Program-made: the position numbers and the translations under genes
The notes under the pieces: model-generated
Told to the model about the DNA's origin: nothing
Databases searched by the model: none
The model's input: only the letters and a program-made list of their open reading frames with translations
Source: Felis catus
Lineage: Eukaryota
Length of the DNA: 64,000 bases
Assembly (NCBI RefSeq): GCF_018350175.1
Contig: NC_058368.1
Coordinates: forward strand, 88,600,001-88,664,000
Direction of reading: 5' to 3'
Shown here: piece by piece, positions 1 to 64,000 of the stretch
Position numbering within the stretch: position 1 is the first letter of the stretch
Layout of the letters: each line of letters opens with the position of its first letter

Positions 1-41
1 TGACTGTCTGTGCGTCCTTGTCAGTTCTGCCTATCTTTGTC

Positions 42-1977
42 ATGGGTCAAAATCAGAGTACCCCCACCCCTCTGAGTCTCATACTAACCCATTTCCAGGA
101 TTATAGGAGAGCTGCCTCAGTTTTCGGCCTCCACATTAAGCCGGTCCTTCGAACTCTCTGCAAGGTGGAATGGACCAGCTTTCCGGTCGAATGGCCTCCA
201 CAGGGGACCTTTGACCTTACTTTGGTATATAAGGTTCATGATATTGTCTTTTCTAGGCACAAAGATCAAATCTCATACATTGGGGCATGGAGAACCCTCA
301 TCGAAAACCCTCCAGATTGGTTAAAACTTCTCCTTCCCCTTCCCCCTTGCCCCCCTAAAATACAGGCTTTTACTACTCAAAGGCAGCCCATCTGGAGCTC
401 AAAATAAGAATCTTGATGGAACTAAGTGGCTGCTCCCTCTATCACCTGCACCAGAGGAAGAAGAAGAAACTTACCGCCCGCCACCCTATATTTCTCGCTC
501 AAAGAATACAAGTCAAGATGCTTCAGATCAGGAGGCAAGCCCGAGTCAGGACACTACCCTGAGCCCATCTCATACCTGGTCAGGGACTCCCTTCCATCCC
601 CCTCCCACTGCCCTGCCCCTTTGTCCAGGGCCACCCCTGCAGGGTGAAGTCCGACCCTTTATGACTTATGTACCCTTCTCCACTAGCGACCTTTATAATT
701 GGAAGCTTCAAAACCCCTCACTCTCAGAGAAACTCCAAACCTTAATTTATCTTCTTGAAACTATATTTGTGACCCACCAGCCAACCTGGGATGACTGCCA
801 GCAGCTCTTGCAGGTTCTCTTCACCACTGAGGAGTGAGATAAGATCTATCGCGAGGCCCTGAAATTAGTCATGGGGCCAAACGGGCAACCCACGGAGGAT
901 CCCGCTGTACTCAAGGAAGTTTTTCTTTCCTTGCATCCTGAAAATTGGGACCCAAACACTCCTCACGGTAGGCAATCATTGACCCTATTTTGCCAGACTC
1001 TACTGGGAGGTCTCCGAGCGACCGTCTGCTGGCCCACAAACATATCTAAGATAACAAAAGTAATTCAGGGGCCCCTCAACCTTCTTAGAAAGGCTCATGG
1101 AGGCATACTGCACCTTTACCCCTATTGACCCTGAGGCATCTAAAAATAGAAGGGCATTAAATCTGGCCTTTGTCTCACAGGCAGCCCCACACATTTGGAA
1201 AAAGTTACAAAAATTAGATGGGTTTGAAGGAAAAAAAATTATCTGAGTTAGTTGAAATAGCCCAAAAAGTTTTCAACAATAGGGGTTCTCAGGAAGAAAG
1301 ACAGAAAAAACAAATTTTGACTAGGGTGGTAGCAGCCGTCCTGGATGCCCGTGAGGGAAGAGGACCCAGTGCGAGGCTAAGAGAAAAATTACCAGGTGTA
1401 CTCACAACTGCAAAGAAAAGATCTTTCCCCTCCCCCCGCCTTTCCGAATCCAGCCAGGGCACGCCCAGTTGTAGTCTGACATAAAGGCGGGAACCAATCA
1501 AGTTCTGCTGAATGGTTTGAAATAAAGGCAGGAACCAATCGAGTTCTGCTGAGTGTTCAAATTTAAATGTCAACCAATAACAGCTCTGTAACCTCAAAAA
1601 ATCCCTAACTTGTTTGTGCCTGTCTATAAAAGAAGCTGTAAGATCCTTGCTCGGGGCCTCTTAGCGTCACCGGCAACGAGTGCGCGGAGGACCGGGTTCG
1701 AACCTGCAATAAACGACGCTTGCCGCTTGGCTTGGACTCTGGACTCTGGTGGTTTGTTGTCGGGGGGTCTCTCAAATCAGGGCATATCACCAGAACGCCC
1801 AAAGAATTCTGGTCTGGCCAAAAGAAAAAAGATAAACAAAGGGTTAAAGTGTCACTAGGAAAAAACCAGTGTGCATACTGCAAACAAGAGGGACACTGGA
1901 AAAAGGATTGCCCCAACTTAGCCCAACGCAAAATTTGGCCACCTCAGGTATCTGTGATGGGAGTCGATTTCGACTGA
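42..1977 (+). pseudogene. gag: ERV gag (MA-CA-NC), frameshifted and interrupted by a solo LTR
   Basis: Starts MGQNQSTPTPLSL (myristoylation-type MA). Contains capsid-like segments ([21 protein letters not shown]) and an NC zinc knuckle CAYCKQEGHWKKDCP, ending at TGA 1975-1977. Multiple stops and frameshifts. Confidence 0.92.
1352..1789 (+). mobile_element. Solo LTR of a different ERV family inserted in gag
   Basis: TG(1352)...CA(1789) ends, flanked by CCCG/CCAG (4-bp TSD with one mismatch). Has a duplicated CCAAT-containing unit (~1481-1552), TATAAA 1625-1630 and AATAAA 1708-1713. Removing it restores the gag frame (VLDA-R-TPKEF...CAYC). It does not resemble the LTR at 5051-5771. Confidence 0.88.
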
Positions 1978-4340
1978 TGGGGCCACAGCTTCGAGGCCCC
2001 TTCTGAGCTGTTGGTTACTGTTAATATAGGGGGCCAACCTAAGACCTTCTTGGTGGACACTGGGGCAACATTTTCAGTTCTAAAACAAGATCCTGGCCCC
2101 ACCAGGCAAGGGGCAACCCTGGTACAAGGAGCAACTGGGTCCCAGATTTGTTAATGGACCACTGAACAAGTAGATTTAGGCCGTAAAACTAGTACACATT
2201 CTTTCCTAATCATGCCTGAATGCCCCTACCCTGGATTACTAGGTAGAGACCTACTGCATAAACTAACGGCTTCTTTGAAATTCACTAAAGGTGGAATAAC
2301 CAAGGGAGTTCTGACTCAGCGCCTGGGACCTTGGCGCTTATTTATCCAAAAGACTGGACCCAGTTGCTTCCGGGTGGCCCCCATGCATTCGACAAATTGC
2401 CACCACCACACTTCTAGTTAAAGATGCAGACAAACTAACCTTGGGGCAAGCATTGTCTGTCACGGGGCCCCATGAAGTGGAAACTTTACTGCGGGCTCCC
2501 CCAGAGTGATGGCTGTCAAATGCTCAGATTACCCAATATCAAGCATTGCTACTCAACCAGCCCCAAATACATTTTTGTGCCCCCACCACCTTAAACCCAG
2601 CCACTTTGCTACCCGAAGGACAGAATCCCCCTCTGCACTTTTGCCCAGAAACCTTGGCAATGACCTCGTCCCTCCGCTCTGATCTTATGGACATTCCCTT
2701 ACAGGACCCTGATATCAGCATGTTTTCAGATGGCAGTAGTTTTATGTTTCAAGGGCAAAGGCATGCTGGTGCTGCAGTGATGACAGATCATGAAATTTTA
2801 TGGCAACAGACCCTTCCCCCAGGAACTTCAGCCTAACACGCAGAGCTCATCGCACTAACAAAAGCTCTAAAACTCAGAAGAAACAAGTCAGTTAACATTT
2901 ATACAGACAGCCGCTATGCTTTTGCAATTGCGCATGTACATGGATCCATTTATCAAGAACACGGTCTCCTCACAGCAGAAGGCAAGGCTGGCAATCATTC
3001 ACTGCCCAGGACATCAAAAAGGCAACTCCCTAGAGGCAATTGGAAACCGCCTGCCTGGCTGATGCAGCAGCCCGAGAAACTGCCCTAACTAAAAGTGAAA
3101 GTGCCTTGGAGCTACCGATCTTGACAGAGCCCTTGCTTCCAGCAGAGCCCAATTACACTCCTAAAGATTTGGAGTGGATTTCCAGAAAAGGGGGAAGTAA
3201 GATGCTGGGACAAAAGTGGTTTCAGGATCCTGAAGGTAAGATACTCTTACCTACGGCACTCGGGCAGCACATGGTGTGTCACCTCCACCAAGGGACTCAT
3301 CTGGGAAAAACGAAGATGGTGGAATTAGTGCGTAAAAAGTTCAGGACGCAAGGGCTGGGAAAAGAGATTCAAGAGATGGTTGAAAGGTGTGTAAGTTGCG
3401 CCCAAGTAAATCAGGGTCCAAACAGGAAGGTTTCAGAAGCTAAAAGAGATAGAAGAATTGAGCCAGGTCACTTTTGGGAAGTAGATTTTACTGAGATCAA
3501 ACCAGGGAAATACGGATATAAATACCAGCTTGTTTTTGTAGACACCTTCTCCGGGTGGGTCGAGGCGTTCCCCACTAAATCAGAAATGGCTCAGGCAACA
3601 GTTAAGAAATTATTAAATGAAATAATTCCTAGATTCGGGCTGCCTCTGAGCATAGGATCAGACAATGGCCTGGACTTCACGGTGCAGGTGTCCCAGGGTC
3701 TAGCCCGGGCATTGGGAATATATTAGAGATTACATTGTACATATAGACCCCAGAGCTCAGGTCAAGTAGAAAGGATGAATCAGACCCTAAAAGAGACCTT
3801 AATCAAATTGTCCCTTGAGACAAGTGAAAATTGGGTTGAGGTCATGCCTTTTGCCCTTTTGTGAACGCGTTGTCCTCCATTTGTCAAGGGATTTTCTTTC
3901 CCCTTTTGAAACTTTATTTGGCAGACCTCCACCTATCCTGCCGAGGCTAGGAGACGACGTAATGGAACAGTTGGAACAGGACCACTTGCTGGCTTCACTC
4001 ATGGCCCTGCAACATGTATGAAAGGAAATAACCAGGGCCTTGAAAGAAACCTTCACTCATCCTCCTGTTCTTCCCCAGCCTTTCAACCAGGAGACTTAGT
4101 CTAGGTCAAGAGGTACGAGCCTAAAACCCTGGAGCCGTGCTAGAAAGGACCACACACTGTGATTCTGACTACGCCCACGGCCGTGAAGGTAGATGGTGTC
4201 TAAACCTGGATTTATCACTCTCAGGTTAAGAAAAACTGCCTGAAGGTGGCAACACCCCAGACTGATAGAGATCCAGATAACAAATGGCAATGGAAGGTCC
4301 AAAGGCACCCAGAGGATCTTTAAAGATAAGACTGATGTGG
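1978..4340 (+). pseudogene. pol: ERV pro-pol remnant: protease, RT connection, RNase H and integrase; RT polymerase core absent
   Basis: Protease FLVDTGATFSVL and LLGRDLL are joined in frame near 2290 to KGVLTQRLGPW...LDPVASGWPPC. RNase H motifs FSDGSS and YTDSRYAF are present. Integrase shows HHCC, WEVDF, FVDTFSGWVEAFP, GSDNG and SSGQVERMN. Several stops. Confidence 0.92.
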
Positions 4341-5030
4341 GCATAATAATAATTGTCTGGGTTTGTATGATGATAAGTGTGGGGGACTGTACGGAATTGC
4401 ATCCCCTATGTTTTTGGCCATACCAATGGAATTCAGGGACACTGTCACAGGGAAGGTGATAGCATCTAATACCTCTTCCACTCTGCCTTGTTTTTTGTTT
4501 GATTTATGCGACTTGGTGGGGGACTCATGGGGGACCAAAATTTCAAAACTGTAAGTGAGCAAGTAGACGAGACCTAGGCTACTTGGAAACTTCAATTTCT
4601 CGGCTAGAACACCAAGTAGACTCTTTAGCTGAGGTTGTATTACAAAACAGAAGAGGACTTAATTTACTCTTCATGAAGGAAAGGGGCCTCTGCGTGTCCC
4701 TCAGGGAAACATGCTATTTTTATGCCAACAATTCCGGAGTAATCCAAGACACTCTCAGTTTGGTCAGGGATAATCTTAGGACCAGGGAATGTGCCAGGGA
4801 GGCCAGCAATAATTGGTATCAGAGTTTATTCTCTTCTTGGTCCCCCTGGCTCACATCACTGCTCACCGCCATAGCTGGGCCACTGCTGTTGTTACTTCTC
4901 GGGTTAACTATTAGCCCATGAGGCTAATAGTTGGTAAAATAAAAGAGGCAAGTTGGTAAAATAAAAATTATGATGATTAGGTCCAATTATGTCCCCTTAG
5001 TTCCTAATGATGAATCAAGGGATTGATTCA
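4290..5030 (+). pseudogene. env: ERV env remnant, most of SU deleted; TM ectodomain and membrane anchor retained
   Basis: MEGP-like start overlaps the end of pol. ORF 4583-4921 contains the immunosuppressive domain LQNRRGLNLLF, a degenerate CX6CC (CVSLRETCY) and the anchor WLTSLLTAIAGPLLLLLLGL. Confidence 0.9.
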
Positions 5031-5050
5031 CTGACAAGAAAAGGGGGAAA

Positions 5051-5771
5051 TGTAAGGGTTAAATTGTAATGTAGGGCTAACGCTTAGCTTGAAAAATAAC
5101 AGCTTTGTGTTGACACTTAAGGTTAAAAGATAACAGCCTTGGGGCGCCTAGGTGGCACAGTCGGTTAAGCGTCCGACTTCAGCCAGGTCATGATCTCGCG
5201 GTCCGTGAGTTCGAGCCCCGCGTCGGGCTCTGGGCTGATGGCTCAGAGCCTGGAGCCTGTTTCCGATTCTGTGTCTCCCTCTCTCTATGCCCCTCCCCCG
5301 TTCATGCTCTGTCTCTCTCTGTCCCAAAAATAAATAAACTTGAAAAAAAAAAAAAGATAACAGCCTTGCTTTACTCTTGTAAATTACGCTTCATACTCTT
5401 GTAAATTAGGCTTCACCAATTAAGGAAACAAAAGTTCAAAGAAAAGAGCATCAGAGGCAGGGTCAAAGAGATCCACTGGTTGCAACTTAGAGGCAGAAAG
5501 TCTAAAATAAACACCTCATTAGGCAACTGTTTCTAACTCATCTGGCAACTGTTTCTAACTCATCTGGGAACTGTTTCTTTGTTCTGTTCCCAGGTGATGA
5601 TAAAACGATGTGATCCGCTATAAAAACTCTGTACCTTGGCTGTTCTGGGCCGCACTCTTATCAAGAGTGTTGGTCCCAATCCGTCAGCCTTGCCTCTCAT
5701 TGTAATAAACTTTGTTGTGACTGTCACTGGTGCCCATAGCATTCTGTTTCAGGAGTCATGTGGATGCAACA
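5051..5771 (+). mobile_element. 3' LTR of the ERV, interrupted by a SINE
   Basis: Starts TGTAAGG directly after the PPT and ends GCAACA. Has internal tandem units (tactcttgtaaatta-gcttca x2; ggcaactgtttctaactcatct x2-3), TATAAAA near 5619 and AATAAA near 5704. Confidence 0.88.
5141..5351 (+). mobile_element. Carnivore (feliform) tRNA-derived SINE
   Basis: GGGGCGCCTAGGTGG head, CT-rich segment and A tail; 16-bp TSD aaaagataacagcctt at 5125-5140 and 5352-5367. Confidence 0.95.
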
Positions 5772-6204
5772 GCTTCTCCCTTTGATCTCTAACGCTGACA
5801 CTCTAGACTCTCCTCACTTGTATTCTGTCTACAGGCTGTGTCTTCAGTCCCATAGCCTGAAGTAACAACAATGAGTTACCTCCCAATCTTGTCACCCAGC
5901 TTGGCCCTTACCCCGGAATCCAGACACGGACAGCCAACTTCCCACTCATCGGTCTGAGAGGCAACTCAGGCACCCTAGGTCGAACGCAGAGCTCCCAGTT
6001 TCCCCATTCTGCCTCTCAATCTCATATTTCCCAAGAAAGGCACCACAGCCACCCATCCAGTCAACACAGGAGGGGCAAATATAAACAAAAAGGGCTTGGG
6101 GTACAGGAGGTGTGGATATAATCCTCTGGATTTTATATGTACGTCTATATTGTTCAGATTTCTTCCCAATGGATGTGCACTATTAAAAAAAAAAAAGAAA
6201 AAAC

Positions 6205-7200
6205 ACCTTTATTTTTTAGAGCAGTCTTAGGTTCACAGAGATTTTGAGAGGAATGTACAGAGAGTGCCCATATACCCCTGCCCCCAACATCCCACACGAG
6301 ACAGGAGCATGTTACAATGTTGAACCCACACTGGCACATCATGATCATCCCAAGTCCAGTTTACAGTAGGGGCCATGCCTCTGTTGTACAGTCAGTGGGT
6401 TTGGACAAATGTGGAGTGACATGTATCCATCATTATATCATGCAGAGTAGTCTCATTGCCCTACAAATCCTCTATGCTCCACCTATTCATCCCTCCCCTC
6501 CTTTGGTGAACAAATGATTCATCATCCATTCAACAAATAATGTTTTGCTTCTTCCTTTTATGCGAGGCATTTTCTAGGCACCAGTACAGTGAAAAGCAAG
6601 ACAAAGGTCCTGCTCTCAGGAAATTTGTATTCTAGACGCAGAGCAGAAATAAACAAGAGAACAAATAAGTGAACAAGATAAATTCAATACTGTGAATTGA
6701 CAGGGACTATCCTGGGAAAGTGTAGGGTAGGGTATGGATGGAGACCAAAGAAGGCCCTAGAAGAGAGGGTGACATTTTAATGAACCCTAAGTGATAAAAA
6801 AGAAAAAAATTCCAACTGTTCAGGGGTGCCTGGCTGGCTCAGCCAGAAAAGCATCCAGCTCTTGATCTCAGGGTTGCAAGTTTGAGCCCCATTCTAGGTG
6901 TAGTGATTACTAAAAAATACATAAATAAAACTTGAAAAAAAAGCCAATTGTGCAAAGATCTAGGGGAGGAGCCCTGCAAGCAGAGACAGCAGGGAGTACA
7001 GAGGCACTGAGTTAGGGCAAACTTGGTGCTTCCAAGGAAGGAAAGGCAAAGAAGCCAACACGTCTGGGGTACGTAGATACAAGAGGATGACAAGAAGGGA
7101 GGACAAGGCGGCTGGTCATGTAGGGTCTTACAAGTAGAGCAAGGAGTACATGCTTCTTCCTCAGAGTGACTGTATGTGTTTTGAAAAGACAACTCTGTTG
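6205..7200 (-). mobile_element. Ancient LINE fragments (L1M 3' end followed by L2-like sequence), with a short SINE at ~6823-6941
   Basis: Motifs resemble an L1M 3' UTR (ttttttagagcagtcttaggttcacag) and an L2 3' end (ttcatcatccattcaacaaata); identified by recall. Confidence 0.5.
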
Positions 7201-7224
7201 CCTCCCCCACTAAAAGGAATCAGT

Positions 7225-7437
7225 GTGACCCCAGATGACCCTCGTGAAGCCAAAGATACACCCCAGTAATGCACAGAACATTGAGAAATGATAAATCACT
7301 GTCTTTTTAAGTCCCTAGGTTTGGCGGTACTGAGTGACCCCAGATGACCCTCGTGAAGCCAAAGATACACCCCAGTAATGCACAGAACATTGAGAAATGA
7401 TAAATCACTGTCTTTTTAAGTCCCTAGGTTTGGCGGT
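7225..7437. repeat. Perfect 104-bp tandem duplication with a 5-bp spacer, in a MaLR-like LTR fragment
   Basis: 7225-7328 equals 7334-7437, separated by ACTGA. Confidence 0.93.
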
Positions 7438-8126
7438 GCTTTGTTATGCGTCAAAAGATAACTGATGATGTTCCAGCTCTGTGATTTCAGTTACACTACC
7501 GCTGCCCTCCTCTGGGGGTGAGAGACAGTGCTGAGCTGAGGACTGCCAATGTGGGAGAAACACCTTAGTTGCCCATGACACTATGTACTTCAAGGATAGT
7601 TGGGTACATAACATCAAAACACTGGAAGTCCTTGTGAACTCTAACCTTAAAACAAAATGTATTTTCTGGGCCTGACACTTCTAAAAGTAGTCCAAAGCAA
7701 CAAGACTTCCTCCTAACCTGGGGGGGGGGGGCGGTGGTGGTGTCCCCATGTATCTCTGGTGCTCAGATTTTCATCTCTAATACTGAGAACAGGACTCTTG
7801 GAGGACAATAAATCCCATAACTCAGGGCAGGGGAAAAATCAAGATGGCTCTGGAACATTCTGGTGTTGCTAGAAAATAAGATGCTTTCAAAGGTGTCAGA
7901 GGACAGACTAAAATAGCAAAGGATCAAAATTGTAAACAGACCACCACTGTGGATCTGTGACAACTTCAGCATCTAATAATAATACAGTATAGTTACCACT
8001 TCACAAGTTGAATCTGCAAAGGACCATGAGTTCATTATAATATCAAAACATAAAAGTTAAATTAACACAAAATATATAGAGCCAATAATGAATAAAATAA
8101 AACAGCAGACAAAATCAGTCACTAAT

Positions 8127-8184
8127 TAAAGTCAACAAAGGAAGAGATACAGACTACCCGAGAATCCTTCCTTTGTTGACTTTA
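8127..8184. repeat. Perfect 18-bp inverted repeat with a 22-nt spacer
   Basis: taaagtcaacaaaggaag (8127-8144) is the reverse complement of cttcctttgttgacttta (8167-8184). Confidence 0.92.
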
Positions 8185-8377
8185 GTCAGCTGGGCCCTTT
8201 GACAACTTGATCACAACTGCATCACTTCAGGAAGACCCACACATGCAAGCAGGAAGGAGTGGAAAAGTCAGACAGCGCTGGGAAAATCAGGAACCAGAGG
8301 AAGCGTAGGAGAGATAATCCATCACCACAGTCACCGGATAACCAGGGACAAGGTAACCAATTTAAAAGAGGCCCAAA

Positions 8378-8612
8378 GGGGCGCCTGGGTAGCTCAGTAG
8401 GTTAAGCGTCTGACTTCAGCTCAGGTCCGATCTGATCTCACAGGTGTGAGTTTGAGCCCCAGGTTGGGCTCTGTGCTGAAGGCTTGGTGCCTGGAGCCTG
8501 CTTCACATTCTGTATCTCCCTCCCTCTCTGGCCCTGCCCCCCTCATGAGCGCTCGCTCTCTCTCTCGCTCTCTCTCTCTCTCTCAAAATAAACAAACATT
8601 TAAAAAAAATTT
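8378..8612 (+). mobile_element. Carnivore SINE
   Basis: Canonical head, (CT)n and A tail; near-TSD aaaagaggcccaaa / aaaagaggtccaaa. Confidence 0.92.
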
Positions 8613-9359
8613 TTAAAAAGAGGTCCAAAAGTGTTTACAAAAACTCGTGTCCTGGGTGCACCTCTCCCTTGCTGTATTTGAGAACTGAGACGATCCTGAC
8701 AGTTATCCTGGGATTCTGACACCTGCACTCACCCTGTGGGGGTTTCACGACTTCCTTGCAGACTACAGAAGGGTTGTGCTCCCCATAACCACATCTGCTC
8801 AGTGAGCTTCCCCCTCCATCATGACTCTCCATCCATACCCCAGATTCCACTATTCCTGTGCTGGGCTTGTCACAGCAAAAGAATTGCTTAGCCAGGCTGC
8901 CCAGCTCCCAAACTACAGTGGGTTATACAAGTGAACACCACTGTATGCACTTCCCATTGGGGTGGAGCTGGTTTCCTACCCCCTGAAACTGGGCTGGCCT
9001 GTGACTTGCTTTGGCAGGGCTCTCAACTCCTGCTCTCACTCTTGGGAATCCTGCCGTCGGCCCCACATGTGCCTGAGCACACACTGAGAGGAAGCAACAC
9101 AAGGACAAAGATGAGCCTTCCCAGTGCAGCCACCAGTGCCCCTGCCGGCCACAGATGCACAAGCCAACCTCAGGTGAACCTGGGCTGGTGCCCACGGTGC
9201 CAACCCACAGGACTGTGACTGCACGAACAGCTTTTACCACAAGCCACTACATTTGGAGAGTAGCTTGTGACATGGAAAAAGCTGTTACACTCCCTTCTAG
9301 AAGGTCTGCTCCTTTCCTCTCTGCCTTTCATATTTTTACCCATTAGGTAAGACCGACTC

Positions 9360-9562
9360 CAGGTGGCTCAGTGGGTTAAGCGTCTGACTTTTAATTTTGA
9401 ACCATGTAGTGATCTCGCTGTTTGTGGGATCGAGCCCCATGCTGGGCTTTGCACTGAAAGCATGGAGCCTGCTTGAGATTCTCTCTCTTTCCCTCTGTCT
9501 GTGCCTCCCCCTTTCAACCGCGCAGGCTCTATCTCTCTCTCTCTCTCTCTCTAAAAAAAAAG
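9360..9562 (+). mobile_element. Carnivore SINE, older
   Basis: ggtggctcagtgggttaagcgtctgact head, (CT)n and A tail. Confidence 0.88.
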
Positions 9563-10464
9563 ACTCTCTCCAGAAATCCTTCCTAACACCTGCCTTGCCT
9601 TGTCTCAGTCCTGCTCTCTCATTTTTTCCTGGCTTCGTAAATACAGTTCCTTTAAACCTGCGCACAGTGGTTGTGTTCCAGCATCCCTTCTTTTACCCAC
9701 TGTGATCAGGATGTGGGGAAGGACTCTTTGGTGAAGGTGAGCCAACCAGAGCCCTGTGGGTCCCACAATCACTGAATGGACCAGGGATGGACCTGGGACC
9801 CAATCATGCCAACCAGAATCTTCCCCCACACACTTTTCTAACATAGTCAGTGGACACAGGGTGACTTCCCCTCTGGTTCTATGCTATCAGCACCATGCCC
9901 CATCCTCTTTACCTGTGGGCACCCATCCCACAGCAGCTGTGAGAAGTGGCTCCTGATGGTCCCAGGTCCCAGGGAGAACTCTTCTAGCCCATGGCCACTC
10001 ATAGCCAACAACTGTTGACAGAGGATGAAAGCCTGGCCCGTTGACCCCAGGGGTACACCTAAGAGCTGTCCTTCTTGCTCCAGAGATCCTATGTGTGGGT
10101 CAGGCTAGGGCTGGATGTCACTTGAGACCATGTCCTGTCTCTGTCTTCTCCTGGGCTCTCCAACCACCCAGGCTTCACCTGAGAATTCGCACTTAGTAAG
10201 CCACATGCACCCGAATTCCTGGTTCAGGCTTCACTGCTGGGGACCTGCCTTAGCACAGGCCCTTTTTGGTTATGTCAGTGTGAGCTGCAGGGTTGCTATT
10301 TCTTGCTGAAATAATAATAAACCAGTAAAAACGATATGGCTTTGCCTGAGGGTTTCCTTGCTTAGATGAACAGTGCCCGACTTCTGCTGGCCCAGCCCTG
10401 CCTCCCTGCCCCCAAACCCCTGCAGACCAAGTCTTCCCAGTGAGGGCTCTGTAGCACAATTTAC

Positions 10465-10563
10465 CACTTTGTGTACAAAGTGGTCATGGATCAAGTCCTC
10501 TATGAAGGGCCAACCCATGGCAATGCAGTTTTCACCTTTGCTGAAGAAGATGGAGCTCATCCC
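10465..10563 (-). pseudogene. ALDH1L1: ALDH1L1 pseudo-exon (catalytic-Cys exon, about exon 19), inverted relative to the other exons
   Basis: 99 bp encode GMSSIFFSKGENCIAMGWPFIEDLIHDHFVHKV, against recalled human [33 protein letters not shown]. GT donor intact; acceptor AG lost (..tctgaat|GGG). Confidence 0.9.
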
Positions 10564-11019
10564 ATTCAGAGAATGGACAAGAATGCTGGCTTACAACCTC
10601 TCCCAAGTCACCAGCCCCCCCCCCCACATCCCATCGGCCCCCGGTACCCCTTCCTATAGGGAAGGGGAGGAATGTGTATGTCCTGACCTTTGATGGGATG
10701 GTGGGCCTGGCCCAGCCAGCTCTGGACATACAGGCTCCACTCATTCCTCAGTCACCTCAAGAGGAGAGATGAGTCCCATCCCTTGGGGACAACTGAGTCC
10801 ACACTGCAGAGAGTGGAGGACAAGAGGGAGTCAGGGAGTGAGCCTGGAGGCCCTTTATGCAGGTGTGCTCTCTGGGGTGATACAGGAGGGGTCAGAGCTC
10901 ATCCTCTTGGGGCTGAATCTGGAGGGTCTGTTAGCTTGGAGCAGGCAGCAGTCCCATGTCTTGGAAGGGACGGGGCGCCAGCTCAGGCCTCAGAGAACTC
11001 CTGGCAGGGGTCCAGAATA

Positions 11020-12660
11020 AGTCTTTATTGATATTCTCACTTTTTCTTACATCATTTTCCTCATTCCCTTTAGTTCTTTGTCCAGGGTTTCCTTTAAATT
11101 CATTATACATCTTTTAGACGGTTGATTTAACATCTTTGACAAATAATTCTAATATTTGGTCTTCCTAGAGGATGATTACTTCCAAATTCTTTTATTTTTT
11201 CTGTAAATCAACTGTATTTGCCTGCTTCTTTGTATGTTTTACTATTTTTTTGTTCAAAACTCAACATCTTGAGTGTTGTGTAATTCCAAAAATGTAATCC
11301 TCTCAGCCCTCAGTGATTGCTAGTTCTTGCTTGTGAAGGGTTGGGTTTATCCATTGTGACTTTTCCAAACTTCTTTTTCTTTCTTTTTCTTTTTTTTTTT
11401 TTTTTTGTGAAGTGTCTACTCCTCATTGTATGCAGTAATTGAAGTTTATGTTCTTTTATCTCTGTGATCAGCCAGTGGCCTAAAAAGGATTTTCTTAAGT
11501 GTCTGAATCCCAAAAGAAGGGGGGAAAGTACTGCCTTATAAATCCCCTGGGAGCTTCTTCAGCCTTTGAGGGTTAAAACTGTGGCTTCCAGCCTTTGTGC
11601 TGGCCCCTCAGTGATCAAAAGGAGCATTGGCACTAAGAACACACAATCTAGATGTAGGGAGGGGAAGGTCCTTACTGCCCACCCTGGCTCCAGAAAGCTG
11701 TACCAGGAACAAGTTCAGCTTCCCCCACTGCCTCCTACCAGAAGTATAAGGATTAACACCCCACAAAATGCTGAAATTTGCTAACATTTACCAGCCTCTT
11801 CATCATATTCTTCCCTGGGTGTTGCAAATGTTTGACTGACTCTAGAGTTCCAGAACATTTGATTCAGACAATTCTGCCAGTTCAATAGCTGTTTAGGTGG
11901 AGGAATGGATCTTTAGAGCTTCCTACTCTACCATTTTCTTTCTGTATGTAGGTTTTTATTTCTCTTGAGTAAATATTTGAGAGTGACATGGGAAGTACAT
12001 GTTTAATTTTTAAGAAACTGCCAAACTTCTCTCCAGCATGGTTTCCAAAGTACCATTTTAAACAATCCCACAAACAGTGTATGAGAGCTCAGTTGCTCTG
12101 TATCTTTACCACTGATACGTATGGTCAGACTTTAATTTTAGATATTCTGGTAAGTGTGTAGACATATCCCATTGTCATTTTAATTTGAATTTCCCTAATA
12201 ACTTGTGGCGTTGAACATATTTTCATCTGCTATTTTTTCATCTGCATTTCTTCTTTGGTGAAGGATCTTTTCAATCTTTTGCCCACTTTTACTTTGATTG
12301 TTTTTTTTTTTCCTTAGTATTGAAAGTTGAGACATCTTTATATATTCTGAATGAAAGTCCTTTATCAGATATTTTATTTGGAAATATTTCCCCCAATCTG
12401 TGCTTTGCCTTTTCATTCTTTTCATTATTATTATTTTTAGAGAGTGAGAGAATGAGAGATTGGGGGAGAGAGGCAGAGGTGGAGAAACAGACAGAGAATC
12501 TTAAGCAGGCTCCATGCTCAGTGCAGAACTCAGTGTGGGGCTCATTGCCACGACCCTGGGATCATGACCTGAGCCTAAATCAATAGTTGGACTCTTAACC
12601 ACTAGAGCCGCTGAGGAGTCCTAACCTTTTCATTCTTTTAACATACTTTTCAGTGACTAT
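11020..12660 (-). mobile_element. Old L1 fragments with an embedded SINE (~12425-12622)
   Basis: The minus-strand ORF MKRMKRQSTDWGKYFQ resembles the L1 ORF2 C-terminus; T-rich L1-like sequence. Confidence 0.7.
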
Positions 12661-13007
12661 TCTTAATATCCTATTGATTATTAGCAACATGTAGATTATC
12701 TCATTTACTTACCAGAAAATAGTAGAGGAGCTATTATTGCCGTTTTGCAGGTGAAGAAACTAAGGCTCAGAGTTTTCCACTTTGCCCAAGGTCACGTATT
12801 AGTAAGTGGTGGAACCATAGCTTGAAACTAGGGCCTTGTGAATCCATGGACTGGGCTCTTAACCTCAGTTCTAGATTAACACTCACAGTTTGTTGAGATG
12901 AAGTTTATTTCTGGTAAATGTTTGGCACCATAACTTCTGCCACTAGAATGATGCAAGTCTGCCAAGCCTCTTTCCATGCTCCTGCTTTTCCATCTTCTTT
13001 TCTCAAG

Positions 13008-13155
13008 ACTGGTTGAGGAAATGAAGGAGATGTGTGATGGGCTGGAATTAGAAAATGAGGATGTTTACATGGCCACCACCTTTGGGGAATTCATCCAACT
13101 ATTAGTGAGGAAGCTACAAGGGGACAACAAAGAGAGTGAGTGCATCATTGACTAT
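13008..13155 (+). pseudogene. ALDH1L1: ALDH1L1 pseudo-exon (148 bp)
   Basis: ag|(R)[49 protein letters not shown]|gtgagt. Confidence 0.93.
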
Positions 13156-13884
13156 GTGAGTCCTGGGACCCTCCACATGGGCTTGGCCCTGCAGACCTCT
13201 CAAACACATTGAGATCTGTGGATATCAATGACACTTGGGGAAAACCTGGGCATCCCAGAAGCCAGGGCACTCAAGAGCCCACCTTCAATGTCCCAAAAGC
13301 TCCCTGGTAACCCTGATAGCCTGAGGCTGCCAGCACAGTTAGGCAAACACAATAGAAGAAATTGTTGTCGATGGGACAAATTCTGACCCCCCAAAGGTAT
13401 GAGAGTAGGATATTAAGAAGTGGAATTTACAGAGTACTTCCCTCCCTCTATGTCCTATAGTGTTTTTTTCCCATTAGTTGCCTCCTCGCTGCTGTGGCTC
13501 TGGCCCCTGCCAGATCAGCCTTCCAGGATTCTAGTTTTGCTAGGGATCTGAAACCCTAGTTCTGGGACCACCACTGCCTCATTTGTCCTTCTAGTCTCAC
13601 TAGACTAGTGATGGCAGGGGCTTCCTGCTGTTATCCATCTCTGGTTTGACTCATAACCTCTCAGTTCTTTCATCACCTGTGCAAACAACTGCATGCATTT
13701 AATTCCTTTTGTTGAAATGTCAAAAGAAAGAGAGAAAGGAAGGGAGGTAGGGAGCTAGATGGGAAGAGAAGGAGAGTCGGAGAGAATGAGGAATTGGGAA
13801 CATTTTCCTAATAAGGGAAACAAGTGATCTTATACTTTCAACTTGTATATATGGAAGTGTGATGGTGTAATTGCAAACTTATTT

Positions 13885-14043
13885 TTAATTTTTTTAATGT
13901 TATATTCAATTTTGAGAGAGACAGAGAGTATGTGTGGAGGGACAAAGAGGCAGGGGCAGAGTATCTGAAGTGGGCTCTGTGTTGACCATGGAGAGCCCAA
14001 TGCAGGGCTCAAACTCATAAATCTTGAGATAACCGAAGCACCC
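13885..14043 (-). mobile_element. Carnivore SINE, degenerate
   Basis: T tail, GA-rich segment and gcagggctcaaactca...gcacccc head on the minus strand. Confidence 0.8.
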
Positions 14044-14746
14044 CTGCAAGCTTGTTTTTAAAAGAAACTCTTGAAAAATCATCTTGAGGTGTCTTGGTAG
14101 GCTATGAGCTGTCATAGGAATTAACTTTGGGATACTTTGTTTGGATCAAAAGCTGATGAAGAAAGTGTAGGTGGCCAGGATGGATACCAGGTTGGCCTTA
14201 GGATTGTGGTCAGATGACTGATGAACAGATTTCAGGAGAAGAATGGTGTTTCAAGGATGCCATTCAATCTGGGATTTCAGGTCTACAGGGAAGTGAGCAA
14301 TGGGGTCGGTGTCATGTCTGGTGACTCACAAGTGTCTGTCTGCCAACTGGCACTTCCTACTTGCAGAGGCCTAGCAACCAGTCTGAGATCACACAGCGGG
14401 TAAGTGGCAGGACAGGGGTTGCAACCTAAGCAGCCTGATCTCAGATTCCATGCTCATCATCGCTTCTTATTGCTCAGCTGCCACCACTGCCCACATAACA
14501 GCTCCTTGGGCTAAGGAGGGCAGCAGGACTGGATTTGGCTGAAGAGACCTGAGAAGGCCAAGGGGCCTTGAGCCCTGGCCCCTTGGCTCTGCTTGTGTGC
14601 GTGCATGTGCGTGCGCACGCGTGTGTATGAGTGGTTATCTATCTGTCTGTGTTTCCTGTGTCTCTCTGTGGGTTCATTATCTGTCACTAATGCACCTTGT
14701 GAAGACTCCACACTGCAGTGAATCCGTGCAAAAATTCCCTTCCCAG

Positions 14747-14864
14747 GTGGAAAGGGCGGTGAACCAGCTGACCATCCAAATGCCCACAGCTCTTCATTGG
14801 GGGTGTGTTTGTGGATGCTGAGGGTGCCAAGACCTATGAGACTGTCAACTCAACAGCTGGAAGT
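14747..14864 (+). pseudogene. ALDH1L1: ALDH1L1 pseudo-exon (118 bp, 2-bp deletion)
   Basis: [13 protein letters not shown] / frameshift / [26 protein letters not shown]|gtgagt. Confidence 0.9.
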
Positions 14865-15298
14865 GTGAGTGCACTTCCTGCACTCCCTCCTGCTCTCCCT
14901 CCACCTTCCTCCTCCAAGGCCTCCTCTCTCATCTACTCCTCCACCTGGTGTCTGGGGATCCTGGCTTAGGGGGCCTCTACTTGCACACAGAATGGTTGCA
15001 GTAAGTCTTGAGTCCTCCCTGCAGGAATGGCCCAGAGGGGAGCTGGATCTGGGAGGCAGGAGGATTCCTAAGGTCTGGAGCCTGCTTCAGAGACTAGGAC
15101 CAGAGCTAACATCCCCCATGGAAGAAATGAAGCCATTCCCTCCCCCTCCACATGTCAACAATAACCTCAGCATGGGTCTTACCTTCTTGAATATGTGACA
15201 CTCCACTGTTGGGAATTCTTCCTTGATTCCTATGTTTGTCAGACTTTCTTGACCTTGACCCTTTTATGTCATGACCTAGTATGCACATATTGTATTCT

Positions 15299-15302
<4 letters not shown>

Positions 15303-15337
<35 letters not shown>
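15303..15337. repeat. (CA)n microsatellite
   Basis: Read directly. Confidence 0.95.
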
Positions 15338-15339
<2 letters not shown>

Positions 15340-16191
15340 GGAACAACACTTACTCCTACAGGTGCATACTTAGTCTCCATTCTGCCCTACCTATAGCATC
15401 CCTGAGGGACTCTGGAAAGCATATAGCACACTCAACTGGGTCAACTGAAGGGAGTATAAAGAAAATAATTGACAAAGGGGTAGACCGGGTGTGGGGACAC
15501 AGACAAGGGATGCAGTGCCCTCAGGCAGAAACATGAGCTATTACTACCTTGAGGGGCCTGTTTGGGGAATCCCAGAAGGAAAGCCATCTGGACAGGTTTG
15601 CCTGGGTGCTGTGCCTTTGGGCAAGGTTGCCTGGGTGCTGGGCCCTTGGGCAGGGAGGGTGTACCATGCCTGTGGTATCCAGCAGGGTCCTGGCCTTGCA
15701 CCTCCCACTTCTCTCTCCTCCTGACTTTCCTTTGGTCAAGCCCAGGTGTCGGTAGGTATAGGAGCCTGCATTGTAGTGCACGTGGGTACTCTTAGACACA
15801 GAGCAAGGATGGGGGACAGGAATGGCCCTGTCACCTTCAACATGTAGACTATTTCACTTAAGAAATAGACTTTCTTCCTAGGACTTACCAAATGAACCAT
15901 CTTCTGCTCTTGGTTTGACAATTTAAGCTAATCCTCAGCCTCAAAGCTGCAGCCTGAGTCTGTTTGCCTTTTTGGGCTCAGCGGGCAAGTGAAAAGAAGG
16001 GTCCTGGAATGGAGAAACGTGAACAAGCCTTTTTGAAGGTCCCTGCCTTTCCTCATTGTGCACACCCTTCCAGGGCCCTCCTGTTCACCTGTTGTCCCCA
16101 CTGAGCCCACCAAGTTGGCCAGGGAGCAGCAACTTGAGGCATCTGTGTACACAGAGTCCAGGGAGGGCTTCGTGGCACTGTTCTACCACGG

Positions 16192-16319
16192 GTCATCTGC
16201 TAGGTGTCCCTGGCCCAGGTCAGCGATATTGACAAGGCAGTGGCTGCCACTAAGGATGCTTTTGAGATTGGATTGTGGGGAAAGATCAGTTCACAGGATT
16301 GAGGCCAGCTCCTGTACAT
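16192..16319 (+). pseudogene. ALDH1L1: ALDH1L1 pseudo-exon (128 bp; acceptor mutated, two stops)
   Basis: cacgg|[40 protein letters not shown]|gtgaga; TAG at 16201 and TGA at 16300. Confidence 0.92.
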
Positions 16320-19300
16320 GTGAGAGCCCCACAACCTCCTGTCAGCTACCCCACCTTTTGTTTAGGTTGGAACTGCATGCTTGGGTTCTGCCAGGAGTAA
16401 GTTGGGGTCTGAGACTCAGAAAAGGCTTCTCAGAGGAAGTGACGTGAGACGCAGAAGGGATTTCACAAGACACAAGTAGCCTTAAGGTAAATAGTCCTCA
16501 GTGGAGGGAACAGTGTGATTAATGATGAGGAGGCACAAAAGTGGAGATGCTAATTACATGGGAGCAGTAAACTGGCAAAGGTAACAGATAGTCCTGGGCA
16601 GTCTCAGACATGTTCACCACTTCCCTGAGTGGACTGGACCAGAGGAGAGATGAGGCCTATTTTATATAGAAGCCAGCGACAGAAGCACGGGGTCTGTTCT
16701 TCCTGGTGGTCCTTGCTCAGATCTCCCTGACTGCTGGAATCTTACATTTTCCTTGTTTTCTAAAACCAGGGAAGAAGGGTCTCTCTCCCCTTAGCTCCAT
16801 CAGAACTATTAAGGAAGGATGTAGAGTTGATCCACTTATGACTATGGTTTGGGAGTGCGGCCTGGAGGAGACATACTATTCCCCTAGAACTAGGTGGTCC
16901 CAGTGGGGGAGGAGCAGTTGCCCCCCCCCCCCAAGGAAGTGGTGTGGTGTTTTCAGAAGGGAGGGTGCTGCGCAGATGAACTAAACAGTGTCAAAAAGTC
17001 TAGTGAACAAGCCAATTTCAGGAACCTGACTTTTATGCTCTGGGTCCTGGGGAAGCTATCAGGCAGAGAGGCTGGTCATGATGTGTTCCAAATGTACTTG
17101 TCATCTGGTGGGAGAGAGGCTCCATCTTGGCCTTGCAGTCAGAATGTCATTTTTTTTTCCTATTCAGAGACCAGAAACACCAGGACAGCCTCCAGCACAG
17201 GAAACCATAGAGAGGGGCCTGTCTATTTTCAAAATGGAATAGAGATGGTACAGGTTGGGGCAGGCAAGGGTGCACCCAGTCTGCTCTAACTCAAGTTAGT
17301 TTCAAGACCCCTTGAAGAGCCTATCAATTTTAGGAAGCCATTGCCTAGTGACCTAGTGCTCCCAGAGTAGGCAAAACTGAAACATCCAAGCCCAGGCTGG
17401 TGATGCTGAGAGGAGCCTTCTGGCCCTGAAGCAGGGACTCCAGAGGTAGATGTTTGCAGACCCAAGAGTGTGTCCCTTGAGCAGTTCTGCTGGCGTCTAG
17501 TGGCATGTGTCATAATAACACCACCAGCAACATGATAGTGAAGGGTTGAGTTCCTGCACAGTTCTAAGTAGAGACATGGACAGCTTTGACAGACATCGCA
17601 AGCCTAGACCTGAGAGCTCCTAGGAACCTGGTCCTGCCTCATGCAACCCTCCCAGTCCCCATGGTGGAGGTTCGCCCATTGCTGGCTCAGGAGGGAGCAG
17701 CCCCTGGTTCAACAAGGAAAATAGGACCACCACGGATACATGTTATAGAATACAGAATACATTATAGGGTTGAGACATTATGCAATTGTGGGAGACACTA
17801 GGAAGAAAGATCCAGAAAAGAGCGTTAGAGAAAGTCACTAGACAGGCCCCAAGAACCACTGAGGGAGAAGATAGAGCCTCTCGGGAACCTAGAGACCAGT
17901 GTCCACAGCTGCCAGAGTGGGGCCACCAAGAGTTGGTGGCGGAGTCTGTAGGAAACTTTCACCTTTTGTTCAGACACTTCCTTAGGTCCACAGACAAGAA
18001 TCTGGTGGTGGCCCAGGCTGCTGGGAGTGAGGCTGAGCCTGTGTGGCACCCCACACTTGCCCTTCCTCATGGCTGTCCTGAGGACCTCTGGGATGAAGGT
18101 GGTTGCTTCACTGCCTTCCCTCCTGGTGCTTTCTGGGGACAGGATGCAGGAGGCAGAGGTACACCTCAACAAAGTTGACAATGAACAATCCCACTCAGTT
18201 CTCCTTCCCGAGCCTCCCAAATGGCATGCTCAGGTGATAGTTACTTCAGGGCTTTATGACATGGCCACATCACATGCAGGTGACATTGTCTGGCAGAATT
18301 AGAGGTATTTGGGGCTGATCGAGGGAAAAGATAGGACTATGAGAAGTAGAAAACAGGCTTCAGGAGGCAACACTCCCATAGTGGGAGACGCTCCAGAGAC
18401 TGTAGTGTGGTGGTCTCTACTCAGAATGGGAAGGGTGTAAAGGAACTTTCGGAGGTTGCGTGATCAGAGAGGGGGTGCTCCCAAGTCCTGGCAATGTTGT
18501 TCAGCATCAGAGCAGGGATCTTTGGATCAGAGGGCTGGGAAGGCAGCAGCTGCAGCTGTAAGTGAATAGTCGGTCTCTCCATTGATAATAGCTGTCAAGT
18601 GGGGGATGCAATGCAAGATGACTTTAAATAGCTAAATTCTGCTTGTTTGGGCTACATTTAAAATAATTGGAGACATAAATGTGTATCCAGCAAGCTTTTA
18701 AGCTGACAGGTCTCACCCTGCAGTCAAGACTTGAACAACTAGAGGCCAATACACAAAGACCAACTTTGGCTTGTTTATAATACAGATTTATACCTGTGAC
18801 ACATCTGTTTTTCTAGTTGATACAACCCTAGTCTTTGAAATGCCACAACATGGCATTTTCGTTATTTGGTCTATAATGCTTCTAAAAAAGTGGCTTACAC
18901 CTTTGCTATTCTTAACTAGAAAGTTACCTGGGTGTGTCACTGTGTCTGAGGTAACCGTGTGGCTATGCCACTAGATTGCTTGTGTCTGTTCCGCCCACAG
19001 TTTCACTCACAAGTCTTATGCTACATACTGACTGTGTGCCCAGTGGGTGTAGGAGGTCCAGTAGGGAGCAGACCAAATCCTGTCCCAGGCCTCAGGGAGA
19101 GGCAAATAGTACTGGAATACTCAACTAAGTGAATATCTGTAACAGTCATGCAAGGTTTGAAGAAAGGTAGAGGATGCTATCAGGACACTGGAGGGATATG
19201 TGATTGGTGTAGAGAGGGCAGGAATTCCGGTTGGCTTCCCAGGGAGTGGGAGTGTGTACTTGGGGTGTTTAGGCCATGCCATGGCTGAATGCAGAGAGGA

Positions 19301-20064
19301 GCTGGTCAGCAGTCTTTCGTCCCAGACTTATCTCTGGGCCAGAGCTCCCCCATGTACAAGTTTGAGAGCCACTCTGGGTCTGTGGCCTCCACCTTCCTCT
19401 GGATACCCTGTACCCTGGGCACTCTGCTCTTTGGGCTCTTTTATATCAAAGAAGGGGGCACAGTCCTAACTCCCAGGCTGCCCACAGCAGCACACCCACC
19501 AGAATCACAGGAGGGCAACTGGATTTCAGAGAGCTCACACTTCAGGAGGGCTGTGTAGATGAACCTTCCCTTGAATCTTCTCCTATCATCCCCCTCTCCC
19601 TCGCCACGGATGACATCCTTGGGGCACATTTCACTGGATCTGCTGGTGCTTGTAGCTGGTCAAGCATGTAGCTGGACATGCTTTCCCCTGGTCACTGCTG
19701 TCCATAGACAGAGAAGGCGGCCTTTTTGGATGGTGACCTCCTTATTACAGAGGCAGAAGGACTGCTTTGCAGAATCATGTGTGTTATTATAAAGTAGTAA
19801 ATGCATCCATGTTTTACAAAGGGATAAAGTAAAAGAGAAGAGAGCAGATATGGACAGAATGGCATCATCCTCATGCCCATCCAGCAAAGTAAACCTTACT
19901 GTCCCATTTCATAGATCAGGAAACTGAGGTCAGCACCTCTGAGTGTGGCAGAGCTGGCTGTACAGGCCAGAGCCCCTTGTTCATTGAAGTAGGGCCCTGA
20001 AAGAATAGGCAAGGCTGGTCCCAACCTGAGCCCATCTCCTTCCCCTCCCACACCCCTTGGCCAG

Positions 20065-20215
20065 GTTGGCGGACCTCATGGAACAGCATCAGGAAGAACT
20101 GGCCACCATCAAGGCTCTGGATGCAGGCACTGCCTTCACACTGGCTCTGAAGACCCATGTGGGCATGTCCATCCAGATCTTCGACTGCTTTGCTGGCTGG
20201 TGTGACAAAATTCAG
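20065..20215 (+). pseudogene. ALDH1L1: ALDH1L1 pseudo-exon (151 bp)
   Basis: ag|[50 protein letters not shown]|gt. Confidence 0.94.
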
Positions 20216-20289
20216 GTGGGGCTGAGGCTCTTGCCCACCAAGTGAGAGCTCACACAGGCAGGCTCCGCTCAGCAGGAAACTCTAGGGCA

Positions 20290-20850
20290 GGGTGTTAGCC
20301 TACACGCTACATAAGAAATGACCCCAGTTTATTGGTTTAAAACAACCATCAGCTCACATTTCTGCAGATGGAAGTCCAGGCAGGCTTGGCTGGGCTCCAT
20401 GCCAGGATTTCACAAGGTCAGTGTCAAGGTGTAGTCAGGCTGGCCTTTATATGGAGCTCTGGGGAAACCCTGCCTGCAGGCCTGTTCAGGTGTTGGCAGA
20501 ACTCAGCTCCTGTTGTTGTAGGACTGAAGGTCCAGGTCCTTGCTGGCTGCTGGCTGAGGCTAATGCAGTCTGGCCTCCCTCTGGTACCCCACTCCCCTTG
20601 CCTTTCTCAGGCTTGGCATCCTTCAGATTCTCTTAAACTGGGGAAAACTCTGCCTTTATGGAGGCTCCCGAGGTCATGCTGGGGTCATTTGCATCATCTC
20701 CCTATCCTAAGGTCAACTGTGCCATTCTGCATCTTTGCAGAAGGGGTAGCTCACCACCTCCTGCATCCCAGCGATCAGGATGTGACTTTGGGAGCCATTT
20801 CCAGAGGTTTGCCCACCAGAGGCAGGGATGGGTCAACCCTTCTCTAGAGA
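20290..20850 (-). mobile_element. MaLR (MLT1-type) LTR
   Basis: Motifs ggtttaaaacaac...ctcacatttctgcagatggaagtcc and a terminal tgcccacca resemble MLT1 in reverse. Confidence 0.6.
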
Positions 20851-21366
20851 TACCCATCACCAACAGGTTCATTGGGGTCTCTGCCAGAAATGGGCTCCAC
20901 GCCTCTTATCCTCTCCATGGGGCTGAGAGGTGCAGGTGTGATGGCAAGCCCACCTTCTGCTCCTCCTTCTGCTGCATCACTGTTGGCTAGAGCTGGCCCA
21001 CCTGGGGCCTCCTGGGCCGGCACAGCCTCCAGAGATAATGTGGCTCCCCACCTCCTCCCTTGTCTGCCCCAGTTTCAAAGCCAGAGGGCTTACCTGTACT
21101 TGGACCAGCTTCTTGTCTGAGGATTCAGCCAGGCTAGGTACCGGAGGCACCTTGCCCCTGATGGCTGCCTGCTCCATCTGTACCCGAAGTCCCCTGTCAT
21201 TCCCAGTCTGGAAGGTTTGGGTCTTCTACCTGTCTTGGTCATGGGGGTTTCAGGATGCAGATAAGATCCTGTTCCTTTCTGAGCCCAAGCACAGTCTGGC
21301 TGCCCAGGGGGAAGGGGGAAGGAAACAATGGAGTCCCCTACCAGTGACTCCCCTTGCTTCTTCCAG

Positions 21367-21436
21367 GGCTCCACCATCCCCATCAACCAGGCCAGAGCAA
21401 GCTGCAACCTACCTTGACCAGGAAGGAGCCTGTTGG
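21367..21436 (+). pseudogene. ALDH1L1: ALDH1L1 pseudo-exon (70 bp, 1-bp deletion)
   Basis: ag|GSTIPINQARASCN / frameshift / TLTRKEPVG|gtgagt. Confidence 0.9.
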
Positions 21437-23059
21437 GTGAGTCACAGTGCAGGGTGAAAACTCGTGACATACTACGCACTTTTCGCGTGATTCATAGTGT
21501 GAGTGCTCATCCCCTTTTTACACATCTATCAAACGCTATTTATTCACCAATTACTACATGCCATCCATTTCAGGTGCGGGATATACAACAATGATAAAAC
21601 TGATGGCAATGCCTGCCCTCAGGGGACTTATATTCTAGCAAATAAAACAGCTTTCACATTTAAAGTACCTGCTCTGTGCCAAGCACTGTTTCAATGACCT
21701 TATAAGTATAATTTTACTAAATCCTCACAATAGCCGTGTACCATCAGTGTCATAGTGGGAAACAGGGGGTACACCTGAAAAATTTTCCCTGCAAAGATTA
21801 TAATAATGAATATGCAGAAAATTAAGAACTACAGGGCACCAAGGAGTAGGGTAAAAATAATAGAGAAATAGACAAAGGATAGGAACTAGTGCTCAACAGG
21901 AGACAAACACCTGTCCAATCAACGTAGAAAGGACTAGGAACTGAGGAAATGATGTAAACCCAGACGTGAGGGGCCGTGCCTCACCATCAGATGGTCCCAA
22001 GGCCTAGGGAGAGAGAAGCCTCCTCACACTGCCTGTGGGAGGTCGGGAGGCAGAGGGTCCACCTTCGTGAAAGGCAACTTGGCAGTGACTGTTCAGCCTC
22101 CAAATGTACCCTGCCACAAGCACAACTATGGTGGCTCACTGGCACAGGTGCTCAAGGAGATGAGCCCAAGAGCACTCAGAGCAGCTGTGCTGGGGCCTTG
22201 ACAGCAAAACCCTGCACAACCCACGCTGAACTCTGTGGCCTCCTAACCAGGGCTTGGCATGTGGCTGTGTGAAGGCGTGGGACAGAGCTATGGGGACCAC
22301 ACGGAACAGCTCCAGGAGAAACTTGTGTGAGGGAAGCACACTGACGAATGCCTTCTAAAATCACCAAATGTGTACCAGAGGTCCAGTGTGGTCAGCACCC
22401 AGCAGGCATTCCCACCTACCCTGTGCCCCTTACAACGTGGGGCCTCTTGGATCCACCACCAGGGACCTCACATCCCTGTGGATGGTGGTCAAGGGCACTC
22501 AGCTTCTTTGGGAATGTGGGCGGGGGGGGGGTGTCAGAAGGAGAATGTGTTCAGATGTCATTGGCATTGACAGAAATGAGTACAGAGGAACACACCAGGT
22601 CCTCAAGGACAGGGCTGCTGGTGAGGGCAGCCCCTGTTGGGAGAGTGGGCTGTGGATATAGGAAAACCCTGTCCTGTAGCCCCCAGAGAAGGGGAAGCCT
22701 GGGAGGGAAGTCGCACTGACTCCAGGGCAGGGGTTCCCAGCCAGCCTGTCCCCCAGAGGACACAATATGTAGACCGTGCCCCAGGACAGGCCCCCACAAC
22801 AAGGAACTCCCCTGCCAAGGTGTCAGAGTGTAGAGTGAGAGCCCTGCATAGCCCATGTGCTTGGAGCCCCTTCCTTGGGCACAGGCCTTGAGAAGGGCTG
22901 GGCAGGGAGACCAGGGCCCACCTGGCTGCCAGTCACAGGAATCTGCATGGCCACTGCTCTTCCAGATGCTTCCCAAGGAGTCTGTCCCCATCAGACTGAG
23001 GAGGACACTAATGCAGAGCCTCCCAGGGAGTTGAGGGACTGGGAAAGTTGTCCCTATAT

Positions 23060-23495
23060 GGGTGGGTTTATGAGTCTGCTAGAGCTGCCATAACAAAGTA
23101 CTGAAACTAAGAGACTCAAGCAGCACACATTTGTTGCCTCAGCATTCTGGGGCTGGAAGTTCCAGATTCAGTTGTCAGAGTGTTGGTTTCTTCTGAGGGG
23201 ATGAGGGAGAATCTGCTCCAGGCGTCTCCCCCAGCTTCTGGTGGCTTACCGGCAATCTTGGGTGTTCCCCGATCTCTGCCCTCATGTTCACTTGGTGTCC
23301 TCCTTGCGCATGTCTGTCTGTTCACATGGCTCTGTTTTTTGAAGGACATCAGTCCTATTGGGTTAGGTACACACCCTATTTCAGTATGACCTCATCTTAC
23401 CTAATTACATCTGGGATGGCCCAATTTCCGAATAAGGATGTTCTGGAGTTAGGATTTCAACTGTGAATTGTGGGGAGTACAGTTCAGCCGTGACA
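23060..23495 (-). mobile_element. MaLR (MLT1-type) LTR
   Basis: ctagagctgccataacaaagtac...ttctggggctggaagt...gagaatctgctccaggc...ctcatcttacctaattacatctg...ttcagccgtgaca. Confidence 0.75.
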
Positions 23496-24543
23496 GTGGG
23501 ACTTCCTGACGTCTTTTCTCCTTTGGAGCCCCCACAACCCTGATGACCTCCCCCTCTTCCCTGGATACACTCACCGTGCTCCCTCCACCTTCTCATCCTG
23601 TTGGGTCTGCTGGGTGTACATGGGGTGGGGAGTGGCTCTCCAAACCCCTGAGTGCACCCTGTTGTTCCCAGATGGTGTGCTGGTCCCCAGATTATCCTGA
23701 CCTCAGCCTTCACACACGCTCTTCCCCTTTCCTGGGTTCAGCTAAGTCCTCTTTAGGGAAACATTCTGTGGTGATGATGATCATGAATATGGTGAAGAAA
23801 ACAAGTTAGGTAGCCTGAGCAACTCTGCGTGGACCGGCTTATTAATTGTCTGACATGGACGAAGACTCTGCCCTGTGTTTTACAGGAGTCAGGGCAAAGC
23901 AGGGCCTCATGCCTGCTGGGACCACATGTGTCATCATTAGGCCCCCCGCTACCATTAGGGGTCTCCCTTTGATGGAGACACTGCTCAGCCAGAGGCTTCC
24001 TCTGGGACAAAGGGGCACACTGATGCTGGGTACCATCTCTTAATGCAAAGCAGACAAGCCTTATTAGGCCTCCCCATGTGACTGATTCCTTCTCTCCATG
24101 GGACTGCACCCTGGCCTCACACCCAAGAGGACCCTCACTGGCTTCCTTCTGGCCCAACCATGTGATCCCAACTCTCTACCATACTCTCTCTGCCCACCTG
24201 GGTGATCCCTGGCCTTCTCCCTGCCCCTGCCTGCTGTCAACTCTTACACTGCCTGGTGTCATGCCCTACTGGACTGTCCTTAGACAGGTCTGACAGTTCT
24301 GATGAGAAACCATGTTCCCTGGCATTGTGCCCTGCCAGGAAGAGGGGTTATTGCCACGCTTGACATACTGCCTCATCAGGGACTGGAAGGGCAGGGGTGA
24401 GCTGTCTCAGGGGGACCTTGGGCACCATATCACGATGCTTGGAGTGGAATGGGTGTCAGGCTTGGGGAGAGGAAGCAGTTGGCAGGTGCAGTCTGGCACC
24501 CAGACTGAGTGGAGAGACGCAGACCCACTTCTTTGCACCACAG

Positions 24544-24644
24544 GGTCTGTCATCATCCCCTGAATCTACCCCCTGATGATGCTTTCCTGGAAGATGGCTG
24601 CCTGCCTGGCTGCTGGGAACACAGTGGTGATCAAGCCTGCCCAG
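24544..24644 (+). pseudogene. ALDH1L1: ALDH1L1 pseudo-exon (101 bp; 5-bp deletion and a stop in the PWNYP motif)
   Basis: VC / deletion / [30 protein letters not shown]|gt; TGA at 24561-24563. Confidence 0.92.
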
Positions 24645-26130
24645 GTGGGTCTGGTGTGTTCCAGGCAGGGCCATTGGAGTTTAGAGGAGGAGACAGGTGC
24701 CCCCTTTGGCCCTTTGCCCGCCCAGGACTGGTATCTCCTCAAGAGAGGAAGGGTACTGCTGACGAGGGCTGGCCTTCCATGGGCTCTGCTCACAGCGGCA
24801 GAGGCAGCACGCAGCAGGGGTCAATGTGGGCTGTAGGCAACGACTGTTCATTCGACCATGGGGTGGCTGAGTCAGGTTAGCCATGTGTGTACCTGCAGCT
24901 ACTTGGTGAGAAGAATTAGGGATTTTCCCACAGACACGAGCCCTCTGGATTTGGGGGAGCAGAAACCCTGTTTGGTATCCCTTGTCCAGGCCCCATGCTC
25001 TGAGAAAGCTTTGGTGCCTTATTTGGCTTCAGAGCCTGAAAGTCCTGGAGGGAGCAAAGGGAGTGGTGGGATTTGTGCACCTGCAACCCTCCCCCCACCC
25101 CCGCCCCGCGCCCAGCCCCTCACACAGAAGCTGCACAGGTAGATGTCAGGGTCACTCAGGCAGGCTAGAAGGATCTGAGCAGGGTCCCCTGAGGATGAGG
25201 ACACCCCCTGCATGAGCCTCAGCTTCTTCACCTGTATACTGAAAGTAACAGCCTGTCCCCTGCCTGCCCCCAGGGGTGTTAGGGACTGAAGGCAAGATGC
25301 TCCATCATGTGGCTCTGGAAAGCGTGCCCAGGAGGTCTCCTGGCTGCTTTGGGGCAACTTGGCTCCAAGAAACTTATAATTTACAACCCAGCAAGAGCGA
25401 CAGCTAGCATTTACAGTATGCACCCTGCAGCAGCCTTTTAGTCCATAACAAATTACATGAAAATTAAAACTTTGCATACGTTTGCTTATTTGAGCATGGC
25501 AACAACCCCCTGAGATGACCCATAACCTCTCGTATTATTGGGGTTTGCTGTGCACAGATCCAGGAATTGTCCCTAGAAGGCCTGGTAGCAGGCCTGTGCC
25601 CTCCCAGGGCCAGCACCCCACAGATTTTGTGGCTCAGCCTAAGACCACGTGGTGGGTGGGGCACAACCCAACCTTTACAAGGAAAATTACCTGGGTTAGA
25701 AGAGGAGCCACTGCTCACAGGGCTGGGAGGACAACGGCCTCCAGCCACGAGGTGGTAATTAGAATCTCTCACCCACCAGGGAGCACTGGGCACTGCCTGG
25801 CACTGAGTTGCTTCCTGGCAGTCCTGGATCGCTCCACTCCCTGAATGAAGAAGGTATGAACATTCAGGGAGGGGCCAAGCCTGGCTAAAAGGCTGGAGCC
25901 TGCCAGGAGAAGTCACTAGAAGACACAGGAGGGAGCAGGCCTTACTCCCCACTTTCCACTGGAGCTGTGGGGAAGCTGCCTGGGGTAGTACCTGCTATGA
26001 TCGGGCTTTCCCTGGAGGGTCCTCTTGCCATGACTGTTTCTCCCTGCTTGCTACCTCTGCTGCTGGGAGAGGAAGGCAGAGCCCCACTTCCCAATCCTTC
26101 CTGACCTGGTCTCCTTCTCTGCCTCCCAAG

Positions 26131-26218
26131 GTGACTCCACTCAAAGACTTGAAGTTTACAGAGTTGACCTTGAAGGCTGACATTCTCAAGGCTGTAGTCA
26201 ACATCCTCCTTGGATCTG
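26131..26218 (+). pseudogene. ALDH1L1: ALDH1L1 pseudo-exon (88 bp)
   Basis: ag|VTPLKDLKFTELTLKADILKAVVNILLGS|gtaaag, against recalled [29 protein letters not shown]. Confidence 0.92.
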
Positions 26219-26438
26219 GTAAAGGGTATGGACAAGGGCATGTGGGGGCACCAGGGCTCCAGGAAGTCAGAGATGCACTTGGTCAGGACAGGGCTTGCTA
26301 CATGATGTGGTCCAGTGTGGAAGAGTGATCAGGGGCCCAGCGATCCAGTTGGGGTGGCCAGCCTGGTGGCCCTCTCTCATGGTGGGAGTCCCAGACCTGG
26401 AAGGGTTCTAGCTTTCAAATATTTCCCTAATTTTTTCC

Positions 26439-26440
<2 letters not shown>

Positions 26441-26480
<40 letters not shown>
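26441..26480. repeat. (TG)n microsatellite
   Basis: Read directly. Confidence 0.95.
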
Positions 26481-26482
<2 letters not shown>

Positions 26483-26712
26483 CTGGAATAAATTACGTAA
26501 CTTGGGAATCTTTATATTTAAGAGACTGTAGAACATTCTAGGCTTAGAGCTTTTATGGAGGTATGACATAAAATTGCTTATTTAGTTTCTTCTGTGGTTA
26601 GTGGTCTAGTTTATTGGAAATGTTGTCCCTTGTTGCATACATTTACAATACATTGGCATAGAGTTGTATCAATAGTTTCTTATAATTGGTTCCTTTTTTG
26701 ATTCTCCCTTTG

Positions 26713-26864
26713 TTTTTTTTTTCAATATATGAAGTTTATTGTCAAATTGGTTTCCATACAACACCCAGTGCTCATCCCAAAAGGTGCCCTCCTCAATACC
26801 CATCACTCACCCTCCCCTCCCTCCCACCCCCATCGACCCTCAGTTTGTTCTCAGTTTTTAAGAG
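26713..26864 (-). mobile_element. Short 5'-truncated young L1 (3' UTR only)
   Basis: Same sequence as the L1 3' end at 51525-51667; TSD tctccctttg at 26703-26712 and 26865-26874. Confidence 0.88.
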
Positions 26865-28960
26865 TCTCCCTTTGATTGCTATAATATCTCCTTATACTTT
26901 TCATTTTTTCTTGCTCTGTTAACTTGATTAAATTTGTGAAAAGTTCTTATTTATCCCTGTACTCCTCTCAAATTACTTTAGCCATCGCATTGCTATTTTG
27001 TCTTATTTTTTCTGCTTTTATCATATTTATTTCCTTCTGTGTTCTCCTATGTGCTTTTTTGGTAACTTTTCGAGTTGAAAGTTTAACTCATTTATATTTT
27101 TTGCCATTTAAAGGAAAGCATTGAAAGAGAACTTTGGCGACACCTCATACTTTTTTATTAATATTTTCATTATTATAAATGCCCCCATTTATTTCCATAA
27201 TAGTTTTTGTCTTCGTGTTTGCTTCTTCTGATATGAGCATAAGTACTCTAGCTTTCATGTGGATTTTGTCTGCACGATGTATTTTTTTCAATCCTTTACT
27301 TGCAACATGTTTATATCTGATATCTCCTTGGAGAGCATATGTGTGGATCTTGTTTTAATCCAGTGTGAGAGTCTCTGAATTTCTGACTGGATTGTTTAAT
27401 CCATTCACATGTACTGTGATTATTGACACAGTGGATTTATGTCTGCTATTTAACTTTTTGCTTTCTGGGTCTCCTGTCTTTTGTTTCTTTTTCTCTTTTA
27501 TGGCTTTATTTACATTACTGACTATTTTCTGGTGGAACATTTTAATTCTTTTAATGATTTTTTTCACAATAGAATTTTTAGTTATTTTCCTAATGGTTTC
27601 TCTAGGATTTACCATACACTTCTTCAGTTATCAGAAAATACTTCAGTTTTATGATAATGTATTTCCAGGGAAATATACAAATACTATTCCTCCACAGCTC
27701 TAGTACCTCTGTGCTGTTATATCACATATTTTTGTGCACCCATCACATTGATATATATTACAGTCGCAATAGTACACTGCTATAACTTTATATAATTTTA
27801 TGTCTATGAGAGAAGTTAAAGAGAAAGGGGAGTAAATATATAATTACATAGTTTGTTATCTTAACCTTATTTAGATTACTGGTTCTTTTCATTTGTTCCT
27901 GTTGTTGAGTTACTCTGGTATCACTTCCTTACTCCTTTTCAGTTTTGCTCCCACCTACCTCCTTTCTGCTATTATTTTCAAATATATTTCATTTATATCT
28001 GTTGTAAATCCAACAATACATTTGTGTACACATTGCTTTTATACAATTGTTTTTTAAATCGGTTAAGAAAAGAAAGAAAACATGCATTTTAAGCTGTCTT
28101 TTATAATTGTATAATTACCTTTCCTGGTGCTCTCTGATGAATTTAAGTCACTGTCTGAGTCACTTGCTTTCAGCTTAAGAACTTCCTTCAGTATTGCTCA
28201 TAAGGTGGATCTGCTAGCAACAGATTATCTAAGTTTTTGTTTATCTAAAAATGCCTCTATGTTTTGCTTTTTATTTTTTGAAAGACAAGTTGGCTAAATA
28301 TAAGATTCTTGGTTGACAGTTTTGTCATCTCTCAGTATTTGCAACGTATCATCCCACTACATTTTGGCCTCTATTGTTTCTGATGAGCAATCAGATGTTT
28401 TGTTAATCTTATTGGGGTTCCTTTATATACAATTAGTCATTTTTCACTTGGTGCTTCCAAAATTTTCTTTTGTATTTGTTTTTCACCATCTTTACTAAAA
28501 TGTGTTTGAGAGTGGGTCTCCTTATGGTTAGTTTAGAGGGAATTCATTGAGCTTCATGGATTTTTAGACTAACGGTTTTCATCAAATTTGGGAACTTTTT
28601 AGCCCTTAGATATTCTAAAAGTTTGCTCTGCTCTGTTCTGTTTTCCTGTCTTTCTGGAACTCTCATTATGCGTATGTTGGTGTCCTTCATGGTAACCCAC
28701 TCCTTTCTGAGGCTCTTTTCATTTAAAGAAATTATTTTTCTGTTTTTTAGATTGCATAATGTCTATCTTAAAGTTCACTGATTCTTTCTTCTGCCAGTTT
28801 AAACCTACTGTTGAGCCACCTACTGATTTTTTTTTTAAATTCAGTTACTGTACTTTTTCATTCCAGAATTTCTTCCTGGTTCTTAAAAATTTTGTTATTG
28901 ATATTGTCTACTTGATGAGAAAGTATGGTCTTTATGCATGCTTTCCTTTAGTTCTTTGAA

Positions 28961-29006
<46 letters not shown>

Positions 29007-29213
29007 GGTTCCTTTGACATCTTTGTCTGTTGAGTATGACATCTGGGCCCACTCAGCTTATATTGTCTGCTTATTTTTTTCTTTCCTGTGATGGGTTATA
29101 CTTTCCTATTTCTTTGCATGTATTATAGCTTTGTTAAAAGCCGGACAGTTTAGGTAATATATTGTACAGTGCTGGGTACTGATCCTTTTCTTCCCTTTCC
29201 AACATTCATTTTC

Positions 29214-29267
29214 TTTCTTTTTTTTTATCTTTTTTTTTATATATGAAATTTATTGACAAATTGGTTT
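29214..29267 (-). mobile_element. Ultra-short L1 insertion (poly-T plus ~30 bp of L1 3' end)
   Basis: atatgaaatttattgacaaattggttt matches the L1 3' terminus; TSD acattcattttc at 29202-29213 and 29268-29279. Confidence 0.85.
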
Positions 29268-30429
29268 ACATTCATTTTCATTCTTTGCTTGTTTATGTCT
29301 TTAGTGACTTAGTCAGGTTATTTGAGTGAAGTCTATTTTCCCTGTGGTGTGTAGTCAGTGATGTCACTCATCAGGGAGCACAGCCTTGAGCATGGGATGA
29401 TAGCAGTTTTAGCAGGGCTCTCTATCACTCTCTTTTTCCCCGGTCTCTCTGTTGCTATTTGTTCTTTTGGTGTCATACTCAGCAGTTCAGATCAGCTAAC
29501 TGCAGTCTGGTTACTCTGTTGTTTCCAACAATGCCCTGGGACATCGATTGCTCTACAATAGGTTCCAATTAAATTTGGGCCCCTTTTCAGGGGTAGCTTT
29601 TGAGGCCAGCCTTTGAGGCTTGTTTCTACCCAGAGGGCTCTTCCATGGTTCTCTGTAGTAAACTGACCTGTGGTTTACCTTAATGCTGTCATAGAGCTGT
29701 CAGCCTTCTCTTAAATGCTCATCCTCAAGGTCTCAGTTGTTTTTGAGAGGGCTCTTAAAATTGAATTTCACCACAGTTTCAAATAAAGTCAGTGCCTTTT
29801 AGGAGCTCTCTGTTCTTACAGAAATCTTCTCCCCCTGCCCCAAATCTCTGAACCTCTGACACAGGTGATGGGCCCTATGAGGGGGCTGGGGCTAGGCAGA
29901 TGTCGTCCCAGTAGTCTCAGCCTGCCACATCTGGGTTAGAGCCTTCACTTTTTGAGTAGGGACTAGATGGAAGCCATACTCAGCGGCAATTTAACCACTA
30001 AAGCACAGAGTTGGGGGTGCCTGGGTGGCTCAGTGAGTTAAGCATTCGACTTCAGCTCAGGTCATCATCTCGTGTTCGGTGGGTTCAAGCCCCCTGCTGG
30101 GTTCTGCACTGACAGCTCAGAGCTCAGAGCCTGGAACATGCTTCATGTTCTGTGTCTCCCTCTCTGTCTTCCCCTCCCCTGCTCATGCTATGTCTCTGTA
30201 TCTCTCTCTCTGTCTGTCTCACAAAACTGAATTCAAAAAAATGTTTTAACTAGATTAAAATGCCGAGTTGGAGGAGATGAAATATGGTGATGACCTGCCC
30301 CCGCCAGTGAGATGTCATATCCCTGGACTGGGAGCTGGAGGAGAGGAATACTGCCTTCCTGACCACACCTGCTTGGGGTGGAGTTTCCACCCTGTCTTCT
30401 CTAAAGACTCACCTCCAAGGCAACATTCT

Positions 30430-33400
30430 CATTTTTCTTAATATGAAATTTATTGTCAAATTGGTTTCCATACAACACCCAGTGGTCCTCCTAAGAGGTG
30501 ACCTCCTCAATTCCCATTATCCACCCTCCCTCCTACTCTCCTTCAACCCTCAGTTTACTCTAAGTTTTGAAGAGTCAGTCTCTTTTGGCTTGACTCTCTC
30601 CCTCCCTAACTTTTTATTTCCTTCCCCTCCCCCATGGTCTTCTGTTAAGTTTCTCAGGATCCACTTAGGAGTGGAAACATATGGTATCTGTCTTTCTCTG
30701 TATGACTTATTTCACTTAGCATAACACTCTCCAGTTCCATCCACGTTGCTACAAAAGGCCATATTTCATTCTTTCTCATTGCCGTGTAGTATGCCATTGT
30801 GTATATAAACCACAATTTCTTTATCCATTCATCAGGTGATGGACACTTAGGCTCTGTCCATAATTTGGCTATTGTTGAAAGTGCTGCTATAAACATTGGG
30901 GTACAAGTGCCCCTATGCATTGAGGAACCTCCACACTGTTTTCCAGAGTGGCTGCACCAGTTTGCATTCCCGCCAACAGTGCAAGAGGGTTCCCGTTTCT
31001 CCACATCCTCTCCAGCATCTATAGTCTCCTGATTTGTTCATTTTAGCCACTCTGACTGGCATGAGGTGACATCTGAGTGTGGTTTTGATTTGTATTTCCC
31101 TGCTGAGGAGTGACGTTGAGCATCTTTTCATGAGCCTGTTGGTCATCTGGATGTCTTCTTTAGGGAAGTGTCTATTCATGTTTTCTGCCCATTTCTTCAC
31201 TGGGTTATTTGTTTTTCAGTGTGGAGTTTGGTAAGTTCTTCATAGATTTTGGATACTAGCCCTTTGCCCGATATGTCATTTGCAAATATTTTTTTCCCAT
31301 TCCCTTGGTTGCCTTTTAGTTTTGTTGGTTGTTTCCTTTGCAGTGCAGAAGCTTTTTATCTTCATGAGGTCCCCGTAGTTCACTTTTGCTTTTAATTCCC
31401 TTGGCTTTGGAGAGGTGTTGAGTAAGAAATTGCTGTGACTGAGGTCAGTGAGGTTTTTTTTTCCTGCTTTCTCCTCTAGGGTTTTGATGGTTTCCTGTCT
31501 CACATTCAGGTCCTTTTTCAATTTTGAGCTTATTTTTGTGTATGGTGTAAGAAAGTGGTCTAGTTTCATTCTTCTGCACGTTGTTGTCCAGTTCTCCTAG
31601 CACCATTTGCTAAAGAGACTGTCTTTTTGCCATTGGATGTTCTTTCCTGCTTTGTCAAAGATTAGTCGGCCATACTTTTGTGGGTCCAATTCTGGAGTCT
31701 CTATTCTATTCCATTGGTCTATGTGTCTGTTTTTGTGCCAATACCATGCTGCCTTGATGATGACAGCTTTGCAGTTGAAGCTAAAGTCTGGGATTGTGAT
31801 ACCTCCCACTTTGCACTTCTTCTTCAATATTACTTTGGTTATTCAGGGTCTTTGTGGTTCCTTACAAATTGTAGGATTCCTTGTTCTAGCTTCGAGAAGA
31901 ATGCAGGTGCAATTTTGATTGGGATTGCATGGAATGTGTAGATAGCTTTGGGTAGTCTTGACAGTTTAACAATATTTATGCTACCAATCCATGAGCCCTG
32001 AGTGTTTTTCCACTTTTTTGTATCTTCTTCAATTTCCTTCATAAGCTCTCTATAGTTTTCATTGTACAGATCTTTTACATCTTTGGGTAAGTATATTCCT
32101 AGGTATTTTATGATTCTTGGTGTAATTGTGAATGGGATCAGTTTCTTTATTTGTCTGTATGTTTCTTCATTATTAGTGTATAAGAATGCAACTGATTTCT
32201 GTACATTAATTTTGTATTCTGCAACTTTGCTGAATTCATGTATCTGTTCTAGCAGAATTTGGTGGAGTCTTTCGGGTTTTCCATGTATAATATCATGTCA
32301 TCTGCAAAAAGTGAAAGCTTGACTTCATCTTTGCCAATTTGGATGCCTTTGATTTCCTTTTGTTGTCTGATTGCACTCTTCCAGCACTCTGTTAAACAAT
32401 AGCAGTGAGAGTGGACATCGCTGTTGTGCTCCTTATCTCCGGGGAAAGCTCTCAGTTTTTCCCCATTGAGGATGATATTGGCTGTGGTCTTTTCATGAAT
32501 GGCTTTGCTGATGTTTAAGTACGTTCCTTCTATCCCGACTTTTCGAGGATTTTTATTAAGAAAGAATACTGCATTTTGTCAAATGCTTTTCTGCATCAAT
32601 TGACAGAATCGTATGGTTATTTTCTTTTTTTTATTATTAATGTAATGTATCAAATTGATTAATTTGTGAATGTTGAACCAGCCCTTCAGCCCAGGAATGA
32701 ATCCCACTTGATCATGTTGAATAATCCTTTTTATATGCTGTTGAATTCGATTTGCTAGTATCGTGTTGAGAATTTTTGCATCCATATACATCAGGGATAT
32801 TGGCCTGTAGTTCTATGTAGTTCTATTTTTTTGCTGAATCTCTGTCTGGTTTAGGAATCAAAGTAATGCTGACATCATAGGATGAGTCTGGAAGTTTTCC
32901 TTCCTTTCAATTTTTTGGAACAGTTTGAGAAGGATAGATATTATCTTTGCTGTAAATGTCTGGTAGAATTCCCTGGGGAAGACATCTGGTCCTGGACTCT
33001 TATTTGTTGGGAGATTTTTAAAAATATTTTTAATGTTTATTTATTTTTGAGAGAGAGAGATATAGCATGAGTGGAGGAGGGACAGAGAGAGAGGGAGACA
33101 CATAATCCGAAGCAGGCTCTAGGCTCTGAGCTGTCAGCACAGAGCCTGACGTGGGGCTTCAACTCACAGACCGCAAGATCATGACCTGAGCCGGAGTTGG
33201 ACACTTAACCGACTGAGCAACCCAGGCACCACAATTGGGAGATTTTTGATAAACTGATTAAATTTCTTCACTGGTTATGGGTGTGTTCAAGTTTTCTATA
33301 TCTTCCTGTTTGAGTTTTGGAAGAGGGTGGGTGATTAGGAATTTGTCCATTTCTTCCAGGTTGTCCAGTTTGTTGGCATATAATTTTTCACAGTATTCCC

Positions 33401-36400
33401 TGATAATTGCTTGTATTTCTGAGGGATTGGTTGTAATAATTCAATTTTCATTTATGATTTTATCTATTTGGGTCATCTCCCTTTTCTTTTTGAGAAGCCT
33501 AGCTAGAGGTTTATCAATTTTGTTTATTTTTTTTAACAAACTAAGTCTTGGTTTCATTGATCTGCTCTACAGTTTTTTAGATTCTATATTATTTATTTCT
33601 GCTCTGATATTTCTTATTTCTCTTCTTTTGCTGGGTTCGGGGTGTCTATGCTGTTCTGCTTCTATTTCCCTTAGGCGTGCTGTTAGATTTTGTATTTGGG
33701 ATTTTTCTTGATTCTTGAGGTAGGCCTGGAATGCAATGTATTTTTTTGTCCGGACTGCCTTCTCTGCATCCCAAAGCACTTGGATTGTTGTGTTTTCATT
33801 TTCATTAGTTTCCATATATTTTAAAATTTCTTCTCTAATTGCCTGGTTGACCCATTCATTCTTTAGTAGGGTTTTCTTTAACCTCCATGCTTTTGGAGGT
33901 TTTCCGGACTTTTTCCTGTGGTTGATTTCAAGTTTCATAGCATTGTTGTCTGAAAGTGTCCATGGTGTGATCTCAATTCTTTTAGTCTGATTAAGGGCTG
34001 TTTTGTGACCTGTCTTGGATCTATCTTGGGGAATGTGATCTATCTTGGAGAATGTTCCATGTGCACTCAAGAAGAAAGTATATTCTGTTGCTTTGGGATG
34101 CAGACTTCTAAATATATCTGTCAAGTCAATCTGATCCAATGTATCATTCAGGGACATTGTTTCTTTATTGATCCTGTGTCTAGATGATCCATCCATTGTT
34201 GTAAGTGGGGTATTAAAGTCCCCTGAAATTACCACATTCTTATCAATAAAGTTGCTTATGTTTGTGATTGATTGTTTTATGTATTTGGGGGCTCTTGTAT
34301 TTGGTGCATAGACATTTATAATTGTTAGCTCTTCCTGATGGATAGAGCCTATGATTATTATATAAGGCCCATCTTCATTTCTTGTTACAACCATTAATTT
34401 AAAGTCTAGTTTGTCTGATACAAGTATGGATACTCCAGCTTTCTTTTGACTTCCTGTAGCATGATAGATAGTTATCCATCCCCTCACTTTCAATCTGAAA
34501 GTGTCCCCAGGTCTGAAATGAGTGTCTTATGGATAGCAAATAGATGAGTCTTGTTTTTTATCCATTCTGATACCTTATGTCTTTTGATTGGAGCAGTCAT
34601 TCCATTTCAATTCAGTGTTATTATAGAAAGATAAGGGTTTAGAGTCATAGTGATGTCTGTAGGTTTTATGCTTGTAGTGATGTCTCTGGTACTTTGCATT
34701 CCTTGCAACATTTCACTCACAGAATCCCCCTTACAGTCTCCTGTAGGGCTGGTTCATTGTTGATGAATTACTTCAGTTTTTGTTTGGTAAACCTTTTCCT
34801 CTCCTTCTATTCTGAATGACAGACTTGAGGGATATGGGACTCTTGGCTGCATATTTCTTCTCTTCATCACATTGAAGATTTCCTGCCATTCCTTTCTGGC
34901 CTGCTAAGTTTCAGTAGATAGGTCTGCCACTACTCTTATAGGTCTACCTTTGTAAGTTAGAGCCTGTTTATCCCTAGCTGTTTTCAGAATTTTCTCTTTA
35001 TCCTTGTATTTTGCCAGTTTCTCTGTGATATATCATGCAGAAGATCGATTCAAGTTACCTCTTAAGGGAGTTCTCTGTGCCTCTTGGATTGCAATGCCTT
35101 TTTCCTTCTGGAGATCAGGGAAGTTCTCAGGTATGATTTGTTGAAGTACGCCTTCTGCCCCTTTCTCTCTCTTCTTCTTCTTCTTCTTCTTCTTCTTCTT
35201 CTTCTTCTTCTGGAATTCCTATGATATGGATATTGTTCTGTTGATTGCATCACTTAGTGCTCTATTTCTCCCCTCATACTCCTGGATTTTTTTATCTGTA
35301 TTTTTCTCAGCTTCCTCCTTTTCCATAATTATATCTTCTAATTCACCTATTCTCCCCTCTGCCTCTTCAATCCGTGCTATGGCCACATCCATTTTATTTT
35401 GGACCTCATTTATAGCATTGTGTAGCTCCTTATGACTATTTCTTAGTCCCTTGATCTCTGTAGCAATAGATTCTCTGCTGTCCTCTATGCTTTTTTCAAG
35501 CCCAGTGATTAATTTTATAATTATTATTCTAAATTATTATTCCGTTACATTGCTTAAATCGTTTTTGATCATTCATTAGCTGTCGCTACTTCCTGGAGTT
35601 TCTTTTGAGGAGAATTCTTCCATTTCATCATTTTGGGTAGTCCCTGAGGTGACTCCAAACTGCAGGCACTTCCCCTGTGCTGTGTGGAGTAACTTGTGTT
35701 GGTGGGAGGGGCCAAATCAGACCCGATGTCTGCGCCCAGCCCACCGCTGGGGCCACAGTGAGACTGGTGTGTACCTTATCTTCCCCTCTCCCAGGGGCAG
35801 GACTCACTGTGCAGTGGTGTGGCCCTTGTCTGGGCTACTTCCACACTGCCAGGCTTGTGGTGCTGCTTCGATGGGAACTGGCTAAGGGCGTATTAGAAGA
35901 GGTGGATCTGGAAGGTGCACAGGGGCTGGAGGGGCAGGCTTAGCTAGCTTTGATGTCAGTGGTCCCCTGCAGGTGGGGCCCTACAGCACCGTGAGAGAGG
36001 CAGGCCAGTCAGAGAGATGGATCCACAGAAGCACAACATTGGGCATTTGCAGGGTGCAAGCAAGTTCAGTGATGGGAACTGGTTCCCTTTGGAATTTAGG
36101 CTGGGGGATGGGAGAGGGAAACGGCCCTTGCCAGTGCCTTTGTTCCCCACTGACCTGAGCTCTGTCTTCCTGGGCTCAACAACTCTCCCTCCTGGCATCC
36201 TCTCACCCTCCTGCTCTCTGAGAGCAGAGCTGTTGACTTTTAACATTCCAGATGTTAAGTCCTGCTGGCTGTCAGAACTCACAGAGTCTGGCTCCTCCGC
36301 TTTTGCAAGCCAGAATTCGGGGGATCTGCCTTGCAGGGCAGGCTGCCCCTCCCCTGCCCTGTCTCCTTCCCGCCAATCCGTGTAGCATGCACCACCTCTC

Positions 36401-36561
36401 TGCCCTTCCTACCCTCTTCTGTGGGCCTCTTGTCTATGCTTGGCTCCAGAGAGTCCGTTCCGCTAGTCTTCTGGCTGGGTTATTTAGGCAGATGTGGGTG
36501 GAATCTAAGTGATCAGCAGGACCAGGTGAGCCCAATGTCCTCCTACACCGCCATCTTCCCC
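30430..36561 (-). mobile_element. Near full-length decayed carnivore L1 (5' UTR, ORF1, ORF2, 3' UTR)
   Basis: 5' start ggggaagatggcggtgtagga near 36561 and ORF1 start near 35631. Broken ORF2 includes an endonuclease ORF at 33567-34493. About 77 bp are deleted near 30920 relative to the young L1. (CTT)n expansion at ~35170-35211. Confidence 0.93.
33020..33232 (-). mobile_element. Carnivore SINE inserted in L1 ORF2
   Basis: TSD ttgggagattttt at 33007-33019 and 33235-33247. Confidence 0.92.
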
Positions 36562-36564
36562 TCT

Positions 36565-39325
36565 GGAAGCAACTTCTTAATAGACCTGTCTCTTGTGCTA
36601 GGGAAATAAAAGAAAAATAGAGTATTGGGAATTCATCTAGATAAAAAGTTTCTGCACAGTGAACTAAATTATCCACAAAACTAAAAGGCAACCTTCAGAA
36701 TGGGAGAAAATATTGCCAACATCATACTTGATAAAGGGTTAGTATCCAAAATAGATTAAAAAAAAACTTATAAAAATGAACACCAAAAAAACAATCAACT
36801 TAAACATGGTCACAAGGCAGGAATAGCCACTTTCTGAAGAAGATATAGAGATAGCTAATAGACACATGGAAAGATGCTAAATTACTCATCATTCATTGTT
36901 TTCTTTAAAAAAAAATAATGTTTATTTACTTTTGAGAGAGACAGAGGAATGAGTGGGGGCACGGCAAAGAGAGAGGGAGACATAGGATCTGAACCAGACT
37001 CCAGGCTCTGAGCTTGGCAGCAGATATCCAGATGCAGGGCTCAAACTCATGAACAGCAAGATCACAACATGATCTGAAGTCAGATGCTTATGCAACTGAG
37101 CCACCCAGGCGCCCCAAGTCATCATTCATTCTTGTGACTGCTTTTGCTGCATCCCAAAAGTTTTAAATTTTTTTTTACACTTATTTAGTTTTTTTGAGAA
37201 ACAGAGTGAGACAAAGCTTAGTGCAGTGCGGGGAGGGTCAGAGAGAGAAGGAGACACAGAATCTAAAGCAGGCTCCAGGCTCCGAACAAGAGGTCAGCAC
37301 AGAGCCTGATGTGGGGCTTGAACCCATGGACTGTGAGATCATGACCTGAGCCAAAGCCGGACGCTCAACCGACTAAGCCACCCAGGTGCCCCCCCCCCCC
37401 AAGGTTTTAGTCTGCTGTGTTCTCATTATTATTTGTTTCCATGTATTTTTCGTTATGTTTTTAAATTTCTTATTTGGCCCATTTATTCTTTAGCATTATG
37501 TTGTTTAACATTCTCGTATTTATGGTTTTTCAAGAAAAATTGTGGCTGACTTCCAGTTTCATAGCCTGCTGGTTAGAAAATAATCATGGTATTATCTAAA
37601 TATTTTTGTTCTTATTGAGACCTTTTTTGTGACCTAGTATTTGATCCTCCCTGGAGAATGTCCCATGTGCACTTGAAAAGAATGTGTAGTCTGCTTCTTT
37701 AATATGGATAGTTCTGAATACATCAGCTAAATCCATCTGGTCCAGTGTGTCTTTCATAGCCATTATTACCTTGTTGATTTCTGCTTAGATTATTTGTCCA
37801 CAGCTGTAATTGTGGCATTAACATCTGTTAATACTCTTAATGAGTTCCTTTGTATTTGTTATTGTTCTATGCATTTGAGTGTTCCAATTTGGGCATAAAT
37901 ATTTACAATTGTTAGATCTTTTTGTTAATTAGACCTCTTTATTATGACATAGTTACCTTATTCATCTCTTGTTAGCCTTTGGTTTAAAATCTAGTTTCCC
38001 TAATATAAGTATTGCTCCTCTGGCTTTCTTCTGACATCCATTTTCATGATAAATATCTCTCCATCCCTTCACTCCCAATGTGCAGGTATCTTTAGGTATA
38101 AAATGATTCTCTTAAAGGCAGCATATTGATGGGTGTTGTTTTTCTTATGCATTCTGACACCCTATGTCTCTTGATTGGAGTATGTAGTCTACATTCAGAG
38201 TGACTATTGGCAGTTATTAATTTACTGCCATGTTTGTTTTGTCATTGCTTATGGAGATTTTCTCTTTTTCCTTCTAGTCTTTGTTGTTTTTGTCTTTCTC
38301 ACTCAAAGAATTCCCTTTTACCATTTCTTGAAGGTCTGGTTTAATGGTCATGAACCAATATAGTTTTGTTTGTCAGGGAAACTATTTATCTCTGCTATTC
38401 TGAATGACAGCCTTCATGTATAGAGTATTCTCAGCTACATATTTTTCCCATTCAGTGTGTTGAATGTATCATCCCACTCCCTTCTGCTGGCCTGGTTTCT
38501 GTGGGGGAAGTCTGCTGTTAACATCATTTGTCTTTCCTTATAGGTTGGACTTCTTTCTTCTTATACTTTCAGGATGTTTTTATTATCTCTATATTTTACA
38601 AATTTTATTACAATATGTATTTGATTTTGGCTTGTTTTGTTGAGTTTGATGGGGCTTCTCTATATCTTTTGGATTTGGATGTCTCCGATTATGGAAGTCT
38701 TCAGCTGTGATTTCTTTTTGGTGCCATTGTAGATGGGATTTTTTTATCTTTCTGCTACATCATCATGACTATAGAAATGAACAGATTCCTGCATAATAAT
38801 TGTATATCGTATAACTTTATTGAATGAATTTTCAATTCCAATGGTATCTTGGTGGATTCATTAAGGTTTTTTATATAGTGTCCTATCATCTGCAAATAGT
38901 AAGTTTTCATTCTCCCTTACCATGTTGGGATGACTTTTCTTTCTTTTTTCTTGTTCTATTGCTATGTTTACCACTTTTTGTATTATGTTGAACAAAGGTG
39001 GTGAAAGTAGATATTTGTACTTCCTTTCTGATCATAGAGGAAAGGTTTTCACTTTGTCACCACTGAGTATGTTAGCATGTTTTATTTTTATATATGGCCT
39101 TTTTCATGTTGAGGTGTATACTTTCTAAACCCACTTTGTTGAGTTGTGAAAATGAACAGATGATGTATTTTGTCAAATGCTTTGTCTGCGTCTATAGAGA
39201 TGATCCTATGGTTTTTCCCCTTCATCTTTTTTAATATGATTTATAAAATTGTTTTACCTGTGAGTTGTGAACCACCCATGCATTCCGAAAATCACAGTGG
39301 ATTGTGATTAATGATGTTTACATAT
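36565..39325. mobile_element. Patchwork of older L1 fragments (+ strand 36565-36890, then - strand), with SINEs at ~36905-37115 and ~37165-37400
   Basis: ORF2-like segments (SNFLIDLS...IKSFCTV on +; endonuclease and RT-like sequence on -). The first SINE is flanked by tcatcattcatt on both sides. Confidence 0.75.
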
Positions 39326-39327
39326 TA

Positions 39328-39395
39328 GGGGCGCCTGGGTGGCTCTGGTTAAGCATCTGACTTCGGCTTCAGGTCATGGTCTCACGGTTCGGGAG
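39328..39395 (+). mobile_element. SINE 5' fragment, abruptly 3'-truncated
   Basis: ggggcgcctgggtggctctggttaagcatctgacttcggcttcaggtcatggtctcacggttcgggag is followed by unrelated sequence, with no CT segment or A tail. Confidence 0.8.
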
Positions 39396-40999
39396 CCATT
39401 TGCTGAAGGGGAGTTGGTGTCAACATCTCTATGGATTTGTATAACTCCACAGTGCATCCTCCATTTTCAGAGCAGAAAGAAGATGTCTACAAAGGTTTCT
39501 ACAAGTGCCACCATGGTCCACCTTCAGCTTCACTGTCCTGTGACACCCTCACAACCCTGTTTCTGGCGAGTCTATCAGGAGCATCGCTCAACTGTACCTG
39601 TCTCAGCCCTTCCAGTCCTCCAGCCTGCAGTCCAGTCCTCCCACTGCTGCCACACTGAGGGGCGCAGAGCACAAACAAGCTGAACTCATCTTCAGGTTTC
39701 CCATGTGGAGCTGAAGTGTCTGACTTTGAGAAGTGGTTATAGACGTCACTTCCATTTCAGGAAAACCACTCCTTGCAGGAAAGGGTCAGGGTTAATTTTG
39801 GAAAAAAACAAAAAACAAAAAACAAACAAACAAAAAACTTCCCAAAGATATGTTTTACTTAGCCCATAATGAATGGGTTCCCCATCTTTGGGACCAGACT
39901 GATGGAATATTGGGGAAAGTGTTCTGGTAGGGACATATTTGGGTTTAAATGAATGATCCATACATTGGGAGGTACAAGGATATTCTCCTCATCCTGTCTA
40001 ATTGGGGTGCTCTGACAAGTCAACTTATTCCAGCCATTCTGTGTCACTGTGTTCTCCAGTGTAAGTGAAGATGCTGGTTTTGCCTACAGAGAGGAAGAAT
40101 TAACCTGTCAGGAAACAAGCACATGGGGCATGGTCCCCAGAAAAGGCTAGACTAGGGATGGAAATGGTCTTGGGTGTATGCCTGAAGGAAGAACATGAGA
40201 CCTCTGGTCCTGTAATTAACAGTGAGTGTTCCACATCTCCTATGGAGTGCCAAGGTGAATGTCAGAGGACCCCACTCCTGCCCCAAGTTTATGCAGAGAG
40301 AGGGAGGGACTGGCCTTGAGATTGCCAGATGAGCTGACCACCAGCATTTTCCTCTGTGACTCCACTGTGGTGGTGGGCATGAGGCAAAGGTCATTCCCAA
40401 GCAGGCATTCAGGAAGAGTGGCTAGAGTGGGTGTGTCACATCTCACACAAGTCAGCACACCAGCTCAGGGCTCACTCCCTTATCTGACCGGGCTCCTTTT
40501 GACAGGTCTTGGGGGGGATGATATTTAGGCTAAAGACACCAGTAAGAGGAGCCAATGCGATGTAAGTTTTGAGTAAGCCCAACATCAATGACAACCATCC
40601 CATTAAAACCCATCATTACCTCCTTCCACTAGAATAAACTAAACTTCTAAAATGCCCTCAACACACAGAACACACTTTTCCTCAATAATTCCCACTGTCA
40701 ACCAGACATTTGGGCTTTACAAGTACTTATCCTTCCATCTTTGGAAATACAGTTGGCAAACGATATGTTTTAGCTATCCTATGCACTCATCGTTGCCTGG
40801 AGAGAAGAAAGCCACGATGATGTGACTTTCCACACAGGTTGCCCTGTATTTTCCCAGCTGTGTCTGGTCAGGGCTCACTTTGCTCTTTCTGGTTTGGGCA
40901 CAGAACCGGGGCTGCATTTGCTAGTCACAGTCTTATTGACCCACCACTTGCTAACACACCAGATTTAAGAACATCCAGAGTCTTCTGACACACCCCAAA

Positions 41000-43119
41000 T
41001 GTGAAAGATGAATAATTAAGAACACTCGCCAAATAAAAGCCCAGAGAAATGTCATCTTTAATATGTCACACGATTCACAGACCCCCCCCAAAGCCAATGA
41101 TGACCTAGGTGTTAGGATTCCCAATGGATTTGAAAGGAGACATCATTAAAAAAAATGCTTAAGCAAGCAATTACAAATGTGTTTGAAAAAAATGAGAATA
41201 AGTCTCAGGAAAGGAAGAAAGGTGTAAAGAAGTACATAATCAACAATTACAACTGAAAAGAATAATGACTACAATTTTTAACCCCCCCCCACACACACAC
41301 AGCACACAAAGAATAAAACCTAATGTTTATGTCACAGGAATCTCAGAAAGAGAAAATACAAAAAAGCAGGGACTAAAAATATATTTCAAGAGAAAAATAA
41401 AAAAATTGTTTCAGGAAATCATGGCTGATTTTCCGAATTTGACAAAAGATGTGAACCTAATGATCTAAGAAAGTGAGTAAATACCAAAGAGTTGAAACCT
41501 CAAGAAATCCACCAGGAAACATGCTAGGACTACACTATGCTCCCACCCCATTCACATTTTTCCAGTTCTATCCCCATAAGCTTGCATGTGGGGCCTTGGA
41601 AGATAATGAGGTTATGTTAGGTCACAAGTTTAGGACCCTCATCATGAGGTTAGCATGCTTACAAGGAGAGATGCCAGAGAGCTGGCACTCTCTCTCCATG
41701 CACACATACAGAGAGAGGTCATGTGAGCACAAAGCCAGAAGGTGACCATCTGCAAGCCAAGAAGATGAATCTTCCCAGAACGTGACCACACTGGTGCCCT
41801 TGTTGGATTTCTACCCTAGACAACTGTAAGAATGTGCATTATGGATTTTTAGCCATTGGCTTAAACTTAGTGCATTTTTACACATTGCAATAAAGCAAGA
41901 TTCAGAAACTAAAATACATGGTGAATGGGACTTTATCAAGATTAAAACATTTTGCTCTTTTAAAGAGCCTGTTTGTTAGCTAACTTAATATAACTTATTA
42001 TAATTATATGAATTATGTAAATAATAAATATATATATTTATTATTTGTAAATAATAAATATATATATTTATTATTAATTATATATTATTATATATTATAT
42101 AATATATGTTATATATATAATTAATATAATATATACTATATAATATATATAAAATTAATATAATCATGACAATATAATCATGATAATTATAATAATTATA
42201 TATAATTAATATAATCATGATAATTATAATAATTATTTAAATAATTATTATAATTATCATGATTATAATATAAATTATATTAAAAATAATGTAGGGGTGC
42301 CTGAGTGGCTCAGTCCATTAAGTGTCCGACTTTAACTCAGGTCAAGATCTCCTTGTTCATGAATTTGAGCCCTGCATCTGTCTCTGTGCTGACAGCTCAG
42401 AGCCTGGAGCCTGCTTCAGATTCTGTGTCTCCCCTCTCTCTGCCCCTCCCCCACTTGCACTCTGTCTCTCTCAAAAATAAATAAATAAACATTAAAAAAA
42501 TCCTGTTAATAGGATAAAAATACAAGCTATACACAAGGCGAACATGTTTGCAAACCACACATGTGACAAAGAACTTGTATCTACACAGTATAAAAAAATT
42601 CAGAATGCAACAAAAAATAAGAAGGAAAACATTTTCCAAATAGGAAATGGGCAAAAGACATGAAGAAACATTTCAGCAAAGATAACATACAGGTGGCATA
42701 AGCACATGAGAAAATGTTATACATCACTAGCCGTGAGGTAAATACATATGACAACTGACTGAGTAATCACTCCCCGCCTGTTAGAAGAGCTGGTTCAACT
42801 AAAACAGTGAAAAGATAAAACGTTGGAAAGAGGCGGCTCTCTCATGCATTACTGGTGGGAATGTAAATAGCACAGCCACTGTGGTAAGACAATTTGATAG
42901 CTGAACATAAACCCTACAACCTAGCGGTCAGGTTCCTGGACATTTATTTATCCCAGAGAATTTAAACTTAAAATCCCACAAAACACTGGGCACAAATGTT
43001 CACTGCGGGGTAATGTGTAATAGCCAAACCACTGGAAGCAAACAAAATGTCCCTCGAATGGATAAACAAAGCATTCCATCCACACTAGGGAGCCCTACAT
43101 AGTGATAAAGAACATATAT

Positions 43120-43150
<31 letters not shown>

Positions 43151-43250
43151 GTAAACTCAGCAAACAGTCTTCTCAGTGGAGATACAGAGCCAGGAGGGAG
43201 GCATCAGCATAGTGTTCAAAATGAAATGGAAACGTCATTCACCTACATAT
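41000..43250 (+). mobile_element. Old L1 fragments with a MaLR-like LTR (~41540-41860) and a SINE (42294-42500)
   Basis: ORF1-like PNVYVTGISERE...FQEIMADFPNLTKD, ORF2 C-terminal motifs and a canonical SINE. Confidence 0.65.
41985..42290. repeat. AT-rich low-complexity tract with internal palindromes
   Basis: Almost entirely A/T; a perfect 28-bp palindrome at 42019-42046 is repeated immediately at ~42049-42075. Confidence 0.9.
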
Positions 43251-45014
43251 GAATATGTGCCATGACATGGAGACCCCCGTCAGGGTTCTGGTAGGTAGGA
43301 AGCTGCTTCCAAGGAGAATGCAGGTGAATGGTCTGTATAGAGCCAATGAAGTGGGGGTCTACTTCTGGGATGAGACTGATAAATGAGGCAGAAAACTGGT
43401 GAAGTTTCTAAAGCTAGCAGAGGTTTCTTGCGTTTGTATAGCATGAGATCATTTACATTGCCCCTGGGGGGAGAAAGGTTTTGCATCTCTATTCTCTTAG
43501 GCTTGTGGCTTAGTTTTCTCTTCACTTGTGCCCTTGAAAGAGTCTTAACAAGTCCTCATTGTACACAGTAAGTCAGAGTTGCCAGAGTCCAGAGTCCCTT
43601 GGTGGGCTTGTGTGATGGTGCCCTTACCATGACAATGAAGTCCACAGACAAGTCTTGTGCTTTTCCTGTAAGTCCTGCTTCTAACAGGTCCAGTCTGGGG
43701 GTGCCTATTTGCAAGTCCTCAGGTGAGGACATGTGATGAAGGCTGGACATTGGGACTAGCCTTCAATGATCCATATTTCCGTGACTCCCTGCTCTCCTTC
43801 CAGTGCTGTGTAGGTCCGTGCCCTTGATGCTCCTTTCGTATAATCCCTTGACTACTTGGTCTCTCTACTCCTCCTCACCCTGTATGGTAGTCCTGTGGCT
43901 ACCCTTGAAACCTCAGGCATAAGTTTTCTTGCCCACCTCTGCACACTGGCCCTCCAGATCAGGGTCTGGTACACCTTGCACGTTCAATAGACGCTTGTTG
44001 AAAAATCGCATGTAGGATGTCCTGTCTCTCTCTGTCGCCAAAATAAGTAAACATTGAAAAAATAATTGAAAAAAAAGAAAAGAAAAATCACACGGATGAG
44101 TTGGGATCTGAGGCACATTGTGAAGAAAACATGGGGGGTGGGAGGTAGTGGAGGTGGAAAGACGGTTCCACAGAGTTGAAGGACATGACAAAGTCAGCAG
44201 TGGCAGGTTGGACTTGAGGGTGGGACCAATGGTGGTGTAGTCCAGGTAGGGCCATGGGAAGGGCATGCAGAGCTGAAAAGCACTAACATTTCAAGGAGAA
44301 GGGAGGTGGAAGGAGTCTCGTATTCCCAGTGTGTCTCCCTGTCCCTGAGGGCTGCTGTTTCGGTCACGGGTCCCAAGTGGGGAGGGTGCACAGCTGCAGA
44401 TGTCCATGGTTTGCAGGAACCTGAGGGAGAGTGAAGAACAAACACAGGGGCCTAGGATGCAAGAGGGAGCACTAGGTTCATGTACAGCCACCTCCCTGCG
44501 AAATCAGCTTTTCAAAACCTTCCTGGGTCTCTTCAGAGGTGACAAGGAGGTCTCCACCGGGGGAAGAGACACCTGACAGTCCCTCTCCCATTAGTCTGGT
44601 CTCTGGAGCCCTCTCCCTGGCTCCTGGCTGTCAGGTTGGCGGGCAGGCGGTCATACCACCTGGTGGGCGCACCTAGGTGTGGTGTTGCAGACCCTGGCGC
44701 CCAGCAGCTGTGCCCTCTGTGGGAGGTCGGGGGTCTTGGATCCCAGATCCAAGCGGGTGTGCGGGAGCGAGCCCATGGCTGCGCGCAGACGTGTGGGCCA
44801 GGTACTGAGCCCGGTGAGGGACACAGCTCAAGCTGCAGCTGTTCTGTGTGTCCTGGCTCCCAGACCACCTGCCGCCCAAGCTCCCAAGTCTCTCAGCCAG
44901 CCAGGGGCTGACGCCCACCCCACTCCCCCGCCGGGGACATGCTGCTGCCTGGTGCCTGCATCCAGGTAGCTGTGGAGGTAGTGGTAGCGGGGCACTCACA
45001 GAGGACTGGGAGCC

Positions 45015-45068
45015 ATGAGCCTCCAGCCCAGGAGGGTAGTGGCCCTGCTGCTCCTGAAGCTCCTGGAG
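45015..45068 (+). pseudogene. VOPP1: Probable VOPP1-like first coding exon (signal peptide), orphan
   Basis: gggagccATG-MSLQPRRVVALLLLKLLE against recalled human MRRQPAKVAALLLGLLLE (11/18 identical). Similarity ends where I recall exon 1 ending, followed by GC rather than GT. It sits in a GC-rich, CpG-depleted block at ~44.5-45.9 kb. Confidence 0.6.
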
Positions 45069-46515
45069 GCAGAGGCCAATTGGCAGGATCAACTCCCAAA
45101 GGCGCCTCCAGGCTGCAGCTGCACTCCTGGAGCGCCAACACTGCCAGGGGCTGAGGGCGATGCGATGCCCCCAGGCGCCCCTGAAAGACCATATGCAAGA
45201 AGCCTAAAGGTGGAGCAGCTGAGACCCACAGCCTCTCTCCAGGACCTGCCTCAGTCGTGGTGCTGCCAAGATAGGGATCCTCGTGACACGGTCCTATGTG
45301 GCCTTCCCCCTGCCCCTCTCTGTCTTCCCCTTCCATCCCCAGCCCCCACCCCCTCGTACTACTGGATTCTTCTTGCGCTCCTTTCTGGCTGAGGTCTGGA
45401 GGACTCAGGAGTGACCTTTATGGGTTTTACCCTGGTTCCCTGGAGGAGGAGGGCGCCGAGATCGAGTGGGGGGTTAGGTTCCAGTGGTGGGGAGAGGCAC
45501 AGGTACGGGGGGGGGGTGGTGCTCCCTGAGTGCCCTTGAGGTCTGACTGGGTTGGTGGCTGGAGGGTGGAGGTGCGAAGGCATGAATGCGTGGACCTGCG
45601 GTTGTGGGGAAATGTCAAGGCAGAGCCAGGGAAGTCACAGCTATGAGCAGGACGAAACATTCCTGCCTGTGAAAATGAAGCGCAGGGACCTCAGTGTGCA
45701 AGGAAACATTCCAGGGAGAGTCAGGGTAGTGGGCCTGAGTTGCTGGAGCCCAGCCAGGGAACTTGTTGAAGTGATGTAGAGCGGAAGCTGCAGGTGAACA
45801 CAAGCCTCCTGCCTCCCCCCTGCACACCCCCTGCCCTGCCCCGCCCCTGGTGGCAAAGTTGCACCCTCTGATGGGGTGGGGAGATCCCACGCTGCTTTTT
45901 GCTAAAGGCAGTCCTCTAACATGGGAGTTAATGGGACTATGGGGTGGGGAGTCTGAATTAGGGGTTGTGCAACTCCCTGTTGTGCTCTTCATTTCTGAAG
46001 GCAATTTACTTTCAATCAATGAACTCAAAGCAAATGGGCGATGAACACGTGGAGCTCCTTTCTTTTAGAGGGTGGTCCAGACTCTTTCCTACTTGGAGTT
46101 GTGTGCTGGAGAGGACTGGGGTTTTGGGATTCAGTACAAGATCAGTTTTGGAAAATGTGGGGTGGGAACGTCTTCTTCGTACTCTCCCAAGGAAGGTGGA
46201 TGGAAAAGCTCCTTGTTCCAGGCAGACTTGTCGGTTTTGCTCTTCATATCTGTGGGGCATGGTGCTTCATGTCTCTGTGGAGCGCCTCCTCTCTTGCATT
46301 CATTCCGTGTTTCAAGAGTTTCAGACCTTAGGAATCACATCTCCTCTGCGACTCACCAGGCAGCACAAGGGAGAAGTGACTCTGAGCCCACCGTGTCCCT
46401 AGAAACCAGTGCATGTGTACTTGAGCAACCAGTGCTTGCCTCTCAGCCTCCTTTTGAAATCAGCTCTTGAGCAAATGCTCTTTCATTCCATGGGTTCTAC
46501 CTCTCCCAGGTTGTT

Positions 46516-46516
<1 letters not shown>

Positions 46517-46551
<35 letters not shown>
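46517..46551. repeat. (TG)n microsatellite
   Basis: Read directly. Confidence 0.95.
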
Positions 46552-46552
<1 letters not shown>

Positions 46553-47529
46553 TGCTGTGGCCTGTATGTAGTCCGGACTGCGTTAGGAACCCAGTTCTTT
46601 CCAAAGACTGTTTTGTTGCATAGAATTTCTCATTTCAATAGAGTGTTCCAATCCTGTCTCAAAGGTTGAAAACATCCTGAAGGCAGCACCGTGACCTCAC
46701 TGAAAGCAAAAACCTAAGAGCAGAGGCTTTCACAAACTTACATATCAAGATGACTGGTACTTTTATGTTTTCAGTAAGATGGTGTGGTGTAGGCCACTTT
46801 TAGCAGCTCACGCTCCTAAGCATCTGTTTTGTCCCTGGGGGGTGAGTTGTCTGTCTCAGGAATCAAGGAGATTATGATTATCTTGAATATCATTATTTTC
46901 ATAATTACCATGATGACTATATTCTTCATATCCCATCGCATGGAATTTGATACATGTGCTTGATACCCGAAACGTTTTCATCACAAAAGGCTCACTACAA
47001 CAAGGAGAAAAAAATAACTTTTGTGTGATGGACAATGTGCCTTACCTTTATTGTACTGTTTTAGTGGTATGTACATATGTTAAGAGTGACGAGAGTGTCC
47101 ACTTAGATCTAAGGAGATTTTTGCGACATAATGATCCTTCAATAAACCATAAAAATAATTGAAAATCTGACATAGCTAGTAATCTAAGCACTCTGTCCTT
47201 TTTGATATGAAATAGGAAGTAAAGAAATCATCTTTCAAAAACTGCCGAGTCATAATAATTCCTTATTATTCAGGTAGGTCTGGTGAATGTAATGGAATGA
47301 ACTAAGGTCTTTGAAATAGAGGAAGCTAGAATTTGAGCTATTGAAGTCATATTTACTCTCTATTTCCCTGTTGACATGGTCTTTTTTTATTCGCTGATGC
47401 CTTTTGCCCTTTAACCTATTTCCCTCCTTCCTGCCCCTCACCTTTGCAATCAGCTTTATGTATTTATGGGTTTGTTTTATTATGTTTTGAGAATTTTTGT
47501 ATTTTGATTTCTTATTTTCTGTTTCAGTT

Positions 47530-49420
47530 TTCACATATATGTGAGAGCATTTGGTACTTGTCTTTCTCTGTGTGATTTATTTCACTTAGCATAATGCCCT
47601 CCAGGCTATTATAAACAATGTGGCATAATACAGGTGTGAAGGTATTTTGGGGAGTTAGTGATTTCATGTGTTCTGAGTAATACCTAGGAGGGTTATTGAG
47701 GGAAATTGCTGGATGCTATGGATGTTCTAGTTTGAATTTTTTGAGGAAACTTTATATTGTTTTCGACTGCTGCTGCACCAAGTTCCAATCCCAGCAACAG
47801 AGCACAATGATTCGCTTTCCTCCACATTTTACCCAACACTTGTAATTTCCTGTCTTTTTGATAAGATCATTCAGACAGGTTTCAGGTGATATCTCTTTGC
47901 TTTTGGCTTTTCATTTCCCTAATGTGGAGTGACATTGCACATCTCTTCATGTATGTGCTGGCCATCTGTATGGCTTCATTGGAAAAATGCCTCTTCAGGA
48001 CTCTGCCAGTTTCATAATTGCTCTTTGCTTTTGCATTGTTGTGCTGTAGGAGTTCTTTATATCTTTTGTCTATCAACCCTTTACCATGTATGTAGTTTGC
48101 AAGTATTTTCTCCATTCACTATGTTGCCTTTTCATTCTGTTGAAGATATTTTTGCTGTGCAGAACTTGTTTTTTTAGTTTCATGTAGTCCCACTTCTTTA
48201 TTTTTCCTTTGTAGGTTTGGCTTCTGGTGTCAAATCCCAAAACTCAGTGTCAAGACTGAGATCAAAAACATTTTCATGGGTTCAGCACTTGGCTTTGTCC
48301 AGCAAAGCCAAGGGCAGCAGAAAGGATTGCTTAAAACTCCATGCAAGTCAAGAGAGGCGACAGGGAGTTTAAGGGACGTCTCCGTGAGCTGCTCTCAAGC
48401 TCCTGTAGTCATTAAATATACAAACAATGTGCAACACGTCAGTGGGCCGCATGCTGGAAAGAATGTATTAAAGACATGGTGCAAACCAAATTTAGACAGG
48501 ATAAAATATTCCATGCAACAACATGATCTAAGGACTTTGTGAGCACGTGCAGAACCCAACCCTTACATACACATCTACATACACCCTACATACACATACA
48601 CATCTACATACACCCTACATACACATAGATCAGCGTAGTCTAGCCTACCCCCCAGGGGCCCACCAACTAGGTAAGTGAACTGATGCTGGCTGTTTGCAGC
48701 AAGGCCAGAGAGCAGTGATCTGCTTTGCAAAGCGTTCCCTATAATCTCCTAACTCAGGACAGTATTGTGCGATTTCCCACACCTTCTGCCCAAGTTTTTA
48801 TCCGGTATTTTTCTGGTTTTAGGTCTTAAGTCTTTAATACATTTTGACTTCGTTTCTGTGTGTGGTGTTAAATACATGTCAAGTTGTTTTTCTGTGCATG
48901 TTGTTTTTCTGTGCCCAGGGTTTCTGACACCAGCTATTGAGGAGACTGCCTTTTCCTCATGTTATATTCTTGGTTCTTTTGTTGTAAATTAATTGGCTAC
49001 CTATGCGTGGGTTTCTTTCTGGGCCTTCAGTTCTGTTCCAATGATCTGTGTGTCTGTTTTAACACCAATACCATAGTGCTTGGGTTATTGTAGCTTTGAG
49101 ATCTAGTTTAATATTAGAAAGCATGATGCTTCCAGCTGTGTTCTTCCTTCTCAAAGTGACTTTGGCTATTCAGGGCCTTTTGTGGTTCTGTCCTCATTGA
49201 AGGATTATTCTGTTTTTGGAGATGTGCTTAAACTTTGATAGGGACTGCACCTAGGGAATGTGTAGATGGCTTTAAGTAGTGTGGACACTTTGACCATCTT
49301 AATTCTTGGGATCCACTAGCATAGAATGTCTTTCTGCTTATTTCCGTCCTTCAACTTCTTTCTCCACTGATTTCTGGTTTTCAGTAAAGAGGTCTTTCAT
49401 CTTCTTGGTTAAATTCATTA
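47530..49420 (-). mobile_element. Older L1 3' part, interrupted at ~48275-48765 by an unrelated (possibly LTR) segment; SINE follows at ~49425-49672
   Basis: The minus ORF MEKILANYIHGKGLIDKRYKELLQ resembles the ORF2 C-terminus, and L1 homology resumes after 48765. The SINE carries (GA)n. Confidence 0.7.
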
Positions 49421-49467
49421 TTTTCTTTTTTAAGTTTTCTATGTTTATTTACTCTTGAGAGGGAGGT

Positions 49468-49519
<52 letters not shown>

Positions 49520-51139
49520 TGGGGAAGAGCTGAAAGAAAGAGAGGCACAGATTCTGAAGCAGGCTCCAGACTCTGAGTTGTCAGCACAGAGCCCAATGCA
49601 GGACTCAGAATACAATTCATGAGATCACAACCTGAGCCAAAGTCAGATGCTTCACTGACTGTGCCACCCAGGTCCATAAATAAGGTTTGTTTGGATATAT
49701 GTTTTGTTTAACCAGACACAGAGAGCTGTGACATAGACATATACTTCCCAACACATTCCCACAACACACCCTGTGCATCTTGGGAGGTAGCCACCTTGTC
49801 TCTATTTTCTGTCCTGGAACCCAGTGCCTGACTCAAACGTTCAGTGAATTCATCTCAGAATACTGCCATTGGGAAGAGACCTATATTTTTCATAGAGTTC
49901 TTGAAAGGCACCTCAAAATCATTGAGTTTTACAGAGTTGTTTCTGATCTGCCTGGAATGCTCTGAGGATGTCTAAGTTGGAATGGCACTTTCTTCGCTGA
50001 GAGATCAGGGAGCCCTGCAGTATTCCTGTGTGTCTTGTGGTCACCAGAGGGTGCTGTGTGGCTGCTCATGACAAAGTCACTGTTCCCCAAAGATGGGGCT
50101 GGCAGGTGCAGGGCTTCACTGCTGGAGGAGCCTGAAGCGTGGAGTGGCTTTACTCGGTATCAAACCGTTGACTGAGTCTCCATCCTGCAGGCTCCTTGAG
50201 CTCCTGGTGTGCTTTGTAAAAGACTCTCTTGCTTGTGGAGGCTCAAGTGGTTCTTGCTGTTGCCACTGAATCCTCAGGATGAACACATTCAGGTCATGGT
50301 CTTTAACTCATTGACCTGACCTGCACTTACAGGTACTTTCCTGAGAGTAAGGGACCCAGCCTGGGTGGAGGGCCAGCAAGAAGACAGCAGTGGCCCAGGC
50401 TGCATCCTCCACTGGCCTGAAAGCAGGGACTGGCTGCTCTACTGAGAAGCAGAGCTATGGAACAGGAGGCACACAGGTGGCTGGGGTTTGTCATGGGATG
50501 GGGCCTGGACGAGTGTGTTCCGGGACATGGGGCAGGGATGCTGTGCAGGAGATCACAGTGAGGGAATGTGGTTTCTTTCCTGCCCCATGGGTCACTCCTC
50601 GGTACCCTGATGGCCTCAGTGCTGGCTTGTCCTCCTAATTCTTCAGGTATCCAGTCAGTCCCGGGGGGTCCCTGCTTTTCACATAAGGCCCCAACATAAT
50701 AAAGAGACTGTAGATATTGGAAACTGGAGGCAGCACCCGCAAAATGCATATGAATTATGTTCCAAAAGTTGTGCTAGGTGTACAAGCCTAATAAAGAAAG
50801 AGAGATTTACAGTACACATGTACCGTTCTGTACAATGATGAGAGTCAAAGTATTGGAATTGGCCCAGTCATTCAGCTTCTGGAGACGCAGAGTAGATGAT
50901 GATGTGTGGCCACTGAGAATGCAGAAGGGGACAGGACTGTGCCTGTCCACTGTGGGGACATCACGTACTACAAGATCATAATCCTGGATCCTTCCACGCC
51001 CAACCTGTCACACTACTCATAGACCCAAACACAGACACCTGCTGCACTCAAAGCAAAACGACTGGGAAGATGACACCATGTCTTATGGGCGATTATTTCT
51101 TTGAAGAATATAAAATTTTCTCCGCGTTTATTTGTATTT

Positions 51140-51312
51140 ATTTATTTTTTTTCATATTTATTTATTTGGAAAGAGCGAGAAGGAGAATCCTGACCAGGGC
51201 TTCAAGCTGTCATTGCGGAGCCTGACTTGGGACTTGATCTCAAGAGCCATGAGATCATGACCTGAGCCAAATTCAACTCGGAAACTCAAACGATTGAGCC
51301 ACCTTGGTGCCT
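51140..51312 (-). mobile_element. Carnivore SINE, degenerate
   Basis: T-rich tail and gagatcatgacctgagcc...gagccaccttggtgcc. Confidence 0.8.
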
Positions 51313-51488
51313 GTCCTCATTATTTAAATCTTTAGTTTACTACATAAACGTCCCCTGCAGAAAACCTTTAAGATCCTTGTACTTAATAGATTAGCATAAA
51401 TGGAATATTGAATATTTCACTTAGGTATTTTTATAATATGCACATTAGACCAATATCAACATGGCCGGTCCAGGAAAATGAAACATTT

Positions 51489-51490
<2 letters not shown>

Positions 51491-51529
<39 letters not shown>

Positions 51530-54500
51530 GAAATTTATTGACAAATTAGTTTCCATACAACACCCAGTGCTCATCCCAAAAGGTGCCCTCCTCAATACCC
51601 ATCACCCACCCTCTCCTCCCTCCCACCCCCCATCAACCCTCAGTTTGTTCTCAGTTTTTAAGAGTCTCTTATACTTTGGCTCTCTCCCACTCTAACCTGT
51701 TTTTTTTTTTCCTTCCCCTCCCCCATGGGTTCCTGTTAAATTCTCAGGGTCCACATAAGAGTGAAACCATATGGTATCTGTCTTTCTCTGTATGGCTTAT
51801 TTCACTTAGCATCACACTCTCCAGTTCCATCCACGTTGCTACAAAAGGCCATATTTCATTTTTTCTCATTGCCACGTAATATTCCATTGTGTATATAAAC
51901 CACAATTTCTTTATCCATTCATCAGTTGATGGACATTTAGGCTCTTTCCATAATTTGGCTATTGTTGAGAGTGCTGCTATGAACATTGGGGTACAAGTGG
52001 CCCTATGCATCAGTACTCCTGTATCCCTTGGATAAATTCCTAGCAGTGCTATTGCTGGGTCATAGGGTAGGTCTATTTTTAATTTTCTGAGGAACCTCCA
52101 CACTGCTTTCCAGAGCGGCTGCACCAATTTGCATTCCCACCAACAATGCAAGAGGGTTCCCGTTTCTCCACATCCTCTCCAGCATCTATAGTCTCCTGAT
52201 TTGTTCATTTTGGCCACTCTGACTGGCGTGAGGTGATACCTGAGTGTGGTTTTGATTTGTATTTCCCTGATAAGGAGCGACGCTGAACATCTTTTCATGT
52301 GCCTGTTGGCCATCCGGATGTCTTCTTTAGAGAAGTGTCTATTCATGTTTTCTGCCCATTTCTTCACTGGGTTATTTGTTTTTCGGGTGTGGAGTTTGGT
52401 GAGCTCTTTATAGATTTTGGATACTAGCCCTTTGTCCGATATGTCATTTGCGAATATCTTTTCCCATTCCGTTGGTTGCCTTTTAGTTTTGTTGGTTGTT
52501 TCCTTTGCTGTGCAGAAGCTTTTTATCTTCATAAGGTCCCAGTAATTCACTTTTGCTTTTAATTCCCTTGCCTTTGGGGATGTGTCGAGTAAGAGATTGC
52601 TACGGCTGAGGTCAGAGAGGTCTTTTCCTGCTTTCTCCTCTAAGGTTTTGATGGTTTCCTGTCTCACATTTAGGTCCTTTATCCATTTTGAGTTTATTTT
52701 TGTGAATGGTGTGAGAAAGTGGTCTAGTTTCAACCTTCTGCATGTTGCTGTCCAGTTCTCCCAGCACCATTTGTTAAAGAGGCTGTCTTTTTTCCATTGG
52801 ATGTTCTTTCCTGCTTTGTCAAAGATGAGTTGGCCATACGTTTGTGGGTCTAGTTCTGGGGTTTCTATTCTATTCCATTGGTCTATGTGTCTGTTTCTGT
52901 GCCAATACCATGCTGTCTTGATGATGACAGCTTTGTAGTAGAGGCTAAAGTCTGGGATTGTGATGCCTCCTGCTTTGGTCTTCTTCTTCAAAATTCCTTT
53001 GGCTATTCGGGGCCTTTTGTGGTTCCATATGAATTTTAGGATTGCTTGTTCTAGTTTCGAGAAGAATGCTGGTGCAATTTTGATTGGGATTGCATTGAAT
53101 GTGTAGATAGCTTTGGGTAGTATTGACATTTTGACAATATTTATTTTTCCAATCCATGAGCAGGGAATGTCTTTCCATTTCTTTAAATCTTCTTCAATTT
53201 CCTTCATAAGCTTTCTATAGTTTTCAGCATACAGATCCTTTACATCTTTGGTTAGATTTATTCCTAGGTATTTTATGCTTCTTGGTGCAATTGTGAATGG
53301 GATCAGTTTCTTTATTTGTCTTTCTGTTGCTTCATTGTTAGTGTATAAGAATGCAACTGATTTCTGTACATTGATTTTGTATCCTGCGACTTTGCTGAAT
53401 TCCTGTATCAGTTCTAGTAGACTTTTGGTGGAGTCTATCGGATTTTCCATGTATAATATCATGTCATCTGCAAAAAGGGAAAGCTTGACTTCGTCTTTGC
53501 CAATTTTGATGCCTTTGATTTCCTTTTGTTGTCTGATTGCTGATGCTAGAACTTCCAGCACTATGTTAAACAGCAGCGGTGAGAGTGGGCATCCTTGTCG
53601 TGTTCCTGATCTCAGGGAAAAAGCTCTCAGTTTTTCCCCGTTGAGGATGATGTTAGCTGTGGGCTTTTCATAGATGGCTTTTATGATCTTTAAGTATGTT
53701 CCTTCTATCCCGACTTTCTCAAGGGTTTTTATTAAGAAAGGGTGCTGGATTTTGTCAAAGGCCTTTTCTGCATCGATTGACAGGATCATATGGTTCTTCT
53801 CTTTTTTTTTGTTAATGTGATGTATCACGTTGATTGATTTGCGAATGTTGAACCAGCCCTGCATCCCAGGAATGAATCCCACTTGATCATGGTGAATAAT
53901 TCTTTTTATATGCCGTTGAATTCGATTTGCTAGTATCTTATTGAGAATTTTTGCATCCATATTCATCAGGGATATTGGCCTGTAGTTCTCTTTTTTTACT
54001 GGGTCTCTGTCAGGTTTAGGAATCAAAGTAATACTGGCTTCATAGAATGAGTCTGGAAGTTTTCCTTCCCTTTCTATTTCTTGGAATAGCTTGAGAAGGA
54101 TAGGTATTATCTCTGCTTTAAACGTCTGGTAGAACTCCCCTGGGAAGCCATCTGGTCCTGGACTCTTATTTGTTGGGAGATTTTTGATAACCGATTCAAT
54201 TTCTTCACTGGTTATGGGTCTGTTCAAGCTTTCTATTTCCTCCTGATTGAGTTTTGGAAGAGTGTGGGTGTTCAGGAATTTGTCCATTTCTTCCAGGTTG
54301 TCCAGTTTGTTGGCATATAATTTTTCATAGTATTCCCTGATAATTGTTTGTATCTCTGAGGGATTGGTTGTAATAATTCCATTTTCATTCATGATTTTAT
54401 CTATTTGGGTCATCTCCCTTTTCTTTTTGAGAAGCCTGGCTAGAGGTTTGTCAATTTTGTTTATTTTTTCAAAAAACCAACTCTTGGTTTCGTTGATCTG

Positions 54501-55080
54501 CTCTACAGTTTTTTTAGATTCTATATTGTTTATTTCTGCTCTGATCTTTATTATTTCTCTTCTTCTGCTGGGTTTAGGCTGCCTTTGCTGTTCTGCTTCT
54601 AGTTCCTTCAGGTGTGCTGTTAGATTTTGTATTTGGGATTTTTCTTGTTTCTTGAGATAGGCCTGGATTGCAATGTATTTTCCTCTCAGGACTGCCTTCG
54701 CTGCGTCCCAAAGCGTTTGGATTGTTGTATTTTCATTTTCGTTTGTTTCCATATATTTTTTAATTTCTTCTCTAATTGCCTGGTTGACCCACTCATTCGT
54801 TAGTAGGGTGTTCTTTAACCTCCATGCCTTTGGAGGTTTTCCAGACTTTTTCCTGTGGTTGATTTCAAGCTTCATAGCATTGTGGTCTGAAAGTATGCAT
54901 GGTATAATTTCAATTCTTGTAAACTTATGAAGGGCTGTTTTGTGACCCAGTATGTGATCTATCTTGGAGAATGTTCCATGTGCACTCGAGAAGAAAGTAT
55001 ATTCTGTTGCTTTGGGATGCAGCGTTCTAAATATATCTGTCAAGTCCATCTGATCCAATGTCTCATTCAGGGCCCTTGTT
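51491..55080 (-). mobile_element. Very young 5'-truncated L1
   Basis: Pure poly-T at 51491-51524; perfect 16-bp TSD aaaatgaaacattttc at 51475-51490 and 55081-55096; uninterrupted ORF2. Confidence 0.97.
51744..55080 (-). CDS. L1 ORF2p, N-terminally truncated within the endonuclease; RT and C-terminal domain open
   Basis: 1104-aa ORF (51744-55058) with [32 protein letters not shown] and a Cys-rich C-terminus; no internal stops. Confidence 0.9.
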
Positions 55081-55560
55081 AAAATGAAACATTTTCAAGG
55101 TATCTCTCTGGTCCAGACATTTCTCCTCTGGCTTCTGGTCTTGTGTCAAACCTCAAAGGGTCCCCATGCCAGATAATGAAGATATTTCAAGGAGGAGCTT
55201 GACATAATCTTTGTTCTGTGGGGAATATTCCTCTGTCATAAAAATCTTAGTTTCATTGAATATTTAACCAATTACTAATCACTCTCATGTTATGTAGCCA
55301 GACACAACAGGCAATGTTGTGTGTTTGCACACACCTGAAAATTTTGGAGGAGCTAAAGCAGCAGAAACCGATATCAGTGGTTGCAGAGACTGGGGTGAGG
55401 GAATGAGCCGTGGGTGATTAGTAGTACATGTGTCTCTGTGATGGAAATGTTCTAGGAGTACATAGTGGTCACGGGTGTAAAATCCTGTGAATGTACGTAA
55501 TGACACTTGAATTTGTAATTTGAAAGGATCAGAGTAAATTCTTTTGAAGTTAATTTATGT

Positions 55561-55566
55561 TTTATT
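55561..55566 (-). terminator. Candidate polyadenylation signal of RALGDS-like copy A
   Basis: AATAAA on the minus strand about 75 nt after the TGA of the last exon. Confidence 0.45.
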
Positions 55567-57554
55567 TGCAAAACAATATGTAAGGACAGTAAATATCTCT
55601 ATACAAACCACAAAAATTACAAAGAACGCAATGACAGGATCAGGGCATCCTTTGGGGCTGCAGCCAACATGCGCCACTGCTCGGGAGCCGAGGCTGGTTG
55701 CTCAGCTGCAGCAGGTGGTTGCTCCAGCCCTTCCGTGACCCCGCCAGCTGGGGCTGGAGGCTGCTCAGAGTCTGGGTTGGGTCCACCAAAGGGGCAGGTG
55801 TCTCTTCCAGCTCCTGACAGTGAATCAGAGCTGGGACTACCACCTGTACTCTTGGTGACTCTGCAGGGAGGGTCACCAATTCTAATTGCTGAGCTCCAGG
55901 ATGAGTGGTGGCTGCAGGCAGCCTGGGCTGCGAAGCTGCAGTGGGCACCACAGAGATAGCGGGGGCTAGCTCCTGAGGGACGTCTGGATCTTGCTCTGGA
56001 GCTGGTGCCATAGCTTCAAGAATACAAAGTGTCATCACCGTGATTGCCATTCCATGGCCTTTCCTAATAAAGGAAACCTCTTCCGCAGACATTGTCATCT
56101 GAGTCAAAGAACCCACCAGGAGGAAATCTCCCTGATGGCAGGCTAATGGAACAGTGATCTGAGACTACTCACAACTCCTAGCCCACCCGCAGTCTCAGGA
56201 AACGTGCTTTGTGTGGCATACCCTGTCCCATCCACATGCCCACATCTCCCACACAGAGTCCTCCTCACCCAGAGATTCTGGCTCATTGGGCTCATGGTTT
56301 CTCCGTGATGAGTAGAGAAGGCAGTCATGGCGCTGCAGCTCGGAGCCTGGCATGTGGACCCCTATATATGCCCGCAGCATCTGCAGGCTGATGAAATCTG
56401 GGGGCTGGAAAAAGTCCTCAGGGTAATGGTCCAGCCAGGTGCCCAGAATGGAGGAGATGGCCCTGGGGATACAAAAGTAGCCAGAACAATCAACATGGGG
56501 TGTTCCTCCTGCACTAATGTTTCAAGACAGGCCTGTGGGACCTAGCCTCTATGCCTCCTGCTCATGGATGTACAGAGGGTGGTTCTATACCGTGTCCACC
56601 TGTGATTTGGCAGTCCCACCTAAGAGAGTCCTGGTCACTGAAGAGGGACTGTGAAAATTCTATTTGACGGGAACCCCTTAACCAATGATGTGGTCATCTC
56701 TGTCCTTCTTGGGAAGCCAGACATACTCCTTGGTGTGTCCTCCTGCCAACCTCTCACTAGAATTCAACTCCGTGCATGAGTGGAGGGGTGGTGTCAGGAT
56801 GAGTCAGTGCCTTCACTGCATACACTAGTGCTCCATGAAAATCTGAACACATACGGGACAAAGGCACTCTGTCTCTTACCTGGGCTTGCTTGAACCCTCC
56901 TCACGTGACGACCTGTGCCTCTATGCTGCCTCATTCACTTAGTGCACATGTGGGTGTCCTCCCACTGACACTGGTCTCCCATAGGGTGGGTGATATGTGG
57001 TCCTTGAGCCCTCACTGTGTCTCCTGAACACTTGCTAAGCACACACTGTCGAAGTTCCACAAGGTGGTGAGCGTGATGCTCCCCAAAACCTTTATTCTGG
57101 GTCCCCTGATGGGGGTGGAGGCAAGCCTGTGAGTGGGAAGGGATGGGGTTGGACTCTCTAAAGGGCTGAATCTGTCCTCTATTGCCCTCTGCTGTCTCAT
57201 TGTGCCCACAGCTTATCCTCTAACCCACAGGACAAGACCCCTTTCCTTGCTTCCAGGGAGAAGCCCTCAGACCTTTGCCCTCTCACAGGACTCTCAGATG
57301 TGTGGGATGCTGGGTCCTGAAGCCCCTCCCACGCACAGTCTCAGCACTGCCCTCTTGGAGAATGAAGGCCCTCCAGCATGAGCTCAGCCTACTCACATTT
57401 TCTCCTGCTCCCGGGGTCCATCATCTTCCTCAGTCTCAGGAAGGAAGCAGCCATATCTGGAGGAGGCCAGAAGGGCATCATATCAGGTGTCCTGTGGATA
57501 CTACCTCTTGTCATATCCAGGGTCACTGACTGATGACTAGAATGGAGCTCTGGA

Positions 57555-57784
57555 GGGGCACCTGGGTGGCTCAGCCAGTTAAGCCTCCGACTTTGGCTCA
57601 GGTCATGATCTCGTGGTCCGTGAGTTCGAGCCCCGCGTCGGGCTCTGTGCTGACCGCTCAGAGCCTGGAGCCTGTTTCAGATTCTGTGTCTCCCTCTCTC
57701 TCTGACCCTCCCCAGTTCATGCTCTGTCTCTCTCTGTCTCAAAAATAAAAGTAAAATGTTAAAAAATTTAAAAAAAAAAGAAAA
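57555..57784 (+). mobile_element. Young feliform SINE, present only in arm 1
   Basis: TSD agaatggagctctgga at 57539-57554 and 57785-57800; empty site in arm 2 near 62977-62992. Confidence 0.95.
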
Positions 57785-58765
57785 AGAATGGAGCTCTGGA
57801 GGGGAGGGTGCTGTCTGCTCTGTGCATTGGATCCCAGTCAGCTCCTACAGAAGTGCCTGCACCTAGTGGGGCTTCCTGTATGTTTGATGAACGATAGGGC
57901 CCCAATCAGCTTCATCACACATATTGGTGTGGGTCTGGGCCTCCTGCTCATCCTGGGCATCCTTGATTAGTTTGACCCAGGACTCAGACACACAGATAGA
58001 CCCTCACGTCTCCTTTTCAAATGGGAAAAGAGCCCAACTCAACACCTGGTGACAGTGAGGGATGAGGCAGAAACTTGATCATGGGGAAGAGGACAAAGCT
58101 CACCCAGCAGATACACAGCCCGTCCAGCAGACCTTTCCACAGGGCCAGGGTCACTTTCCAAGCAGTGCCCCCACTGAGTACCTGTAGTTATTCTGCTCTG
58201 ATCAGAGGAACAAACTGAGACTCAGGGAGGTTTGGTGACTTTCGTTAGACTCAAAGCTTTAAGGGGCTGAATCACACTAGGCTGTGAAGGGCAGGGCGCT
58301 CACCTCATAAGCAATAGTTCCAGGACCTGTTGGGTGGTAGCAAAAGCTCTGTACGTGCCCAAGAATGTGAAGAAGCAGGTGGGGTCTCTCCACAGGAAGG
58401 CGGGCACCAGGTGCTCCACTCACTGCTTCAGCAGGCCTGCATTGATGGTCCACTCCACACAGTTCTCATTCTCGTTCACGGGTGCGGCCTTTTTACCCCG
58501 AGATAGAACAGAGGAGGGACACAAAGTCAGACACAGCACCATGGACATCAGGAGGGTTGGGGTCCAGAATGCAGACCAAACCCGCCAGCCCTCAGTGACT
58601 TGTCGAAAGAGTGAGACCTGGTGCACACAGTAGGAAAAAGGATCTTGGCATTCACGTGAGAATTTGAGGTGGGGAATGGCTGAACACGTTAGGATCTGAG
58701 GTCAGATTGTTAGATGAGTATGGACAGCACCTCCCTGCATTAACAGCATTGTCTTTGTGATTTCT

Positions 58766-58978
58766 TTTTTTTTTTTTAACGTTTATTTATTTTTGAGACA
58801 GAGAGAGACAGAGCATGAATGGGGGAGGGTCAGAGAGAGGGAGACACAGAATCTGAAACAGGCTCCAGGCTCTGAGCTGTCAGCACAGAACCCGATGCGG
58901 GGCTTGAACTCACGGACCGCGAGATCATGACCTGAGCCGAAGTCGGCGGCTTAACCGACTGAGCCATCCAGGCGCCCC
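58766..58978 (-). mobile_element. Young feliform SINE, present only in arm 1
   Basis: TSD tgtctttgtgatttct at 58750-58765 and 58979-58994; empty site in arm 2 near 62012-62027. Confidence 0.95.
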
Positions 58979-61900
58979 TGTCTTTGTGATTTCTAACACC
59001 ACAGTCCATTCTAGGGATCAGAAGACAGGGACATTACCTGGCAGAGGTTGGATCAGGATAATAGGACATGTAGGATGTTCAGTGCAGCACTGTGACATGG
59101 CAACAGAAGGGAATCATGTAACAGTCCCGCATTTGTGAAGGGCTGAATGGGTGAGGTAAGTGGTCTCATTTCCAGAATGTTGTAAGGTAGTAAGGTCCTT
59201 GCTCCTGATCTGGAGGGCCCTAGGGACGTGTTGCTTGGCAACCAAAGTGCAGAGCAGTAGACATAATACAGTGAGTCCCATGTCCTTTGGGTAAAAATCT
59301 CCCTGCTCATCATGAACATGTGTCAGATGTGGGGAAGGTGTGGAAGGATGGTCAGGCGAACCGGGACACCTGGGAACAGTCATTGAGGAAACATGTACGA
59401 CAATGGCAATATATTCTAAACAGAATGGGACGTGAAATGGTTTCACACCTCTTTTCTGATATTCCTACAAATAAGTGGAGAGTGATGTTGCATCTGGCCA
59501 TGGCAGGGGCTGGGCCACGAGGGCATGTTTGGGGAACACATGGGGTTCCAGGTTCATCTGGGATCAGGAGTCTACGAGAGATACCAGGGGAGTAACTGTG
59601 TGTTTTCTGTGCCCTGGGATTCTTTGCACTGCCTCTGGGCTGTGCGTGTCGTGTTTCCCTGGTACCTTCACTCACCCTGAGCCAGGGGGGGCATCCTGCT
59701 AATGGCATGGGGCTTCCTCCTGTCCTTCAAGGAAGTAGAGCAGGGGCTCTCATCATTCACCTTCTCCTCCATCTCTGACGTGTGGCTCTGTAAAGACAGT
59801 GCCCAGCATGCAGGCAGGAGTCCTCAAAGCCATGTCTGCTTGCTTTCACTTGTCCTCAGACCCGTGTGAATTCATTGCAGATATACACACCGCAGTGTGC
59901 ACACATCTCCCTCAAGGAGGAGAAGCAACATGGTTTGAGGGCCTTGGATTAAACCTGTTATAGGTTAAAGGCACCTCAGAGATCCCTTTTGCCTCCTTCC
60001 CTGCATGACATCTGCATGGCCATGATGGGTCCACCAGGTCGTCCACTGCCATCCAACCTCCTCCAGTCCAGGACAGGAGCACCTCACGTGTTCCCCCTTT
60101 CCCTGAAACTGAAAACGGGGATGGGGGTGCCCAAGGATGGCTCAGAGCTGTGACCTGACCTGACCTGGCCTGGCCTGCTCTAGGCTGCTCTGTATTACCT
60201 TATGTCACCTCCTGGAAAACATCCTGAGGCATCGCCAGTGTGGGTGAAGGACACCTCTCCAACATCCGAATAATCCTGTGCACTGGGGTTTCTGGTATCC
60301 AGAGCCCTGGTAACTGGGAAAACAAGAGAACATCCCAAACTCTCTGTGTCTGTAGACAAGTGAGACTGGTATGGGACCTTACTAGTGCATGGGTGCCGGG
60401 TTACAGGAGTTCCACGTTCTCCTGGGGCCTATTGTGAGCAAAGTGATGTCACTGCCTAGGATCCACCTCCTGAGTCCGCTCCTGGGATAACACCTATGCA
60501 AATAGTCCTCTATTTGCTGACTGCTCACCCCTTTCTCCATGAAATGTCACATCGGTCCACAGTTACACCAACGCACCCCTCTCCACAGCCCCCTGGGAAG
60601 GTCTGGAGGCAGCCAGGGTCCCAGTTTTGAGACGTATCTGGGTTGAGACACAACTCTTCATTCTTACCTCTTTCTGGCTCTAGATAAGTGATTGTGTCTT
60701 TCAGGGATGGTCCCTGTCTCCTCTGCTCAAGGGACATAATTATAGGATGTACTTCCTTAGGATGTCCTCAGGCATACGTGGGATGATACCTGTGAAATTG
60801 GAGGAGTGGTGTCACATGTTGGATATTTATCCAACCACATTTACTTTGACTTCTCACCTCCTTTGGTTCTGCTGCTCCTCTGATCCCAAGTGTGTGTACA
60901 TGTGCGCGTACGTGTGTGCATGCAAGTGTGTGTGTGTACGTGTGTTTATCAGTGCTCATTTTCTGGAGTCCCAGAAGATAACATCCCCACCTAGGGAAGG
61001 ATGGCCAAAAATTTCTTAAGCGCTTAGGTTCTCTAATTTCTAAAGCAATCTTTACACGTGGGATTAGAGTTGTGGCCTAGGTGGTCAGAACACTCTTTTA
61101 CGTAGACTTTGCCAGTAGTGTGCCACAAGCCATTCCCTCCCTTTCCACTGGGTACAATGGAGACAGGGTGGCACTCAGTGGGCTGCCCTAGCCTTGGGTC
61201 CTCCTCACGGAAGAACATGCTGGAATGTCGTCTGTTACGCTCCTCTTCACCCTCACCCCCACACCACCCCCATGTCTGCACAGAGTTACAGTAACACAAC
61301 CTTTTCCCGAGCCCCCTCAGAAAACCTGGGTCAAGTCAAGGACCTCATTTTGAGGACATGGAGTTGGGTTCATGCTTTGTTCTGATTTTTGACCAGTCTG
61401 TGATTCTGAGCAAGGCACTGACCCTGCCAGGGTCTTCACTTTCTCCTCCCCTCAGTGGCTCCTTGAGATTCCCACATCCTGTAAACACATCCTTGTGTAA
61501 TTTCCTTCCTGGAGTGTGGTATGGACTTGGTGTTTGATTTCTGTTCCAAAGAAGATGGAAACCGTATCACGTCCAATTCTGTCTAGAATATTTTGGCATT
61601 GTGTTGTACATGTTTCTTCAATGACTGTTCCCAGGTGTCCTGGTTTGCCTGACCATCCTTCCACACCTTCTCTACATCTGACACATGTTCATGAGGAGCA
61701 GGGTGATTTTTACCCAAAGGACATGGGGCTCATGGTATTATGTCTACTGCTCTGCACTTTGGTTGCCAAGGAACACGTCCCTGGGGCCCCTCCAGATCAG
61801 GAGCAAGGGCCTTACCACCTAGACAACGTTCTGGAAATGAGACAAGGTACCTGACCCATTCAGCCCTTCACAAATGTGGGACTTTGACATGATTCCCTTC

Positions 61901-62279
61901 TGTTGCCATGTCACAGTGCTGCACTGAACATACTACATGTCCTACTACCCTGATGTAACCTCTGCCAGGAAATATCCCTGTCTTCTGGTCCCTAGAATGG
62001 ACTGTGGTGTTAGAAATCACAAAGACAATGCTGTTAATGCAGGGAGGTCTGTCCACACTCATCTAACAATCTGACCTCAGATCCTAACGTGTTCAGCCAT
62101 TCCCCACCTCAAATTCTCACGTGAATGCCAAGATCCTTTTTCCTACTGTGGGCACCCAGGTCTCACTCTTTCGACAAGTCACCGAAGGCTGGTGAGTTTG
62201 GTCTGCATTCTGGACCCCAACCCTCCCGATGTCCATGGTGCTGTGTCTGACTTTGTGTCCCTCCTCTGTTCTATCTCGG

Positions 62280-63133
62280 GGTAAAAAGGCCGCACCCGTG
62301 AACGAGAATGAGAACTGTGTGGAGTGGACCATCAATGCAGGCCTGCTGAAGCAGTGAGTGGAGCACCTGGTGCCCGCCTTCCTGTGGAGAGACCCCACCT
62401 GCTTCTTCACATTCTTGGGCACGTACAGAGCTTTTGCTACCACCCAACAGGTCCTGGAACTATTGCTTATGAGGTGAGCGCCCTGCCCTTCACAGCCTAG
62501 TGTGATTCAGCCCCTTAAAGCTTTGAGTCTAACGAAAGTCACCAAACCTCCCTGAGTCTCAGTTTGTTCCTCTGATCAGAGCAGAATAACTACAGGTACT
62601 CAGTGGGGGCACTGCTTGGAAAGTGACCCTGGCCCTGTGGAAAGGTCTGCTGGACGGGCTGTGTATCTGCTGGGTGAGCTTTGTCCTCTTCCCCATGATC
62701 AAGTTTCTGCCTCATCCCTCACTGTCACCAGGTGTTGAGTTGGGCTCTTTTCCCATTTGAAAAGGAGACGTGAGGGTCTATCTGTGTGTCTGAGTCCTGG
62801 GTCAAACTAATCAAGGATGCCCAGGATGAGCAGGAGGCCCAGACCCACACCAATATGTGTGATGAAGCTGATTGGGGCCCTATCGTTCATCAAACATACA
62901 GGAAGCCCCACTAGGTGCAGGCACTTCTGTAGGAGCTGACTGGGATCCAATGCACAGAGCAGACAGCACCCTCCTTTCCAGAGCTCCATTCTAGTCAGCA
63001 TTAAGTGACCCTGGATATGACAAGAGATAGTATCCACAGGACACCTGATATGATGCCCTTCTGGCCTCCTCCAAATATGGCTGCTTCCTTCCTGAGACTG
63101 AGGAGATGGCGGACCCCGGGAGCAGGAGAAAAT
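62280..63133 (+). pseudogene. RALGDS-like copy B (partial; lacks exons 1-2 and continues past the window end)
   Basis: Exon 62280-62473 is identical to copy A, with the same CGG acceptor and TGA at 62355. Exon 63075-63133 has an AA acceptor and a 1-bp deletion. Confidence 0.88.
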
Positions 63134-64000
63134 GTGAGTAGGCTTGAGCTCATGCTGGAGGGCCTTCCTTCTCCAAGAAGGCAGTGCTGAGACTGTGAGT
63201 GGGAGTGGCTGCACAACCCAGCATCCCACACATCTAAGAGTCCTGTGTGAGGGAAAAGTTCTGAGGGTTTCTCCTTGGAAGCAAGGAATGGGTTCCTGTA
63301 CTGTCTGGTATAGGATGGGCTGTGGGCACAGTGAGACAGCAGATGGTGACAGAGGACAGATTCAGCCCTTTAGACAGTCCAACCCCATCCCCTCCCACTC
63401 CCAAGCCTGCCTCCATCGCCATCATGGGACCCAGAATAAAGGCTTTGAGGAGCATCACGCTCACCACGTTGTGGAACTTCAACAGTGGGTGCTTAGCAAT
63501 TGTTCAGGAGATCCAGTGAGGGCTCAAAACCAGATATCTCCTACCCTGTGAAAGACCAATGTCAGTGGGAGGACACCCACATGTGCAATAAATGAATGAG
63601 GCAGCATAGAGGCACAGATCGTCACGTTTAAGGTATGAGGAGGGTCCAAGAAAGCCCAGGTAAGAGACAGAGTACCTTTGTCCCGTATGTGTTCAGATTT
63701 TCATGGAGCGCTAGCGTATGAAGGCACTTACTCATCCTGACACCACCCCTCCACTCATTCACGGAGTTGAATTCTAGTGGGAGGTAGACAGGGGGACACA
63801 CCAAGGAGTATGTCTGGGTTCCCCAAGAAGGACAGAGATGACCACATCATTGGTTAAGGGGTTCCCGTCAAATAGAATTTTGACAGTTCCTCTTCAGTGA
63901 CCAGGACTCTCTCAGGCGGGCCTGCCAAATCACAGGTGGAAAAGGTGTAGAACCACCCTCTGTACATCCATGAGCAGGAGGTATAGAGGCCGGGTTCCAC

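What the first reader, a model, noticed from the sequence alone, without database searches (positions are those of the whole stretch)
10465..26218. ALDH1L1 is present only as a heavily disabled intron-containing remnant: possible lineage-specific loss of cytosolic 10-formyl-THF dehydrogenase
Seen: eight exons with appropriate splice phases carry three frameshifts (2, 1 and 5 bp), three nonsense codons (16201, 16300, 24561), two dead acceptors and loss of the conserved PWN motif. Established: ALDH1L1 controls the cytosolic one-carbon/folate pool and is a widely used astrocyte marker. Inference: this many lesions imply an old inactivation. If this is the only copy, it is a unitary metabolic gene loss in a carnivore; otherwise it is a dead segmental duplicate.
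Basis: partly seen in the sequence, partly recalled or inferred. Interest (0 to 1): 0.75.

Follow-up and report, generated by a model that had tools for sequence, protein, structure and literature searches.

The report
Dead partial ALDH1L1 duplicate in cats
The window holds a broken, partly inverted third of the folate-enzyme gene ALDH1L1, likely an ancient spare copy in a cat-family genome rather than a loss of the gene, so it is ordinary.

Summary
The exon at 10465-10563 lies on the minus strand, upstream of the other seven. And only residues 359-630 and 695-727 (about 305 of 902) are present, with no KLF15 or SLC41-like neighbour.

The copy groups with felid ALDH1L1 (97/90), and five felid genera have full- or near-full-length ALDH1L1 models. 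It has decayed far too long to be one cat lineage's own lost gene: about 7% replacement-site divergence, against about 1% on the whole lynx branch. Related damaged copies occur in Prionailurus and Lynx. The Prionailurus iriomotensis copy shares the 2-base frameshift, and that species also has a model with that exon intact, apparently beside KLF15.

Verdict: an old, rearranged, unprocessed duplicated pseudogene fragment from the felid stem, not a unitary gene loss. The window's own genome was not available, so its intact copy is inferred, not seen.

The parts
10465..10563 (-). ALDH1L1 exon for residues 695-727 (holds the catalytic Cys707 codon), inverted and upstream of the rest; acceptor AT instead of AG
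13008..13155 (+). exon for residues 359-408 (end of the carrier domain); no lesion; carries V364M, L367M, R396Q, which are shared with the other duplicate copies
14747..14864 (+). exon for residues 409-448; 2-base deletion at H422, shared with Prionailurus iriomotensis model GAB5585071.1
16192..16319 (+). exon for residues 449-491; acceptor GG; stops at 16201 (TAG) and 16300 (TGA)
20065..20215 (+). exon for residues 491-541; open, 7 replacements; Pfam Aldedh match
21367..21436 (+). exon for residues 542-565; 1-base deletion near 21409
24544..24644 (+). exon for residues 565-600; 5-base deletion, TGA at 24561, PWN motif destroyed
26131..26218 (+). exon for residues 601-630; last ALDH1L1 piece found; L1-like sequence (read by eye) follows from about 26400
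57785..62992 (.). context: inverted repeat with 837-nt arms, 99% complementary; the right arm holds a RasGEF_N (RALGDS-like) exon at about 62298-62471 with an in-frame TGA (read by eye), mirrored in the left arm; a second duplicated gene fragment in the same block

Best explanation
This is a dead, rearranged internal fragment of ALDH1L1 (residues 359-630 plus an inverted exon for 695-727), likely copied as genomic DNA from the working gene before living cats diversified, with the working gene likely still present at its usual place next to KLF15. Steps: (1) an intron-containing piece was duplicated after the cat and dog lines split (inferred from felid-type residues N399, I715, H722 and the tree); (2) it was probably non-functional from the start, since no sequence for the folate-binding domain (aa 1-310) or for residues 631-694 and 728-902 is found in the window (absence from the window shown; absence from the copy as a whole inferred); (3) it gained V364M, L367M, R396Q and the 2-base deletion, then was copied again, giving several sister types (inferred from shared changes); (4) an inversion with deletions put the 695-727 exon backwards in front (structure shown, order of events unknown); (5) it decayed neutrally (pattern shown). 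It is predicted to make no enzyme.
For: Partial and rearranged. Of 89 tiles, those wholly within residues 1-358, 631-694 and 728-902 scored at most 23.1 bits against a control maximum of 22.3; one tile (t81) was just above the control, at 59470-59544, in no exon-like setting. Felid origin: window plus 5 felids at 97/90 in a 22-row tree. Parent retained: P0002 Leopardus 902 aa, P0123 Panthera 902 aa, P0006 Prionailurus, P0007 Lynx, P0008 Puma, each 1-2 differences from P0002 over the compared codons. Too old for a terminal-branch loss: 49 of 297 codons changed (cat vs dog 11 of 297; Fisher p 2e-7), at least 51 base changes over about 697 replacement sites = 7.3%, or about 5.5% without the 13 possible CpG changes. 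The whole lynx branch since the cat-lynx split is about 1.0%: (9.69 M + 0.71 M) / 1.05 G sites (PMC5155386, passage). Neutral pattern: 37 of 49 changes fall on columns invariant in 14 mammals, where 241 of 297 columns are invariant (p 0.20, no avoidance). Sister copies: P0090 (P. iriomotensis, 6,004-bp contig) reads through the frameshift site in one frame as the window does; that species also has P0003 with the intact exon on a 165.7-Mb contig, accession GAB5568356.1, next in number to KLF15 GAB5568355.1. P0140 (Lynx pardinus) is the same type as P0090. The window keeps R393 where the Panthera, Lynx, Puma and Prionailurus intact proteins have K. No KLF15 or SLC41-like match in the window.
Against: No whole genome is held for this window and no read-level comparison was obtained, so an intact copy in this very species is inferred. 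No protein named Felis appeared in the listings (15 of 267 cluster members shown; 120 of 1880 hits shown). The tree does not resolve whether the copy is sister to crown felids or inside them (felids alone 57/0). Leopardus also has R393, which weakens that marker. P0003 is a 762-aa model that skips residues 491-600 and 631-660, so it is not itself proof of a whole gene. Adjacency to KLF15 rests on consecutive accession numbers and similar contig lengths. Only 13 kb lies upstream of the residue-359 exon, so N-terminal exons outside the window are not excluded.
Confidence: 0.93

Rival explanations
1. Unitary loss: this is the species' only ALDH1L1, destroyed in place by an inversion, deletions and point lesions.
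For: An inversion of the middle exons inside a minus-strand gene would give the opposite orientations seen. The species' genome could not be searched. No Felis-named protein was seen in the partial listings.
Against: 5.5-7.3% neutral decay cannot fit a terminal felid branch of about 1% (tiger-cat split 10.8 Mya, PMC3778509 passage). The same frameshift occurs in a Prionailurus genome that also has the intact exon. An in-place inversion would leave the flanking exons nearby, and none was found in 10 kb on one side or 38 kb on the other. No syntenic neighbours.
Confidence: 0.03
2. The window comes from a non-felid feliform that lost the gene long ago, so the long branch is a species branch.
For: The species was not identified, and no hyena, mongoose or civet ALDH1L1 was in my comparison set. 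The best sequencing runs hold only 0.80-0.82 of the words.
Against: Sister copies with the same three derived residues are in Prionailurus and Lynx, and the frameshift is in Prionailurus. The young SINEs look felid-type (recalled consensus, read by eye). Earlier scan notes call this genome a cat (leads only).
Confidence: 0.02
3. The opposite orientation of the 695-727 exon is an assembly error, and the fragment is a colinear duplicate.
For: The junction was not checked with reads. The region is rich in duplications, with a 99% inverted repeat nearby.
Against: These do not test the junction itself. This rival would not change the verdict of a dead duplicate.
Confidence: 0.07

Closest known systems
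Mammalian ALDH1L1, cytosolic 10-formyl-THF dehydrogenase (PDB 7RLT, 7RLU, 2CQ8; PMC8748788, passages read)
   Same: Exon sequence (83.5% of 297 codons match the Leopardus protein), intron positions and phases, and the Cys707 codon.
   Different: About a third of the coding sequence. No N-terminal folate-binding domain (aa 1-310) in the window, one exon inverted, three frameshifts, three stops, two dead acceptors.
Duplicated (unprocessed) pseudogene fragments in mosaic segmental duplications (general class, recalled)
   Same: Introns kept, partial gene, rearranged, neutral decay, several sister copies, an unrelated duplicated gene fragment (RasGEF_N exon pair) nearby.
   Different: This particular felid family was not found described in my searches.
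Database models GAB5585071.1 (Prionailurus iriomotensis, 104 aa) and VFV37096.1 (Lynx pardinus, 67 aa, partial)
   Same: Share M364, M367, Q396; the first also shares the 2-base frameshift.
   Different: They carry E385, T402, K403 and I/V399, which the window lacks, so they appear to be another paralog. They are annotated as proteins under ALDH names, not as pseudogenes.

Membership tests
ALDH1L1 (not ALDH1L2) derivative | closest to cytosolic 10-formyl-THF dehydrogenase | tested here: met
   top hits are cytosolic FDH, 92% to the felid protein for the 359-408 exon; ALDH1L2 was not put in the tree
Duplicated (unprocessed) pseudogene | introns retained at parent positions | tested here: met
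   all 8 donors GT, 6 of 8 acceptors AG, exon lengths as expected apart from the three deletions
Duplicated (unprocessed) pseudogene | disabling lesions and neutral decay | tested here: met
Duplicated (unprocessed) pseudogene | functional parent coexists in the lineage | tested here: met
   full- or near-full-length models in five felid genera; intact and frameshifted versions of the 409-448 exon both in P. iriomotensis
Duplicated (unprocessed) pseudogene | functional parent in this very genome | not testable with these tools
   no genome held; no read-level result
Unitary pseudogene (gene loss) | lies at the orthologous locus (KLF15, SLC41A3) | tested here: not met
   no match to KLF15 P0122 or to the non-ALDH part of fused model P0093; limited to the window
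Unitary pseudogene (gene loss) | decay fits the time since the split from relatives that keep the gene | tested here: not met
   5.5-7.3% against about 1% for the lynx branch
Unitary pseudogene (gene loss) | no functional copy anywhere in the genome | not testable with these tools
Processed pseudogene | introns absent | tested here: not met
   seven plus-strand exons spread over 13 kb

The most novel reading that the evidence does not exclude
This species really has no working ALDH1L1: the first mammal found without cytosolic 10-formyl-THF dehydrogenase, a natural knockout for folate and glycine metabolism in an obligate carnivore. The evidence makes this unlikely but does not formally exclude it, because the genome could not be searched; even then the window's copy would more likely be an old paralog than the lost gene itself.
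Probability: 0.03. Interest if true: 0.65.

Novelty: new member of a known kind. Interest (0 to 1): 0.1.

Why it matters
It matters little for biology: a dead partial duplicate is common. It has small practical value. These felid copies are annotated as ALDH proteins in at least two assemblies (GAB5585071.1, VFV37096.1). They could draw mis-mapped reads, false variant calls or false gene-loss calls for ALDH1L1 in cats. The shared lesions could also help date a felid-stem duplication block.

Tried and rejected
Whole-genome search: no genome held. Read-level comparison of same-label DNA and RNA runs: no result obtained, so same-species intactness, expression and the inversion junction stay open.

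RNA runs X15-X18 hold 0.40-0.71 of a mostly intronic 10-kb stretch. The small shares (X19, X20) are not used.

Metagenome scan for mammalian genomic ALDH1L1, to map the breakpoints: 76 loci, best segment at most 84% identical; the first 40 blastn rows printed were exon-only matches. Nothing useful for breakpoints.

Pfam scan of 74 of the 96 stop-to-stop frames listed for 39300-51400 and 55080-64000 (22 left out, many overlapping SINEs or other repeats): only an L1 reverse transcriptase matched.

Literature: 'ALDH1L1 + pseudogene' (89 papers, 30 listed, none on this); 'ALDH1L1 + gene loss + carnivor' (0); 'ALDH1L1 + feline' (18); 'ALDH1L1 + Felis catus' (2); all seen as listings only. ALDH1L1 does not occur in the held supplements of the cheetah, lynx and tiger genome papers (only the files held as text were searched). 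Searches gave nothing on this block. Paywalled felid assembly papers were not searchable.

Mosaic ENA peptides (P0039, P0138, P0215) could show gene conversion but may be assembly chimeras, so I did not count them. Processed-pseudogene origin rejected because introns are present.

Full report
Observation. The 50-codon frame at 13006-13155 found cytosolic 10-formyl-THF dehydrogenases, best the 902-aa Leopardus geoffroyi protein P0002 at 92%, and the rat and human structures. These are -2 at H422, TAG 16201, TGA 16300, -1 near 21409, -5 at G568-I569, TGA 24561 with N574I (PWN lost), and acceptors GG (16190-16191) and AT (before the 695-727 exon). All eight donors are GT.

The 695-727 exon is on the minus strand at 10465-10563, upstream of the seven plus-strand exons (confirmed by blastn orientation). 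Only residues 359-630 and 695-727 are present, about 305 of 902. A scan with 89 overlapping 30-residue tiles found nothing convincing for 1-358, 631-694 or 728-902: best 23.1 bits against a reversed-window maximum of 22.3. The folate-binding domain is aa 1-310 and Cys707 is the catalytic nucleophile (PMC8748788, passages), so the piece in the window cannot encode the enzyme even before the lesions are counted. KLF15 (P0122) and the non-ALDH part of a fused deer model that carries PF01769 (P0093) do not match the window. The only other gene pieces found were a RasGEF_N exon with a stop (stop read by eye), duplicated in a 99% inverted repeat, and an L1 reverse transcriptase.

Whose copy. At sites where felids differ from most other mammals, the window has the felid state (N399, I715, H722). 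A 22-row, 297-column tree puts it with the five felids at 97/90, on a branch of about 0.2 against 0-0.003 for the intact felid proteins. Whether it is sister to them or nested among them is unresolved (57/0). Full- or near-full-length models exist for Leopardus, Panthera, Prionailurus, Lynx and Puma and differ from P0002 at 1-2 compared codons. No Felis-named protein appeared, but only 15 of 267 members of the main cluster were shown.

Age. The window differs from P0002 at 49 of 297 codons; dog differs at 11. Of the 49 changes, 37 hit columns invariant in 14 mammals, as expected if selection is absent (241 of 297 columns invariant; p 0.20). At least 51 base changes over about 697 replacement sites give 7.3%, or about 5.5% without 13 possible CpG changes. 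The lynx branch since the cat-lynx split carries about 1.0% substitutions (PMC5155386, methods passage), and tiger and cat split about 10.8 Mya (PMC3778509, passage). Decay therefore likely began well before crown felids radiated, when the ancestor must still have had a working gene, since five living genera retain one. That makes the window's copy a paralog. This is inference from a rough protein-based clock; no parent DNA was available.

Sister copies. P0090 (Prionailurus iriomotensis, 6,004-bp contig) shares M364, M367 and Q396. It reads through the 409-448 exon in the same single shifted frame as the window, so it carries the same net frameshift. The same species has P0003, with that exon intact, on a 165.7-Mb contig, with the accession next to a KLF15 accession. 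P0003 is a 762-aa model that skips other exons, and adjacency is inferred from the numbering. P0140 (Lynx pardinus) is the same type as P0090. Unnamed ENA peptides add an exact match to the window (P0212, 78 of 78), at least two further types (P0136, P0137 and P0139; P0101) and intact-type exons (P0214, P0215). Their species are unknown and some may be chimeric. All duplicate types share M367, and all but P0039 share Q396, which points to one duplication followed by further copying.

Position. Earlier AI notes place DLEU7, LMO7 and an olfactory-receptor cluster 67.9, 38.4 and 1.9 Mb before this window on the same piece. From recalled cat cytogenetics that is chromosome A1, whereas 165-170-Mb contigs with KLF15 fit A2. 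This is a lead, not tested.

Mechanism and verdict. Most likely: genomic duplication of a mid-gene segment on the felid stem, non-functional from the start, then re-duplication, inversion with deletion, and neutral decay (0.93). Unitary loss is at about 0.03 and is not formally excluded, because neither the genome nor reads could be examined. I found no description of this copy in ten literature searches or in three felid genome papers' held supplements. It is a new member of a common kind; interest is low.

Noticed in passing
window about 56535-59400 and 61600-64000: Large inverted duplication, 89-99% complementary in pieces, with an 837-nt core at 99% and 3.5 kb between the core arms; each arm holds a RasGEF_N (RALGDS-like) exon with an in-frame TGA. 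The higher identity of the core may reflect gene conversion between the arms. It runs off the window's end.
   Followed up: partly
window 51744-55094, minus strand: Young 5'-truncated L1 with a 1116-codon open frame (RVT_1, E 8.8e-49).
   Followed up: partly
window about 1-5770: Decayed endogenous-retrovirus-like sequence (gag/pol/env-like and LTR-like parts, with a SINE inserted), read by eye.
   Followed up: no
window about 14368-14400: Short cryptic exon with AG/GT sites (RPSNQSEITQR) that the P. iriomotensis model GAB5585071.1 splices in; the sequence looks MIR-derived (recalled).
   Followed up: partly
window 7225-7440: 107-nt tandem duplication, 99% identical.
   Followed up: no
proteins P0039, P0138, P0215: Peptides that mix intact-type and duplicate-type residues: gene conversion between paralogs or assembly chimeras.
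   Followed up: partly

What the first reader, a model, noticed from the sequence alone, without database searches (positions are those of the whole stretch)
56535..64000. Palindrome-like inverted duplication with a ~747-bp identical core: a gene-conversion tract sharing inactivating mutations
Seen: the arms differ at many positions in their outer and inner parts (for example 57000-57400 against 63130-63520). By manual reading, 57803-58549 and 62228-62974 are exact reverse complements. This tract contains the REM exon with the same TGA and the same AG>GG acceptor in both copies, and it lies between two SINEs found only in arm 1. Inference: an old duplication underwent recent arm-to-arm conversion, with SINE heterologies limiting the tract, and the lesions may have been copied between paralogues.
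Basis: partly seen in the sequence, partly recalled or inferred. Interest (0 to 1): 0.7.

Follow-up and report, generated by a model that had tools for sequence, protein, structure and literature searches.

The report
Recent copy-paste between dead cat genes
Two old, broken copies of a cat gene sit back to back, and a 747-letter piece of one was recently copied over the other; this is real, but it is an ordinary, well-known process with no sign of a functional effect.

Summary
Confirmed: 57803-58549 and 62228-62974 are exact reverse complements (0 of 747 differ), while the flanking arm parts differ at 144 of 1691 columns. The arms are copies of a felid RALGDS-like (REM-only) gene in a cat. Assembly collapse is unlikely: independent contigs carry core letters at about twice single-copy depth in two runs. 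Best reading: recent non-crossover gene conversion (under about 1-2 Myr) between inverted paralogues that split about 20-40 Myr ago, probably from arm 1 to arm 2. The TGA and a Phe>Leu change are absent from lion and jaguar orthologue models and shared by both arms, so they were copied. The AG>GG acceptor is probably older than the cat lineage, and an in-frame AG lies 9 nt downstream. Both copies are also broken outside the tract. SINE-limiting fits only the left end (18 bp away, about 15% by chance); the right end stops 200 bp short. Mosaic exons in tiger and snow leopard, and one tract site that is not fixed among sampled cats, suggest repeated exchange. Known kind (compare SIGLEC11/16); low interest.

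The parts
56535..59444 (-). Arm 1 (outer end is the mirror of the window edge, true end not seen); part of RALGDS-like gene A
61558..64000 (+). Arm 2: paralogue that begins inside intron 2, with no exon 1-2 of its own in the window, and runs off the window
   Evidence: junction 61557/61558 spanned by a contig of run X7 with 1 difference (record 19)
57803..58549 (-). Identical core, arm-1 copy (likely donor)
62228..62974 (+). Identical core, arm-2 copy (likely recipient)
59445..61557 (.). Spacer; holds exons 1-2 and the 5' flank of gene A on the minus strand
57555..57784 (+). SINE-L (feline carnivore SINE; class name recalled), arm 1 only, target-site duplication 57539-57554 / 57785-57800
   Evidence: its 5' end seen as a loose end in run X1
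58766..58978 (-). SINE-R, arm 1 only, target-site duplication 58750-58765 / 58979-58994
60199..60333 (-). Gene A exon 1, with an in-frame stop near its end and one codon fewer than intact paralogues
59674..59790 (-). Gene A exon 2 (27 of 28 aa as lion and jaguar); one extra base near 59689 shifts the frame
   Evidence: window-type contigs of X1, X4 and X7 carry the extra base, paralogue contigs lack it
58303..58497 (-). REM (RasGEF_N) exon 3, arm 1; TGA 58422-58420, GG 58499-58498, in-frame AG 58490-58489
62280..62474 (+). REM exon 3, arm 2, identical; TGA 62355-62357
57396..57458 (-). Gene A exon 4, open, acceptor AG intact
63073..63134 (+). Arm-2 exon 4: acceptor AG>AA and a 1-bp deletion, both private to arm 2
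56267..56464 (-). Gene A exon 5 (just outside the visible arm pair); 64 of 64 aa as the cat model P0023
55576..56014 (-). Gene A exon 6, with two frame changes relative to intact paralogues; hydrophobic tail out of frame
62678..62678 (+). Core site: G in both arms (mirror 58099) but T in 10 of 10 reads of run X21, including a read with no other difference
58550..58765 (.). Right shoulder, 9 of 217 columns differ; the left shoulder 57364-57554 differs at 9 of 192. Possible older tracts, not supported by BIC

Best explanation
Arm 1 and arm 2 are paralogues of a felid RALGDS-like cluster that diverged about 9% (roughly 20-40 Myr). Arm 2 is the 3' part of a copy joined in inverted orientation about 1.2 kb upstream of gene A's first exon. 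Within the last 1-2 Myr, homologous repair of a break in one arm used the other arm, 3.7 kb away, as template and resolved without crossover, overwriting at least 747 bp around the REM exon. The donor was probably arm 1, so arm 1's stop codon and old GG acceptor were carried into an arm 2 that was already dead. Shown: identity pattern, two-copy depth, shared cat-derived residues, lesions outside the tract. Inferred: dates, direction, non-crossover resolution, origin of arm 2.
For: 0 of 747 versus 144 of 1691 columns; permutation maximum 229; three-segment BIC optimum. Depth of contigs carrying the window letter at core sites: X1 56.0 at 4 of 4 sites subtracted, against 24.1-29.0 at 3 single-copy sites; X7 32.4 at 2 of 2 sites against 14.3-16.2. 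From AAPV onward the core exon matches jaguar gene A at 60 of 62 and lion at 59 of 62 residues; both cat arms share stop-for-Arg and Leu-for-Phe (Arg in 11 of 13 other rows, Gln in 2). Exons 2, 3, 4, 5 and 6 of arm 1 all match the same lion and jaguar model, so the cis linkage is as in Panthera. The neighbouring tiger copy P0052 and the lynx exon P0058 are of another type with a 2-residue insertion, so a non-A copy would not look like the core unless overwritten. Age bounds use 0.86e-8 per generation at 3.8 years (abstract listing) and half that rate.
Against: No DNA of both arms from another felid was available, so arm 2's pre-conversion sequence and its orthologue are not shown, and direction is indirect. 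Contig depth is a summed, filtered quantity that the tool says is no copy number; contigs drop rare variants, so a few differences between arms in X1 or X7 cannot be excluded; X1 may be the source of the window. X4 showed no window-type contig at the tabulated core sites. Protein models cannot contain stops, and 6 gene-A models (P0007, P0023, P0027, P0029, P0031, P0032) begin at or after the end of exon 3, so the TGA is dated only as younger than the split from lion and jaguar. At about 91% identity the arms are just under the ~92% similarity proposed as needed for efficient conversion (PMC3966225, passages). No long reads were examined.
Confidence: 0.8

Rival explanations
1. Assembly or polishing collapse: one core copy overwrote the other in the consensus.
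For: Perfect identity over a long stretch; no long reads seen; X4 has no window-type contig at tabulated core sites.
Against: Core letters sit at about twice single-copy depth in X1 and in X7, a different study and organism label. Neighbouring stretches at 95-96% were kept distinct.
Confidence: 0.05
2. The tract is the conversion patch of a crossover that inverted the 3.7 kb between the cores (a flip-flop inversion).
For: Inverted repeats with an identical core are substrates for intrachromatid crossover (PMC3723533, passages). Lion P0008 and snow leopard P0033 join another REM type to gene A's exon 4, which could reflect rearrangement in those lineages.
Against: Exon 2 is linked to the same exons 4-6 as in lion and jaguar, so zero or an even number of flips. 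In Y palindrome P6, inversions were 3 against 56 conversions. Short contigs cannot phase across the core, so it was not tested in other cats.
Confidence: 0.07
3. Conversion as above but from arm 2 (pseudogene) into arm 1, killing or altering gene A.
For: Arm 2 is the more broken copy; pseudogene-to-gene conversion is known (SIGLEC16P to SIGLEC11).
Against: The core exon is 60 of 62 aa identical to jaguar gene A, in line with gene A's other exons. Gene A has a stop in exon 1, a frameshift in exon 2 and frame changes in exon 6, all outside the tract.
Confidence: 0.06
4. No conversion: the core stayed identical through constraint or low mutation since duplication.
For: None found.
Against: 552 of the 747 bp are intron; the exon carries a stop; the core has changed relative to Panthera in both arms alike; the chance of such a run is about 1e-13 even at 4.5% divergence.
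Confidence: 0.02

Closest known systems
SIGLEC11/SIGLEC16 conversion in primates (PMC5701461; passages read)
   Same: Old duplicates in opposite orientation a few kb apart; a recent local tract of high identity inside a ~88-93% similar region; repeated conversion in separate lineages; a nonfunctional copy involved.
   Different: There the tract is ~2 kb at 97-99% and changed a working gene; here 747 bp at 100%, both copies are broken, and arm 2 lacks its own first exons.
Non-allelic (interlocus) gene conversion in general (PMC3966225, PMC3924837; passages read)
   Same: Nearby paralogues, a tract of some hundred bases, transfer of a nonsense change; TE insertions and large indels are already described as disrupting conversion.
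   Different: Flank identity of about 91% is at the low edge (the review proposes ~92% and says most signatures are in >95% duplications).
Human Y palindromes such as P6 (PMC3723533; passages read)
   Same: Arm-to-arm conversion in an inverted repeat with a spacer; non-crossover outcome favoured.
   Different: Arms there exceed 99.9% identity throughout; here about 91% outside one patch, and the orthologue models lie on a ~239-Mb chromosome, i.e. an autosome by size (inference).
Felid 'ral guanine nucleotide dissociation stimulator-like' multicopy genes (NCBI models)
   Same: Same exon order; exons 4-6 of arm 1 equal the Felis catus model P0023; RasGEF_N is the only Pfam family found.
   Different: This copy is broken in exons 1, 2, 3 and 6; intact paralogues keep a C-terminal hydrophobic tail.

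Membership tests
Non-allelic gene conversion tract | Local run of identity far beyond flanking paralogue identity | tested here: met
   0 of 747 vs 144 of 1691; permutation maximum 229
Non-allelic gene conversion tract | Lineage-derived changes shared by both paralogues | tested here: met
   Stop-for-Arg and Leu-for-Phe in both arms, absent from lion and jaguar models; protein level only
Non-allelic gene conversion tract | Present in real DNA, not an assembly artefact | tested here: met
   About 2x depth in X1 and X7 contigs; indirect, no long reads
Non-allelic gene conversion tract | Non-reciprocal, no exchange of flanks | tested here: inconclusive
   Exon linkage as in lion and jaguar; an even number of flips not excluded
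Non-allelic gene conversion tract | Paralogues group within species in the tract and between species outside it (DNA tree of both arms) | not testable with these tools
   No genome held; 0 hits in two metagenome scans
Y/X-type palindrome | Arm identity above 99% along the arms | tested here: not met
   About 91% outside the core
SINE-bounded tract | Both tract ends at SINE heterologies | tested here: not met
   Left end 18 bp from SINE-L; right end 200 bp short of SINE-R's target site with 9 differences between; chance of one close end about 0.15
Repeat-mediated polymorphic inversion | Both orientations among haplotypes | not testable with these tools
   No piece listed spans the core with both flanks
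RALGDS-like (RasGEF family) gene | REM / RasGEF_N domain | tested here: met
   PF00618 in 4 of 5 proteins scanned, including the core exon
RALGDS-like (RasGEF family) gene | Catalytic RasGEF domain | tested here: not met
   No such family in 5 of 5 proteins scanned, including full-length P0028 and P0009

The most novel reading that the evidence does not exclude
The REM exon of this felid cluster is a recurrent exchange hotspot that works between copies only ~91% alike: independent patches in cat, tiger and snow leopard, with the latest cat tract still segregating. The new 747-bp perfect core could now seed an inversion polymorphism that swaps exons 1-2 between the two 3' halves.
Probability: 0.3. 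Interest if true: 0.4.

Novelty: new member of a known kind. Interest (0 to 1): 0.2.

Why it matters
It is a clean, datable instance of conversion between rather diverged neighbouring paralogues, and a caution that shared stop codons in paralogues need not date their duplication. It may mark a small structural-variant-prone spot in cats. No functional effect is indicated, since both copies are broken outside the tract. The side observation, an expanded felid family of REM-only RALGDS-like proteins with a hydrophobic tail, may be worth more than the tract; searches listed no paper on it.

Tried and rejected
No genome is held for this window, so arm 2 beyond 64000 and further copies could not be read. 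Two exact-pattern scans of metagenome contigs gave 0 hits. Exact look-up of 4 antisense or intronic ORFs of the arms found none of the 4. Three look-ups of earlier findings returned nothing. Layered older tracts (shoulders at 95-96%) were considered: models with 4-7 segments had worse BIC than 3. GC-biased conversion could not be tested; flank differences are 60 GC in arm 1 versus 48 in arm 2, unpolarised. Window-type alleles of outer arm 2 were not seen in the table rows for X1 and X7 and were at about half depth in X4; since the tool filters records and showed only 40 of 811 letter rows, I draw no copy-number conclusion. A first translation used a wrong frame and was redone. PMC11216403 and the Pantherinae preprint (passages) gave no data on this locus and no Felis-Panthera date. 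No supplements were read.
Full report
Observation. Self-comparison of the window shows an inverted pair: 56535-59444 against 61558-64000, with a 2113-bp spacer; the outer ends are cut by the window. 57803-58549 and 62228-62974 are exact reverse complements, 0 of 747 differing. With the two arm-1 SINEs removed, the alignment has 2438 columns and 144 difference events: 94 of 1021 to the left, 0 of 747 in the core, 50 of 670 to the right. The longest identical run in 20,000 permutations was 229, and BIC preferred these three segments over 1, 2 or 4-7. Both SINEs have perfect 16-bp target-site duplications and empty sites in arm 2.

What the locus is. Exon 5 of the arm-1 gene found 20 relatives among 25 candidates: 18 felid NCBI models, one sea lion model and one unnamed record. 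Exons 4, 5 and the first part of 6 equal the Felis catus model P0023 (20 of 20, 64 of 64, 79 of 79 aa), so the window is a domestic cat or a very close relative. The family carries RasGEF_N only (4 of 5 proteins scanned; no catalytic domain in any of the 5). Gene A runs on the minus strand from exon 1 (60333) to exon 6 (55576); exons 1-2 lie in the spacer. Arm 2 starts inside intron 2 and has no exon 1-2 in the window. The junction at 61557/61558 is spanned by an X7 contig with one difference, and two X4 contigs run on with other letters behind 61558. So arm 2 is the 3' part of a paralogue joined in inverted orientation; whether by inversion of a tandem copy or by inverted partial duplication is not resolved.

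Is the core real? Four of 24 listed runs were laid on 59445-64000 at 85% likeness. Subtracting paralogue contigs, those with the window letter have depth 56.0 at 4 of 4 core sites in X1, against 24.1-29.0 at 3 single-copy sites; in X7, 32.4 at 2 of 2 sites against 14.3-16.2. A collapse of a 9%-diverged copy predicts single depth. Caveats: the tool warns that such depth is no copy number, contigs drop rare variants, X1 may be the window's source, X4 showed no window-type contig at those sites, and only 40 of 811 letter rows were shown. No long reads were seen.

Evidence for conversion and its direction. From AAPV onward the core exon matches jaguar gene A at 60 of 62 and lion at 59 of 62 residues. 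The two differences from jaguar, stop for Arg and Leu for Phe, are in both cat arms; Arg stands in 11 of 13 other rows and Gln in 2. Arms that are 9% apart cannot have inherited these from their duplication (JC 0.090, about 20 Myr at 2.26e-9 per year, 40 Myr at half that; rate from the abstract listing of 10.1101/2021.04.06.438608; the Felis-Panthera split of roughly 11-15 Myr is recalled). Zero differences in 747 bp bound the last copying at 0.9-1.8 Myr (95%). Exons 2-6 of arm 1 all match one lion and one jaguar model, so the core is gene A's native exon, arm 1 is the likely donor, and no net inversion has occurred on this haplotype. This is inference from protein models; arm 2's orthologue was not identified.

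The lesions. The TGA was most likely copied; a CGA>TGA origin is inferred, as only proteins were seen, and 6 gene-A models start at or after the end of exon 3, so its date is loose. The GG acceptor looks older: ENA protein P0034 reads S-R-G-K-K through it with Arg intact and the lion-type exon end, whereas paralogues read Q-G or Q-D there; lion and jaguar models begin the exon at the in-frame AG 9 nt downstream. Neither lesion explains the loss of function. Gene A has a stop in exon 1, an extra base in exon 2 (carried by window-type contigs of X1, X4 and X7) and frame changes in exon 6; arm 2 has its own acceptor loss and 1-bp deletion in exon 4.

The SINE idea. The left end is 18 bp from SINE-L, with two mismatches between; the right end is 200 bp short of SINE-R's target site, with 9 differences between. 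Given a tract that spans neither SINE, one end this close has a chance of about 0.15. That TE insertions disrupt conversion is already stated in PMC3924837 (passages). Compatible on one side, not shown.

Signs of repeated exchange. Tiger P0052 and snow leopard P0033 join the LLEQ type of exon to gene A's WRDPTCFF segment, while lynx P0058 and lion P0008 have LLEQ with GRDHTYLC: a mosaic consistent with a separate conversion in Panthera. Within the core, site 62678 (mirror 58099) is G in both arms and in X1's double-depth contigs, but T in 10 of 10 reads of X21. Three of those 10 appear core-type (window letter at 62676) and one has no other difference; paralogue contigs also have T. So a derived letter not fixed among sampled cats sits in both arms, which points to very recent copying. 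This rests on about three reads.

Comparison with what is known. The closest case is SIGLEC11/SIGLEC16: head-to-head, about 9 kb apart, a 97-99% tract within 88-93% similarity, repeated in each primate lineage (PMC5701461, passages). Y palindromes differ by having arms above 99.9% (PMC3723533, passages). The ~91% background is just under the ~92% proposed for efficient conversion (PMC3966225, passages). Searches listed no paper on this cat locus or family; the library lacks most subscription papers.

Verdict. A real, recent, non-allelic gene-conversion tract between two dead inverted paralogues (confidence 0.8 for the full account, higher for conversion alone). New member of a known kind; interest 0.2.

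Noticed in passing
window 51491-55080 (minus): 5'-truncated L1 with a perfect 16-bp target-site duplication (51475, 55081) and an open 1115-aa ORF2 part with RVT_1: a young insertion just downstream of gene A.
   Followed up: partly
window 1-about 5000 (plus): Fragmented endogenous retrovirus remnant with Gag_p30, integrase and TLV_coat matches; observed only.
   Followed up: partly
proteins P0009, P0011, P0012, P0014, P0015, P0016, P0035: Felid multicopy RALGDS-like proteins with a REM domain, no catalytic domain found in the one scanned, and a C-terminal hydrophobic stretch (19-residue hydropathy about 2.9 in 7 of 7); lost by frameshift in gene A orthologues (1.2-1.35 in 3 of 3).
   Followed up: partly
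window 57555-57784 and 58766-58978: The two SINEs lie tail to tail in opposite orientation around exon 3 (93% complementary over 148 nt), so a transcript could pair them and loop out the exon.
   Followed up: no
window 7225-7437: Exact 109-bp tandem duplication, 2 copies.
   Followed up: no
window 59954-60052: Translation of this intron-1 stretch is 33 of 33 identical to the N-terminus of tiger model P0068, whose exons 2-3 are of another type: a further hint of mosaic copies.
   Followed up: no
window 62975-64000: Window-type alleles of outer arm 2 appear at about half depth in X4 and not in the shown rows of X1 and X7; could be structural polymorphism or filtering.
   Followed up: partly
window 45421-46310 (minus): Matches the C-terminal part of clouded leopard model P0010 (43-78%), so the duplicated unit probably extends about 10 kb past exon 6.
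   Followed up: no
window 30432-34161: Older, broken L1 copy 87-89% alike to the young one, interrupted by a SINE near 33027-33230.
   Followed up: no
window 41985-42290: AT-only low-complexity array next to a SINE.
   Followed up: no
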